In this document: positions 1 through 64,000 of the stretch, piece by piece
Position numbering within the stretch: position 1 is the stretch's first letter
How the letters are laid out: each line of letters begins with the position of its first letter
NCBI GenBank assembly: GCA_046563655.1
Contig: CM102283.1
Coordinates: 2,294,001 to 2,358,000, forward strand
Direction: 5' to 3'
DNA length: 64,000 bases
Source: Yuukianura sp. NJ FZ-2021
Lineage: Eukaryota
Notes under the pieces: model-generated
Seen by the model: the letters and a program-made list of their open reading frames with translations, nothing else
Told to the model about the DNA's origin: nothing
The model's database searches: none
Program-made: the position numbers and the translations under genes

Positions 1-2073
1 AAGTTCAGATCCGGTCCAAAGATTAAAGTTTATGAACAACAAAAAAAGTTATCAAAAACTTGTTTTTCTGGAACTTTCATTTGAAAACAATTAAAGTCTC
101 AGAAAAACAGACTGTGAGCATTTTTCATTCAATTGGGATTTAAAATTGCATTTCTTGGTTAAAGGTTGGGCTTGCCTTCACAAAAAAATTGAATAAACTT
201 TTTCGAATTTCACTATTTCCAAAATTTTGAATTTGAACGAATGACGGATCATGCGCATGCTTGAAGAAAAGAGTTATGCGCATGCGTGATTGGGAAACAA
301 TGTTAAATCTCTGTATCTTGTGACAGGAGAGGGAGTTATTTAATGATAGGAGACGTTTATGCATGCAATTAGTTGTTGTATAAATCAGATTCAAGATTCC
401 AGAGCCCCTGCTGCAGTCTTGATTGTTTGATTCCATTGTTGTGGGAAGGGGGATTGTTATGCAGCCTAAAAGTTAGGTTTTATACGAACCTAAAAGTTAG
501 GTTAAAGAAACCTAACGTTATGTTTTATCTCCTTGGCCCATCTATCCTAATCTCCATCTTTGAAGCCTACGCAGGAAAACAATGGAGAGGAACAATTATA
601 AGGCTTGACGTTAAGGAAGAAGAAGATCCAGACTTTTCTTTTGAGCAACAAACAGGGATGATGCATGGGATCTCATCTCTGGATCCACCAAATTTATACA
701 AGAAGACGATGACCTTCACATTTTGAATTTGTTACAAGTTGAATACAAAAGGTATACATAGTTGGGCACTTCAGGAAAAAGTTCGTTTCGAGTTCCAAAC
801 CGGTACATCGGTAAGGAATCGAATGCGTAGTGGTACCGCTGAATACAAATTAACTTATCGATGCAAAAATTCTCCAACTGCAACAATTTTATCCGCGATT
901 CGTTCGTTCAGTACAATTTTCCAAAAAAAATATCTCAAAACTAAATGGTATTGAGTCTTTTAAAAAGTTCCCTTTAAAAACAGGCTACCACAAATTAGAA
1001 ATACATTTTGTCGAATTGAAAATTTTCTAAAATTTTGGAAAATATATTTAGAATCCTGCAATTTGTTGAAGAAAAAACAACATATTTTTCTTCAGTTGTT
1101 ACTGGTGAGTGTCGATTAGTTCACAAAAATTTTGTTTTCGTTTCATTCCGGAACCTGGCTTTGTGTTGAACTATGAAAATCGTTTGGAACGTGAATGAAT
1201 CTTTTTCTTTGTATGTTGTTAGGATTGATGGTAGTTTCGTAACAGGTTTTAATTTGAAGATTTAGAGAGTGTTGGGCTTGGATGGAAGAATGGAAATGAA
1301 TTCAGAAAGTTCTTGTGAGAACACAAAGATGCAAAGAGATCTTAGGCCTCACCTGTGTTATTTCTTGGAACTCCCAATAGCTTTTCATGGCCTCCAGATA
1401 TTACGTTGGGATGACTTTCACACCTTATAAGTACATCGCAAGAGGCTTCAATTTACAACAATCATGTACTACCCAACCACAAACAGCCACAGTGGATCCG
1501 GTACTGTCTTCCAACAAACCTCATTCCAAGATACATCCCGCCAGATCAAATTTTTTCTGGTTTTCTCTCAAACCGAATTTTAATTTCAAATTGACTTCAG
1601 CACGAGCGTCTGTCTATTCATTACAAAAAAAAAGAGAGAAAAAATACAACCAAAAATTTATGTTTAACTAAAACATTAACTAAAAAATTATTTCAGTAAA
1701 GACAAAAGTACCTACTTCAAAACGTCTTGTTTCTTTTTTTTTTGCGTTGAAGATATTTTTAAATGCCTGTTTTGGTATTTTTGACATTTCCACACCAGAA
1801 GTTGTCGTGGCAACGGCGCATCACAATGAAATTTAAGCAGTACATTGTTATTTAGCCTCATTTTTGAGAAATAAGAAGCAGTGGATAATTTTTTTTTTCA
1901 AGTGTCGTAATTTTTCGTAAGTTAAGATTTTTTGTAATTTCCAGCATCACTGATTAATTTTTTAATTACCTTCCAATTTATCAAAATTTCACCAAGTGAG
2001 CTTTGACCTTTGATCAAAAGAGTCACTTTGACGTTTGAGATTCAACGTGACCTTTGACCTCAAAAGTAAGAAG

Positions 2074-3990
2074 ATGCCTGACCCAAGTACTGAAGTGAAT
2101 AAACCTCGTCCGAAATCCTCTTTTTACTGGAAGAGTCCTGGCCCAGGGGCGTACAAACTGCCGCCGTTGACTGGTCGTCCGAACCATGCCGTCACACACT
2201 GGATTCGTCCCGAGTACACTATGCGACCCAGACTTGAAAAATACAGCAAGACGCCCGGCCCTGGAGTTGGGAAGTACTGTATTGACAGTGGACTGAAGGC
2301 CAATGGGAAGTGGCATGCTCCGGAGTACACCATGAGACCTAAACTTGAACCAAGTATGCCAACCTAACAAACCTAATTTAACTAATCTAACTAACCTAAT
2401 TGAGCTAACTACTTCATTTATAGAGGGAAGAGCGACAACTGCCGGTCCTGGAGACTACGAACTTCCGCCGATTGAAGTTTACCGTCCAAGCGTTCCTGCT
2501 TACACGTTTCGGCAGCGCACACCATTTTTTCTACGCAACAAATCTCCCGCGCCAAACGCTTACTTGTTGCCGCCCCTGCTCGGACCACGAGTCATGTCCA
2601 AAAATGCTTACCAGGAATGCAGCATGTAAGAAACTTCAAAGGTCAAAGGTCATGGGGTAATGTGAGACAAACGTACAATGTGTGTCTTTAAAAGAAGTAC
2701 AATGTCGTAGTCCATTTTAAAAAAGTCGGGGCACCGTGAGACATGAGACATATAGGATGAAATATCTTGAAAAATGCTGTTTTTAGAAAGAAAAAAAGTG
2801 GAAGGTCATTGCGAAAAAGTGGTCGAAGCTTGATTGTAAAAAAAAAAAACTCCTTCAAAATGTGATTTTTTTAGACAAAAGTACGAATACGAACAATCTG
2901 ACTTTTTTTGCTCTTATGTGGAGCGCCAATTTTAAAATTACTGGCGCCAAAATCCTCTCAAATGATCTTCTAAGAAAAAAAGAAGCCAAGTGGAGGCAAC
3001 TTTTGAAGTGTTTGAACACTTTAACACAAAACCCCTGAACACAACACACGCATATTCTTTTCTTTGCTAAAGTTTTTGCAAAATACAAAACCCTTAAGAT
3101 TTGGCTTTCTAAAGGACAATTCGGCGTCTTTCGACGGACTTTTGTTTGCTTTTGTTTAAAAAAAACTTCAAAGAAGCTTTCAAAAAAGTGATTTTTTATA
3201 GCGTCAGTTTTTGAATGAATTGAAAATCGAGAGGTTTTTGGAAAATGGTTTCCCACTCCTGAATCCAGATTGTTCTTATTTTTTGTTCAAAAATGAATGG
3301 AAATTGCAAGCGTTTTAAGTGTGTTTTTTCAGAAACTTTTTTTTACATGGAACGTTGCCAAATTTTGAAGTTTATTTTCAGATTTAGGAAAAAAGTTGTA
3401 ACAAAACAAAGGAGGCCTCTTTTAGAATTTCTAAAATTACAAAATTCCGAATCAGTTTTGGAAGTGATAAAATTATGAATGACTTTATACTTAAATGAAA
3501 ATACGTTTTGGCAAAATTTGAATTTTGTTTTAGAAAAGAACAGTTTAAAAATAAGTTTTTTTTAACTTTCTTTTTAGGAAAGGTAAAGTTGGGTTGCAGT
3601 TAGGCAAAACCATGAGCCCTGGACCCGCCGCCTACGATCCAATTCGCCCTGATAAAGTCAAGCCCAAAGCTCCCGAATTTACCATGCCAACGGGCAAGGA
3701 GTTCAAGGTCAAATGGGCACCCGGTTGTGGACCCGCCTCGTACGACCCCACACGCAAAATCTACCCTAGTCGACCCGCCTACACTTTTGGAATTCGGTAA
3801 TACAACTAATTAAATATGTTAATGAATGTATTAAATATAATTAATATATGTATATATTTAATTACTATTTATATTATTTAGGTATCCTGAGTACACTGCC
3901 AATTTGTACACGGAGTGTGACAAGAGTCACTTGGTCATCGAAGCCAAACGAGACCTTCCTACTGGTTCAGAAACTGATTGTGACTTCTAA
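2074..3990 (+). CDS. Outer dense fiber protein 3 / SHIPPO-1-like PGP-repeat protein; join(2074..2353,2424..2625,3578..3796,3882..3990)
   Basis: Repeated S/T-P-G-P-x-x-Y ... P-x-Y/F-T/S motifs (SPGPGAY, TPGPG, AGPGDY, SPAPNAY, SPGPAAY, GPASY). Four exons join in frame through GT-AG introns. Confidence 0.85.
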
Positions 3991-4488
3991 AAATTTTGAC
4001 TTTTGTCTCTTCAATTTACTTTCAATTTGCTCAAAATTTTGATTTTCTCTGTAAAAACCGTCTTTATGTAGTTCACCATGTTTGGCTTTTATAATAATTT
4101 CAAAATTTGAAATTGGTAACAAAGTGAAGAAAGGAAAAAATACACTTCCTGGATGTCACAAAACACAAAATATCATATTTATTTCCAAAATATTAAAACT
4201 TTTCAAAGTTGACTTTGAGGTATAATCGAAATTTAAAAAGAAATGAATTAAAGTAACCGACATTTTTGTGGTCTGTTGCCAAAATTAAAGGAAACAAGAA
4301 GTAAAGTTTAGTTTTCATCATAATTATGTTTTTCCCATCCATTAACTAAATGTGGGCGTGCGTATACCCTGTGCATTAGGCAGTAACAAAGTTACGACAC
4401 TTAAAACCCATTTCAAAGGTTCCAGTAAAATCAAAAACTTTGAAAAAAGTTGCAAAATCGCAACTCTGCAAATTCACAACTAGCAAAC

Positions 4489-6751
4489 ATGAACCTGAAC
4501 ACTAAAAAATTGATAGGCTTAGCTTCTGTAGTAGTCATTGGAATAATAGTGATTATTTGCATAGTGGTTTTTGCGTTTCGAGACAAAGGTAAGAAAGATG
4601 TTCAAGATGTTACGCTATCCAGATTTTTTAGATTAATAGTATAATATATTTATATAATATGTCCATACAATAATCATAGCTACCTAATACAAATTTTTGT
4701 AAAAATGATTATTATATTTTACAACGAGTAGATGACTAACGTAAGTTTCTTTGGAAATCTATGACGAAAGTGCTTATAATTACTTTTAACAAGTTATAAG
4801 TATTTCCGCTAATTCCAATCACTCGAAAGCTAATTACATTGAATCTCCCATTCGACATTCCTGATTGAGTGAAAATGAAATGTTTTCCAAATTTTGATTC
4901 AAATATTAAGGAAAGCTCCGAAGTTTGATGACATTCGTTTGTGGTTGGTTCTTCGGATTTGTCAAATTCAATTCAAAATCCGTTTCGTAAAATGAGAAAT
5001 ATTGAAACTTGCGGCTGTAGGAAACGGGCGACCGTGTTTTGGAAAAATTTTGGAGTTTGCGAAATTTCAACTTCGTAAATTAAAACTAAAGCAAATCCAT
5101 ACTTTTTCCTATTTTTTGCATTGACGCTGTGATTGCTTACATATGATGTTACGTATGCTAGAAACATCCATTTCTCTTGAAATCCGTTGTCGTCATCTAC
5201 GGCCTTAATTACATAACATTGTAAGCCATAACCTAACTTTACTTTCCTATAACACGCATAACATATATCGATGTAGGAATCCTTGGATTCTAGGCATTGT
5301 TTTAAGTTTGTTGAGTATAAAAGGAAAATAGTCAGCAAAAAGTGGAGGATATTATCTTTCTTTTAGCAAAATTTTGCATTTTTTTGTTTCTTTTTGGAAG
5401 TTTAACAGATTGGGAAGTATGCTTTTTATTGGGAGTAGTTGGTGGGGAAAATCGGAATTAAGTTGTAGAGAAAAGATAATTATTAGTGTTGGAATAGCGG
5501 CTGTACTTACCACAATTGTCGTTGTGTTTTTGAATCACAACAACAAGGGTAGATTAACAGATTATTTAATAAAATATTTAGTTAATTTTGATTTAGTTAA
5601 AATAATAAATTTATTTCAGGCTACTGCAATGCCCGTGCAAGGCTGTACTCGAAGAAGGATTTAAAAGGTACGAAAAATAATTTGTTTTTGAGCAAATACC
5701 AGATTTTTCAAAAGTGCTTTACAATTCTCGCCACCTAAATTGTATTTTAATTTTTTTTTTAAATTCAATTTGATTCTTTCAACACTTATGTTTGCCGCTA
5801 CTTTCTGAAGGTGACTATGTAGACTATGATTCCAACTACAGAGCGACATGGAAAGACTGCGGATGCCTATATTACGACGAATGGACAGAACGAACATTTC
5901 AGTCCGTGGAGACTTACGGTACTTGCGTTCGGATTTTCACATATCCGTTCTGCAAAGGTCAATCACTGGCAGTGTATCCAGGAAGTCCCATGGCAACCAA
6001 TCTACAACTCACACACCCAGGCGGCGGCTATACAGGCATGTCCGTCGGTTGCTGTCTGCCAGAAGAATTTGAAAATTCAACATTTCGCGCCCTTTTGCCT
6101 CCAGACTGGAACTTACATCAGCGGGACCAAGAAACAGATTTGGCGGTTTACGACACTTACTATTACGCACCGAAAGACAGCCGCACCGGCATACCGGATC
6201 TGAAGACGAATCCCGGTTTCCTATTTTTCTATGACTCTTTTCCTGTAAGTCTCGCCCGAGATGTCAGTAGTAGCAGTACCCCGATTGTTAATAATGCCCA
6301 GTACTTTGTGTATCAAAGACCGGCCAATGATGATTCAACTTCTTCGAAAATCGAGCGAACTGAACGGATTTATCAAACTAAAATTATGTTAGCGAATTTT
6401 TTGAATCCGAAACCCCCGGAACCAATTTCTCAAGAAATTTCAGAGTATTACGAAACTGTTGAACGACATGCGGGAGACAGTTTGGGATTTTTTGTTCCGT
6501 TGGAAATTGGTGGTCCTTCGAACGTTACTTTCAATGTGTTTCCAAGGAGTTTTGCCGCCAAAACCAAAATGGCGACAGTTATTTCAAAAATTCGAAATTA
6601 TCTCGAAGAAAGCAACAGATCTGTGCGTTTGACATTGTCAATTTCTTATGAGTACAAATATTCCACTCGACCATTAGGATTTACCTATCGAATTCAAGAT
6701 GAGGAAAATCGAGAGTTGTTTGTGTCTTATGGTGTAGTGCTTAACAATTAA
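4489..6751 (+). CDS. Type II membrane protein: N-terminal TM + beta/gamma-crystallin-like domain + His-Me-finger (non-specific endonuclease-like) C-terminal domain, copy 1; join(4489..4588 or 5419..5548,5620..5667,5811..6751)
   Basis: Hydrophobic first exon(s). Crystallin-like pattern ARLYSKKDLKG...SVETYGTCVRIFTYPFCKGQSLAVYPGS. C-terminal GDSLGFFVPLEIGG...NVFP...YSTRP. All three introns are phase-compatible. Paralog at 23755-25191. Confidence 0.75.
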
Positions 6752-7398
6752 ATTTTATTGCTATTTTTACCAATAACTTATTCTTCACAATATTCATTTC
6801 TAAATTATTGTAAAATAGATGGGTAGTTTAAAAAGAATTCGCACGTTAGAGAATTCAAAAGTTGAAATGAAGTGAATAGAAAATATGAAATTATTTTGAC
6901 TGCACGCTTCCAAAAAATTTGCAAGTTTAAAAAAAAGTTTAGATTAACGCCTACTTTTGCTGAAACAAAACTTCTCATTAAAATTGTCACGAAACCTGTA
7001 TGTTTTAAACTGCTTTTATTCAATTAATGGAGTTATGCAGACACCAATGTAAAGAGGTGTTAAACTTTTCAGTATTGAGAAGCAAGTGAGAGAACAGAAT
7101 TTGAGGATTGTTGCTTATGAATGAGGAGGAGTGAGGATTTGAGGACTTCCTCTTTGAAGATACCTACCTATGTTTTTAAGTGAGCAATGATGATGAAACA
7201 CTGCTTGCCTTTGTTCTGTGGATTTTTTTTAACTAAAATTTTTAATTAATAATTTTTTAATTAACGCAGTTACTCCACGAATCGTACTGGCAGCAGAGCG
7301 TTCGAATTAGAAATTTCTATCTGCATTTTTTCGTAAACAAAGTTAGTTTATATTGATTTTTTTTTATTTATCTCTTTTGCCATTCACAAGAAAAGAAG

Positions 7399-9527
7399 AT
7401 GAGGATTTTGGTTTTCTTTTTGGCATGTAAAAAAAATATTTTTATATTTTTTTTTATAACTTTTTTTAACAAACCAGCAACTTACTGATTAGGTTAATTT
7501 TTTGCCAGGTCATAGACTTCTTGCATTAGAGGCGTTGCCGAAGAGCTGTCAAAAAGTAAGCGATTTTGAAAACTATGTAAAATTTAAAAAAAAAACTTTT
7601 TTTTGAAAATGTTGCTTCACAGGAAGAAGAAACGACGCTGAATGAGTTTCGTAGCTGTCTGACCCTTTACCGTGTACTATCACCAACATTTGAATTTGTG
7701 AATCGTGACCTTTGCTCTGACCGCTACACTTTCCTCAATCAACCATGGAATCTGCGTCTGGAACGTAGTTACCCTCTAGCTTACTTCCTCCCTGCTCATG
7801 CGCAGGATGTGTCAGCCGCTGTCAAATGTGGTGTTCAAACAGGTCTCCGACTAATGCCGAACAGTGGCGGACATTCCTACGAAGGACTCAGCTGGGGAAC
7901 CAACGACACCATCATCATTGACTTCCGCAACATGGCTAAAGTTCGCGTAGAGGTCAAAGGTCAAGGTCAGCATCCTGTTGCATACGTTGAACCAGGAGCC
8001 AATATTGGTCAAGTCAGTGCCTACTTGTGGGAAAATGGTGGCTACGGATTTTCTATGGGAACTTGCCTTACAGTGGCCATGGGTGGACATATCATAGGAG
8101 GCGGACTCGGTTGGTACTCGGGCGTCTACGGCTTAGCAACGGATAATCTGCTTGAGGTTGAAGTTGTTGACGCCAAAGGCGACATGGTCGTAGCCAATGA
8201 AAACGTGAATAAGGACTTGTTCTGGGCATTTCGTGGAATTGGCGCTGGCTATATCGGAATTGCAACAAAGTTCAAGGTCAAACTTTTTCAAGCTTCGAAA
8301 ACACAACTGACCTTGGTCAATGTGCATTACGATATAAAGGATTTTGCGGAATCGTTTATCGCGCTTCAAAAATTTCAAAATTGGCTTGAAGTCGAAGACG
8401 AAGAAATCGGTTTTCTCGGATTTACAATAGCCAGCGGTAAATTTACGGTCTATTTGTAATGATATACAGTCAAACCTCTAATTCGGAAACATTTTTGTCA
8501 TTCACGTGACAATGGCATATACTGTAAAAGTTAACTTTTTGGCCGGATCTGAATTATACCCAAATACGTTGTACTTGGAAGGTTTACGGTAAGAGAGAAA
8601 AACTTTTATTGAACAAAGCAACCAATCAGAACGAGTTTCCAAATTAGAGCTGACTGTAACCATTTTCAATTTCAAAATCTTTAAAAAAAATGCAAGTTTT
8701 ATATAATAATTTTCAAAAAAAATTTTTTTTTTTGCACAGATTCGTACAACCAAACGATTCCCGTCGTTTACCCAGGAATGAATATTTTTGCCCTGCATAT
8801 TCAAGATCCAACGTATCACCCCGCTGGAAACCAAAAGTTTTTGAAAGCAATCGACGACCATTTCCCGCTTCCCGGAATAATTTCAGAAATGTATCTCGAT
8901 TATCCTCATCACATTGCACTCACTATATCCATCCCCATCACTTTTCCAAAATGGAACACCAAGGAGCCAGTAGAAATTGGAAATTTTGCAAACTACTATG
9001 CATTGCCCAATGCATCTCAAGCGCCCGAGAGCGAAATTTTTTCATTCTTCAAAAACGTGAAGAAGGAACACGCTGCTCCACGGTACTTCAAGGCCAAGGG
9101 ATTTTTCAGCAAAGGACAATTTAGCATGGACCAACTGAGTCCGGTCCAGGAAGTGCTGAATCGCATTCCGCAAAACAATATTTGGGCATTGGTCATAGCA
9201 TGGCAGGGGAAGCTGCTCAAAGTGCCACACGACGTTATGGCTTATGTACACAGAAGGGGATTGGCGATGGAGGTTAATTTGCACTATGAGGGGTCAGCAG
9301 AGGTCAACCACGTCGTTCCAGGCATGAAATATTTGTACGACCTGCACGACTCTATGAAATTCATGGATAGCGGAGAAAGTTATCAAAATATTCACGACTT
9401 AGAGGAGGAAAATATTTTTAATAGATTTTACAAAGAAAATTTTAAGAAACTTCAACAGGTCAAAGTCAAATGGGATCCAAACAACTATTTTGTATCTAAG
9501 CTTTCTATTCCAATGGATTCTAAGTAG
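7399..9527 (+). CDS. Probably secreted FAD-linked oxidase, berberine-bridge-enzyme (BBE)-like; join(7399..7426,7509..7555,7623..8436,8740..9527)
   Basis: SGGHSYEG FAD-binding His motif, GTCLTVAMGGHIIGGG, DLFWAFRGIG, and C-terminal BBE motif SYQN...FYKENFKKLQQVKVKWDPNNYF. Exons join in frame. Short hydrophobic N-terminus MRILVFFLACHRLLALEA. Confidence 0.9.
8467..8656. mobile_element. pogo/Tigger-like MITE in intron 3 of the BBE-like gene
   Basis: TA-flanked imperfect TIRs CAGTCAAACCTCTAATTCGGAAAC ... GTTTCCAAATTAGAGCTGACTG. Confidence 0.65.
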
Positions 9528-10356
9528 CAACTAAAATTAATAAGGTGTTAGTAGTGTAATGGAATTTGCTTTATTTTAGAATCAAGATCAATCTAAATTT
9601 GTTTTTGCTTGTTGCAAAAGAATATGTCCTTTTGTTTGGTTTATTAGCTATGGGAAACTACTTTATATATCAACCTTCTGTGGTTTATCTGTACGTCTGG
9701 TAGTCCGTTGGCGCCAAATTTTGTGTTTCGGAAATTGCTTCATTTAAATGCACCTATATTCGGAAGCGGTTAGTTGAGATGAGATGGGTTTTTGATGACC
9801 GTCAAAAACCGGGTCAGGGGTCAAAGGTCAAGGTCATCGATTTTTTTACTTATTCGGCAACGGATGGACTGGTTTTGGAAGCGGGTTTCGGGGAAGGATG
9901 TTTGGAAACGCGAGGGCTAAGATTCCGACGGTTGTTTGACGTCACGTGACCTTTAATAATACTCCGAGGTCAAAGTCAAAAATATTCTTCACAGGAATTT
10001 TCCATTTGACGATACTTATTTACTCCTCATTTTATTAAAATTTATTTTTTATGTGTTCATATAGTCTAGAAATGGCAAATGATAAATAATTCGCATACGC
10101 CGGCGACTTACCACATACGTTTCCGGCATGAATAAATAAACACACTAAATGAGCACTCTTAACTTAACGGTCCTTGTCAACCTGTAGAAAAGTTAATAGC
10201 TTTTAAAAATTTTTGTGGAAAACACAATAATAAATTCACGAGAAACTCTTCACTTTGTTTCCATTTCTCCGTTGCTAACAGTAAACATTATCTTTTCCCG
10301 GCTAAAATTGCGACCAAATAACTCAAGCATCTTTAAACTTTCGGCAACTCTCGAAC

Positions 10357-12702
10357 ATGGAGAAGTTGAGCCCGGCACTGAAGTTGTTTTTGAAGTCGAT
10401 TCAAAAAAATTACAAACTGCATCAGTCACCTTTGGTGTGGAATAAAAACTTGAAATGCTTTGTAATCGATGGGTCAAGGAAGTACCGTTGCTTAGCCCTG
10501 TGCGTTTTACTGTTCGAGGTTGCTGCCATTTTCTTTACGATTTTCATGGGGGTCACTAGTCACTTGGAAGGGACGAATCCTGTGTTTTCACTTGAATGTG
10601 TAGCACAAACTGGTATTCTTCTACACGACGTTGTCGTTGATTTGAACATGATATGGAAAGACAAACTATGGCAACAAGAAGTCAACACGTTGGTGCTCAC
10701 ACAAACACCACCGGGAACTGGTATTAACTTTTAGTTTAATAGTATTTCACAATAAAATACAGCAACTGTAGATTTAGAAAAATTGAGTTAAAAGAATTGG
10801 TAAAGTTGTGATGGTCACCTTCCCTTCAACGTACTAGATCTTATTTATGCTAATTAAGTAGCGAAAGCTACTTTATGCATCGGCATTGTCTGTCTGGCCG
10901 TCCGTCGACGTCAACTATATCTCGGGAATGCTTCAACACTTCTAGGATCTGTTTTCACCAGTGGACTAATATAGTGACCCTGTGATATTCATTGAATATC
11001 ATCTCGGTGGGTAAACTCCTTCCGGGTCAAGGTCGACCGGCTATGTTGCTGGTAACATGCAAAATGACCTCTACAAAACTTGTTTATCTCATTGAGATCA
11101 ACAATTTTTGTATATATTATAAATCCATAAAGTGACCTCCTTCTGGGTCAAGGGTAAACTTTTTTCACTTTATCGTTCAACCATAGCTTTCACCATGGTA
11201 TGGCGGCGTGGCCAGCCGTTTGTGATTGGAACGGCAACTTTTGCTACTTACATACACCAGTTGACAACCGGTTATTAAGTATCGTCAGATACTTATAGGG
11301 ATCGTATTGTCAATCCGTCCGTCCGTCCGTCCATCTGTCTGTCCGTCCGTCCGTCCGCACGTCCGTCCGTAATGCTTACAACACAATAACCACTGCACTG
11401 ATTTCTAAGCAGTTTTTTTTATTTAGTAACTACTGACCAGATGACTAAAAATCAGTTTCTGGATTCAGCTCAAGTGACCTATATTGGTGTCAAAGGTCAA
11501 GGTTATGCTCCATTTACATTACGGAAACGGATGGGCAGACTCTGGAGGGGTTTGCGGGGATCCGATTTTGATGACCTCGAGTGACCTCTAACAGGGCCAA
11601 GGCTCAAGGTCATCGTTTTCTCTATAATTCGGAAATGGATAGAACCGATTCGGAAGTGGCTTCTGAGAATGGATGTTTGACGATGGGATGACTAAGATTC
11701 CGAATATTGTTTGACCTCTAGTGAGCTCTAACAATATCAAAGGTCTAGGTCAACAATATCCTGCGCGGGAACTCTCTATAATTAATCCGACGATACTTAT
11801 TTACATCGTCTTTGCAAGAAGTTTATTTCTTCCACATTTTTCAGATTTTCGCGCATTGACATTTAACCTTAGCCATTTGATTTTAACCTTTCGTTTCATT
11901 AATAGGAAACGCCCTGTACTGTCCAAATGCAGCCTACAGAACTTTGTGGATGGTGAGGTTGACTAACATTATTATTCCATTGGCATGGGTAGTTGCTGCA
12001 ATTGCGTCTCCAGTAATCTCTCTCCACGACGTACATTTTCTTGTTGGAAAGACGATGGTCAACGGAATACAGCAGGGTTCAAGCTCAGCATATCTTCTGT
12101 TACACGGCATCACAGGAATATTCTTTATCGTTCGGGCATTTACATTGTATATCACCGTATACAAATATCGACCGTATGCAATACTTGTTCTCATCTACAT
12201 CGACTTAGTAAACCACTTCTTTTCTCCGGCGGGACTCCAAGCAAGAAAGCGGAAAGTAAGGTTGTCGGCTGAAATTCGGCGCTATAACTCCATTTTATTT
12301 GTTACCTCAATCGCGTCTGATTTCCTGCATTTGATTCTCGGGTCATGTGTTGTACTTGCCAGTACATTTTGTTCAGTTGCCTTTTCCGTTGGACTCAGAC
12401 GTATAACAACATTTTATGGGATGATGTTGCTTTGTGCAGGGACTGTACTCATCGTGCCCCTCAACCTCTTCTTGACAACTGCTGCAAATGTCTACACTAG
12501 ATCAGAAGAGTACGTTGAATTACTTCGAACAAGAGCAGCTACAGACAAGCAGGTAAAGACGATGCGTCGAAACATTAGAGCCTTACGCACATGTCGTATG
12601 ATGTGTGGTACTCTACACTATGTTAATATTGAAATGGTCATTAATGCAAACCAGAATATTCTTGACTATACTCTGCAACTTTTAGTTATCCTTAATTCCT
12701 AA
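10357..12702 (+). CDS. Multi-pass gustatory/odorant receptor-like membrane protein, family A copy 1; join(10357..10720,11906..12702)
   Basis: About 386 aa with several hydrophobic segments. C-terminal RRNIRALRTCRMMCGTLHY...ILDYTLQLLV resembles hexapod GR-like tails. Phase-1 GT-AG intron is conserved in the paralog. Confidence 0.7.
10856..11255 (+). mobile_element. Helentron/DINE-1-like non-autonomous element (representative copy; related pieces at ~9640-10030, 11310-11820, 12750-13110, 14130-14490, 15312-15530, 17230-17665, 18280-18680, and on the minus strand ~56330-56650)
   Basis: 5' palindrome AAGTAGCGAAAGCTACTT, then a TGTC/CGTC microsatellite, an internal GGTCAAAGGTCA-rich body, and a 3' subterminal inverted copy CTTT(T/C)GCTACTT. 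Confidence 0.55.
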
Positions 12703-13430
12703 ACATGTTATGGAAAAAAAATTAACCCGATGCTCTTTGCCTTACTTGCTTTACTTTATACATCAACCTTGTCTGTCTGTCTGGCCATCCCTGGCTGTTT
12801 TCGTCGGATGGACTCCTAGAGACTCGGTGATGTTGATTGAATTTCATCCTAGTGGGTCAATTCCTTGCGGGTCAAACGTCAAGGTCAACCAGTTTCATTC
12901 CCGGTAACACGGACGATCACCTATGCAAAAGTTGTTCGTCTCGCCGAGTCCAACAACTTTTGTGTACATCGTGTGACAATACGTCACCTTTTCCGGGTCA
13001 AAGGTCAACTTTTTTCTTTTTACCGTTCATAACCACAGGGCATTCATGATGCGTCCATGTGACAAGCCGCTTGCAATTGCAGCGCCATCTTTCACTATTT
13101 ACATACATCAGTTCAAAAACCGTTTATTTGGTAGTGTCCATGTCGTATGGTTATAACTACTCCAGTCGTCCAGTTAGTAATTCGCATATCGAAATTTAAT
13201 ACGAAGAAAACCCTTCATCGCGTATGGGTGTAGTACTCAATAATTAAAATACTTGCTTTGTAATGTTCGACAAATCACAATTTAGAGAAGATGGTACTTA
13301 GTAATATAATGACATTCACGAATGTAATAAACAAAATTTGTTGTGTAATAAAATAATATAAGTTTTTGGTGTACTTCTTTTCGAGCGATAGGTCACGCTA
13401 TTTTCTAAATCCCCAATACCGCTTTGAATT

Positions 13431-13718
13431 GCCTATGGACACAGAAGGAGCTTGGCCATGGAGTTCAATCTGCACTATGAGGGGTCAGCAGAGGTCAACC
13501 ACGTCGTTCCAGGCATGAAACATTTGTACGACCTGCACGACTCTATGAAATTTATGGATAGCGGAGAAAGTTATCAAAATATTCATGACTTGGAAGAGGG
13601 AAATATTTTTGATAGATGCTATAAAGACAATTTTAAGAAACTACAACAGGTCAAAGTCAAACGGGATCCAAACAACTACTTTGTGTCTAAGCTGTCTATT
13701 CCAATGGATTCAAAGTAG
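13431..13718 (+). pseudogene. Duplicated 3' fragment of the BBE-like oxidase (BBE domain only)
   Basis: 88-aa ORF nearly identical to the end of the 8778-9527 ORF. No FAD-binding exons upstream. Confidence 0.85.
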
Positions 13719-13737
13719 CAATTAAGATTAATAAGGT

Positions 13738-14006
13738 GGTTCCATGCCATTGTGTCAATTGAATTGTATCAACTGCCATTGCATCAACTGAATTGTGTCA
13801 ATTTGAATTGTATCAACGCTCAATTGTGTCAACGGCTACTTGTATCAACCAACGTAACCAAACCTAACCTAAGCTAAATTAAGCATTACACTCGTTGACA
13901 CAATTAGTCGTTGATACAATTGACCAGTTGATGCAATTTTTGTTGACACAATTCAGTTGATGCAATGGCAGTTGATACAATTCAATTGATACAATGGCGT
14001 GCTACC
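13738..14006. mobile_element. Foldback-type MITE (GGTTCCATGCCATTG...CAATGGCGTGCTACC) with TGTGTCAATTGAAT-like subterminal repeats
   Basis: 8-bp TSD AATAAGGT at 13730-13737 and 14007-14014. The empty site is present in the sister duplicate at ~9540. Confidence 0.9.
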
Positions 14007-14819
14007 AATAAGGTAATGATTAATTAATAAGATAGTGTAATGGAATTTGCTTTATTTTAGAATAAAGGTCAATCTAAATCTGTTTTTGCTTGTTGCAAAA
14101 GAATATGTCATTTTATTTGGTTTGTTAGCTAGGGGAAGCTACTTTATACATCGACCTTGTGTGTTTTATCTGTGCGTCTCGTCGTCGGAAATTGCTCCAT
14201 TTAAATGAAGCTATTTGGAAGCGGTTTGTTGAGATGGGTTTTTGTTGACTGTGAGTGGCCTCTACCAGGGTTAAAGGTCAAGGTCATCAATTTTTTTTAC
14301 GTATTCGGCAACGGATGGACTGATTTTGGAAACGGTTTGCGGAGAAGGACGTTTGAAAACGCGAGGGAAAGATTCCGACGGTTGTTTGACGTCGAGTGAC
14401 CTTCAATAATACTCCGAGGTCAAAGTCAAAAATATTTTTCGCAGGAATTTTCTATCCGACGATACTTATTTCCTTCGTCTTTGCAAGAAATTTATTGTTA
14501 ATGTGTTGATATCGTCTAGAAATGGCGTATGATAAATTATTCGCATACGGAGACGACAAACCCATACTTTTTCGACATGAAAAAAACACACTAAATGAAC
14601 ACTACAAAGCTCTTAACGGTCCTTGTCAGAGTGTAAAAAAGTGAATAGTTTTTAAAAATTTTTGTGGAAACCATAATAATAAATTCACGGGAAATTCTTA
14701 ACTTTTTTTTTTCATTTCTCCGCTGCTAACACTAAATATTATCTCTTTCCTGAGTAAAATTTCGAGTCGCAATTTGCCACCAGAGTCAGTATCTTAAAGC
14801 TTTCGGGGAACTCTGGAAC

Positions 14820-17159
14820 ATGGAGCAGTTGAGCCCGGCACTGAAGTTGTTTTTGAAGTCGATTCAAAAAAATTACAAACTGCATCAGTCACCTTTGGTG
14901 TGGAATAAAAACTTGAAACGCTTTGTAATCGATGGGTCAAGGAAGTACCGTTGCTTAGCCCTTTGCGTTTTACTGCTCGAGGTGGCTGCCATTTTCTTTA
15001 CGATTTTCATGGGCGTCACTAGTCACTTGGAAGGATCGAATCCAGGGTTTACACTTGAATGTGTAGCACAAGCTGCTATTCTGCTACACGACGTTGTCGT
15101 TGATTTGAACATGATATGGAAAGGAAAACTATGGCAACAAGCAGTCAACACGTTGGTGCTCACACAAACACCGGGAACTGGTATTAACTTTTAGTTTATT
15201 AATATTTCTAATACAAAATTCAGAATTCCTAAATTTAGAAAAATTGATTTGAACGAATTGGTAAAGTTGTGATAGTCACTTTTCACTCAACGTACAAAAT
15301 CTTACTAATTAAAGTAGCGAAAGCTACTTTAAACTTTATGCATCGGCATTGTCTGTCTGTTTGGCCGTTCGACGACGTCAACTACCTCGGGAATGGCTCA
15401 ACATTTCTAGGATCTGTTTCCACCGGTGGACTAATAGTGACCCTGTGATATTCATTGAATATCAATTGAATATCATTCCCATGGGTTAACTGCTTCCGGT
15501 CAATTTCAAGGTCAACCGGCTAGTTCCCAGTGACAGCGAAGCACACCATACCATCGAAAAAAAAGACATCGAAATGAAACACATTGAAAATGCAAATACA
15601 TCGCAACAAAAGACATCGAAAACCAACCTCAGTCAGCCAAACCTACGCACGCAATCACTACTGCGTGATTTACCAAACTTAATGTGCTTTAGCATAGCGT
15701 GCTTTACCAAACTTAACGCCAAACTTAAAGTTTTAATTTTAGGCTGAAACTGTACGCACAAATTTCCGCACCGAAGGCGCGGCGTTGGGTTTGGTAAAGC
15801 ACGCAATAGTGATTACGTCTTTAGGTTTGCCCAAGGTTCCTTGACAACGGAAAATTGTTGTTTTTGTTTTGTTTGCCGTTAAGAGGTTGGGTACTACCTC
15901 ACTTGTTGACGAAAAAATGAAAAAAACAAAAATTGGTACCAATTTTGGTACCAATCCCAAAAATTGGTACCAATTCGTATGCAAAATTAAAAAAAAATGG
16001 CTGCATTGTTATGACTACGACGCACCGAAATGAAAAGTTTGAAAAGTTCCAAAATCGAAATAACATGAGGTAATCCCCAACCTCTTACTCAACTAACCTT
16101 GAGGTTTGCCTTGACTGAGGTCATTAGTTTTCGATGTCTTTTGTTTCGATCTGTTTGCATTTTCGATGTCTTTTGTTTCGATCTGTTTGCATTTTCGATG
16201 TTTTTTTCTCCGATGTCTTTTTCTTCGATGTCTTTTCTTCGATGTAATGGCATGGACCCGTTACAACCGCTTATTTCTTTCACATTTTCAGATTCTCGCG
16301 CCATTGACATTTAATCTTTACAAGTCTATCACAACATTTCGTTTCATTAATAGGAAGCGCCCTTTACTGCCCAAATGCAGCCTACAGAACTTTGTGGATG
16401 GTGAAGTTGGCTTACAATGCTTTTCCATTCTCGTGGGTAATTTCTGCCATTGGATCTGTAATATTTGCTCTCGACAACGTGCAATTTCTTGTACAAAAAA
16501 TGATGGTCAACAAAATACAGCAAGGTTCAGGCTCGAATAAATCCGCATATCTTATGATGCACTCCATCACAGGATTATTCTTTATCGGTCGGGCATTTAC
16601 AGCCTATATCACCACATACAAATATCGACAGTATGCAATACTTGGTCTCATCGCCAACGACTTAATGAACCACGTCTTGTCCCCAGCGGGACTAGAAAAA
16701 AGGAAGCGGAACGTAAGCTTGTCGGCAGAAATTCGGCGCTACAACGCCTTTTTGTTGACAACCTCACTCGCATCTGATCTTCTCAATTGGATTTTGGGGT
16801 CATTCGTTGTACTTGCCATTGCATTTTGTTCAGCTTGCTATGCCACTGGACTCAGACGTGTAACAACGTTGTATGGGATGCTGTTGATTGGTGCAGCAAA
16901 TGTACTGATCCTGCCCCTGAACCTCTTCTTGATAACTGCTGCAAAAGTCTACACTACATCAGAAGAGTACGTTGAATTGCTTCGGAAAAGAGCAGCTACA
17001 CACAAGCAGGCACAGACGATCTGTCGAAGAATTAGAGCCTTACGCACATGTCGTATAATGTGTGGTCCACTAAACTATGTGGATACCGGCATGGTCGTTA
17101 CTGCAAACCAGAGTATTCTTGACTATACTCTACAATTTTTAGTTATCCTTAATTCCTAA
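14820..17159 (+). CDS. Gustatory/odorant receptor-like membrane protein, family A copy 2; join(14820..15180,16354..17159)
   Basis: Paralog of 10357-12702 with the same intron position and phase, and an intact ORF. Confidence 0.7.
15537..16259. mobile_element. Degenerate foldback MITE with GACATCGAAAA/TTTTCGATGTC subterminal repeats, in reverse orientation, in the receptor intron
   Basis: The right end AATGGCATGGACCC resembles the reverse complement of GGTTCCATGCCATT. Inverted repeat arrays lie at both ends. The element is absent from the paralogous intron. Confidence 0.65.
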
Positions 17160-17944
17160 GTTAAGCATGTTCCGCAAAAAAAAACTAACCCGATGCTTTT
17201 TACCTTGCTTGCTTTACTTTACTTTATAAATCGACGTTGTCTGTCTGTCTGGCCATCCCCTGGTTGTTTTCGTCAGTGGACTGCAAGAGTCACGGTGATG
17301 CTCACTGTATATCACCCTAGTGGGTCAATTCCTTCGGGGTCAAACGTTAAGGTCACCTGGTAATACGGACGATGACGTCTGCAAAAGTTGTTTGTCTCAT
17401 CGAGTCCAACAACTTTTGGGTACATCGTGTGACCATACGTCACCTTTTCCGGGTCAAAGGTCAACTTTTCTTTTTATACCATTCATAACCATAAAAGGCA
17501 TTTTAGTAGTTCCATGCGTCCCATTGAAAAAAGCATCCCTAATTGAAGCGCCAAAGGGTGGAGAAAATCGGTAATGAAGACTTTCTCTGCCACTCGCTCC
17601 AAATCTCACATGCGTCCATATGACAAGCCGTTTGCAATTGCAGCGCCATCTTTCGCTATTGACGTACTTGAGTTCACAGCGTTTATTTGGTAGGGTCCAG
17701 GTCGTATAGGTATAAATACTCCAGTCGACCAGTTAGCAATTCACATATCGAATTCAATACGAAGAAAACCCTTCATCGCGTATGGGCGTAGTACATACTC
17801 AATAATTACTAAAATTCTTGCTTTGTAAGATTTGACAAATCACATTTTTGAGAATTGTACATACAATTATAGCATTCCTGGATGTAATAAAAATAATTCG
17901 TTCTGTAATAAAATAATATAAGTTTTTGGTGTACTTCAATGGTC

Positions 17945-18190
17945 ATGGAGGTCAATCTGCACTACGAGAGGTCAGCAGAGGTCATACACGTCGTTTCAGG
18001 CGTGAAACGACCTGCACGACTCCATTAAATTCATGGACAGCGGAGAAAGCTATCAAAATATTCATGACTTGGAAGAAAAAAATATTTTTGATAGATTCTA
18101 CAAATAAAATTTTAAGAACCTTCAGAAACTAAAAGCCAAACGGGATCTAAACGACTTATCTAAACTTTTATTCCAAATGGATTTTAAGTG
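17945..18190 (+). pseudogene. Degenerate third BBE-oxidase 3' fragment
   Basis: Homologous to ~9270-9527 with deletions and frameshifts. Confidence 0.8.
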
Positions 18191-18689
18191 GCAATTACGG
18201 CTATAAAATGCCGAAAGTTGGCTTTTAATTTTGGATTTTTGCTTGTGGCAAAACATATTAACTTTTAATTTGCTTTCGCAAGTAGTGAAAGCGACTTTAT
18301 GCATCGATTGTCTCCCTATGTCCTTTAGTCTGGTTGTCAGCCGGCAGCAAAATCAGAAACTGTTCAACATTTTCTTCCGGATCCATTTTCACTGTTAAAA
18401 ACTTGATGAACCAGAGCCCTTCCCTGTATTAATAGCGTAGTGCACGTTATTTTATATTAGAGGCTGTTTCTAATTTTGAGTTTTTGCTTGTTAAGTAGTG
18501 AAAGCTACTTTATAAATTGACATTGTCTGCCTGTTCTCCGCGCCGTCCTGTCAACTTTCTTCTTTTTACCGTTCACAGTTATAGTGAGTGCATATAGTGA
18601 GTGAACTAACTAGTTTAGTTCATATATACATACAACTACAGTTCGCTAGTGCACTGCCATCTTTCGCTACTTTCGTACATTCGGGTTCT

Positions 18690-20102
18690 TTATTTGAAGG
18701 AAATGAGTAAACCAGTGACTCCGCTGAGAATTGTGTCGATGAGAGTGAGTTTGGCTTTTCCCTCCATTTCGTAAAGAGTGCCAATTCTGATCCGTATGAT
18801 GCCCAGACTCCGCAGTTTTGCCCTCAAGTACTTCCGCGCTATTGGATGAGCGATATTTGGGAGTTGAGATGGCGCTCTCATTTTGAATTCCATCGAGAAT
18901 GTGTACAGAGACGACATGACGATTGCTGGCGGAATGAGCATCGAGCCCATAAAGATAACATTGGATACGTTTTTGGCAAATGCATCTACACCCATACTCG
19001 TTCCAAAGTAGATGGCCGAAAATGTAGAGCCAATGAACATGAACAGTATGGCAAATTTGAAAGCAGGGATGAAGAAAGTGCCGAAAATTATACCAAATAA
19101 TTTGTTGATCAAGAAAACGCAATGGTAAATATGTATATTTTCATTGAGTTGCTCGACAGTGTAGTCTCCAGTCTGTGACGACAAGTCTGATACACTAAAA
19201 CATTAGATTAAACGTGTTTACTTCAGTTTTTCTGTTCAATTTCGAGTTCGACTAATAGAGGTGATATTATAGGTAAAAACATTCTTATTGCTTACTGAAA
19301 ACGTCATGTCTGCCTGTCTACAAATGTTTCTCCTTCTTTTCTTTTTCATAAAGTTGAAAATCTTACCATGTTTGCAGCCAATATTTCATAGCGCTTACAG
19401 TGGGGAACAGCGACGTAAAAAGTAGAACGTGATTCAAGAAATAATGATCGATGGAATGAAAAACCGATACACATGTTAACATTGCAATTATAATAGGCGA
19501 GCTGCCCAGTACGATATCCGTCACTATGCAAAACATGCTGATAGAAAGGTAATTTATTTGCATGAATATAAGAACAGCCTTGAAGTGTCTCCGCAAAAAA
19601 CATGGAGGAGATTTCGGTTTACCTTCGTCGAATTTGGATCGGATTTGTTCTAAAAATTAACAACAATAAAAATTTAAGTTAAATCTTTTTCAATTTTTAT
19701 TAAAAAATGAATACCGCATATCTTGCTGAAAGAGATGACTTGAAAAAAGAGCGTAGCATATTCGTCTGAATATTGTCGAAACACTTCATCCATGACCGTC
19801 TGTGAAATTCGGATTTTGATCGCCATTGCTAGCATGGTCAAGTGACCGAGCAGCATGGCATCGTAGGCCTCCATGTTGAGTTGAAGTTGAATGAGGCGGT
19901 AAAATATAAGACAGCAGTACAGAATTTGAATCAAGCGGGCAATTTGTAGCGCATCTTTGAACCGTGCAAGCCATTTAGGCATGTACGTGTTCAAAACTGG
20001 TCCTTTCGGAGTATTTTCAATGAACACAAACTGGGAATTTGGAAGTCTTGTACAACGTTTCAACTTTGAACTTACGAGTTGGAGTTCTGCCGCCGTGAAC
20101 AT
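18690..20102 (-). CDS. Gustatory/odorant receptor-like membrane protein, family B copy 1; complement(join(18690..19194,19367..19649,19715..20102))
   Basis: Multi-TM protein. C-terminal RKYLRAKLRSLGIIRIRIGTLYEMEGKAKLTLIDTILSGVTGLLISF. Exons of 388/283/505 nt join in frame. Confidence 0.75.
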
Positions 20103-20710
20103 TTCGTGAACTTTCAATTCGGATAATGGCAGAATGTTGAAAAATTTTCCTTCCAACGATTTCCAAAATTTCATTCTGTCCACCAATCAGAATTATACTA
20201 AATTTTCATGTACCCTAAATTATTGTATACAGCGAATGAAAAACTTTAAAACTTGGCGGGGGAACAAACTAAAACTTTGAAATTCCTTTTCTATTTTGAT
20301 TGCATTGTAAACATTTGACATTTCCCCGTAACTTCATCAATTGTTCTAAAAATAACATTGAAAATTGTCTGTCAACTTCTATGACATTAGGCCTTAAATA
20401 ATTTAGCCCTAAAAATTCTCGGGAAACTTGAAGCTTCTGTTTAAAAAAAGCATATAAGAAAATTTTGAACTCAAACGTCAAACAAATCATTTGTTCTGCC
20501 AAAATTGTGAGCGCAACGTTTTCCTTACAAACATTGGCAATCAAGGGAATATATATTAGTATATAACGACTTTTTACATATTAAAACGAAATAATATTAA
20601 CTTTTATTTTCTTTAATAAGCATGGAAAGCAAATTTAATACTGTGCGTATAATCTATACTGCCGTTCGCTAATGCGTGGCCATCTTTCGCTACTTTCGTA
20701 CACTCTGTGT

Positions 20711-22525
20711 TTACTTGAAGGAAATGAGTAAGCCAGTGACTCCGTTGAGAATTGTGTCGATGAGAGTAAGTTTGGCTTTTCCTTCCATTTCGTAAAGAGT
20801 GCCAATTCGGACCCGAATGATTCCTAGACTCCGCAGTTTTGCTCTCAAGTACTTCCGTCCAATTGGATTAGCGATATTTGGAAGTTGAGACCGCGCTCTC
20901 ATTTTGAATTGCGTGGAGAGTGTGTACAGAGATGACATGACGACTGCTGGTGGAATGAGCATCGTCCCCATGAAGATGAAATTGGATATGTTTTTGACAA
21001 ATGTATCTACACCCATACTCGTTCCAAAATGGATGGCAGAAAACGTAGAGCCAATGAACATGAATAGCATGGCAAATTTGAACGCAGGGATGAAGAAAGT
21101 ACCGAAAATTATGCCAAATAATTTGTTGATCAAGAAAACGCAGCGGTAAATGTGCAGATTTGCATCAAATTGCTCAACAGTATAGTCTCCAATGCTAGAC
21201 GACAAATCCGTTACACTGAAATATTACAATGAATGGATTTAGTTCAATTTTTAATGCTAAAAAAACAATTTGATCACATTTTCAAATAATTGCAGTAACA
21301 TTAAGGGAAAACAAGATTGCTTATTCAAAACGTCGTGTCTGTCCGTCCGTCCGTCTGTCTGCCTGTATGTAATATGTTCATTCAAAAAAATAAATCTGAG
21401 ATTTCATAAAACTTGCTCCTCTTTGAACAATTTCGGCCTAACTTCCAATCAAGAATGGAAAAAGTCTATCTTTCGCTAGTTGTGCACATCTGATCTATAA
21501 TTGTTCACAACAAATTTTTTTAGGTAATTAAATTAAGTATGTAATATGTTAAAGTTTACATAAAAATGTTTCCTTTCTTTGTTCATATACTTACATTTTC
21601 TGTTCTTCTGTTGAAGCATTTTCTCTCCAACTTCTAAACAAAAGCTTAAACCTTCTCTCTGGCGCTACTTATGCACACCCGATTTATAACAACACACAAT
21701 GAATCTTGCTAATTAAATTAATTAATGTAATATGTTCAGGTTATCACAAATTTTTCTTTCGTTTCTTATAAACTTGAAAATCTTACCACGTTTGTAGCCA
21801 ATATTTCATGCTGATTACCGTTGGAAACAGCGACGTGCAAAGTAAAACGTGATTCGAGAAACAATGATCGATAGAATGAACCACCGTTACAACCGTGGCA
21901 ATTGCAATTACAATTGGCGAATTGCCCAGTACGATATCCGTAACTATGCAGAACATGCTGATAAAAGCGTAATTCCCTTGGAGGAATATAAGAACTGCTT
22001 TGAAGTGTCTCCGGAAAAAACCTGGAGGGGCCTTTGGTTTATCTTTACCGAATTTGGATCGGATTTGTTCTAAAAGTTAAAAAAATTAAGAAAAATCTTC
22101 TTTTTCGAGTTTTTGTTTTTAAAAAAAAAGTGGATACCGCATATTTTGCTGAAACTGATAACTTGAAAAAAGAGCATAGCATATTCGTCTGGATATTGTC
22201 GAAACACTTCGTCCATGACAATCTGTGAAATTCGGAATTTGATTGCCATTGCAAGCATCGTCAAGTGACCAAGCAGCTTGGCGTCGTAGCCCTCCATATT
22301 GCGTTGAACTTTGACAAGACCGTAAAATATAACACAGCAGTACAAAATTTGAAGTAGGCGGGCAATTTGCAACGCATCTTTGAACCGTGCAAGCCATTTT
22401 GGCAAGTACGTGTTCAAAACTGGCCCATTTGGAGTATTTTCAACAAATTTAAACTGGGAATTTGGAAGTTTTGTGCAACGTTTCAACTTTGAGTTTACGA
22501 GTTGGAGTTCCGCCGCGGTGAACAT
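20711..22525 (-). CDS. Gustatory/odorant receptor-like membrane protein, family B copy 2; complement(join(20711..21215,21787..22069,22138..22525))
   Basis: Tandem paralog with the same exon lengths (388/283/505 nt). Confidence 0.75.
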
Positions 22526-23754
22526 TTTGTGAACTTCCGATTAGGAATGGCAGATTGTTTTCATCAACGACGAAATTTAAGAAAAATTTCCATTTCAATA
22601 TGCATCGCCAAAAATTTTCTTCCAATTACTTCCAAAATTTGTTAAAGGCTGTCACCAATCAGAGTCGTATTAAATTTTTAAGTAATTGAAAATGTTAGCA
22701 CTCAATTCAATCATTTTGAAAAAGCGAATGATACCAATACAAGACAAAGTTGTTCCACGATTTTTTTTTGAAATGATGTTTTTTTTAAAACTTTGTTTTC
22801 GCCACAATTTGTAGGATTCGGTGAAAGTAGGAGGGTCTATTTGAAGTATTTAATCATCGTATCACTGTCAACCACGGAATTTGTGAATTACTTTGAAAAT
22901 TGGATCAACTTTTTCGCTAATTGCAAGCACTTTGGAAGTTGTTAGACATTGCATCGGCCTCTCGACATTCGAATCCAAATGAAATATTTTCCAAAGTTCG
23001 ACTTTCAACTTGCATAACAAGTATTTACAAATTCTCCGAAACATGACTTTTCCTTTCTTGTAATTTCATGGAGTTTGTGTCAAAAAAAATTTTTTTTTTT
23101 TTTGCTTTTTGTGGGCATGTCAAAACGCCATTTTGTGAAATCAATTTTCAAGTCTCTCCGGATGAATCACTAAGAAACGAATTACTACGAAAGCAATTCG
23201 ACTTTCCAAGTGATTTGTTTTGTTATATATAAAAAGTATTCCGAGTTACTAAAAGTTTTTAACATGGTTCAAATTAGTTTTGGCATCAGAGCCAAAATGG
23301 CAGAACCAAAATTGGATAACTGCTAAAATATAGCTCATAAAATCGCAATTAAAATCGCTGAACTTTTTCTTACAAGAAGATTTTCAGTACGCTTAACTTT
23401 TTTTTTCTTAAGAGTTTTTAGTTGTTTATGTTTTGCAAATTACTTTTGCAATTCATTTTCCCGTTCATTTGAGTTAGATGGAACTGTATGGGCCTTTCTG
23501 AAAGAGCGTAATTTCTATGGAGTAAAATTTCCTATTGAAACTATGTGCAGAATATATTAAGTTTCGCAAATTTCGTAGAATTTTTTTGTCTAGGAAGAAC
23601 CAATTGCGTCATTGACAATACAATCATAACATCAATATAAGTTTGTTATTCAGTCTCTGCATTTAGTAAACAACAGTTGGGAAGAAAGTGAAAACGTTTG
23701 GCTCATTTTCACAATTTTTTTTTGCTACTTTTGTGAATTTTGGCTTTCGCTAAA

Positions 23755-25191
23755 ATGAAATTAAGTGCTAAGCAACTTGCAGTTATAGCTGTTGGAGTAG
23801 GAGTTGTAACTGTAACGGCAATTTGCCTTGGGGTGTTTTTGAATCGAGACAAAGGTAAGAAAATTAAATATTTCATATAGTGTATATAGATATTTTTGTT
23901 TTACGTTATAACTTGTAGTACTCATTGAATTAGAATACTCATACATAGGCACACATAATACGTAGTAGTTATAATTCCATGTTTTTATTTATAATTTTAC
24001 GTTCACGGGTACACACGGACAATCACCGGATCATGTTTCTTTAGTATAACTTAAAAAACCTTGTACGCTACAATTTTAGGTTACTGCAAAGCCAGTGCCC
24101 GACTGTATTTTGAAACGGACTTCAAAGGTACGCGGTGTAAATTTTTTTTACTCCAAAGGAAATTGATCAGTTTATATTTAATTTAATCATATTTTATATG
24201 TATAAATTTTTGAAAAGTGTTTGGCGCTTTTTTTAAAGGTGACTATGAGGACTACAACTCCAACTATGCAGCAACTCGGAGAGACTGCGCATGCTACCAC
24301 TACGACGCATGGGCTAGAGAAACCATCAGATCCGTCGACACTTACGGAACTTGCGTACGTGTTTTTGTTCACGGCTTTTGCAAAGGCCAATCGCTGGCAG
24401 TATATCCAGGAAGCACCATGGCAACCAATCTACGTCTTGGACCTGCGGGAGTCTTTTCTGGAATGTCTGTTGGATGCTGCGTAGAGGAGGAGTTTGTTAA
24501 TTCAACTTTTCGCGCCCTTTTGCCGCCCAAATTGTACAAGCACTACGGAAATATCACGTGGGTATTTGAAACGGGAGTTGCTGTCAACTATACCGGAACG
24601 GACTACGATGGTTTGAACTTGACGTTGACCAATGATGTATCAACTAATCCCGGCTATTTGTACTTCCATGATTGGTTCGTTTCACAAATATCACGTATTA
24701 CAGAAGATGTTAAAGGCCATGTTGTAAATGCTGGACAGTACTTGACTTACAGTAGACAGTACCTTGTACCCAAGAACGGAGAAAAATTCTTCTACCGAGT
24801 CGAAGAAATCATGCAAACGGAAATTTCGTTGGCAAACTTTTCAAATCCGCAAACACCGCGTGAAATTTCCCGCGAAATTTTGGAGTACTACGAAACTCTG
24901 GAGAAGAACCACGGAGATACGTTGGGATTCTTCAGTCCTTTAGAAATAGGTGGTCCATCGAATGTGACTTACAATGTATTCCCAATGAGTTTTGGCGCCA
25001 AAACGAAAATGGCCAAAGTAATTACGAAAATACGAAATTATCTTGAAGAAACGAAGAGATCGGTTAGATTATCGCTGGATATTTCGTACCAGTATGAATA
25101 TTCTACGCGACCTCTGGGATATACCTATCGAATCGAGGATGAAAAAGAACGAGATTCATTGATTTCTTACGGTGTTGTTCTTAACAATTAA
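23755..25191 (+). CDS. TM + beta/gamma-crystallin-like + endonuclease-fold protein, copy 2; join(23755..23854,24080..24127,24239..25191)
   Basis: Same exon structure as copy 1 (100-nt and 48-nt exons). ARLYFETDFKG...GTCVRVFVHGFCKGQSLAVYPGS and GDTLGFFSPLEIGG...NVFP...STRPLG. Confidence 0.8.
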
Positions 25192-25450
25192 AATACAGTT
25201 AATTACATTTGTTTACTAATTAATAATCGACTTAATTACTGTTTATCTACTAATTAAGAATCGATTTAAATGTATTTATGTGAAGCCCTTAAGATTTAAA
25301 TTGAAACCCCGCGAATCCAATACTAGTAAACAAATACTAAGCAAGAAAAAACAGTACCAAACAAAACAAGTTACCTAAATTCATTTATACAAATTGATTA
25401 AATAACTACTATAATTATCAGGATCAAAATTTAATTAACCCGTAACATAA

Positions 25451-25858
25451 ATGTCGCTTGACGAATTACAAACCAAGGTGACAGAGTGGCTCAATGTCGA
25501 CGTCGGTGACATTTTTGGTAACATTGATATTCCTCGTCAGCTGACTGCAATGTGTTGGGGTTTTGCTACGATTCTTCTTGGGTTCATTGTCCTACAATTT
25601 GACAGTCGATACAATCGTAGTAACCTACGGTAAGAAACGTAACTCATACGTTCAGACAAGTTAATTAAGTGATTAGTTGTTTAATGTGTTGACTGCTTTT
25701 GATGTTTCAGGCCTAGAAGACGTTACGGTTGTTACATCAGGGATCACATTCTGGGAGTGGAAAATCGTTATTTCTTGGCCGTTTTCAATGGAATACTTAT
25801 ATACATGGCACTGGCTTTCACTACTCAAGAAAAACATGTCACATCTGATCAGCTGTAG
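25451..25858 (+). CDS. Small two-TM protein, ARL6IP6-like; join(25451..25629,25711..25858)
   Basis: Spliced 108-aa product with GFIVLQFDS and YFLAVFNGILIYMALAF, resembling the conserved ARL6IP6 C-terminal motifs. Confidence 0.55.
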
Positions 25859-26518
25859 AATATTGGCGGAAGTACTACTCGAACTACTGAATCAGTACTA
25901 CTGACTGAGCCAACAAACAACCAATACCTACTACTATACGCTCCCATCTTTCAATGCAAAGTTGGATACTGAGCGAAAGCTTTTTCAAAGCCTATCAGAA
26001 ACACCGAATAATCACACATCATAGTTTAATTCCGAACGAACACCATTTAACGTCCACATCAACAAACAATGAAAGCAGTATTTTCTATACACACATTGTA
26101 AGTCAAATGTTTTTGTAAGCGTAAGTCATTCCCTCCTTTGTCAGATCTTTGGGCAATGAACTGTTAAAGTTTAAACTGCTTAAAAGTTCAAGGTACTTGG
26201 TACAGGATCACAATTAACTATAATCATTAACTATACATGTAAATACTTGAAATTTAACAATTTTGTATAAACACAGTTTAGCACCAGATGATAGTTAATG
26301 TTAAGGCTATATGACCTTAACTTTAAACTGATTTTCTACGGAGTTTCTAAACCATTTGAGGTACTTAACGAAGGAGTATAGTAGTAGTATTAGTACCCTG
26401 TTGTGAGATTGTAGATAACTTGCAACGTTGAAAGGTTCTAATTAACGTTAGTTTAGCTAATTTGATTGATAATTAAATTATAAATTATAGTGTTTGTAGC
26501 CGTACAACATCCGGTCCT

Positions 26519-29500
26519 TTACATTTGGTCTTCAGTAAATAATTCGCTCGCCTTCCTTGATACCATGATCTACAAATTAAAATAATTTTTCATATAGTTG
26601 GGATGTTAAAGTCCTGAACACTTGGATTGCATTATTTTGTTTATTACTTTGATCAACATTTAATCAAATATTAACCTTCAAAGTTTTAAGCATGTACACG
26701 GTTAATTGAAATTACCGACATACTCGTTGGGGCACAAGAATTTTCGGGATGAAGTGTCGGAGACTTAGGTGCTCGGTGACGCTGACTCAATTTTCGACGA
26801 AAAACCATCAGCACTTCACTGTTGCAGAAGCAAAACAGCAGTGATACGCAGAATCCCTAAAGTTAAGTAATTTTATATAACTTAATTAATATAATAATTT
26901 ATAAACTAAAACTTAATTAACTTCTTGGTACCTGTAGTGAAGCAACTGCTGCCGCCACAACATCGTAGATCAGCGCTTGCCGAGTTCCATGTGTTGGTCG
27001 AAACGGAATCAGAAGGTAGTGCAAGCCAAGCAACGGAATTAGAATCAGCGTGGCTCTCACGGCCTGTCAGAGGTCAAAGGTCACAAGGTCAAAAAAATCA
27101 AGAATATTCAACAGCAAAACATTTAAACCATCTCAAAACTTCCTATATTCTTAGTTGTTGTGTGCAGGACAAGCAAGTCGCAAGTGAGGAACTTTGAAAG
27201 CGAGAGGTCAAAGGTCACATGTAAATCCACTCTGCTACTGACTTATCCCTGCTTCACATGCAAAAACATGAAGTTTGTAGTGGAGTATACTTAAGGGCCC
27301 GCTGTTCCTTTTGACATTAAGACGCTTCAAGCAGCGGAAGTGTCAAGGGACTTTGGACTTTGGAGGACTTTCTGGAAGGGAATTTCTAAACCCTGCTCCT
27401 GTCTTGGAATGAAGTGTAGCACTTCTGGAAGTGGCAGTTTTAAAAATAGGATTTTGAAAATCTTGAAAATGAAAATTTGTCAATTTTGGTTTGAATTTTA
27501 GCGAAATTTTCATTTCCTATTAACTTTAACTTTAAGATTTACCTTCCTTAGAGACAGATGATTATCCATCATGGCTCCAATTGACGAGTTTCTTCTGCAG
27601 ACGTTTGTGAAGTTCCGCTGATTGTCTTTCAATTTTCGAACGAGAACGCGTAAAATGTTGATGAGGAATGCCAGAGACAGGGCGAGTGACAAGCAAACTG
27701 GTATGGATAAAATGTAGTTCCAACTACTCTCTTCTACCCAGCATCTAACATATAAAATATAAGAAGAAATCAAAATTTTAAATTTTTCAAAATTGAAAAA
27801 AAAAATCAGCGTAAGTTTTGATCGGTACTCGTTAACACCCGGAATTCAATTTCTGCGATTTTTTTCGTTTCGCGGCGCGGATAAAAACAAAAGTTTGGAA
27901 GCTGTGCTTTCACCACTAAACTTATAATTCAGTGATGATGAGCAAATTGAGGCTTTGTGGCTTTGAAACTTTGAAAGTTTAAAACACAATCCGCGAATTT
28001 GGAACTTTAAAACTAAAGTTCGGGATTGAAAAGTTTGTGTGTTAAGCGACACAAACTTGTTTGAACAAGAACTGAGAAAAGAGTTATGTTTTAGAATTCT
28101 TTAGCAGCAGGAAGGGAAACGTGCTGCATGCAACAGGCGGAAAGTCTAAAAAAAACGAAACTTTCTCTTCGCCCGGAACATGACAATGACCCGGAAAGGA
28201 AAGTTTTCGATGTCACTTGTTCCTCTTTTCTTTTTGGAGAAACCAAACTGAACTTTTCAAAATTTTACCCTTACACTATCTTATAACCTTGTTTTATAAA
28301 ATTTTAAACAAAATTCAGTTTTTGAAAATGGCACCAAATTTGATTAGGTATTACAAAAACGCACGGCGAAAAAAAAGACGAGAGAAAATTTCTCTTTTCT
28401 CTCCGTGCGTGCTCTACGCCCTGGGCGTGTGTATTTTGTACTTGGATGAGCGGGGTAATTTGAATTCAAAACAAAGCGGGATGATTTGAATTTCAAAATT
28501 TGAATTTTACGCTTGATTTTTGTCTTCATCGTGAGATCTATAGTGAATGTAGAATAGTGTTGGGAGGAGGGGTCCAATCCATCCGAAAACGTAGAAACTC
28601 CGTAGTAGACTGGTGTCAGATCGAATGAAAGCAAGAACCAGAAGTGTATGAAGGTAGAATCCTTCGCAGAACATCCAGAAGTAATTGGCTACCATGAAAT
28701 AGTGCACCAATACATGTAGAACCTTACACCAGAGCTGAAATTAAAAAAAATAAAAGTCAAAGGTGGCAGAGGTCAAATGTCAGTTGAGACAGTGATTGCC
28801 AAGGTTTGTAAACAAAGAATTTTTTTTCTACAACAGTTTGGCCAATAAGTCGGGGTTTTTTCAATTTTGTGCAAAAATTTTTAAAAATGAAAATCGTTCA
28901 GCTTGACCTCCGTTTCTAGTTTCTATGATAATTTCATCTTTTTTTTTTGTTTTTGTAGCAATAGCAATAAGCGACAATTTGGAAAAAAAAATTGGAGGAA
29001 AAGGGGTAAACAGAATTGGAGGAAAATTGGAGCAAAAAATTGTTTTCTTCCTAAAATTTTTGAAGTATGGAGTTATTGGACAACCTGCTGTGGGAAACAC
29101 AATTCTGTGGTCAAGGAACCTTGAAGATTACAGATTTTGAAGTTATACAGAAGTTGGATCGGAACTCATACGGATCAGACGTTATACATATTATGTTAGG
29201 CTGTCAAGGTCAAAAGTCACTGAGGTCAAAGGTCACTGACTTCTACTTACCGGAGTGCGTAAAAGGACGTCGGGACTGTCAACTACTAGACGATAGAAAG
29301 TCATCCATAGGAGGTTGCTGATGATGAAGGAAACGAAAAGATGTTTGTGGATCCGGACACGAGTACACTCCAAGCATCTGCAAAAATTAGCAAACATTGT
29401 GCTAAAAAGTTTACAAATATTGCGAAAAAGAAAAAAAATTAAAGCATCCCGCCTAAAAGTTGAAGCGGAAGTTAGTAAACAGAAGCTTGTGATGCTTGGA

Positions 29501-32500
29501 TTAAAAGAAAGTAGGTCATTTATGTAAATGCAATTGTAAGTAATTACGTAATTACAGTGTAATTTGCAATTCGTAATTAGTAATTACAAAACTTACTTGA
29601 AAGAGCAGAAAATGATGAGAGAGATGATCAGAGCACAAACGGAAATCAAGTAGCCTGATTCGTAAAGCGTGATGACGATACGACGCCACTGAAAAGTTAA
29701 GAAAAATGCGTTTTCAAAAAACTTTTTGAAAATTTTCAAAATTCTCAAAATTTTCAAAAAAAGTCACAATTTGAAATCTTTGCGAATCTGAATCTGACAA
29801 CTTTTGAATTTTGACAGGAAGTGCTTTTCACAAAAACAATCGAAACAAAATATTTGACTTTTTACATCTTGACATTTGCAACCTCGATGACACTAAGCTT
29901 TTCATGTCAAAGATGTAAACAAACAAGTTTTTGTTCAGATTCAACATTGTTTTGTTTTTTAAAATGACATTCCTACAAAAAAAAATCAGTTTTCGAAATT
30001 TTGAAAACTGCTTACCTGCAAATCATCCAAGTCCACACAGTTGGTGTAATTTGACCAAGTTCGATTGTTGTCTGCTCTACGAAACCAATTTCCATCTTCA
30101 CCGCAAGACTTATGCCCAAATCCTATTAAAAGCAAATATACAACTTTTCAAAAAATAATCTTCTTAATTAACTTTTTTTTGAAAAATATATTTTTAGTTT
30201 TGTATAACTTTCTACCAAAATGAGATTTTCTAATGGCCTTTGAGATCAAAGCACCTTTAATGAGAAATTTGACTCTCCGGAGATATTAGATCTATCAGTT
30301 TCCTTTCAAATTTTGAAATCAGAAAGAGGCTTTTGAGAATCTTATTTTCAAAAAATATTTGAAATAAGGAGAACTACGACTCAAGTCATGAAAAGCGTCT
30401 ATTTCAAATGTTCAAAATTCAAAAAACCGAAATGTGAATGTCTTTTTGAAATGAGAAACCCGGGTTTCTTTTGCACTCACTTTTGGTTAAACCTTGAACC
30501 TTCACAGGCAGGGTATCTCAGTGTCTTTTGTTCTTTAGACCCCGGGGAAATTCAAAATGTTAGATTTGAAAAAACGCACACTTTTCTTAATGCAGCACCC
30601 AAAAAATCTCACTTGCGTTTTTTAAGATACAAAGTTGAGATTCACACATTTTTCAAATTCCATAAACTTCAGATGGTTTTAAACTAAAATTTTTTCTTAA
30701 TTCAAAAATTTGAAAATTCCCGTTCCCCCAAAGGTAGCTTGGGAAACCCTGCTTTTTCAAATAGAATTTTGTCCAATTACATTTAACTGTACAGACAAGA
30801 AGCGAAAAGACATGGCGGGATATGTCAAGTTTTTGAAAACGAAGAACAAGGAGTTGTATTTACAGCGTGTTTCTTTTCAAGCCATCTTCTCCAAAATGTC
30901 TGTTTGAATTTTCCCTCTTCTGGAAAATGTCTTTTCCAATTTTCCTTTAGTTTGTTTTTCAAAACGCGCTCCAAATATTTCTCAAATTCAAATATTTGCT
31001 TTTCATGCTTCAACGAGCACAAAATTTCCAATATTCGTCTCTTCTTGTTTTAAATTCAAATAGTACATAACCTACAAACTACTGTCGCAATAACTTTATT
31101 TGATGCTCAAAAATGGCAATGTTGAACAAACAAGAAACCATTTCCTTTAAGAAAATTTGAATTTCGAAAATTTCTTCCGCTTCAGTTGTAAATCTTGACA
31201 AAACAGGCATTGGTCCGTCCATGAGCAAAGAGATGCTGGCGAACAGGTTTGCTAATTCTCTGTTTTCCGTACAGAATGAGAGTTTCCAATTTGGGAATTT
31301 TTTCAAAACCAAAAACCACGGAAATATCTGAAATCCATTCGCCCAAACCGCGAAGTACGAGAGTTTCCAATTCTAATATGAAAAACATGACATTTTCATT
31401 AGTAATGATAAATGGTGGAGGAAAATTTGAAATTCCGATGGCGGAAAAATTCAAATTCCCTTGAGCTCATGACAAGAGTTATTAATGAGAAATGTAATAA
31501 CGTACGACTCATTTCTCCAATGGCGTGCCCTGTGATCTCATACTCCGGCTCGTGCAACAGGAAGTCTTGGTGATGAGTGAGTCTGTTGATTGAACTCTGG
31601 CTGATGCCCGTTACCCCTCCGTCGGTCAGAGTTGACATGTTGACCTGCAGGTCAAAGGTCAAAGGTCACCAACATAAATTACATTCTAAATTTGACATTT
31701 ATTATTATAAAAGATTAAATGGTGTAAGGGAATATGGTAGGAATTAAAATTAGTCAAGGTCAATGACCTGCCAGGTCAAAGGTCAAAGTTCCGGATTAAG
31801 GTTAGGCCTTAAGTAGTTCTAGTTAGTTTTCGTTAAATGGAGTAAAAATGCTAAAGGCCAATGACCTGTAACGTCAAAGGTCAATGATCTGCGGTTGGTA
31901 TTAGTCAAGGTCAGTGACCTGCCAGGTCAAAGGTCAAAGTTTTAAATTAAGATTAGGCCTTAGTTAAATGCAGTCTTAGTTAATGGTAGTAAAATATTAA
32001 AGGTCAATGACCTGCAAAGTCAGATGTCTCAGTGTTGGATAGCTTTCCATGAGGAGTTGAAATTCGCGGTTTCCAATTTGAACTTGGCTCATGTGCGAGT
32101 ACAAATTTTCTGGTCGCACGGCCATGTGACCTCCAATGGAATTCAGCCTCGGGCCATCGACTATCGTCAGTTCCGAAAGTCCATTGAACTTTTTCACGAG
32201 TGGCTCCAAATTCAAATTCAAAAAGTGGGGATTCATAATTGCGATGCTCAGAGAAGCCATTTTGGGAAACGTCAATCTTTCATCGCTCATCCAAAATTCC
32301 CGCAACTCTTTTGTGCGTCGACTATGAACGCTGATTGCAAGGGCACGAACTTCTTGATACATTGGATCCTGCATACGGATTGAAATTTCGGGAATGACCT
32401 CTTGACCTTCTAGGTCAGTCAAGTGCAGACCGAGGTCAATCACTGCAGGGTGAACAAGGTGAATGACTTCTGGTGTGACCGGATCTGGAATGCCTTTGAG

Positions 32501-35500
32501 CATTGCATCAAACAGCATGTGAAGTCGATCGTCCGATGATGGACGCATGACGATTGTTCTCAAATGGAGATATTGAAGGGCAAGAAGATTTTGAATAAAT
32601 GGCAAAAACTCGCGCTCAATTGAGTCCAGACTGAGCCAAAGGAAGTTGAAATCCAAAATTAAGTGTTTGAGTGCAGTCAAATTGAATTGGCCTTTGGCAC
32701 GGTTGAAATACTCAACACATGATAGGACAAAGTGATCAAAAGATTTTCGCGGCGCATCGTCATTGGTGCACCGAATGGCCAGTTTTTGAAGTGAGTCACG
32801 TGAGTGTAGTAGCGTTTCGGCCAGGGAAATCCAAAACATGGTGAATTCCTTAACGTTTTTCCGATCAGCTGATTCTTCAGTTTTTTCCGGTCCTGGTGTG
32901 ACTTCAATTTCTTCAAGCGAGTTTGGTGCAAGAGATTCGCGTAAAAGTGCAAGTAAAATTCCCGTGTTCATGCCAAGTCCGGTATCTTCGATCCGCAATT
33001 TTTTGAATTTGACTGAATATCTTCGAAATTCGCGGATAAAATCTTGGCTGATCTCCATGTTACGAGTTCTCGGACTCTCAGTTCCGCCTGTAAGAGTCTG
33101 GATCAGCTGTTGAGTCAGAGGTACAGTCTGGAAGTAGGCGCCTTTAGTGTCTATCAGAGTCTCCAGGCCCTTGAAGTACGTCAGAAACCGAATAAGAGTG
33201 TGCCATTCTACGCAGCAACATGTCAGGTCAAGGGTCGTGACCCCTTTGAACAAGTCTTGCAGGAACCCTTCATTCCAACTGCTCAGGATCAGCTGGATAT
33301 CGGCTGTTGTGGCGTTGCGAATGACCAAGGTAGACCAGATATTTAGTTTGTTCAGAGAAGTTCGGATGTAGTCGACGAAATCCGAACCGGAATGGGCCTT
33401 TGGCTGGAAGAGGAGCCACGGTTTGAGGAGTGCCGCCGCCGCGGTTTCAGGACCTTCCAGGTTCGGATTGAAAACGAACGCGGTAGACTGGCGAAAAGCG
33501 GGAGTTGAAAATGTGTACCAGTTTTGACATACGCAGCGACACGAAATGACGTCACGACCTCGCAGATTTCCAAAAATTTGACTGTAAATTTTGATCTAAA
33601 AATCAAAAATGTTGATGTGAAAAAATTTGGTGATCTGGAAACTCTAAGCTCGACACAAAATTTAGACAGAAAAAATAAAAATCGTGAAGCATAAAAATAT
33701 TTTGCATAGAAGCATAAATTTTGATCTTAAATTCAACAGTACTATTTTGAAAAAGTAAAAAATTATAAAATTATAAGTTTTTTTTTGTGTATTTGGCTCC
33801 AAAATTTCTTTGAAAAAATCTTACGTAATTCAAAACTTGATCGTGCGTGGGTTTCCTTTGAAACGGAGATATGAGCTGCTTGATACTTGACTTCCGCGTG
33901 GGAATGCGTGATTTTGCGTGACTTGATGCTGGTGTAGAGTGAATCGATTGGTTGACACTTTCAGCCATTAGAGCCTGAGGATTGTTGACTTTTGAGGACT
34001 TTCCAGCAGAAGATTCTGCTTTCTCCTCCTTCAACTTTGTCTTTTCAATTTTACTTGGCTTGGGTTCAGCTCGGTCCAAATTTTGATTTGCATCTACTTC
34101 AATATGAACCGGCGGAACAAAGTAGTTGATGAAGTCATTCAGTGAGTCTACGACAAATCCCACCCGGCTCTTGCCCTCTTCGGCTTGACCCGAACTTGAC
34201 CTTGACTCATTTTGTTGATCTGACGCTGACCCCAATTCACTTTCTCGGCTTTCACTCAAGTCCGCAACTCCCGGGCTTCTAAACAGAAATCCGGCTATTT
34301 TAAATTGACTATAACAAATTTTGACCATTTTTTTGAAATTTTATGACTGCAAGTTGACAGAATTTTATAATTGCAAAAATTGCAAATTGAACTTACAAAG
34401 TTGGTGGCAATTGTGAATCAATTCCTTCTTGTGTCTCGTCATTCCTACTACTTAAATTGTCCATCTTCCCACACCAAAATTTCAAAATTTTGAAACTCCC
34501 ACTTTCACTTGTTACACTCACAGAAAGTCAAAATGTACAAAAAAAAATTTTTTCTAAAAAAAAGTATTTTGAGTTTATTTACTGCTAACAACTTAGGTTT
34601 CCGTAGCAATTCTCGTCATTACAAAATTTCAAAATTGTATAGCTTTCGTGTTCTTCACTTTTCAAAAAATTTTAATACGGAACTGCAAAATTTTTAATTT
34701 TTTTTCATACATTTTACGGCTGTTTAAACAAAAATTAATCCGGAACAGTTTTCTTTTGAACCTTTGTTCTCTCTCGAGTTTAATTTGATTAATACAAGTT
34801 TCAATTTTCAAAGACAGCGCAATTTTCAAAACGAAAAAAAATGAAACGCTTTGTTCATTTCCCGCCGTTTTTTTTAAAGAAGTGAGCTTTATTAGGTTAG
34901 AGAAATGGCTCCCCATTTCTTTTGTTCTCTTAAAGCTAATTTCCCTCATGGAAGATTCAGAAGGCTTGTCTAAAAATAGAATTGAGTTTTCTCCTACTCC
35001 TCCGCTCATGTAGACGCCGCCTCAAAGTGAGCGGGAATTTTCAAAAGTGTGTTCGTTTATGGCTTCGTTTGAAGACAGAAGTCACAAATTGTACCAATTT
35101 TGGGAAACCACTGTAACCAACCGCATCTGACTCATTCACTGTTCTAAGATTTCATTTGATTGTAATAAAAGCTAGTTACTTCCGCCTCCTCAGCAAAGAA
35201 ATAATTGGCACGCAAAAGTTTTTTCGAGTAATAAATTTTTGGCGGGAAATAAAACAATAAAAAACATACGCGTGGACACAAATCCGGGAATCCACGATGG
35301 ACAAGGAGCAAACGCCACAGTTCCAGCAGCAGTTCGGTTCCAGCAGTTCCAGCCATCAAAAGTTTTCGGACAAAAAACGCCTTATGAAGCAAAAAAAATT
35401 AATAGATTTCAATGAGTTTTAGTATAAACTATTTTTGTTTTGAATAGTGAATTTGGATAAGGAATTTTGAAAATTGATGACTTTTGAACCGTCGTTTGAC

Positions 35501-38500
35501 GTAGTCGAATTACGTTGAATTTTTCCAAATCCAATTAAAGTCACGTTGAATCAATTCGTAGGAAGTCAATAATTTAATTAAGTTTCCACTGATGAGCTTA
35601 ACAAGCTACAAATGTTGCATAAAATCTGAAGTGACTGTTCCACAAACTACTTTACTTTTCAATTAATCAACTTCTAAACACAGTACTTCACTTTTCTAAA
35701 AGATTCCAAGAAATACATTTCAAAACATTCCATTTGTCACAATTTCAAAACATCCAACAAGTTCGTTAGAAAATGACTAAATAGCTGTTAAGAATTTGAA
35801 AACACGGTTTTCAGAATTTTGCTAAACTTTGACAACAACGCTTCTCAAAATTTTGGATGCATTCGGTTTTTAAAAAAAAAGTGGTTTCTAGAATTCGGAG
35901 ACACATTTTAGATTTGAGACAATTTGAATTGAAGTGCTTGGGGCGAAGTGACAAGCTAAATTTTTGGTTTCTATTTTGTGAATTTGTTTTTGAATTTTGG
36001 TTTAAATGTCTGTTTGAAATTAATTGTTCTCAATCTCCCTTTTGACAGGATGAATTTCCGCTTCTGTCAAAATTTTTGAAATAGACAGTTCTGCTCTGAT
36101 TATTCATTTGGAATGAAAAGCTGACAGCGAAGTGGACAAGAATTAATTAAAATCCTAATCACATTGAGATTTTTGGTTTCATAACAAACACTCTTCAAAG
36201 AATTTCAAAATTTCGAAAAAGAAACAAGGTTTTTGCAAACTGCACATTTCAATGTCATTTTTATCCTGTGTCTAAGGTTAACGTAACGTTAAAAATTTTT
36301 AGATTACAGATGCATTCCTAATCTACTCAGACCATAACCTAACTTATACTCATACGTTGCACGTCTAATCAGTGCAAAAGCAAGAGCTGGAAGCAGCACT
36401 AAAACCAAAACGCACTTTACTTTCTCCTTGGAAAAAATGTTCAGAACTGGGAGAAAGTGTTTTTTTGTATCCCCGATTTTTATCTTTTCCCATTTCGTTT
36501 TATCTTTGCAAAAAAAAAAACACAAAATGTGCACGTTGCAAGAAAAAAATTGCTTGATATTTTTAGCAAAGAAAACAAGTCAACGTTGAAACAAAAACTG
36601 CTGAAAGATATTTTTTGCTCGATTAATTCTCTTCCTTAATTACCAGGGATGTCAAACCTATTTAGTCTCCACGCCCGTAATGTTAAAAAAAACACTTGCA
36701 GGCTTTTTTGTTGCTAAATATTTATTTGCCCACGCCCTTAGTGTTAGATAAATATTTGGCGATTTAAAAAACATTATTTTGTCCACATTTCGAGGGTTTT
36801 TAGCACATATTTTTTACAACCCTGCTAATTATTTCAGCTTCCCACTCCTCAAAATTGTAAGTGTTTTACTCCCCTGTACTTTTATTATGAAAGAAAATGT
36901 TTTTGTTAAAGTGCAAATTTTGTTGTATTTTAGAAGAACGTGCGCCTTAAGGGCTCCAAAGTGACTTTGAATTGTTCCTAAAAGTTTATCTGAAGAGAAA
37001 CAGAAACAGTAAAGTCATTTTGCTTTCAAAGGCCAATCAAAATTTGGGTTTTCAAATTTCCGTGCCTTTGTCAAATTCAAACTTTTCGACTTTTCCGTTT
37101 TTATTTCTTTTATTACTGGAGTTCTTTTTTGTTAAAGCTCTTTGGTCGAACAGAAATTTTGAAACTTCCTTGAAACTGCTAGTTATACATTAGCAGCTAA
37201 TTAGCTAGTTTACACAAAAACTTTTGATTTTCTTAACTTTTCTTAACTTTTTTTTAGAAAAGGATTTGCAAGTGTTTAGAAAGTTTTGAAAACTGTAACT
37301 AATTGCGGGCTTGTCAGGAAGGTTTGAGCCAGCGATAATGATGATAAATTTAAAAAGTTAATTCTTAAAAACTGGAACTGATCACGTGACAATGGCATTT
37401 GGATTGGCGGAAGTTTTTTTTTAAATTTGAAGAAATGGGAATTTGAACAGAAAAAAAATTAGCAGGAGCCTTTGATTTTTTCGTTTTTCTTTTGGAAGAG
37501 GTTGGAATAGTTTCTTGGAACAAAAAAAAAGAGGAAAAATTTAGCTTTTTTGGAAAAAGTTTTTTCAAAGCCCAGTTCCGTGTTTCTTTTAAGTTGCCTT
37601 TGAAATGGACCCGGCGGGAAGATTTGAGCAATTTGTTTACCAAAAAAAAGTTTTCAAAAAAAGGAAAGCGAAAAATTGTAATTGATCTTTGAAAAAAATA
37701 AGTGAAAATAATTTTCAATTTCCAAAGAGGAAGTCCGTGGGCAAAGAAAAGTGGAAGCTGAAATTTGACTTTCCTGGAAGGTCTAAAATGTGATAAAAAA
37801 AAATCAATGTTCAAAGCCGCAACGGAAAATTTGTGAGCCTATGGATTAATTTTAATTGAAGTTTCAAAAAATCAAAATTTGAAGCGCTTTCTCTATTTTA
37901 AATAACATTCTTCAGTCAAAAAATTTCCGTTTTTTTCCATTTTTGTTATAAGTACGCATTGTGATGGTAGTTTCAATAGAAATTCGTATTTAAAAAATCA
38001 TCTTGTTCAAAACTTGAAATTTCGAAGATCCTTTCACACTTTATTTTAAAATAGACTTCCGAAATTGCTTCACAAATGAAAGTTCACTCATCCGTTGGTG
38101 AATTTCATGAAAAATGACAGTTTCTTTAAGTTATAAAAAAAATGAAAATTTAAAAATACAAATCTGTTTTAGAAACTTGTCATTTCTCAAATTTGGTTTC
38201 GGAAACAAAATTACGACACCTTTTGACTTTCAAAAATTATATTTTGGAAAATTTATTTTGCTAAACGTTGTTTGTTTGGTTTTTCTACTTTCCAATTTTC
38301 TCCCTAATTTGATTTTGAAAAACTCTCCATAAATTGATTAGTTTATGGCATCAATTTTTCTCTTGTAAGCAACTGTGACACAAAGATGGATGACACAAAG
38401 AGACAATACCAATTTCCGAGACAAATGGAAACCACTTTAGACACTGCACAGATCAAGCTTAGGTTAACCTAACCTGAACAAAGCTGCAAATTAGGAAGAT

Positions 38501-39825
38501 AACAAGGGCAACTGGGATTTGAACATCAACTTTTTGATTCAATCTCCTACAGAAAGTTATGAAGGATAATAAAAACTAAACCGAACATCCTAACTAACCT
38601 AACTTTCTACTCAAAACTAACGTAACCTCAGAAACTCCAAAAGTCCCAATTTCATAAACCACAATCTAAGTTTTCAAAAAATAGCCTCAATTTCAAAATT
38701 ATACAAAGGCAATATTTGTCTCTCCAACAAACCAAATTTTTTACTTCGCTGGTCCATTCTTAAAAAGAAACTCCTTTTAAACTGTTTTTAAAGAAAAACT
38801 GTTTTAAAGATTCTTCTCCAACGTTCAAATTTCTTTTGCCAATTTGTAAAATTTTTAGAGCAAAGACGCTTAAAATTTCAGGAATTTTAAGGAATTTTAT
38901 ATTTAAAGAAAGGAAGGAAAATAAAATGGGGCAAATTGATACTGTGAGATACTGGGAGAAAATAAAACGGTGGCAAAGCTTAAATTGAGTGTTGGTGGGA
39001 ATTGGTGACTCAATTAATTAGTGCCTTTCCACCACATCGAATGACGTTCATCCAATCGGGAGATGTCATTTCCAAAACCCAATATTGCAATTCCATGCTC
39101 CCTGTCACTTTTCATTCCGCCTTGATTTCAAATTTTGGCGTTTCCAAACTCAGAAAGCATTTCCACAGAAATATACTGGCAGTACTGGTTGTGTTCTCAT
39201 GTTCCATGTCACTTCAGATTCAAAATTTCAAGTGTATTGGAGCCAAATGAACTTTCATGTTAAAACGTCAACCACCAAAGGTCATTAAAGGTCAAACGTC
39301 ATTTTAAGTTCAGGGTCAATGGTCATCTGAGGTTTCAAAGTGACAAGTCACACTAAATTCCATATGTACTTTATTTCAAGGTGCAAGTTCAATGGTCAAA
39401 AGTCTTAAGTTTCATAGTCAATGGTCACCAACGTTTTAATGCCAAAGGTCAAAGGTCATCCGACATTTCAAGGTCATGTAGCATTTCAAGGTCATCCAGC
39501 ATTCATGCAAGGTCAGTGGTTATCTTGAAGTTTAAAAAGCTTCAAAAATCAAAGGTGATACTAGTTTTGTAATGTCAAAGGTCAAAAGGTCGTTTTAACT
39601 TCAATTTCAAAAAAAAATTCTTTTCAAAATTTCAAATCTCTATTTCAAAATTTTTTTTCATGACTTACCATTGCTCCAAGATGGCGTCGAGTTGTCCACA
39701 CAGTTGAGTCGTTTGTGATGCAGGAGATCAAGAAGCCATTCGCTCGTAACGTTTCTCGTTACAATTGCTTCCTGTTGCACGTCGACTTCAAATCCTCCTT
39801 CAACTTCTTCTACAATTTGTTCCAT
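26519..39825 (-). CDS. Class B (secretin-family) GPCR, calcitonin/DH31 receptor-like; complement(join(26519..26569,26716..26856,26932..27063,27543..27744,28511..28734,29251..29377,29597..29688,30016..30122,35270..35380,39669..39825))
   Basis: Hormone-binding domain FCPKTFDGWNCW...PCP and WSNYTNC. TM motifs CTRVRIHKHLF, NYFWMFCEGFYLH, AVRATLILIPLLGLHY and SLQGFCVSLLFCFCNSEV. All ten exons are phase-compatible. Confidence 0.92.
31182..34464 (-). CDS. F-box / LRR-like protein nested in GPCR intron 2; complement(join(31182..31372,31506..31644,32012..33595,33825..34278,34397..34464))
   Basis: F-box-like VLNYIKIYSQIFGNLRGRDVISCRCVCQNWY, then LRR-like LxxLxL repeats and LTDGGVTG. It has its own ATG and stop, and the exons join in frame. 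Confidence 0.78.
31740..32015. repeat. Intronic imperfect tandem repeat rich in AGGTCA half-sites
   Basis: TAGTCAAGGTCA(A/G)TGACCTGCCAGGTCAAAGGTCAAAGTT occurs at ~31751 and ~31902. Confidence 0.7.
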
Positions 39826-41854
39826 TTAGTAAAGAGGATTATGTTCGGACGTTTCAAAAGAATCTTTTGGTAAGATTTATTTTATCCTTTGCGCTAAAAT
39901 TTGGAAAAATGAGGTTTGACCTAATGCCTTTCTCTTCTGTTCTTGCGTTAGATGTTAGTTAGATGGAAGAAGACCGGCAACTGACAGAAAATCTTCAGAG
40001 ACGAAAGATCTTGTACTTTCTCCTTTGCTTCTGCTTTCTCTGCCTTCATCTCACAAGGGAATGCTGAGGTCCAAAGCGGAAGCTCAAACCCTCTTATCAA
40101 AATTTGGAATTCCTTCTGCAAAGTTTCCTAAAGCTCCCCCGATCAAAGAATTTCCAATTTTTTTTACTTAAAAAAGCAAACAAAATCACCTTGACAATTT
40201 TATCTCCCCGATGTTATTCAAAATGCTGTTCAATTTATAACTATAAAATGCGAATGGAGGGAGAATATGTTTGTTCAAGTCGTTTGAAAAAATTTCAAAC
40301 GCTGATAAATAGTCGTTTATAAACAAAATTTCAAAATTTCCTGCTGTTTCAAAAGTAAAAAAAAGGTTTTTTTTTGGGAAGGGCTTATTTGAACCATTTT
40401 TTCGAAAACTGGATTTCAAAAACATGTCATGTTTTTGATTTCTGAAATTTTAAATTATTGATAATACTTCGGATAATGATTCTCTAATTTTGCCTTTAAT
40501 AATGCATTAACATCTAGGCGATTAAATATGTCGACGACTGAAGTTATTTTAACAAAGAGAACAGAAGAATTTATTAAACAATTTATAATTTATTAAAAAA
40601 CAGAGTTAGAAGTAATTCAAAAGTGAAAGGTGAATAAAGGTCAGTTGTTGTGTTTCTATTGGAAAAGTGGAATTGCTTAGTAATTAGTTGCTTCCTCCAG
40701 AATTCTTGGTGAATAATTTGCTAGAACATCAATTCATTCAAAATTAGATTAGGTAAATGAGTTTCACAAGGAGTTACGGTGAGAGAACTAACCGAATTAC
40801 AACTCAGATGAATTTAAAAAAAATTTGGCAAAAGTTTTTGGAACAGAATCTCCTTCGGAGAGAAGCTTAATTAACCATTAGCATCCCAACGCAGAAAATC
40901 AGAAGTTGTTTAAGCAAAATGATGAATGTTTGGCAAACTTGGCATTACTAATTGAAAAGTTTTAGAAAGTAGCACCACACCAAAATGTGGTTGAAGTAAC
41001 CAAAATGTTTCTGAAAAATGAACAATGACATTTAATAATTAGTGTCCGACAATGTCTAGTGAAGAACAATTGACAAAAATTGGCATCCATCGTGTTTATA
41101 AAAAGTCCAGGATTCATTATCAACTGTACAAGGTCAATCAATTTCCAAACGTACCGGTTGCTCAAAAAATTACAAAGATGAAAAGTATTTTTTTGATTTT
41201 GAAAACGTATATTGGAACGAAGTTGATTTAAACGTACTACCAGGAAACGTCAAAGGTAAATGTATTCCGAGAACTCGCAAATTAGTTCAGATTTTGGTTC
41301 ATTTCCAATTTACGTTCGAACGCTTTTCCTAATGCGAATTAGAATAAGAATGGCAGCATTTTTTTCCGAAAAGAAAAGTACAAACGAATTTTGAGAAAAA
41401 AGTTAGAGAATTCGACTAATAAAAGTAAACCGAAGAAAGAGAGGCTCAGAAAAATGAAATCTGAAAGCGGTTTTACTTTCTTTCTTAGAAAGTGTCTTTT
41501 CTATTGTCAAAATGAAGCTTTTTATAATGGAAACGACAATGGATATGTTTTTGGAACTGAACGGATACAATGAAACCAATTTCCTTCAGCGAGTTACTCC
41601 AGTTCAAACGTATGGAAAGTAATGTTTTGTTGTAGATTAATTAAAAAAATGTAAAAGAAAAATTTATACCACATTTATGTTTCAAAAAATGAAACACGAA
41701 CCAAAAAGTTTCTTCGTTTTTCAAATCTTCTGTCTGGGAAAATGTGGGAAAACAAGACAAAATTTTTTCAAAACCAAAAAAAAGCTCAGAGCCTGAAGAA
41801 TTTTTCAATTCAATGTAGAAATACAACCGAATTTTCGTTTCGAAATTTTTAGTG

Positions 41855-43280
41855 ATGAAATTTTTTAGTAGTTTGCGTGTATTACTCAGGTAAGGCGAAA
41901 GATAATTTTTTTTAATTCTTTTTTAATACTGGTGTTACTACACTTGTTGATTTTTTTTTTGAATTTTGAAAACCTTGAAGTGTTTGACTAACATTTGAAT
42001 TTGTTTTGCTTTCTAGGCATGGTGTGGATGTGAACCCTGCGGCGCAGAATGCGTTATCGGTTGTACGTAGACGCATGTTTGGCTCCACCCCTACTCAACA
42101 GATACATTCTTCTAAAGATGGTGGTGAAGATGTACTGATTACTGTTGAAAACGGAATCAGAACTATCAAATTCAATCGACCACAGAAGAAGAATGCCATC
42201 ACGAGACATGTACGTGAAAACATAACTCAAAGGAATGTGAACTCATCAATTAACGGTGGGATTCACTAATCAGCTGATTGCTTATTTTGCTCGATTAGAT
42301 GGCAGAAACAATTATTTCTTCACTGCAAGAGAGTAACACTGACGATTCTACCAATCTGGTGGTAATTACCGGCGAAGGTGACTACTTTACCAGTGGAATT
42401 GACCTTAGCAGTAGTCCTCCTCCGAAGTTACCCGAAGGTCAAGAGGTCGCGCAACCCACCAAACGCAAAACATTGTACACAACTTATCCTAACTATGTGA
42501 CAAGAACGTTTACTGACGTTGCGACATCAGTAAACGTCATCACGTCACAGAACGGCTAAAATTCTAACCAGGAATTTTAGTCCTTCTACCGTTGTATAAC
42601 GTTAATGTTGCTGTTTTTCAGGAAGTTCGTCACGACGTTAATCGATGTGCGGAAACCACTGATTGCATTGGTGAATGGGCCTGCGCATGGCATAGGTGTT
42701 ACTATGCTTGGCCTCTGTGATGCTGTCTATTGTTCTGATCAGGTTAGGTTAAGGTAGTACTTCCTGAACAATTATTTCTGAAATTGCGAAATAGTTTTTT
42801 GATTTATAGGCCACTTTTACTACGAACTTTACAAGATTTGGATTACCTCCAGAATGTTGTTCAACATACACATTTCCGAAGATCATGGGCTACCCCAAAG
42901 CCAACGAACTCTTGATATTTTGTAACAAGTTGACAGCATCTGATGCTCTGACGACAGGACTTGTAAGTCATGTATTTCCGCATGACCACTTCCAACAGCT
43001 CACCAGCAAAAAGCTTCTGGAAATGGCTTCTTTCAGTGCAAATGTAATTTTCTTTTTCTAAAATTTTAAAAACTGATAAGAATTCTTAAAAAAACGAGTT
43101 CTTATTCTGCAGTCAATGCTGTACACCAAGGAGTTGGTCCGCGGTCGTGAGAAAGAATTGCTGAATCTAGTACATCGAGCAGAGCAAGAAAAATTTGACG
43201 TCCAAGCAGCCCTACTTGTAAAACGTAACTTCGAAAAACGCACAAGCAATATGAGTACAGTGGAAACGACTAATCCATAA
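41855..43280 (+). CDS. ECI2: Enoyl-CoA delta isomerase 2-like crotonase without an ACBP domain; join(41855..41889,42017..42209,42299..42474,42622..42742,42810..43043,43113..43280)
   Basis: [57 protein letters not shown] and [14 protein letters not shown]. Arg-rich N-terminus resembles a mitochondrial presequence. The exon 3 donor is uncertain. Confidence 0.88.
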
Positions 43281-43363
43281 TTTAAATAATTTTGATACAT
43301 TTAATTAAATTATTACTGTAATCGAAATGACTTTTTCTTATAATCTTCGGCTCATCGTAGGAG

Positions 43364-44449
43364 TTAGGCCTCATCTGGATTTGATTCGAAGAATAAAGAA
43401 GGAAACCAGTACAACGTGTGGCCATTGTGAACCTCAATCCAAATGATACTCTCTCGAATTAGTTTGTCAATGGCTGCTTTTGCCCGTGGTCTCGCCCATC
43501 CTGCCCATCCATAAAAATTAACGTTAATCACAGCTACATAAGTAAGCCAATCAAAATAGTGTGAAAATACCAAGTTTCTCCTCCAAGTCATGAATCCGGA
43601 TGTAAGGATGGGCTGCTTCCGAGGCGAGTCTCAAAACATGCGTGCTATCTTCACTCAATTCTTCCGGAACGCAATACACAAGAGATTCTTCCAGTGGCCT
43701 CTTCGGTCCAGCTTCGACGATTCCACAACCTTCGCCAAATGCTTTCAATGACTTGATGGCTCTTTTGATATCCTTACTAAAGTACAAGTAAAAGACAGCT
43801 CTTCTATTTTAGAAATTAGAGTACAGTAGAAGTGTACTGTGCTTCCTCAATCTTAAACCTACCATGACACTGCAGCATCCTTGAGCGCTGCATTCTGACT
43901 CCTTGATTTGCTGAGACGTTTCTGCAGAACACCTAGACTCATGACACCACCGTTGATGGGCGAAGCTAAGATGATCTCCAGTGCTTGAATTGACACATCA
44001 TAGTAAAATGTACCCATCCCAACCATTTCAGACCAAAATCCTATAACGTTCAAATCAACATCTTCAAGATAGTGTTCTAGATGTCTAGAGTCACATTTCT
44101 GCTCATTAACTGACCTTTAGAAGAAGCTAGCGGGTCAACTCCTATCGTACCACACATGTCTTGAAAATGTTCACGGAATTCTGGATCCTTGGCTATGTCT
44201 TGCCGATGCTTTACAGCAAATTCACTCAACTTGGACTCAAATTCCTTCAGCTGTTTAGCCAACTGCAAAGAAATGATACCGATTAATGATTATCCAATCC
44301 CCTTACTATTAATATACAGCGATTTGTCAAACCATGTGATAAATTACCTGCTTTGACTTCTCTTGAAGTAGCTCCGACTGTTTCGTTTTAAATTTTTCAG
44401 TTGCTTCCTTCTTAGCATGTACAGCCTTCACTCCCACATGTCGCCGCAT
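43364..44449 (-). CDS. SNF8: ESCRT-II subunit SNF8/VPS22; complement(join(43364..43500,43571..43776,43863..44040,44115..44262,44348..44449))
   Basis: [62 protein letters not shown] and LYWFPSLF. Confidence 0.93.
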
Positions 44450-44561
44450 TGGTCCTATGCCCAATTAATGCTTAACAATTATTAATCACAAACCAATGAA
44501 TCAATCGCTCATAAAAACAAATGATAAACATAAAACTGAAAAAAAAGGTTAAATATTTTTT

Positions 44562-44800
44562 GGGTGAAGTAAGGATTAAGGACAGTCACTGTACCGCATA
44601 GTGTAGCTACGACGGCCATCTCTTCTGGTTGCAATAAGTAGCTTCACCTTGGTGGCAACTTTTGTAGCCAGCTTTATCTAACGGACATCTTGGTGGCAAC
44701 ATCAGTTGCCGCAACGTGTAACCATCCATTGTAGCTACAACGCAACCAGATGGCTACACAGCGCGGCTACAATGATATTCGGGAAACCTTACCTCAGCCC
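44562..44800. mobile_element. 239-bp palindromic MITE immediately upstream of SNF8
   Basis: Imperfect inverted ends GGGTGAAGTAAGG...CCTTACCTCAGCCC. A related 239-bp copy lies at 63487-63725. Confidence 0.6.
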
Positions 44801-45333
44801 ATTTTGCGTCAAGTTAAAATTGTCTAGTTTCCCGCTGTTTGTGTTTCGTATGAAAATTGAGCCACACTAATCCTCTGAATCTTCTGAGAACTTAAGAGAC
44901 ACAAAAAGACGCCTACCATCTACCAAGCATTGGCCATGATTTTAGTTTTAGTAAAACATTACACTATTATTTATTAAATATTAAAATATTAAATTGAATT
45001 AAATTGAAATATTAAAATATTATAATTCAATACAAATTATGTATACTACCACTAACGCCGAACTAAGCAGACTTGCGGCCTACACTTCCAAGCAAACGTT
45101 TTATTAAGCACTAAATTTCTGGGCATGTAATGGTAAAAGTCGTTTCTGGTGAAAGAATGCGTTTACGTGTTCGTGTTGCAGGATTGCTGTAAAGTTATGC
45201 AAAAAACGTAGTCAAGGACATGGACAGGGACAGAATCTGTGATCCCGATCTGTATCTGCAGAGATGAGTTTACTATGCTTAGGAATAACAATGGAGTTAC
45301 TGTCAAAGATCAGTAGGAAAAGGTAGATGGTGA

Positions 45334-45996
45334 GGTTGCATGCCATTGGTGCGAATGAATTGGTTCGAGGCGCAATGGTGCGAATGAATTGGTGCGAAAC
45401 CAATTGTGCGAATGCTGCATAGGTGCGAAAGAGCATAAATGCGAAACCAATTGGTGCGAAAGATTAATTTGTACGAAAGATTATTTGCCTTATATTCGGT
45501 AAAACGGCGCTGCAATTTTTACAAATAAAAAATCCTTTGAAATCAATCTTTAAGCGTGAGGACCAACAGAAATTAATAAATTATTGTTATTATGCTAACC
45601 AAACCTAACGCGCGCCTTCGGCGCGGAGATTTTAACAAAGAACAATATTAGGTATAGGTTATACTTGAGATCCTCATTCCGCATGTGAAAGTCACATTGT
45701 TAATTACAATGTGACGTAGAGTCTTAATTAATCAATGCTACACAGAAAGAGGTGTGACCGCCAAAAACGGATTTCAGATTCGGAATCTGAAAACTGATAT
45801 TAAAACAAGTTTTTATTCGTAAAAATCGCAGCTCCGTTTTACCGAATATAAGGCAAATAATCCTTCGTACCAATTAATCTTTCGCACCAATTGGTTTCAC
45901 ACTTATGCACTTTCGCACCAATAAACCATTCGCACCAATGCAGCATTCGAATCAATTGGTTTCGCACCAATTCATTCGCACCAATGGCGTGCTACC
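45334..45996. mobile_element. Foldback MITE with TGGTGCGAA subterminal arrays
   Basis: Ends GGTTGCATGCCATTG...CAATGGCGTGCTACC. Near-identical to 52678-53422. The flanks share only GGTGA. Confidence 0.88.
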
Positions 45997-46543
45997 GGTG
46001 AGGATAATTTAGCAAAGATTAATGCATAGTTAGGTTTGGGGAAATATGCATGATAAAAACTAAACGAGTTTTGGGAGATTCATCAAACCAAAATGGGAAC
46101 ATTCGAATGTCATTAACTCAGAATTGTACAAGATACTTCAACAAATACCAAAAACGAGTTAGTGTAGCGAATTGTTAAGTTCACAATTATAACATAAGCA
46201 TAACATAAACATTGGCTTAAACTTAAGTGCTGCTTACCTCGTCTTTCTAAGCAAACAAACTGATTAGGTGGATGAGAAACTTGCCGGATTGTGCTAAGCT
46301 CTCACTAAGCTGGGTTTAGCAAATATTTAATTAGTAATTGAAGTGAGGTTAAATTTTTATATCAAAACTTTACAGGTTTCTCAAGGTTCACTTCAAACTA
46401 AAAAATTTTCTTCCACATTAGGCTAAGTGCTAAAACTTTATTCAAATTTCCACAACGCGAACGTTGATTTTTGCACAGTAAAGTTTTCTAACAGTGCACA
46501 TATTTGAGTCGCAGTTTCAATTTTTAAAATTTACCGCCACTAA

Positions 46544-48185
46544 ATGGAGTCTGAACAGAAGACGAACGTTTGTCAAATGCCGACGAAATGGAAGTGGATC
46601 CTTTCTGGAGTCATTTGGTACTGCACATTCTCTCTGGTAAGGAAAATGTTTGCGCATGTGTAAACTCATTTACGTTACAAATGCTGCCCATATCTATAAA
46701 AGCATTTCGCACATGAGCAAAATGCCTCAAGTACGTTACTATACGCAAGATCTGTGCTAAAATCGTCTGAATTTTGAAACAGGGTCTTGGAGTGGGATTT
46801 ATTGGATCATCGTTGATCGAATTGAGCAAAAAATTTGGCACGGACATTCCAACGTTATCGAGAGCCTTCACTGTACTCACGTTTTCATTCCTCCTTGGCG
46901 CCATTATCTGTAAGTTAATTAAAACACCATTAAATTTTGAATCGGAATTCAAATTTGCCTCCATTTTTTATTTTGAAATTTCAAAGGTGGAGTGGCATTT
47001 AACTATGTAAACCGTCAAATAGCCTCAGGTCTTCTGCTGCTGTTGATGGGTGCCGGTACCATTTTGATGCCGCTGGTACCGACGGTACCGTTGTTCTTTT
47101 TAACAGCGGGAATCGTGGGATTCGGCGGTGCTGGATACGATACGGCTCAAATCGTCTGGATCATTGAAATGTGGGAAGCTCATGCACCGCCGTACATTCA
47201 AACGCAACATTTCAGCTACGCCGTTGGTACCGTCGTGAGTCCACTGCTCGTCAAATCGTTTTTGCCGCCAGAGGAAAAGGACGACTCGGATTTAATTTTT
47301 CTCGAACAAAACAAACTTGCTTCTGCGCAGAACAATACTTCTGAAGCTTCTGCGCAGCTCGACACTCTACTGTACACAAGTACTTCACCAGCATCCGGGC
47401 AATTACCTTACTCACCAACCCTATATATTCCTTTTCTCATTGGTGGAATCGTGGCTATTGTGGGCGGAGCTATAATCCTCTTGCTCTACTGTATCAAAAA
47501 ATATGAAAAGCCGAAGCAAGTTGAGGGGTCAAAGGTCACCGAAAAGGTCAATGACCCCGGGAAGTCCCGCGGTTGCAACTTCCGCAAAATCGTGCTGATT
47601 CTACTTTCTGCCGTAGTGCTCGGCACCTACTGTGGCATGGAATACTGCACGTTCCAGTTTTTGCCATCATTTTCACACTTTCTGGACTTGAAACTGTCAC
47701 AACAAGATGGCGCTTTAGTGCTCTCTGGCCTAGCTTCAGCCTTTACCTTAGGCAGGTTAGTCGGTATCTTCATAGTACTTAAAGTTCCGCCAGAAATCCT
47801 GTTGCTAGGCAACAGTATACTCATATTAGGTGGCAACACTCTGTTGCTATGCTTCGCAAATACCTCTGCTCCTCTTCTCTGGGGTGGATCTCTGACGCTG
47901 GGTTTAGGCTTCTCTACAGTTTTTCCAGCTTTTTATGGCTTCATCGAGCGACATCTAAAAGTGTCCAATGTCGTGGGTGCTGCGATGATCGTGGCGGGAG
48001 GAGTCGTGTCAAGTTTGTATCCAATTGTGATTGGCTCTCAGATTGAAAAGAACCCACTAATTCTTATGTATACAAACTACTTCAGTTTGGTCATGTCCAT
48101 GAGTGCCTTTTTCATCATCTATGTCATGACTGAGGTCAAAGGTCATCGACCTCCAATAGAATTTGACCTCCAGAATGGAAAGTAA
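46544..48185 (+). CDS. Major facilitator superfamily transporter (MFSD4/NaGLT1-like); join(46544..46636,46783..46909,46987..48185)
   Basis: About 12 hydrophobic segments. GFGGAGYDTAQIVWIIEMW, QHFSYAVG, YCGME and AFTLGRLVG. Confidence 0.85.
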
Positions 48186-49405
48186 CCGGAGATAGCTGAG
48201 GTAGGTGTTGGCTTTTAAGCCTGTTTTTAGTCCCTATAATAGTTACTTTTGCGACAGTTAAAGTAAAAGGTACTTTGTTAATTAGAAAGGACGTCTCTAA
48301 TTTCTACGCCATTTTGGTTCGAACCAATTGTTTCTAAAGTAAAAGTTTCTAAAAATTGCTTCAACATTAACAGCTTTGAGCGTTTGGAAAAAAAAATTTT
48401 TTAGAATTTTTTGTTCTAAATTAGAATGTTCATTTTCTGAGGTAGGAAACGGCGTTTTTGCTGTGCAACAAAGGTTACCTTCTATCATGGTTAGAGTTTG
48501 GCACAAAAACTAATAAAAAAAAAAAAAAAAAAAAACTAATGAAATTTCGCCCAAAATTCAAAGTGAAAGTATTTCGGTATCTCGCTACGGAAAGTACCGC
48601 AAATTTCAGATCCATAAGCGGCGCTATTGTTGTTGCGAAATGCAAAGTTGCAGATTCACTGCGAAATGCATTAGAGCAACACAGCAAAGAGTTTTTTTCC
48701 TTCATATTTTGCAAACGCCAATTTCATAGACTATAGCTCTGTTTAAAATTCATCAAGGTCAAAGGGGTGAAAAACTTAACTTTGTTTGTTAAAAAGAATA
48801 GTTAGTGTTCATGTCTATGTGTTAGTAGTATTTTAGCACACATTGCTAACATGTTGTTAGACTTTATTCCGGCTAATCTTTTCGCAACATCATTCGGTTG
48901 CAATTACAATATTTTTTTTTACTTTCCGAGAAAATGTTGAGAAACTGTTCCAGTGAAAACTGAATTCCAAAATATACCGTCGAATTTGCAGGTCAAAGGT
49001 CAAATGAAAAAATCAGCAAAAGATTGGACAACATAAGGCAAGTGTTAAAGCTTTTTTAAATTAAAAAAATAAGCTTTTGCAAAGCTTTTTTTTTTAATGT
49101 AAACTAGATTCTATTATCCCAGTCCAGTCTAACCTATGATCGAGTGTATCACTTAACCTAAAACTTAACTTTTCTTGGAAAATGATAATAAATACTGACG
49201 TAAATGACTAATGTGTTGTTGATGATGAATTTTAATTTTTAGAGTTTTGTGCTTTTGCATGCAGCACCGTTCTATAAAAACCGCCTCCAGTGCCACAAGC
49301 CACTTCAGTGTCCAATGTCCCGTTGGCTCACTTTCGTTAATTGTTAATCGCAATTTACTAATTTCCGGTTTCTGCCTCACGCTACCCGTGGCAATTGCTG
49401 TCATC

Positions 49406-51003
49406 ATGTGGTGGTACTGGAATGTCATCGTTTCCTGCTTTCTGATTGGTCCACCAATTGAAGCCTATGAAATTACTGACCGGCCTTTCAGTCAACTGAT
49501 ACAAACTATTCCAATTGCACCACATTTTGAAAATTTGACACTGCACCATGACCTGTACGAGGGCATTGGCAATGGAAGTCTTCAAGTGGAAACTTTTAAA
49601 GCATTCTTACAACAGGATAGACTCTATGTCCAGAATTTATTTAAACTTTTTGAAATCGTCTCTTCCCGGGAAAACGATTCAGAACGAATCAAGTACTTGG
49701 AAAGGCTTGTCCAGGACAGAGGCGTTTGGGATGACCTGTTCGCAGAACTTTTCAGCGATTTCAGCGTTCCTCCAGCGAATCAAATGACTCCAGCCACACT
49801 TGGTAAGATGCAAACAGAAAAAAATAGACTCCTATAACTCAAAACTTTTTAAAACTCACCCAAATTCTCAAATTTTTTGAATTTTTAAAACTGTCGCATT
49901 TAGATTTCGCGGGAAAACCATACATACTTGCCAAGTACGACGACCTTGGAGTTGCGCTTGCGTCGCTCACAACCTGCTTTACACTTTGGCACAAAATCGG
50001 GCTCTACTGGAAATCTTTGAATCCGGAAATTCAGGGTTCAAATCCATACAAGAAATTTGTTCAAAAAGTAGCTGAGCAGGAAGCCACGCCTCCAGAATTT
50101 CTGACTTTTGTTGACGGTTACTATGCCAGGCTGAACGGCAGTAAACCAAAAGAACTGGCAGTGAAACAGCGCATGCTCGATGCCTATACTGAATCGATGG
50201 AATTGGAGTATCGATTCGCTTGTGAAATGCTGAAAGCTCGACCAATCAACGCCTCTACAGTGTTCACTGACACGACTCCTCTCATTCTTCCAGAAATCCA
50301 AAATCAAGTGATCAATCATCCTCTTTATACTGAAATTGCATTGGGAACTTTACCACTTGAAACGTACAAAGTCCTTATACAACAAGACTATTTGTACATG
50401 CGCGGATTCTACAAAGCATACGAGTACATGGAACGGAAAGAAGCGGATTTCAATTTAAAAACGCCACTGCGAAAGGACGGACAAGATTTTTACAATTTCT
50501 TTGAATCTGAATTCAAACATTTCAATTTTGGTCCAGCGTCGGCTACAGCTCCGTATGCCCTTGGTAAGAGTTCGGATTTTAAAACTTCAGTTTAAAAAAC
50601 CACACTTTTTCAAAAAAAAAAATTGGAAAAATACACTCGACAAAAATTTAACGTGATTTCAGAGTACTTGGAGCACGACATAAGGATTGGGCGTGACCGT
50701 CCGGTGGGAGAAGGCGTGGCGAGTACCTACCCATGTTACTTCCTGTGGTTTGAATTTGGCGCCAAAGTTAATGAAATTGCCGCCAAAATGCCGTTTCCCA
50801 ATCATCCCTACCAGACATTCCTGGATAGTGTTAAACCAAGTTACAACGAAGACAGTGTTGAAAAGGCCAAGAAAACGCTGAATCAATACTACAACTCAAG
50901 TTCATTGGAAGGAAAGTACCGAATACTGCAAGTCATTCGGCAGAGCATCTTTCATGAACTTGAATTTGCTAACGGAGTGTATGGACAACGATACCACTTT
51001 TGA
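49406..51003 (+). CDS. tenA: Signal-peptide-bearing tandem two-domain TenA (thiaminase II / TENA-THI4-PQQC family) protein, copy 1; join(49406..49802,49904..50563,50663..51003)
   Basis: Two repeats of the TenA N-terminal motif (HHDLYEGIGNGSLQVETFKAFLQQDRLY; HPLYTEIALGTLPLETYKVLIQQDYLY). Cys motifs TTCFTLW and YPCYFLW; NPY/HPY; ELEY/ELEF. N-terminus MWWYWNVIVSCFLIGPPIEA. Confidence 0.85.
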
Positions 51004-51572
51004 AGTTCCCGAAATGTCAACATTTGGAACTTTTGTTTGGAGTCATTTCATGAAAATATAAAATTGTGTGTGTAGAATTTTTTCTTTTTACTTTTTAGTT
51101 CGTATTTTTACGGTTAGACAGACAGACATACAGAGAAATGTCATTGCATAAAGTAGCTTTAAGTGCATAACAATTTTTTTTTATTAAAACTGATAAAAGC
51201 AATTTTTCCGTTGAATTTTATGCAACTAACTGAAGTCGTAATTCATGAACAAATCTTTCAACTTTCGTGTGTTATCGCTGAAAACCTTATAATATTTTTT
51301 TAGACTCATTTCTTGGAAAACGACAGTTAGTTGTGCAGCGTTTTGCTGGCAGTTATTTATAGCATTTTCGAATGAATTCTGAACGTAACTGTAATTCTAT
51401 AAAAAGAGTTTCCAGCGTCATGATGTTGTTCAGTGTCCAGAAAGCTTTCGTATTACTCAAAAAGAAATTCACAATACAATAATAATACCACACACACAAC
51501 AAATTTTTATACAAAAGTTTTACATTTTCATTTTGCATATTTTGCAGCTACTGCGTTGTTGGTGGTGCGAAG

Positions 51573-53848
51573 ATGTGGATATACTGGAGTGCCATCGCTT
51601 CCTGCTTTCTGGTGATTGGTCAACCCCTTGCAGCCTACGACATCACAAACCAGCCATTCAGTGAGCTGATCGAAACAATTCCAATTGCACAACACTTTTT
51701 GAACTTAACGGTGCACCATGACCTGTACAAGTGTATTTTAAACGGGAGTCTTCCAATGGACACTTTCAAGGCGTTTTTACAACAAGGTCGACTATATTTA
51801 CTGACTTTGTTGGACATGGAGGAGATAACCACAGCTAGGGAAGGCGGCCCAGAGCGGCCAAAATTGTCGAGACCACAGCAGGATGTTAGGGACATGTTAA
51901 AGCGTTCTATGGATGAATTCCTCGGGGACTTCGGAGTTCCGAAAACAAATCAAATGACTCCAGACACTCTAGGTAAAATGTAAGAATTGGTAAAAGATTT
52001 TGCTAAATTATTAATTTTTTACCTCTAGATTTGGCGGGAAAACAATTCCTTATTGCAAATTACGACGACCTTATGGTTGTGGCTGCTTCTGTTGTATCCT
52101 TCATTAAAGTTACCCATGAATCCACACTTTACTGGAAAGCTGTGGTTCCAAATCCAGAAACTCCGCGTTCGAACCCATACAAGAAATTGATTGCACCAGT
52201 TGTATTTTCGGACAAGGATCCGCAAAAGGTTCTAGCTTCTATTGACGGTAACTACGCAAGACTCAACGGCAGTGAACTAGCAGTGAAACAGCGCATGCTC
52301 GATGTGTACACTGAATCCATGGAACTGTATTATCGCTTCACATGTGAAATGCTGAATGCTCTACCAATCCCCGCCTCCGCAGTGTTCACCGACATGACAC
52401 CTCTCATTCTTCCAGAAATCCAAGGTCAAGTGATCAACCATCCTCTGTACACTGAAATTGCACTAGGCACTTTACCACTTGAAACGTACAAAGCCCTTAT
52501 CCAACAAGACTATTTGTACATGCGCGGATTCTTCAAAACTTACGAGTACATGGAAAGGAAAGAGGCAGATTTGAATTTCAAAGAGTCACTGCGCAAGCAA
52601 GGCCAGAATTCCTACGATTTTTTTGAATCTGAATTCAAGCAGTTCAACTTTGGTCCAGCCTCGGCTACAGCTTCGCAGGTTCCATGCCATTGGTGCGAAT
52701 GAATTGGTGCGAAGCACAATGGTGCGAATGAATTGGTGCGAAACCAATTGGTGCGAATGCTGCATTGGTGCGAATGGTTTATTGGTGCGAAAGAGCATAA
52801 GTGCGAAACCAATTGGTGCGAAAGCTTAATTGGTGCGAAAGACTAATTGGTACGAAAGATGATTTGCCTTATATTTGGTAAAACGGCGCTGCGATTTTTA
52901 CGAATAAAAAATCCTTTGAAATCAATCTTTAAGCGTGAGTACCAACCGGGATTTATAAATTATTATTATTCTGTAACCAAACCTAACGCGCGCCTTCGGC
53001 GCGGAGATATAACAAAGAACAATATTTGGTATACGTTGGTTATACTTAAAATTCTCATTTTGCATGTGAAAGTCACATTGTTAATTAGAATTTGACGTAG
53101 AGTCTTAATTAATCAATGCTACACAGAAAGAGGTGTGACCGCCAAAAACGGATTTCAGATTCAGAATCTGAAAATTGATATAAAACAAGTTTTTATTCGT
53201 AAAAATCGCAGCGCCGTTTTACCAAGTTTAAGCCAAATAATCTCTCGTACCAATTAATCTTTCGCACCAATTAGTCTTTCGCACCAATTGGTTTCGCACT
53301 TATGCTCTTTCGCACCAATAAACCATTCGCACCAATGCAGCATTCGCACCAATTGGTTTCGCACCAATTCATTCGCACCATTGCGCTTCGCACCAATTCA
53401 TTCGCACCAATGGCGTGCTACCGCTTCGCATGCCCTCCGTAAGTTAAAAATACAATTTCAAAAACATTTTTTTTTGAAATACAATTTTGAAAAAAAAATA
53501 CGTCTAGAGTACTTGGAACACGACATAAGAATTGGGCGTGACCGTCCGGTAGAAGAGGGGGTGGCTACACTGTACCCTTGTTACTTTCTGTGGCTCGAAC
53601 TTGGTGCCAAAATGAATGAAATTGCCGCCAAAACGTCATTTGTGAAACATCCATACCAGACGTTTTTGGACAGATTAAAATCAGAACGTATCCAAGACAG
53701 TGTTGATGAATTCAAGCAAACGCTGAATCGCTACTACAATTCGACATCTCTGGAAGGAAAGTATCGAATGCTCCAAGCCATTCGACAAAGCATTTTTCAT
53801 GAACTTGAATTTGCAAATGGAGTGTATGGACAACGATACCATTTTTAA
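51573..53848 (+). pseudogene. tenA: TenA two-domain paralog, copy 2, with exon 2 interrupted by a MITE; join(51573..51972,52029..52677,[MITE+TSD],53431..53438,53508..53848)
   Basis: Colinear with copy 1 and with the same introns. A 745-bp insertion near the end of exon 2 gives a stop at 52702. Domain 1 has QQD->QQG and lacks the Cys. Confidence 0.8.
52678..53422. mobile_element. Foldback MITE with TGGTGCGAA arrays inserted into a tenA copy 2 exon
   Basis: Perfect 8-bp TSD GCTTCGCA (52670-52677 and 53423-53430). Termini GGTTCCATGCCATTG...CAATGGCGTGCTACC. Confidence 0.93.
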
Positions 53849-54733
53849 AGTTCCGCGCCAATTCAACATGTTGAATGATTTCATGAAATATTAAATAAAT
53901 TGGAATTAAAAAGAACACAATTGAAAAAAAAATCCCTCTGTGAATTTTTTGTGGAAATTGTGCTTTACTTTAACTTATTGTGACCCACAGTTTTTAGATC
54001 TGTCGAAAACTGAAACTATAGAATTTTGGTCACTGTCGTTTTGCAAATACATCAAATGAATTCCGCTAAGAGTCATTTTGAAGTCTAATTTTTCCAAATA
54101 GAAATAAATGGCTCCACAACATTGTTCTTATTATTCGTTACATCTAATGAGTTCTGAATTTTCATATTCTGTAGCAGAATAAATCATGACGCATCTTATT
54201 CAGTGTGAAATGATTTCAGCGTTCATGGAGTTGGAGATTTAAAGCGTTCAGGAATGCATATTACAAAATTTCAGAACTACTATTACACATATAGCAAGAG
54301 CTAACTTCTGCATTTACTACTTTGCTTTAACTTTTACTACTCTAAAATCGGCTGCAATAGACTTGGTGGAAATAGTAGTTCAAAAGTAGCGAAAAACTAT
54401 GAACAAATAAAAAGAATGCAGAGAAAGTTTGAAATAATTATTTACTATTATTTGTCGAAGTTAATGAGTTTGTTTAACACATGGTAAAAATGAGGCAATT
54501 TACTTTGGGGCAATATCCTCAACTGTATCAATAAATTTAAATATAATCATAAAAGTCAAAAGTTTCAACTTTTAATTACAGTGGAGTCACTGTATGTCGC
54601 CTCATTCTGTAATTAGACTATGCTGTTTTAAGATGAGAATGCCCAGCGTTCGGGCTGGGGGTACGCCAGTCAATCACCTCCTCTGGACACTGTGGAATAG
54701 CTTTTTTTTTACTTTTTATTTTCTTTAGATATA

Positions 54734-54967
54734 CAGGGTGTGGCACGTAAAAGTAAACACTTCAACAATAAACAACTTGTTTATTTTGCGGAATTTGACT
54801 TGGTATGTTCGAAAAATTGACGTTTTATGAATGTAATATCATGATTTAAATGAAGGAAAGTAAAAATTCATGGTCCAACTCCCACTCTTCCACGGGAAAG
54901 TCGGTTATCCAGGGCTTGTAACTAATAGCAACTAATTAGAAGTGTTTACTTTTACGTGCCACACCCG
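54734..54967. mobile_element. Tc1/mariner-type MITE
   Basis: TA TSD. ~30-bp TIRs CAGGGTGTGGCACGTAAAAGTAAACACTTC / GAAGTGTTTACTTTTACGTGCCACACCCG. Confidence 0.88.
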
Positions 54968-55285
54968 TATAGGATATGTATTCTGTTTTTTTTAAACTTA
55001 AGAAGCCAATCTGTTTCTGTCTACTACGGCTAAATACACCCCAAAACGTAACTTTACAAACCCCACAAAAGAATACAGACTCTTTTCCTAGTATTTTTCA
55101 TATTTCACAAAAAAAAATGAAATCAATTTGTGTTTATGTCAATAGCCAACGGCCGAATACAACCTTAACATAAGCAATAAGCATACAGACAGACACAATC
55201 AAGATTTTGTTCAGTATTTTTACATAGTACAATATAATCCCAAGTAGCCAATCCTTGAACCAAATCCTCTCCTGCAACTTCAAAA

Positions 55286-55843
55286 TCACATAATACATTC
55301 CTTTGGTATTTTCTCAAAAGTAGCATTCCGATTGGTATTCAAAGTCAACTCGGGGAGACCAGCTCTAGCTCTTATCTCGTTTACCGCTTCTATTGTCACG
55401 TTCTTAGCTCGCTGCTTGAAGTCGTCTTTGATCTCCTTCAAACAATTTTAAAGTATCAATTGGTCAGAATCCACAGGGATTAGTAAAAAAAACTGTAATA
55501 ATCAACAAATAACGATCACAATATCAACAATGCTGGTTGCCGTTGTTACCTGTTCCAATAGTTTTTTGATGCATTCTGTAGGGTCAGGCGTAGTAGGTGG
55601 AGTAGGAGAAGCCGCGACGGTCCGTGGTGTGGTCCGATAAGTCGTTCGGTATGTTGGTTCAGAGATAGTATCGCTGATCGCCTTTGTTGCAAAAAGACCG
55701 CCGAATAGTCCACCAATCCATAAGGCCGTCTTGGAAATGACGGGTGCTAATACCGGAATTAAGACAGGTATCGCACCCTCTGCCTCATTTACCAAGAATG
55801 GAAAAAGAGCACACATTCCCACCAAAATGTAAACAACCTTCAT
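55286..55843 (-). CDS. Small secreted protein of unknown function; complement(join(55286..55435,55550..55843))
   Basis: Signal peptide MKVVYILVGMCALFPFLVNEAEGA, a hydrophobic Gly-rich segment, a T/P-rich linker, and an in-frame second exon (EIKDDFKQRAKNVTIEAVNEIRARAGLPEL...). Confidence 0.6.
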
Positions 55844-57336
55844 GTTTCTGCTCTTTTTGGCTTAAGGAATCTAAAGACTTCAAAATTTGGTTTTGAATTA
55901 GTCAAAAAAAGTAGTTGGATATTTGATTAGTCAAATTTTGAGTAATCCAAATGGAAAGTTTTTGAAAACTCTCAATATTCTACAAACTGTGGAGGATGAA
56001 AATCTACTCGGTGGTTTTATAGGAGACTTTCATCATAAAAATTGTACTATTTTTTCATTAACGTGACCTAGCACGTTGAAAGAGGTCACAAGCCTACCTT
56101 TCAATGAATACTTGATCTTCGAGGTCATCTTATTTTGCATTTCCAGAGAATTCGATAAAATCACAATTTTTGTTATTGAAACCGTGGAAAATTTTTAAAG
56201 CAAAAACATTTCTTGGAAAATGATAATCAAATGCGACTTATTCAAAATTACGTTTCAAAACGTAATCGGAATCACGCGCGATGCACAAAGATGCACATAT
56301 CCTTAATAAAGAGCTGTAAACGCCGTATGTAAGTAGCGAAATTACCGAAGGCTTGTGAGGGTGACCTGCATTTAAAGCAGTAGGTCAAAGGTCATCTCAA
56401 CAAACGTAGTTTTGTCCTATACAAACGTTGTTTGGCTCGATGTAACGAACAACTTTTGTAGAGGCAATAATACTTTTTTTTCTGTCATAAAGGTAATTGT
56501 CCTTGACCTTTACTCCGGAAGTTTTGCATTCCAGGTCAAATTTCAAACCGATATCTCAGAGCATGTGAAGTTCATCTGTGAAGACAGATCCAGAATCGGT
56601 TCAACGGTTATAGTTATATTGGTAAGCAGACACACAGACAGACAGACAAAGTCGGCCAAAACCATAAAGAAGTCAAATGCTTCAGCAACATAATTAAAAA
56701 ACATTTTCTGAGAAATTATTAAGCAATCGTTTAGCAAGCACTTCAAGTGCGATAGGCTGTTTTTAGGTTAAACGGATCTAAAAGTATTTAATTCTTGCTA
56801 AATCTAAATCTTGCTCATTGGAAATTCCCAAATTCAAAGCTAAGTTCACCAAAAAAATAGAACTAAACTTTTTCAAAATTGATAAAAGCAAACTTTCCAA
56901 TGAATTCTATCATATTTCTTGTGAAAAATGTCGCAACTTTTGCCCCTTAAGTATGCATTTGGTTGGAAATAGACAATTGTGGCGACATAATTCTAATCTA
57001 ACCAGTGTACGACGAGAGAATTCAAAAAGCCGAGTCGATACTTACAATTCAATATCCCTGAGAGGAAAGAGATTCTAAAAAGCGGAGCATTTTTCATGAA
57101 ATTGAATCTGCAAATTCTATTTTTTTTCAAGATTTCATTAACCTTTATTTTATTTATTTAGTAAAGTTAATTAATAATTTCCAGGAACTTGCAGATTCCC
57201 TTTCTAATATTTGTAAGTCTTTGTCACTACGCTACTAAAAGTACTTGGAACTTCGTAAGTCTTTTGATTATTGGCCGGGAGGTTTGTCCAGGTCCAGGTT
57301 GATCCAGTTTGTCTCTGCTTGAAATTGGCCGCGCAG

Positions 57337-59558
57337 TCACGGTCGTATCACCCATTGTTCTTCTGCAGGTACCTCCTTGACCTTGAATTCTGGAAAGATT
57401 GTGTCCGGATTTAAATTCGCCAGCTCATCCATATATGCTGTGCGAAACGTTCCTGTTATAAAACAAACACAAACGTTGTTAAAACGCGTCAAACTTACAT
57501 CATGTCTCGAAGCAAGTTCTAAAGAATATAGTATGTATACCTGGTCCACGAACATCGTTTCTCACTCCTGCATGTTCACCGGCCAAATTGGCACAAACGA
57601 TCCTACAAGATACAAAAAAAATCATTTTCGAGAAATTTTTTCCAAAAACAAAGCTGCAGATACCAATAACTTCTTTAAAGTTAAGTAAAATTAAGTATAG
57701 CAGAAGTGACATTTTTGTTCTTACCCGGCAACAGCTGCTGCAAAATGATCTTCTGGCGAAATTCCAGCAAAAGAGGCCACGATGGCTGACACCATACAGC
57801 CTGATCCAGTAATCCTCCCTTGGTACGGATGTCCATTCTTAATTGCCACAGTTCTTGTTCCATCAGACACGTAATCCACCTTGCCGGTCATGGCCACGAC
57901 ACATTCTACAAAAAAAGACATTGTGAACAACCCTGCATTGATTAATTGCAACGATTAATTAAAGTCAATCAGCGTGAATTACGTTCTCGCTTGGCCAGAT
58001 CCGCAACAATAAGAGCTGGATTTGAAACTTCTCCGACCGAATCTACTCCACGCATTTGCACGATTTCCTCTGGCATGTAGCATCCAACAATTTCAGCCAA
58101 TGCCAAGATTTCACCACAATTTCCTTTGATAATGTCAACATGGACGGAGTTCATAATCCTCTTTGCTGTTTCTCGACGAAGAGTAGTCGCTCCAGCACCA
58201 ACAGGATCCAGAATAACTGGTTTCGATTGAGCATTGGCATGTTTTCCTAAATGCAAAAACACAAATTCTTAAAAATCATTATGCTCATGATTAATAAATA
58301 ATTGACAATGATAATTAGGCGAACCTGCTTCTATCATACACTCCACAACAGGTTCAGTCAGAGTTCCAATGTTAAGGACAACTGATGAGACAACTTTGGA
58401 TAAGTCTTTGGCTTCTGAAGCATCGGGTGCCATGATAGGAGATCCACCAATGGCAAGCGTACAGTTTGCAGTGTCGTTCATAGCAACATAGTTTGTGATG
58501 TGATGGGTGAGTGGAGTGTTTTGTCTCAGGGTGAACAATAATCCTCGGACAGACTGTAAAACTTCTTGGACAGAAGTAACATTTCTTGTTTGAGGTTCTC
58601 TGGCAGCAGTTTTTCCCGCTTTGACTTCATCTACCAGTCGAGCAGTAGCGGCTTTAGCATCAGGAGCAGCCACGATAGCCGAAACTACTGCGACTCCGTC
58701 CAGAAAACGATGTTTGTTAACAGCTGATGCCCGGACTAGACGTTGAGCATTGTCAATTGTGATTCCACCAATACCGACCGCCTTGATCCTGGAATTGTTC
58801 AGTACTTGCAGAATACTTCGCACACCGATGTGACCCAGGCAGGGAGATGTAGTCACCCTTGTGTCTGTTTTGTAACATGTTTGGATTCCAAGGTAATCAG
58901 CGCCGTCTTGGATAGCAATTGTCGCCTGGGACGGTGTTTCAACTGATACGCCAATGATCTTCGTCGGTCCTAAACGTTGCCGGGCTTCAGCACAAGGCAT
59001 GTCATCTTGTCCGACGTGAAGACCCTCCGCATCAATGGCAATGACAACGTCGATATTGTCGTTGATTATAAGTGGAACGTTGTGCTAAAAAACGCAAAGA
59101 TTTAAACAATTTCTTAATTGGGCTTCAATTAATTGAAGGCATCCCTAAATCCAACTAAGTACCTTTTTAGTAACTTCATGGATGTCCCTTGCAAGCGTAA
59201 TAAAATCTTCAGTACTCAAATTCTTCTCTCTCAACTGAACAATTTTCACACCTCCCAGGATTGCATCTTCAATTGTCTGCGTTAGAGTTCTGGAAGGATG
59301 GTTTAGTCCAGAGTCAGTGACAAGGTAAACGCTAAGGTCGATGCCATCCAAAAGCGACGGAGGAAGACCAACGTTGTCCCTGAATCAAAATAAGAGAAAA
59401 TCATGATTACCAGCATTTTGTTAACTACAAATCACCATTGATTTTGACTAATCTTACAGCGGTTGTGGTTGTGACATTCTTTCGAAAATACGATGCCCTC
59501 GTCCTCTGCCTCGCCCAACTGGACTAGTTTCCATTGGTACAGTGTCAACGTTACTCAT
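57337..59558 (-). CDS. THI6: Bifunctional thiamine-phosphate synthase (ThiE) / hydroxyethylthiazole kinase (ThiM), fungal THI6 architecture; complement(join(57337..57452,57541..57602,57725..57905,57983..58246,58325..59084,59163..59379,59458..59558))
   Basis: ThiE motifs: LSVYLVTD, IVQLREK, PLIINDNIDV, GLHVGQDDMP, IIGVS, GADYLG, GIGGI, DGVAVVSAI. ThiM motifs: HHITNYV, ANCTLAIGGSPIM, LNIGTL, ILDPVGAGAT, IKGNCGEI, ITGSGC, GPGTFR. Seven exons join in frame. Confidence 0.93.
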
Positions 59559-60569
59559 TTTTACGTGAAGCGGTTATCGTGTCAGCTCAGCACCCAGTGC
59601 GGTTGTCCACGGATTTTGAGAATGGATATAAGATGACGAAATGTCTCCAGTTGCCTATAAAGTTGACATAACTTGGAATTGGATTTATCTTTTTTTCCAA
59701 GAATCTAAGGCAATGACTCACCCGATAACGGAGTTTCACTTTCAACTAGTTTGGCTTTAACACCCTTTTAGCGAAATTGTAGCTATTGGCTAATGTTGCA
59801 TTTGCAGCGATTGCAATTTTTTGGTGAGATTTGCTTCCTCTTGCACTTTTGCACATCCAAAAGCGCCAGCGATCACGAGAGAAAGTGAGTAAAGGGCAGA
59901 AGGGCACCTATAAATAAGAAAGATGATGATGTAAAAGTTGTAGATGGTATTGGTGGTTCGATCCGGAGCGACTTCCAGTCACATTCTAAGACTCCGCTTA
60001 CCGGTATGTACAGTGATAGTTTTATGTTCTGGCCATGCAAATGAGCTTAATCTAAGCCACTCCTCCATGTCTCGGAAAAACTCCCCATCGATGTTGTTTC
60101 CCGCCGAAAGTTTGTTTCGGTTAACGCCTGAGGATCCGTCGTTTTTAGACGGTAAGCGAGCCGGAAAGTAGCCGATCGTCCACAAATAACGATGTGCTGT
60201 GCGGGCCAATGAGTGAACTATCGTCATGCTCAGCCTTTTGCTCACTCTCTTCACTCCGCGAAGTTTCCCGCCTAAAATTGTCGGCGCGAGCTTGATTTTA
60301 CGCGTAATTACAGGAAACTACGCAAAGTTTGAGGTAGTGACTGAGGTAAAGTCGACACTTCAACCTATGTGGTTGGACCTATGTAGGTCTAACCATACGC
60401 CTACTATGGTGTATGCCACATGTCCCAAATATGACATGATTCGTTTGGCAGTCCGTGCCTAGCCTTTTTTAGGGTGATTCTTCAACGCATCAACGCTGGA
60501 AGATTGCCCGTTGGTTAGTTTTTGACGACATTCAATTTCGTAATTTGTGAACTAGAATACTCTTCGCCG

Positions 60570-61350
60570 GTCGCGAAATTTTGTATTAGGCAAAATTTTG
60601 CATTTTCGAAATTTTGAATTACGCGAAATTTTGAATTACGCGAAATTTTATTACGCGAAAATTCACATCTCGGGAAATTTGCATTTCGCGAAAATTTGCG
60701 ACTTTTGGTAACATCGCGTCTTGAAGGGTTAGGGTAGCCGAGAATTCCAACTCAAGCGCCGTCGCCATTTTGAATCCCGCGAATTTTTGCGGCTCTAAAT
60801 AAGACCTCAGCGCGTACAGCGAATTTTGGAAAAGTGACGTTGTTAGCTACAGAGACCGCGCTCCCGCACCCGATGACTAAAATCATTTACGATACTCAGC
60901 GTTCATAAGAATTTCACGTCGCCAAATTACTTCGCGCCAGTATTACGTTTTTCGCGATTCCGGCCGTGAAATTTGGGCAAACATAGGTCTAGTGTTCAAC
61001 TGCTGGGGTTTTCATTTGTACGATTGTTCATGCTAACGCCGTGCACAATTTACGTATCATCTGCGTTTTTATTTCGCGAAATTTGACGGCGCAAATCGCG
61101 GAAAATGTAATACTGGCGAAAATGCAATTTGACGACGTGAAATTCTTCAGAGTACGGAATATTGTGTGCGATTTCAGTTCGCGTAACTAAAGACAACTAT
61201 TCGCGACTTGCGCCGTGAAATTTTCCGACGGATTCAAAATGGCGGCGGTACGTCGGAATTAGGGCTCTCCGCAACCATATACCCGAATGGACGGCATTTT
61301 CTGAAAAATCGCGAATCGCGAATCGCGAATTTTTGCGAATCGCGAATTTT
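60570..61350. repeat. CpG-rich nested foldback structure inside the DD41D element
   Basis: CGCGAAATTT arrays at both ends. Inverted pairs GCCATTTTGAATCC/GGATTCAAAATGGC and AATTTCACGTCG...CCAGTATTAC/GTAATACTGG...CGACGTGAAATT. Confidence 0.65.
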
Positions 61351-62021
61351 TGCGTCGTCGGAAACCAACATGGCGGCCATCGCCCATTGGTTTATGTGAC
61401 TACTTCCAACTATTCTGAATATTGCATTTTTCCTACAGCATCTCATCGCCGAAAGTAAATCCTAGCGTGCCCTCTTTACCCGTTCCACTCTGGTGTGAAG
61501 TGGCCTTTACGGGCAGAAAAAACCCGGGAAAATTTCAAAAAATTGCGAAAATTTTTTTTTTTTGGAAATCGTTTCAAAATATGGAAGAATAAGTTCCGGA
61601 AGTAGTTTTGGAGATTAAAATTATTTTTTTCTAAAAATCAGCGATTTTTATTCAGCGCGAAAAAAGGCTGTCGCCTATCGTCTACTGGTAGGGAGGTCAT
61701 GCATTAAGAAGTTAGCGCGGCAAATAAAAGTCAACCGACGCTTTTTCTTTGCTTCTTGGCTATCAGTTTTGCTCTGCTGTTTTCTAGTAAAAGTTCACTA
61801 GTTAAACACTAAATATTATTGAATTAAGTTGCCGTACGACAATTAAAAAGTGATCTGCACGTGAATTGAGCGAGAATAACTTCAATTAAGGTGAGTGAGC
61901 CACTTCTATTGTTTTCTAATTCAGTTATTGGTACTACTGCATTGTGAGAGGGGATTTATGTCGCAAAACGAAAAGTTATTTGCTAATGGCTACTATTATA
62001 TTTTGTTTTGGCAGTTAAGGT

Positions 62022-63243
62022 ATGCCTGTCCATTACTCGGAAGAGCAGCGCCTTTGCATAATTAATCTTCGGTTGGAGTACAAAGATGAAACCAGTACCG
62101 AGCTCATGCACAAATACAATCAAAATCCTATCTCGCAAAATCGACCTATGGAGCATCCAAAAGATGTGAACCGAATTCTTAAACGATTCTCTGAACTGGG
62201 TAACACTAAAAACCGTCGAAAATCTGGAAGACCAAAAACAGCGACAGACGAAAACTCGGCAATAGGGATTCTTGGGGCTTTTGCGGCTGATCCTCATATT
62301 TCAACCAACCAAGTTGCTCGTGATATGGGTGTTTCGCAAACGTCTGTTATGAAGGTGAAAAATCAGTACAACTGGAAGTCCTACAAACCTAGAGTCCATC
62401 AACTCCTAAAATTTACGGACTATCCTGACAGAGCCTGGTTTGCAAGAATTTGGCTTCCAATGCTAAACGGAATACCTGACTATGCGAAAAACATCGTCTT
62501 CACCGACGAAGCAACTGTAAAACTGGACGGAACTGTTAATCGGCAAAACTATAGATACTGCTCGGATACGAATCCGCATTGGAATGTCCCAGGTTAGACT
62601 TTTAAAAAAAGGTGACTTAAAAAGGAATAGTTGTGTTTTGCAAAAAAAATCCCCTCCATAACTAATTAGTGAAAACTATGGTGGGGTATTGATGCCATGA
62701 TTTTTTCTTCTGATTTTAGTTAAAACTCAATCGGCCGGAAAAGTGAACCTGTGGGTTGGTCTTTTTGGTGACGAGGTGATTGGACCAATATATTTCAACG
62801 GGAATTTGACGGGACAAATGTACCTGACCATGCTACAACAACAAATTGTGCCTGCAATTTTGGCTTCAGCAACACGTCAAAACATTCCACATGCTGACAT
62901 CATTTACCAACAGGACGGTTGTGGGCCGCATTTTTCATTAATTGTACGAAACTACCTAGATCAGACTTTTCCCCAAAGGTGGATTGGACGTGCCGGTTGG
63001 TTTCATTGGCCAGCTCGTAGCCCAGATTTTTCGCCACTTGATTATTTTGCGTTTGGGACAATGAGAGGGAATATTTTTTTACCGCCAAGACCTGCCACTG
63101 CGTTGGACTTAATGCGACGAATTGACGATTTTTTTCATGTGCACGTTACGCCTGAAAAACTCAGAAATGTAAGAGACGATTTCCGTAAACGTTTACAACT
63201 TTGTCTTCAGGAAAATGGGAGTCATTTCGAACATTTAAAATAA
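62022..63243 (+). CDS. DD41D transposase with one spliceosomal intron; join(62022..62592,62720..63243)
   Basis: RRKSGRPKT, HTH-like STNQVARDMGVSQTSV, IVFTDEA, YQQDG and WPARSPDFSPLDY. There are 41 residues between the 2nd and 3rd catalytic Asp. A phase-1 GT-AG intron restores the frame. Confidence 0.9.
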
Positions 63244-63486
63244 TGTGCTTGCTACCCCTCCATATTCTGCATATTTTTTCCATTTCCATGTGTTTCTTGG
63301 TCAAATGTCAATGTAAAGCCGATTACTGTTGTTTACAATTTGTTATTTTAAGGCAATAAATTCACCTTTACACTATCCGTAAAGCTTAATTAATAATTAA
63401 TATTTCAAAACTAATGTTTTAATACAACTTCTGGTAGGCGCAACACTCCACTGAATCTAACTTTCCGACAGAATGAACGAGTATTT

Positions 63487-63725
63487 GGGTTGGGGTAAGG
63501 TGTAGTGGCCGTCACTGTATCCGCAGAGTGTAAGCATCCGTGATTTTTAGTGGCTACAACGGCTGGTGGCTACTCGGTGGCTACTCTACGTCAACTTACG
63601 TAGCCGCTTTATGTTTGGCAAAAGGGGTAAAATTTCAGTTGCCACAGCCCTTATTGTAGTGACTAAAACAGCGGGATGCCTACACTGTGCGGTTCCAATG
63701 ACGGTCGTTGATCCTTACGGTGACC
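63487..63725. mobile_element. 239-bp palindromic MITE nested in the DD41D element
   Basis: Inverted arms GTAAGG...CCGTCACTG...GTGTAAGCATCC / GGATGCCTACAC...TGACGG...CCTTAC. Flanked by the direct repeat AGTATTT. Confidence 0.7.
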
Positions 63726-64000
63726 AGTATTTCCGAACCGAGAGGGGGTTTTGTTCCGAGAAATGGAGGAGTGGCTGAGATTAAGCTCATTTGCATGGCC
63801 AGAACATAAAACTATCACTGTATCCCGCTCTTAGTAGCAACTAAATCTCAGAAGCTGAACCGTGTGACCCAAAAACAAACTACACCCGGTTTTTTCTTTA
63901 CCTGAACCGGAAGTTACTTACTAAATATTTCGTCGTTGGGATCAGCGATGACAACGTACAAGGCTATGACAATCGCTGGCAGCGATAGTGGAGGGTAAGA

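Follow-up and report, generated by a model that had tools for sequence, protein, structure and literature searches.

TenA enzymes yield hydroxymethylpyrimidine (HMP), and ThiM and ThiE use thiazole and HMP-pyrophosphate (HMP-PP). Bacterial TenA is a cytosolic single-domain oligomer; the TenA enzymes known to us so far are cytosolic, and we know of no tested precedent for an extracellular role. Thiaminase I belongs to a protein family unrelated to TenA, has a base-exchange chemistry and lies outside Pfam family PF03070. The original report of transferred nematode thiamine genes is said to be that of Craig et al. in 2009, on Heterodera glycines, and we take the thiamine genes of cyst nematodes to be bacterial in origin. 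In the cyst nematode Globodera rostochiensis, the transferred genes thiD (GROS_g07352), thiE (g07353), thiM (g07354) and tenA (g07355) carry consecutive numbers, and the transferred set also has thi4 and a second tenA (PMC4901422). This set shows that an animal can retain a thiamine module (PMC4901422). Paenibacillus thiaminolyticus and its relatives secrete a thiaminase I that acts on thiamine outside the cell (PMC5627462).

The window analysed here is a stretch of 64,000 nucleotides from Yuukianura sp. NJ FZ-2021 (assembly GCA_046563655.1, contig CM102283.1, positions 2,294,001 to 2,358,000). Cyst nematodes resemble it in being animals whose genome holds neighbouring transferred tenA, thiE and thiM genes; they have thiD and separate thiE and thiM, whereas the window has a fungal ThiE-ThiM fusion and no thiD within its bounds, and its TenA proteins, unlike the nematode set, have a predicted secreted-type, tandem-domain form (PMC4901422). 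Clustered transferred thiamine genes in animals have already been published, and the present locus differs in make-up; the rarity in animals asserted in a preliminary description of this DNA is weakened by the adjacent nematode genes.

Gene content of the locus

The preliminary description had placed two TenA-family genes and a ThiE-ThiM fusion within about 10 kb, between positions 49406 and 59558. Pfam profiles run on ten exon-sized pieces of the three genes (PF03070 cut-off 22 bits) and gene models read off the sequence and checked by translation confirmed a tandem pair of TenA-family genes and a single ThiE-ThiM fusion (THI6); the two bounds are the ATG codons of TenA-1 and THI6, respectively. 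The features are as follows.

45333-45990, no strand assigned: second copy of the MITE family found in TenA-2, upstream of the MFS gene (context)
46771-48185, plus strand: MFS transporter gene, MFSD4A/NaGLT1-like and animal-type (Pfam MFS_1; context, not counted in the system)
49406-51003, plus strand: TenA-1, exons 49406-49802, 49904-50563 and 50663-51003 (Pfam PF03070, translation without stops)
51573-53848, plus strand: TenA-2, exons 51573-51972, 52029-52669 resuming at 53423-53438 beyond the MITE, and 53508-53848 (Pfam, translation)
52678-53422, no strand assigned: MITE in exon 2 of TenA-2, 745 bp, with 252-nt terminal inverted repeats (93%)
57337-59558, minus strand: THI6, exons 59558-59458, 59379-59163, 59084-58325, 58246-57983, 57905-57725, 57602-57541 and 57452-57337 (Pfam, translation)

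Nine introns (two in TenA-1, six in THI6 and intron 1 of TenA-2) run from GT to AG and measure 56-122 nt; intron 2 of TenA-2 (53439-53507, 69 nt) is likewise GT..AG as judged by eye. The reading frames are intact over 13 exons, the MITE break in TenA-2 excepted. The TenA pair and THI6 are convergent, tail to tail, with 3,488 bp of repeat-rich DNA between them, and this orientation over about 3.5 kb means that they have no common promoter. Between the 3' end of the MFS gene and TenA-1, which lies downstream of it, are 1,220 bp. The window also contains a tandem array of FAD oxidase genes that are BBE-like and of plant/fungal type.

Tandem-domain TenA proteins

TenA-1 encodes a product of 465 residues. 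Its signal-like N-terminus is followed by a pair of TenA domains, of which D1 spans roughly residues 21-246 and D2 roughly 247-465 (the boundary used for the tree; the dN/dS analysis split the chain at 252). With the MITE taken out, TenA-2 also encodes 465 residues, with 69% amino acid identity to its tandem paralogue. Each gene thus encodes two TenA domains and not the single one first assumed. PF03070 exceeded the cut-off in all three TenA-1 pieces (28.5, 36.7 and 26.3 bits) and in two of the three TenA-2 pieces (28.8 and 28.9 bits); the remaining TenA-2 piece, exon 1, had no TenA match in the Pfam scan. Both TenA-1 introns are in phase 1, and both introns occupy an identical aligned column and phase in D1 and D2, which indicates that the domain doubling arose in an intron-bearing gene.

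Sequence similarity to solved TenA structures is very low (E about 0.4-0.6 for the B. subtilis chains; best 1.8e-4, for Pyrobaculum TenA). For P0138, a member of the family, the AlphaFold model (pLDDT 89.7) predicts the same fold as B. subtilis TenA (PDB 1yaf, 1yak, 2qcx, 1tyh), with a TMt of 0.82. When aligned with the solved chains, D2 of TenA-1 retains QQDYLY, PCY and HELEF; the PCY cysteine, the QDY(L)Y motif and the C-terminal Glu of D2 align with residues that we take to be the catalytic Cys135, Asp44/Tyr47 and Glu205 of bacterial TenA. D1 of TenA-1 retains QQD..Y and a Cys. In D1 of TenA-2 the Asp (QQG) and the Cys are lost, and its branch in the domain tree is 0.76 long versus 0.092 for D1 of TenA-1. 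The dN/dS between the paralogues is 0.31 in D1 and 0.19 in D2. Judged by its conserved motifs and aligned Glu, the P0138 model and the D2 dN/dS, D2 looks active. The window proteins differ from B. subtilis TenA in having two TenA domains per chain, a signal-like N-terminus and N-glycosylation sequons (N-x-S/T; six in TenA-1 and four in TenA-2).

Signal peptides were assessed by hydrophobicity alone. By this measure the signal-like N-termini noted earlier are present on both TenA proteins, and a hydrophobic N-terminal stretch occurs in all five full-length family members (KD 2.0-3.1 compared with 0.19 for THI6), suggesting that the double-TenA proteins are probably secreted.

The sole named relatives of these proteins are two from the springtail Folsomia candida, OXA55099.1 (467 aa, annotated 'ThiED') and OXA39136.1 (677 aa, 'aminopyrimidine aminohydrolase'), which share the signal-like N-terminus, D1 and D2 at just 31-36% identity. 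The 'ThiED' label of OXA55099.1 appears misleading, because its end-to-end alignment with the window double-TenA proteins leaves no space for ThiE or ThiD. In the domain tree, the window D1s group with the Folsomia D1s and the D2s with the D2s, so that the domain doubling is common to both. The gene duplications are lineage-specific on each side, and the two Folsomia paralogues lie on different scaffolds. No TenA donor could be identified from the sequence searches and the domain tree. Overall, the TenA family is small, very divergent, tandem-domain and lineage-restricted, and its horizontal transfer is unproven.

Fungal origin of THI6

THI6 has seven exons and six introns of 77-122 nt and encodes 566 residues without a hydrophobic N-terminus. 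Its layout, an N-terminal ThiE (thiamine-phosphate synthase) followed by a C-terminal ThiM (hydroxyethylthiazole kinase), is that of fungal THI6, and its four minus-strand pieces matched TMP-TENI (1e-33 and 7.5e-12) and HK (4.5e-25, 1e-19 and 2.3e-19). The best 19 of the 120 database matches listed were all from Mortierellomycotina, at 53-60% identity; the closest among the matches listed were Mortierella alpina, Entomortierella, Podila, Dissophora and others. All 93 of the matches that named an organism, among the 120 listed, were fungal, and no animal-named THI6 was found among those 120. Identity to M. alpina was 65% over 514 columns, and that of the ThiM part to Entomortierella was 72%. 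A 41-row tree placed the gene as sister to Mortierellomycotina (SH-aLRT 99), outside the sampled crown, and a ThiM-domain tree rooted with three bacterial ThiM sequences placed it deep inside the fungi, again as sister to Mortierellomycotina.

The window gene differs from fungal THI6 in its animal genome, its short AT-rich introns, its host codon GC and an N-terminal extension of roughly 40 residues in which an RGRGRG run occurs. It retains 90 of the 94 columns invariant among eight fungi, TGSGC included; its changes include K182R in the conserved T-x-T-K motif and, four residues before it, Gly to Gln at a non-invariant position. From these conserved residues THI6 looks active. On the sequence comparisons, THI6 is a horizontal transfer from a Mortierellomycotina-like soil fungus, now domesticated.

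The preliminary description had proposed a horizontally acquired cluster. The proposal holds for THI6, by its position in the rooted tree, but not for TenA, which stands apart by its distance from Folsomia and its lack of an identifiable donor. In this genome TenA is of older origin than THI6, and their separate origins mean that they were not co-transferred as one unit. Acquisition of the whole cluster in a single event was rejected on the likeness of THI6 to Mortierella set against the divergent, older TenA family.

Proposed salvage of thiamine

The best explanation of the locus, to which we give about an even chance, is a TenA-fed thiamine salvage with a cytosolic THI6, the two families having arrived separately. 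The TenA proteins would enter the secretory pathway and work extracellularly, the gut lumen being the most plausible site. There the cysteine-type (TenA_C-like) D2 would hydrolyse aminomethylpyrimidine, and thiamine more slowly, to HMP. The intracellular steps would fall to THI6, whose kinase domain would phosphorylate hydroxyethylthiazole and whose synthase domain would couple the product with HMP-PP to give thiamine monophosphate, which ordinary animal enzymes could convert to the cofactor. Conversion of HMP to HMP-PP would require a ThiD-type kinase, encoded outside the window if the scheme is right; as the preliminary description had stated, none lies inside, and 50 ORF pieces scanned within the window gave no PF08543 match. 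D1, which seems to be decaying in TenA-2 and one Folsomia paralogue, may act solely as the covalent partner of D2. Either selection would have kept the genes linked, or they would lie close together by accident, in a region rich in foreign genes. If the salvage reading is true, the animal may rebuild vitamin B1 from scavenged pieces. The pathway logic and the nematode precedent speak for this reading; against it count the lack of a common promoter, the separate origins, the truncated TenA-2 with its altered D1, the two THI6 changes in and before the T-x-T-K motif, and the scan of the 50 ORF pieces that found no ThiD.

It is possible, though we consider it rather unlikely, that TenA and THI6 are independent and only incidentally close. 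The secreted double TenA would then be digestive or defensive, either destroying thiamine and so depriving microbes of the gut or cuticle of it, or detoxifying pyrimidine antivitamins, and THI6 would have its own salvage or other role. The differing ages and origins of the two families are consistent with this, as are their convergent, separated arrangement, the different scaffolds of the Folsomia paralogues and an extracellular site that misfits the usual cytosolic salvage role; the BBE-like genes suggest that the region may just collect unusual genes. However, HMP from TenA is the precursor of a THI6 substrate, organism B (from another study) keeps both the TenA tandem and THI6 at the locus, and, as a rough estimate that was not computed, the chance of THI6 falling within 10 kb of TenA would be about 1 in several thousand if the genome measures a few hundred Mb.

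A MITE in TenA-2

TenA-2 is a broken allele in the assembled haplotype, which corrects the preliminary description: the MITE lies in exon 2, flanked by an 8-bp direct target duplication, GCTTCGCA (52670-52677 and 53423-53430), and the exon 2 frame reaches a TGA at 52700-52702, after 357 codons. One contig in sequencing run X2 and one in run X3 (a single sample) join 52669 directly to 53423, so a MITE-free form of TenA-2 exists in the sample. Word depth over the MITE in X1 is about 25-fold that of the flanks, which identifies it as a multi-copy host repeat; the second copy in the window is 86-95% identical to it (repeat families D4-D9 and I2-I7).

This truncation, the loss of catalytic-type residues from D1 of TenA-2, the K182R change and the failure to find ThiD within the window would fit three decaying relics of past transfers, with a pathway incomplete for want of an HMP-P kinase and genes that are silent or being lost. 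We regard this as improbable, given the otherwise intact frames over 13 exons, the fungal-invariant residues kept in THI6, a paralogue dN/dS of 0.19-0.31, the persistence of MITE-free TenA-2 and the retention of the locus in organism B.

Integration in the host genome

The spliceosomal introns and host setting reported earlier were borne out by the GT..AG introns and by the animal genes and host MITEs around the locus. The six THI6 introns are AT-rich (24-32% GC), and GC3 is 0.38-0.46 in the three genes (0.38 in THI6) versus 0.39-0.49 in ten host ORF pieces. THI6 and both its flanks lie on one 5,156-nt contig in X1. In organism B, one 1,329-nt record runs from TenA-1 exon 3 to TenA-2 exon 1, and contigs also carry the third exon of TenA-2, as well as THI6 together with the DNA flanking its 3' end; the same locus, intergenic flanks included, is present there at roughly 86-98% likeness. 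Integration of TenA-1, TenA-2 and THI6 in the host genome is supported by these introns, GC3, the MITE, the animal MFS neighbour and organism B.

Contamination with DNA of a fungus or bacterium, or a chimeric assembly, which the preliminary description had named as a danger, is very improbable: it would fit the 65% identity of THI6 to Mortierella proteins and the fact that no one contig in the runs examined extends from animal genes across the whole region, the contigs breaking at repeats, but it is countered by the AT-rich introns, the host-like GC3, a multi-copy host MITE inside TenA-2 with another copy beside the animal MFS gene, the X1 contig, the independent organism B locus and TenA relatives annotated in a springtail genome.

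The animal neighbours named previously were recovered: an SNF8 exon on the contig matched human SNF8 (1.6e-8), a class B GPCR gene gave 7tm_2 in one exon (1e-6) and calcitonin receptor chains in another (7e-15), and an ECH match among neighbouring pieces was weak. To these is added the MFS gene, which resembles Chordata and Arthropoda MFSD4A/NaGLT1 clusters in a protein atlas; its closest sequence relatives are contigs at 68% identity.

Gene models and genomic context

Genes were sought in stop-to-stop open reading frames (ORFs), the resulting ORF pieces were matched against Pfam, and splice sites were read from the sequence. The two TenA-family genes and the single ThiE-ThiM fusion that the preliminary description had proposed were all present. 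TENA_THI-4 scored above the cut-off in five of six plus-strand pieces between 49.2 and 53.8 kb (PF03070 scores of 28.5, 36.7 and 26.3 bits for TenA-1 and 28.8 and 28.9 bits for TenA-2, with a cut-off of 22), exon 1 of TenA-2 giving no PF03070 match in Pfam. Four minus-strand pieces between 57.7 and 59.4 kb matched TMP-TENI and HK.

Table. Gene models and the inserted repeat (window positions)
49406-49802, 49904-50563, 50663-51003, plus strand: TenA-1, 465 aa, translation free of stops
51573-51972, 52029-52669 joined to 53423-53438, 53508-53848, plus strand: TenA-2, 465 aa with the MITE removed
52678-53422: MITE, a 745-bp repeat inside TenA-2 exon 2, with 252-nt inverted ends and an 8-bp target duplication
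59558 to 57337, seven exons, minus strand: THI6, the ThiE-ThiM fusion gene, 566 aa, translation free of stops

The presence of introns in all three genes was confirmed: there are ten, each bounded by GT and AG and 56–122 nt long, and the eight that were measured are AT-rich (24–32% GC). The ordinary animal neighbours were also recovered. They include a class B GPCR gene, of which one exon matches 7tm_2 and another matches calcitonin receptor chains (7e-15), an SNF8 exon (1.6e-8 against human SNF8), and an MFS gene that ends 1,220 bp before TenA-1 and resembles animal MFSD4A/NaGLT1 clusters; the expected enoyl-CoA hydratase match was weak. A sperm-tail PG-rich repeat was also found in the window by Pfam. 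Ten other ORF pieces of the window have GC3 values of 0.39–0.49, a range that includes the TenA genes (0.44 and 0.46) and whose lower edge is close to the value of THI6 (0.38). A second copy of the MITE lies beside the MFS gene, and the word depth of the repeat is in about 25-fold excess in sequencing run X1, so the MITE is a multi-copy host repeat.

The window was compared with contigs from four of the five DNA runs found, which come from two studies. In run X1, THI6 lies with both its flanks on one contig of 5,156 nt. The same locus is found in a second organism (organism B), sequenced in the other of the two studies; there, one 1,329-nt contig runs from TenA-1 exon 3 into TenA-2 exon 1, and further contigs cover TenA-2 exon 3 and THI6 with its 3' flank, at roughly 86–98% likeness to the window. 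No single record spans the whole stretch, because the contigs break at repeats; covered parts alone serve as evidence here. The genes belong to the animal genome and are integrated in it.

Relationship of THI6 to fungal proteins

THI6 is a single polypeptide with an N-terminal TMP-TENI domain and a C-terminal HK domain. ThiE ends and ThiM begins in the same frame within its largest exon (58269-59084), and both PF02581 (TMP-TENI, 1e-33) and PF02110 (HK, 4.5e-25) match inside this single exon. The N-terminus has no hydrophobic stretch. The gene model begins with a short first exon (59558-59440, minus strand) of ~34 residues with an RGRGRG run absent from all fungal homologues; this exon is putative.

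With the large exon as query, 321 proteins were found in a word index, and the best 120 of these were examined. All 93 organism-labelled matches among these 120 are fungal: ranks 1–19 are Mortierellomycotina, with 53–60% identity, and the next-best matches within the same 120 are Mucorales and Kickxellomycotina, with at most 48%. Metagenomes yielded no close relative, the 26 loci found there reaching 31–55% over part of the exon query. We then placed the window protein in an unrooted 41-row tree together with 40 of the 120 matches (11 Mortierellomycotina, 6 Mucorales, 4 Kickxellomycotina, 4 chytrids, 6 Ascomycota and 9 without an organism label). In this tree, THI6 is sister to all 11 Mortierellomycotina (SH-aLRT 99), and it is 65% identical to the M. 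alpina protein over 514 columns. Because an unrooted tree cannot exclude an outgroup position, a second tree of the ThiM domain was rooted with three bacterial ThiM proteins from metagenome loci. The fungi were monophyletic (100), with chytrids the first to branch, and the window protein was placed deep inside them as sister to 9 Mortierellomycotina (99); identity to Entomortierella in this tree was 72%. Both trees were obtained by a quick search under the LG+G4 model.

These relationships indicate that THI6 is derived from a fungus. Grazing on Mortierella-like soil fungi is a plausible ecological path of transfer, and THI6 would be a clear case of fungus-to-animal transfer. The horizontal acquisition that had been suggested for the whole group of genes therefore stands for THI6, which falls inside the fungi in the rooted tree; acquisition as one cluster does not stand, the origin of TenA being separate.

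A double-domain TenA family

In each TenA protein, two TenA domains, D1 and D2, follow a hydrophobic N-terminal stretch; the domains are 27% identical to one another. The N-terminal stretch is found in all five full-length members of the family, as judged by hydrophobicity alone. The family is narrow and unusual: when 1.84 billion representatives were searched exhaustively by HMMER with TenA exon 2, only 46 passed E <= 1e-3, and 9 of them E <= 1e-10. The search recovered long relatives of 462, 401, 467 and 677 aa, which a word-index search had missed. The only organism-labelled relatives among ten clusters are two proteins of Folsomia candida, OXA55099.1 (467 aa) and OXA39136.1 (677 aa); a further relative is a 462-aa "thiaminase" from contigs of 1.6–1.8 kb. 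A signal-like start and both domains are common to the Folsomia candida proteins and the 462-aa relative. OXA55099.1 carries the name "ThiED", yet its whole length aligns with the double-TenA proteins. In OXA39136.1 (P0186), ~200 residues that follow the double TenA do not align with other members and may reflect a gene-model fusion.

A domain tree of 41 rows combined 12 half-proteins with the 29 single-domain representatives of 190–260 aa; shorter fragments and two proteins over 500 aa were omitted. A branch with support of 100 set the two-domain family apart from every single-domain protein. The D2 halves formed one group (97), and five of the six D1 halves formed another (96); the doubling is therefore older than the split of these lineages. 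The duplication that gave TenA-1 and TenA-2 is specific to the lineage of the window. The introns in D1 and D2 occupy the same aligned column in the same phase, and thus the domain duplication copied the intron, in a eukaryotic genome. The family is a clean example of how a shared intron position can place a domain duplication within a eukaryotic genome. No donor was identifiable among the 29 single-domain relatives in the tree, and TenA is either a transferred gene or an old, patchily retained animal gene. Atlas TenA-family clusters dominated by Cnidaria and plants exist and serve as a lead only.

Active-site residues and predicted fold

In D2 of both genes, the cysteine of a P-C-Y motif and a C-terminal Glu align with B. 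subtilis TenA, and a Q-D-Y-L-Y motif aligns with archaeal TenA structures. By comparison with thiaminase II of B. subtilis, we take the Cys to be the nucleophile and the remaining residues to be the Asp/Tyr pair and the Glu of that enzyme. In having these residues, D2 agrees with the cysteine class of TenA. TenA-1 D1 keeps the Asp and a Cys. In TenA-2 D1, Gly replaces the Asp, the Cys is absent, and the branch is eight times that of TenA-1 D1; the D1 Cys is also lost in one Folsomia paralogue. The AlphaFold model of the 462-aa relative P0138, which is not a window protein, is confident, with a pLDDT of 89.7. Its pTM is 0.58, so the packing of the domains is unsure. The top 12 Foldseek matches of this model are all TenA/THI20 chains (TMt 0.8–0.87). 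The predicted fold, as modelled through this family member, is the all-helical, haem-oxygenase-like fold of TenA.

Interruption of TenA-2

The MITE sits 9 nt before the donor site of TenA-2 exon 2. The reading frame enters the repeat and meets a stop after 357 codons, before the D2 cysteine, and TenA-2 is broken in the assembled haplotype. X1 shares its sample with runs X2 and X3, each of which has one contig that joins 52669 directly to 53423. The joint reproduces the empty site exactly, the 8-bp duplication being present once; no such joint was present in the contigs of X1 or X5. The downstream part of the empty-site contigs differs from the window by 17–18 letters and 6 gaps, so the empty-site form may be either a divergent allele or an extra copy.

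Proposed pathway and alternative explanations

HMP is produced when TenA acts on aminomethylpyrimidine or, at a slow rate, on thiamine. ThiM converts hydroxyethylthiazole to its phosphate, which ThiE joins to HMP-PP. Given this established family chemistry, a scheme that we infer, in which secreted TenA would supply HMP and cytosolic THI6 would rebuild thiamine phosphate, is therefore coherent. We consider the case for a salvage module to be evenly balanced. The weakest link of the scheme is the HMP-P kinase. The HMP kinase (ThiD) had been placed outside the window, and this was borne out, PF08543 being matched in 0 of 50 ORF pieces of the window, a count that exons shorter than about 90 aa outside the pieces could escape. 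Beside the metagenome thiE/thiM matches, ThiD was found in none of ten neighbouring ORFs.

The TenA genes and THI6 converge tail to tail, with 3,488 bp of repeat-rich DNA between them, so they share no promoter. It is possible, if somewhat doubtful, that the functions of TenA and THI6 are independent. Of 94 alignment columns that do not vary among eight diverse fungi, THI6 retains 90, TGSGC included. The four changes are A120V, K182R, V307A and L510V, of which K182R falls in the T-x-T-K motif of the synthase domain. Between TenA-1 and TenA-2, dN/dS is lower in D2 (0.19) than in D1 (0.31), at dS of 0.6–0.95. The explanation that the genes are decaying relics appears unlikely. An artefact is the least credible explanation: the animal neighbours, the host-like GC3, the multi-copy MITE, the X1 contig and the locus in organism B make contamination or a chimeric join very unlikely, and it was therefore rejected.

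Returning to salvage, we tentatively suggest that a soil invertebrate has partly escaped B1 auxotrophy, with a fungal THI6 and an extracellular, covalently doubled TenA by which it would gather the breakdown products of thiamine from food or soil and make the vitamin anew, and that selection may have kept these independently acquired genes linked as an animal metabolic cluster.

Comparison with known systems

Animals are textbook thiamine auxotrophs, and the only documented exceptions that we found in print are cyst nematodes with bacterial-type genes. One report describes transferred thiD, thiE, thiM and tenA with consecutive gene numbers in Globodera rostochiensis, in addition to thi4 and a second tenA, and the up-regulation of tenA during parasitism (PMC4901422). 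There is thus a precedent for a transferred thiamine module in an animal. The locus differs from that of cyst nematodes in its host group, its fungal fused THI6, its secreted-type tandem-domain TenA and the separate origins of its parts; in addition, the nematode set has thiD, which was not found in the 50 ORF pieces of the window. The group of genes put forward in the preliminary description is real and host-integrated, while it is less unprecedented, given the Globodera precedent, and less cluster-like, given the separate origins. A fungal THI6 that lies beside a secreted-type double TenA and is fixed in the genome of an arthropod-like soil animal would be a second, mechanistically different salvage route. 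Our literature search found nothing on springtail thiamine genes, on THI6 transfer to animals or on secreted TenA, and no description in print of a doubled extracellular TenA architecture. The main text of two springtail genome papers (PMC4987106, PMC5490193) contains "thiamin" 0 times; their supplementary HGT tables may list the Folsomia genes.

Other features of the region

Between TenA-2 and THI6 lies a 119-aa ORF (55505-55861, minus strand) with a hydrophobic start, a Thr/Pro-rich tail and no Pfam match, which may encode a small secreted or membrane protein. Contigs of X1, X2 and X3 join 60120 to 61704 and skip 1,583 bp (60121-61703), a segment whose word depth in X1 is about 80-fold that of its flanks. 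This segment, which lies just past the 5' end of THI6, is probably one copy of a high-copy mobile element with presence/absence variation. Farther on, 62019-63240 (plus strand) looks like the remnant of a Tc1/mariner-type transposase: it contains winged-helix/homeodomain-like HTH ORFs (HTH_29, 8e-6), after which comes an ORF of 180 aa with no Pfam match.

A single 532-aa ORF at 32000-33595 (minus strand) starts with a weak F-box match (7e-4), the one domain recognised in it. Three pairs of clearly paralogous ORFs belong to no Pfam family: 5774-6748 and 24214-25188 (plus strand, 325 aa), 18693-19202 and 20714-21223 (minus strand, 170 aa), and 19677-20186 and 22073-22540 (minus strand, about 160 aa). 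They form lineage-specific tandem gene families. Tandem BBE-like FAD-linked oxidase genes are located at 7581-9524 and 11887-13715, and possibly at 16308-17156, all on the plus strand (FAD_binding_4, 1.3e-25; BBE domains, 5.5e-11 and 4.4e-10). Among relatives of known structure, moss, plant and fungal BBE-like or oligosaccharide oxidases match best (1e-34). The family is unusual for an animal, and these tandem genes may be further foreign genes in the window.

Follow-up and report, generated by a model that had tools for sequence, protein, structure and literature searches.

We analysed a 64,000-nt stretch of DNA (the window) in which two tandem genes of the TenA family, copy 1 and copy 2, lie on the positive strand between an MFS transporter gene and a gene of the THI6 type (Table 1). 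The splice model of copy 1, read from the sequence, starts with the ATG at 49406, ends with the stop codon at 51001-51003 and joins three exons into 465 codons (1398 nt) with no internal stops. Both introns are of the GT..AG type and in phase 1, preceded by exons of 397 and 660 nt, and the GC content was 0.43-0.45 in the exons versus 0.26-0.27 in the introns. A pattern search predicted a TATA box upstream of copy 1 and, likewise as a sequence reading only, a counterpart for copy 2 at 51398. An in-frame ATG at about 49260 was discarded as the start of copy 1 because it lies 5' of the TATA box, is absent in copy 2 and falls outside the paralog homology, which begins exactly at the ATGs of both copies (49406 in copy 1). 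Control by a TPP riboswitch was rejected: no Rfam family at all reached its gathering score in the window, and no such riboswitch appeared at E<=1 within 46-61 kb, where the sole matches at that level were two sub-threshold wcaG hits within the arms of a MITE (see below), taken as chance.

Table 1. Positions of the TenA genes, their parts and neighbouring features in the window
Feature	Position	Strand	Description
MFS transporter gene	46771-48185	+	Pfam MFS_1, E 4.5e-13; directly 5' of copy 1, same strand
TATAAAA box, copy 1	49273-49279	+	133 nt 5' of ATG; predicted by pattern search
Leader, copy 1	49406-49465	+	residues 1-20, MWWYWNVIVSCFLIGPPIEA; putative cleavage IEA/YE
Exon 1, copy 1	49406-49802	+	leader and N-half of TenA domain 1; D71 at 49616-49618, Y74
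Intron 1, copy 1	49803-49903	+	101 nt, phase 1, GTAAGA..TTTAG, GC 0.27
Exon 2, copy 1	49904-50563	+	domain 1 C-half (F134, C157, E234, F237), linker, domain 2 N-half (D294, Y297)
Intron 2, copy 1	50564-50662	+	99 nt, phase 1, GTAAGA..TTTCAG, GC 0.26
Exon 3, copy 1	50663-51003	+	domain 2 C-half (Y354, C377, E451, F454) and stop codon
Paralog copy 2	51573-53848	+	exons 51573-51972, 52029-52677/53431-53438 (MITE-split), 53508-53848
MITE	52678-53422		745 bp, in copy 2 exon 2; ~37-nt terminal inverted repeats
THI6-type ThiE-ThiM fusion gene	57370-59384	-	Pfam TMP-TENI and HK matches across 4 ORF pieces

Both copies begin with the hydrophobic leader of about 20 residues that an earlier note on this DNA had pointed out, i.e., MWWYWNVIVSCFLIGPPIEA followed by YE in copy 1 and MWIYWSAIASCFLVIGQPLAA followed by YD in copy 2. 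Signal peptides were judged by manual rules: a short apolar h-region at the extreme N-terminus, then small residues at -3/-1. In the copy 1 leader, hydropathy over 9-residue windows peaked at residue 7 with 2.81, and a -3/-1 site fell at residue 21. All seven family members with a complete N-terminus were alike, with an apolar core of 11-14 residues, a small -1 residue and then a conserved Tyr or Gln; their predicted cleavage sites (slash) were IEA/Y, LAA/Y, SCA/Y, ALA/Y, TLS/Y, VVS/Y and SWS/Q. A basic n-region was absent from the leaders of both window copies and present in four homologs. Among the single-domain TenA matches, only one of 29 (P0027) carried a leader that seemed comparable by eye. 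Alignment of the mature protein with Bacillus subtilis TenA starts at residue 2 of the latter, so the leader would be an add-on to the fold. These features support a leader that behaves like a cleavable signal peptide. N-glycosylation sequons amounted to 12.9 per 1000 aa in copy 1, and to 13.0 and 2.5 in the homologs P0001 and P0002; their median in the 29 single-domain TenAs was 4.2.

Two tandem TenA repeats follow the leader, as first noticed from the letters of the sequence. Pfam family PF03070 (TENA_THI-4) was matched by three of three in-frame exon pieces, whose scores of 29.7, 37.5 and 25.4 bits all exceed the 22-bit cut-off (E-values of 7e-7, 2.8e-9 and 1.4e-5). The N-half of repeat 1 covered profile positions 12-66, the N-half of repeat 2 positions 6-73 and the C-half of repeat 2 positions 110-203, and the C-half of repeat 1 matched NF011301 in a stretch limited to its TenA part (E 1.1e-4). 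The border between the two domains lies near 50253/50254, within exon 2, and the repeats of copy 1 were 28% identical to each other over 153 aa (E 5e-19). NCBIfam model TIGR04306 (thiaminase II, salvage_TenA) was the top NCBIfam match for two of the three pieces; its scores were 26.8, 27.9 and 18.7 bits, below a 130-bit cut-off for full-length proteins that half-domains such as the scanned pieces cannot reach. Against the PDB, the C-half of domain 1 gave no sequence match at E<=10, and the matches of exon 3 alone were non-significant (E 0.5-0.7), with two unrelated chains outranking TenA.

The QQD, Cys and Glu motifs were found in both repeats of copy 1, in agreement with the earlier note: the Asp of QQD is D71 in repeat 1 and D294 in repeat 2, the Cys is C157 (TTCFTLW) or C377 (YPCYFLW), and the Glu is E234 (ELEYRF) or E451 (HELEF). 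Mapped onto B. subtilis TenA (domain 1/domain 2), D44 corresponds to D71/D294, Y47 to Y74/Y297, C135 to C157/C377, E205 to E234/E451 and F208 to F237/F454; C377 aligned with Cys135 directly, and C157 via the repeat alignment and via C154 of P0001. The position of Tyr112 is Tyr (Y354) in domain 2 and Phe (F134) in domain 1. That of Tyr163, in a loop region read by ungapped alignment, is Val, and by the same reading no family member has Tyr there. Tyr47, Tyr112 and Tyr163 are the substrate-orienting tyrosines of TenA_C enzymes; activity or specificity may thus differ, given the Phe in domain 1 and the non-Tyr residue at the Tyr163 position. Two reports give the active-site Cys as the hallmark of the TenA_C subfamily (PMC10277260, PMC5635689). 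By its residues copy 1 is a putative TenA_C protein, with equivalents of Cys135, Asp44 and Glu205 in both domains.

The fold, checked on a homolog rather than on the window protein itself, was in keeping with the Pfam assignment to PF03070. The AlphaFold model of P0001 was all-helical and weak (mean pLDDT 62.4, pTM 0.45). Foldseek searches with it placed TenA structures at all ranks from 1 to 14 (TM 0.60-0.74 on target, best E 1.8e-3), with no match reaching E<=0.001. A diiron oxidase reading was rejected, since such structures stood below TenA in the Foldseek list.

Results of the homology searches showed that the two-domain TenAs form a small eukaryotic family without an earlier name. Its members surfaced only in an exhaustive search of representative proteins: a word-indexed protein search with exon 2 returned no relatives among longer or similar-length proteins, and in a protein atlas P0001 fell near generic TenA clusters only. 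P0001 and P0002 have two PF03070 stretches each, and Asp, Cys and Glu were retained in seven of the eight domain units of copy 1, copy 2, P0001 and P0002. No locus encoding P0001 or P0002 was found in 185,579 bacterial and archaeal genomes, a result that excludes close bacterial relatives only. Searches of the open-access literature brought up no secreted or tandem eukaryotic TenA, nor any THI6 in rotifers, springtails or tardigrades, and the main text of a metazoan HGT compendium made no mention of thiamin, vitamin, Collembola or 'fungi to'.

The phase-1 introns 1 and 2, reported before as lying at equivalent positions, follow MTPATL and TAPYAL, respectively, and occupy one and the same column when the repeats are aligned. 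The arrangement, same column and same phase, is family-wide: among the genomic fragments that reach these points, homolog similarity ends at intron site 1 in five of five and at intron site 2 in six of six. In the tree, the eight domain units formed a single clade apart from the 29 single-domain TenAs. From these data we infer a single origin of the two-domain form, in which an intron-bearing eukaryotic gene was duplicated in tandem before the known members split; this upholds the earlier proposal that the internal duplication came after intron gain and in a eukaryote.

Copy 2 is interrupted in its second exon by a MITE, on either side of which lies its 8-bp target-site duplication GCTTCGCA (52670-52677 and 53423-53430). 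The repeat arm of this element had four matches in the window against zero expected, and a second MITE copy lies at about 45334-45996. Once the MITE and one target-site copy are removed, copy 2 shows an open frame of 465 codons, 68.5% identical to copy 1. Its domain 2 is intact, whereas Gly, Phe and Tyr replace the equivalents of Asp44, Cys135 and Glu205 in domain 1. Neither the interruption nor these replacements figured in the earlier note. Between the two copies, dN/dS was 0.19 for domain 2 and 0.31 for domain 1, and the divergence of domain 1 fell almost wholly on the copy 2 branch (0.98 vs 0). Copy 2 would thus be a decaying duplicate, in which the catalytic residues of domain 1 were probably lost first and exon 2 was split by the MITE later. 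The pair amounts to a natural experiment on whether domain 1 must be catalytic, with copy 1 intact and the domain 1 of copy 2 devoid of catalytic residues.

About 4 kb past copy 2 lies the THI6-type gene, which combines thiamine-phosphate synthase and hydroxyethylthiazole kinase. It is full-length, as tblastn spanned residues 6-517 of P0047, a Mortierella alpina protein of 519 aa, and its best 19 matches were all from Mortierellomycota (53-60% identity). The ORFs scanned in the window included no HMP kinase (ThiD), and any role of the MFS transporter alongside TenA would be a guess. The same contig contains animal-type genes, i.e., a receptor with HRM and 7tm_2 domains and an ODF3-type gene, which argue that it is not a fungal contaminant, and the host genome looks like that of an animal. 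GC and GC3 of the TenA and THI6 exons equalled those of neighbouring genes, so that composition gave no evidence of a recent transfer.

In the function that we propose, the leader would bring the copy 1 protein into the ER and would be cut after Ala20. Each domain would then act like B. subtilis TenA, on which this mechanism was worked out: the Cys thiolate would attack the 4-amino-2-methylpyrimidine ring at C6, the leaving group at C5' would be expelled and a Glu-activated water would give hydroxymethylpyrimidine (HMP). Aminomethylpyrimidine derived from thiamine breakdown would serve as substrate and so, at a lower rate, would thiamine itself. The enzyme would act outside the cytosol, be it in the lumen of the gut, in the surrounding medium or in a compartment akin to a lysosome. 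HMP, together with thiazole upon thiamine cleavage, would be taken up, and an HMP kinase encoded elsewhere plus the THI6-type ThiE-ThiM, the likely downstream user of the salvaged precursors, would rebuild thiamine phosphate. We lean, somewhat beyond even chances, toward copy 1 being a functional gene for a secretory-pathway TenA, a thiaminase II/aminopyrimidine aminohydrolase whose products would supply a thiamine-salvage module gained by horizontal transfer. The parts of the earlier interpretation that were open to computational checks were all upheld; the thiaminase II activity that it proposed is putative, as is a destination outside the cell as opposed to a lysosome- or gut-like compartment.

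The destination bears on the alternative that we rate highest, although still as improbable: the same enzyme would stay inside the cell for good, in a lysosome, a digestive vacuole or the ER, and recycle pyrimidine there from material that was ingested or delivered by autophagy. A signal peptide shows ER entry only. The mature copy 1 protein has three Cys, and hence no obvious disulfide pairing; its catalytic thiol would be readily oxidised outside cells, which favours a gut or lysosome-like compartment over open medium, and free catalytic thiols may last longer in a digestive compartment that is acidic or reducing. However, the protein sequence has no C-terminal KDEL/HDEL, transmembrane segment or C-terminal hydrophobic tail (the top 19-residue hydropathy was 1.11 across the whole protein), lysosomal sorting signals being unreadable from sequence.

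Somewhat less probable still, in our estimate, is a secreted enzyme that destroys thiamine, depleting it around the animal or in the gut to ward off or outcompete thiamine-dependent microbes or parasites, with salvage not being its purpose. Such a role would resemble that of secreted bacterial thiaminase I, with which myxobacteria reportedly starve an oomycete (PMC10499793). TenAs cleave thiamine, and the vesicle-exported BtTenA degrades it in vitro (PMC10277260). The leader is conserved across the family, and two active sites per chain would raise the activity per secreted molecule. Nevertheless, the adjoining ThiE-ThiM consumes exactly the two products of thiamine cleavage, which salvage fits better, and one paralog is being lost, unlike the expansion of an arms-race family. 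The activity of thiaminase II on intact thiamine is, moreover, generally low.

There is little to commend a changed function, in which one or both domains would be a binder or carrier for thiamine-related compounds or another heme-oxygenase-like enzyme. The PF03070 superfamily includes PqqC, CADD and UndA-type oxidases, which occupied Foldseek ranks 23-50; domain 1 has Phe for Tyr112, Tyr163 is not conserved, and a non-catalytic domain 1 seems tolerated in copy 2, where three catalytic residues were lost with a dN/dS still below 1. Against this stand the retention of the catalytic residues in all but one domain unit (see above) and the top sequence and fold matches, which were thiaminase II proteins and not oxidases. 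Finally, the idea that copy 1 is no working host gene, but a pseudogene, an ORF joined wrongly or fungal contamination, can practically be dismissed: copy 1 is known from sequence alone, its paralog is broken and the neighbouring THI6 gene is fungal-looking, but the frame is open across canonical introns, selection between the copies is purifying, distant homologs keep the architecture, exon composition is that of neighbouring genes and the animal-type receptor and ODF3-type genes share the contig.

We compared the copy 1 protein, read as a secretory-pathway salvage enzyme, with known systems. B. subtilis TenA (PDB 1yaf, 1tyh, 2qcx) belongs to the same Pfam family and appears to share the fold, judging from the weak P0001 model, and its Asp44, Tyr47, Cys135, Glu205 and Phe208 are matched in both copy 1 domains; it is however a single domain with no leader, whereas copy 1 puts a leader and two domains on one chain, replaces Tyr112 by Phe in domain 1 and does not conserve the Tyr163 position, and the identity in the fold alignment is only ~15-20%. 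The Saccharomyces THI20 protein (PDB 3rm5) is likewise eukaryotic and multi-domain, with a C-terminal TenA and a role in pyrimidine salvage, and gave weak sequence matches. It is a cytosolic ThiD-TenA fusion, while the fusion partner in copy 1 is a second TenA domain, and no copy 1 exon piece matched the ThiD kinase domain PF08543. Secreted thiaminase I (Paenibacillus, myxobacteria, some fish) is also exported and acts on thiamine, but it is a base-exchange enzyme of unrelated fold and chemistry, and no search in this analysis gave any sequence relation to it.

The statement in the earlier note that characterised bacterial TenA is a single-domain cytosolic protein has to be qualified as to location, since BtTenA (BT_3146), a member of a TenA_C subclass, is exported in Bacteroides vesicles (PMC10277260). 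That report also places such TenAs in aquatic invertebrates and fish, so BtTenA resembles copy 1, in the function proposed here, as a Cys-containing TenA active outside the cytosol and in the presence of TenA in animal genomes; it differs in having one domain rather than two. BT_3146 (PDB 2a2o/2a2m) was absent from the PDB sequence matches of the family queries (E<=1; E<=10 for one query), and its structures reached only ranks 12-13 in the Foldseek list, which suggests that the window TenA is of a different lineage. Membership of the animal subclass of BtTenA was rejected, there being no significant similarity to BT_3146 in the PDB sequence comparison.

A precedent for the arrangement, tenA beside last-step thiamine genes in an animal genome, is found in cyst nematodes such as Globodera rostochiensis, where tenA adjoins thiD, thiE and thiM (GROS_g07352-55), read as horizontal transfer (PMC4901422). 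In the window, by contrast, a single gene encodes ThiE and ThiM as a fusion like fungal THI6, with Mortierellomycota as its closest match, there is no thiD nearby, and TenA is internally duplicated and has a leader. A nematode host is disfavoured by the flagellar gene of the ODF3 type on the contig, as nematode sperm are not known to have flagella.

Textbooks describe TenA as a salvage enzyme with one domain that resides in the cytosol, and animals are held to rely wholly on dietary thiamine. An exported two-site TenA, together with a gene for the last two steps, suggests that some animals can rebuild thiamine from environmental breakdown products. More tentatively, and with the odds rather against it, this animal may be partly freed from vitamin B1 auxotrophy by a fungal-derived salvage module, in which a THI6-type synthase and exported double-headed TenAs scavenge the pyrimidine, and perhaps the thiazole, extracellularly, the source of degraded vitamin being food or soil. 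If so, such an animal would need breakdown products only and not intact thiamine, and the secreted TenAs with their internal duplication would make up an enzyme family that originated in eukaryotes and is devoted to gathering the vitamin outside cells. These readings would bear on the cycling of thiamine and its fragments in soil and water food webs, on the source of thiamine-degrading activity in invertebrates and on how horizontally acquired metabolic genes are organised within animal genomes.

Copy 1 of the TenA gene began with an ATG at 49406 and ended with a TGA at 51001-51003, exactly the limits claimed in the earlier note (49406-51003), and its frame was open across two introns, i.e., 465 codons with no internal stops in exons of 397, 660 and 341 nt. 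The GC content of the introns was 26-27% versus 43-45% in the exons, and a TATAAAA box was located 133 nt 5' of the ATG. Domain searches used the three in-frame exon pieces as separate queries; all three scored above the 22-bit cut-off of Pfam PF03070 (TENA/THI-4/PQQC). Matches were weaker for the first half of exon 2, corresponding to the C-terminal half of repeat 1: its sole match lay in the TenA portion of an NCBIfam model for ThiD-TenA (E 1.1e-4), and no PDB sequence matched it at E<=10. Despite this weak profile match its homology to repeat 2 is clear, as repeats 1 and 2 aligned over 153 residues at 28% identity (E 5e-19). The two tandem TenA repeats proposed in the same note were thus recovered, both by PF03070 and by this alignment.

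Active-site residues were numbered by aligning the pieces with HMMER to chains of B. subtilis TenA (in 1tyh the chain number is the native number plus 2). Both repeats of copy 1 kept the QD, Cys and Glu residues, as had been noticed from the sequence, together with the equivalents of Tyr47 and Phe208. The Tyr112 position was occupied by Tyr354 in domain 2 and Phe134 in domain 1, and no family member had Tyr at the Tyr163 position in an ungapped reading of this loop region; Tyr112 and Tyr163 are secondary active-site tyrosines of B. subtilis TenA. The copy 1 protein belongs to PF03070 and, by its Cys, is TenA_C-like, the active-site Cys being the marker of that subfamily in published work (PMC10277260, PMC5635689). 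A THI20-type fusion was ruled out: such fusions carry a ThiD domain, which was absent from the copy 1 exon pieces.

Positions of features in the window and of residues and profile spans in copy 1
Feature	Position	Strand	Description
ODF3/SHIPPO-type gene	2032-3800	+	at least six PGP...Y...P-x-Y/F-T repeats
Paralogous single-exon ORFs, 325 aa	5774-6751; 24214-25191	+	no Pfam family
Berberine-bridge-enzyme (BBE)-type FAD oxidase gene	7581-9527	+	
BBE-domain fragment	13428-13715	+	
Tandem paralog pair	10306-12702; 14754-17159	+	multi-pass membrane-like by eye; no Pfam match
Tandem paralog pair	18690-20186; 20711-22540	-	multi-pass membrane-like by eye; no Pfam match
Class-B (secretin-type) receptor gene	26920-30147	-	HRM piece and four 7tm_2 pieces
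Second MITE copy	~45334-45996		
MFS transporter gene	46771-48185	+	directly upstream of TenA copy 1, same strand
Copy 1 introns	49803-49903; 50564-50662	+	GT..AG, each phase 1
PF03070 profile spans, copy 1	12-66; 6-73; 110-203		exon 1; second half of exon 2; exon 3
Asp44 equivalents	D71, D294		QQD motifs
Tyr47 equivalents	Y74, Y297		
Cys135 equivalents	C157, C377		TTCFTLW; YPCYFLW
Glu205 equivalents	E234, E451		
Phe208 equivalents	F237, F454		
TenA copy 2	51573-53848	+	
MITE in copy 2	52678-53422		745 bp
wcaG-like matches	52724-52827; 53273-53376	+; -	~30 bits, gathering threshold 42
THI6-type gene	~57370-59384	-	Pfam TMP-TENI and hydroxyethylthiazole kinase over four ORF pieces
Transposase-like ORFs	62019-63243	+	broken into at least two frames

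With exon 2 as query, 1.84 billion representatives searched exhaustively gave 46 proteins at E<=1e-3 (P0001-P0046), three of them at E<=1e-30. P0001 (462 aa) and the N-terminally truncated P0002 (401 aa) each presented two PF03070 stretches with QQD, Cys and Glu kept in both domains, and the remaining strong matches were mostly fragments; on these matches, copy 1 belongs to a family and is not a one-off. No locus encoding P0001 or P0002 appeared in scans of bacterial and archaeal genomes, which detect close relatives only. The hydrophobic leader reported for both paralogs was found in these and in five further members, that is, at the start of all seven N-complete proteins (copy 1, copy 2, P0001, P0013, P0014, P0015 and P0044); P0002 and P0010, which begin inside the protein, were not counted. 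As read from the sequence, 11-14 apolar residues make up the core of the leader, and the residue at the predicted -1 position is small; next come a conserved Tyr, replaced by Gln in P0001, and the motif F-S/T-x-x-I-x-x-I-P. In P0001 the sequence behind the leader aligned to B. subtilis TenA starting at its residue 2, so the leader has been added to the TenA fold. By eye, only one of 29 single-domain matches of 195-250 aa (P0027, 228 aa) had a comparable leader. P0037 (524 aa), a distant TenA-family match, presented a hydrophobic leader and, by eye, an HMP (hydroxymethylpyrimidine)-kinase-like N-terminal region.

The introns of copy 1 had been described as phase 1 and equivalent between repeats, and both indeed fell in the same column of the repeat alignment (after MTPATL, before DF, and after TAPYAL, before EY). 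At site 1 similarity ended in all five fragments reaching it (P0010, P0013, P0014, P0015 and P0044), which continued with G-K or G-N, as expected from read-through into a phase-1 GTAAG/GTAAY intron. At site 2 the six fragments reaching it (P0003, P0004, P0005, P0006, P0008 and P0009) ended or diverged, P0005 resuming in frame after a 27-residue insert; P0007, which stops about 8 residues before, was uninformative. P0001 and P0002 were uninterrupted through both sites and correspond either to spliced models or to intron-less genes. A tree of 37 rows combined the eight single domains of copy 1, copy 2, P0001 and P0002 with 29 of the 35 matches P0012-P0046, leaving out P0036 and P0037, which are long fusions, as well as the family fragments P0013-P0015 and P0044. 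A single clade held all eight domains (SH-aLRT 100); the four second domains grouped together (85), as did three of the four first domains (96), while domain 1 of P0001 sat on a long branch with no resolved placement. The single clade and the same-column introns indicate that the internal duplication happened once, before the species of the family diverged; in the simplest account, the intron was there beforehand and was copied with the repeat. The earlier proposal of a duplication after intron gain, in a eukaryote, therefore stands on the shared column, the conserved sites and the single clade.

An AlphaFold2 model of P0001 (12-row alignment) was all-helical and of modest quality (mean pLDDT 62.4, pTM 0.45), with pLDDT below 50 in the leader and inter-domain linker. 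A Foldseek search of the PDB gave no match at E<=0.001; ranks 1-14 (E 1.8e-3 to 1e-2, TM 0.60-0.74 on target) were all TenA structures, from B. subtilis, Pyrococcus, Pyrobaculum and H. pylori and including BT_3146 (BtTenA), with CADD, PqqC and UndA below them.

Copy 2 had the same structure as copy 1 (68.5% identity), and its exon 2 was split 13 nt before the donor site by a MITE with inverted ends of ~37 nt and an 8-bp target-site duplication, GCTTCGCA. Removal of the element and one duplicate left an open frame of 465 codons. The repeat arm had four matches in the window versus none expected, and the two ends of the element were identical across the 29 nt tested, suggesting a recent insertion. 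Two stretches placed symmetrically in the arms resembled the bacterial wcaG RNA motif at scores below threshold, which was taken as a chance likeness of the repeat structure. Elsewhere in the window, broken transposase-like ORFs presented weak sub-threshold helix-turn-helix matches and, by eye, a DDE-like C-terminal part. In domain 1 of copy 2, the Asp44, Cys135, Glu205 and Tyr112 positions held Gly, Phe, Tyr and Leu, respectively, and the exon 1 piece did not match PF03070 at E<=0.01. Between the copies, dN/dS was 0.31 in domain 1 and 0.19 in domain 2, and the tree placed the divergence of domain 1 on the copy 2 branch (0.98 versus 0). Domain 1 catalysis was thus lost first in copy 2, and the MITE broke the gene afterwards.

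The THI6-type gene (a ThiE-ThiM fusion) was full-length: a Mortierella alpina protein of 519 aa aligned to it by tblastn over residues 6-517. The best 19 of its 321 database matches were all Mortierellomycota (53-60% identity), and Mucorales, Kickxellales, chytrids and Ascomycota came next with about 40-48%; no named animal protein was present among the 120 matches listed. The class-B receptor gene (its HRM domain at 24.2 bits, just below the 26.2 cut-off) and the ODF3-type gene, the latter implying a source organism with cilia or flagella, point to an animal-derived contig, and the TenA and THI6 exons had the same composition as neighbouring genes. Most simply, the genome would be that of an animal and carry a thiamine-assembly gene of fungal origin, the THI6-type gene being a candidate fungus-to-animal transfer; less simply, the host could be an unsampled flagellated fungal lineage. 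Fungi and plants commonly have members of the BBE family, which are unusual in animals, and the BBE-type gene may be another transferred gene. ThiD was not found among the ORFs scanned in the window, nor a TPP riboswitch in the window.

Passages of published work offer two precedents: in cyst nematodes tenA adjoins thiD, thiE and thiM in an animal genome (PMC4901422), comparable to TenA near a THI6-type gene here, and in bacteria BtTenA is vesicle-borne and extracellular (PMC10277260). A BtTenA-like subclass is already reported there in aquatic animals; membership was rejected, BT_3146 being absent from the four PDB sequence searches that gave matches, while a fifth gave none. The combination of a eukaryotic leader, a doubled TenA with both active sites, introns at conserved sites and a neighbouring THI6 gene of fungal type was not found in searches of open-access text.

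Beyond the observed architecture, catalytic-site residues and family-wide conservation of leader and introns, the best-supported reading is one of salvage: the leader would take the protein into the ER and probably be cleaved, and outside the cytosol the mature enzyme would turn C5'-substituted aminopyrimidines into HMP. Its free catalytic thiols would fit a gut or lysosome-like milieu better than the open medium. Rival readings are a defensive enzyme that depletes thiamine and an enzyme that never leaves an internal compartment; a function that has changed or is no longer catalytic has to be set beside the residues kept in both domains, and a non-functional locus beside the open frame of copy 1. 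In the salvage reading, the products would be passed on to an HMP kinase and to the ThiE-ThiM enzyme encoded nearby; that the MFS transporter moves salvaged precursors is only a guess. Judging from the leaders of P0027 and P0037, export of TenA-type enzymes may be wider than the two-domain family.
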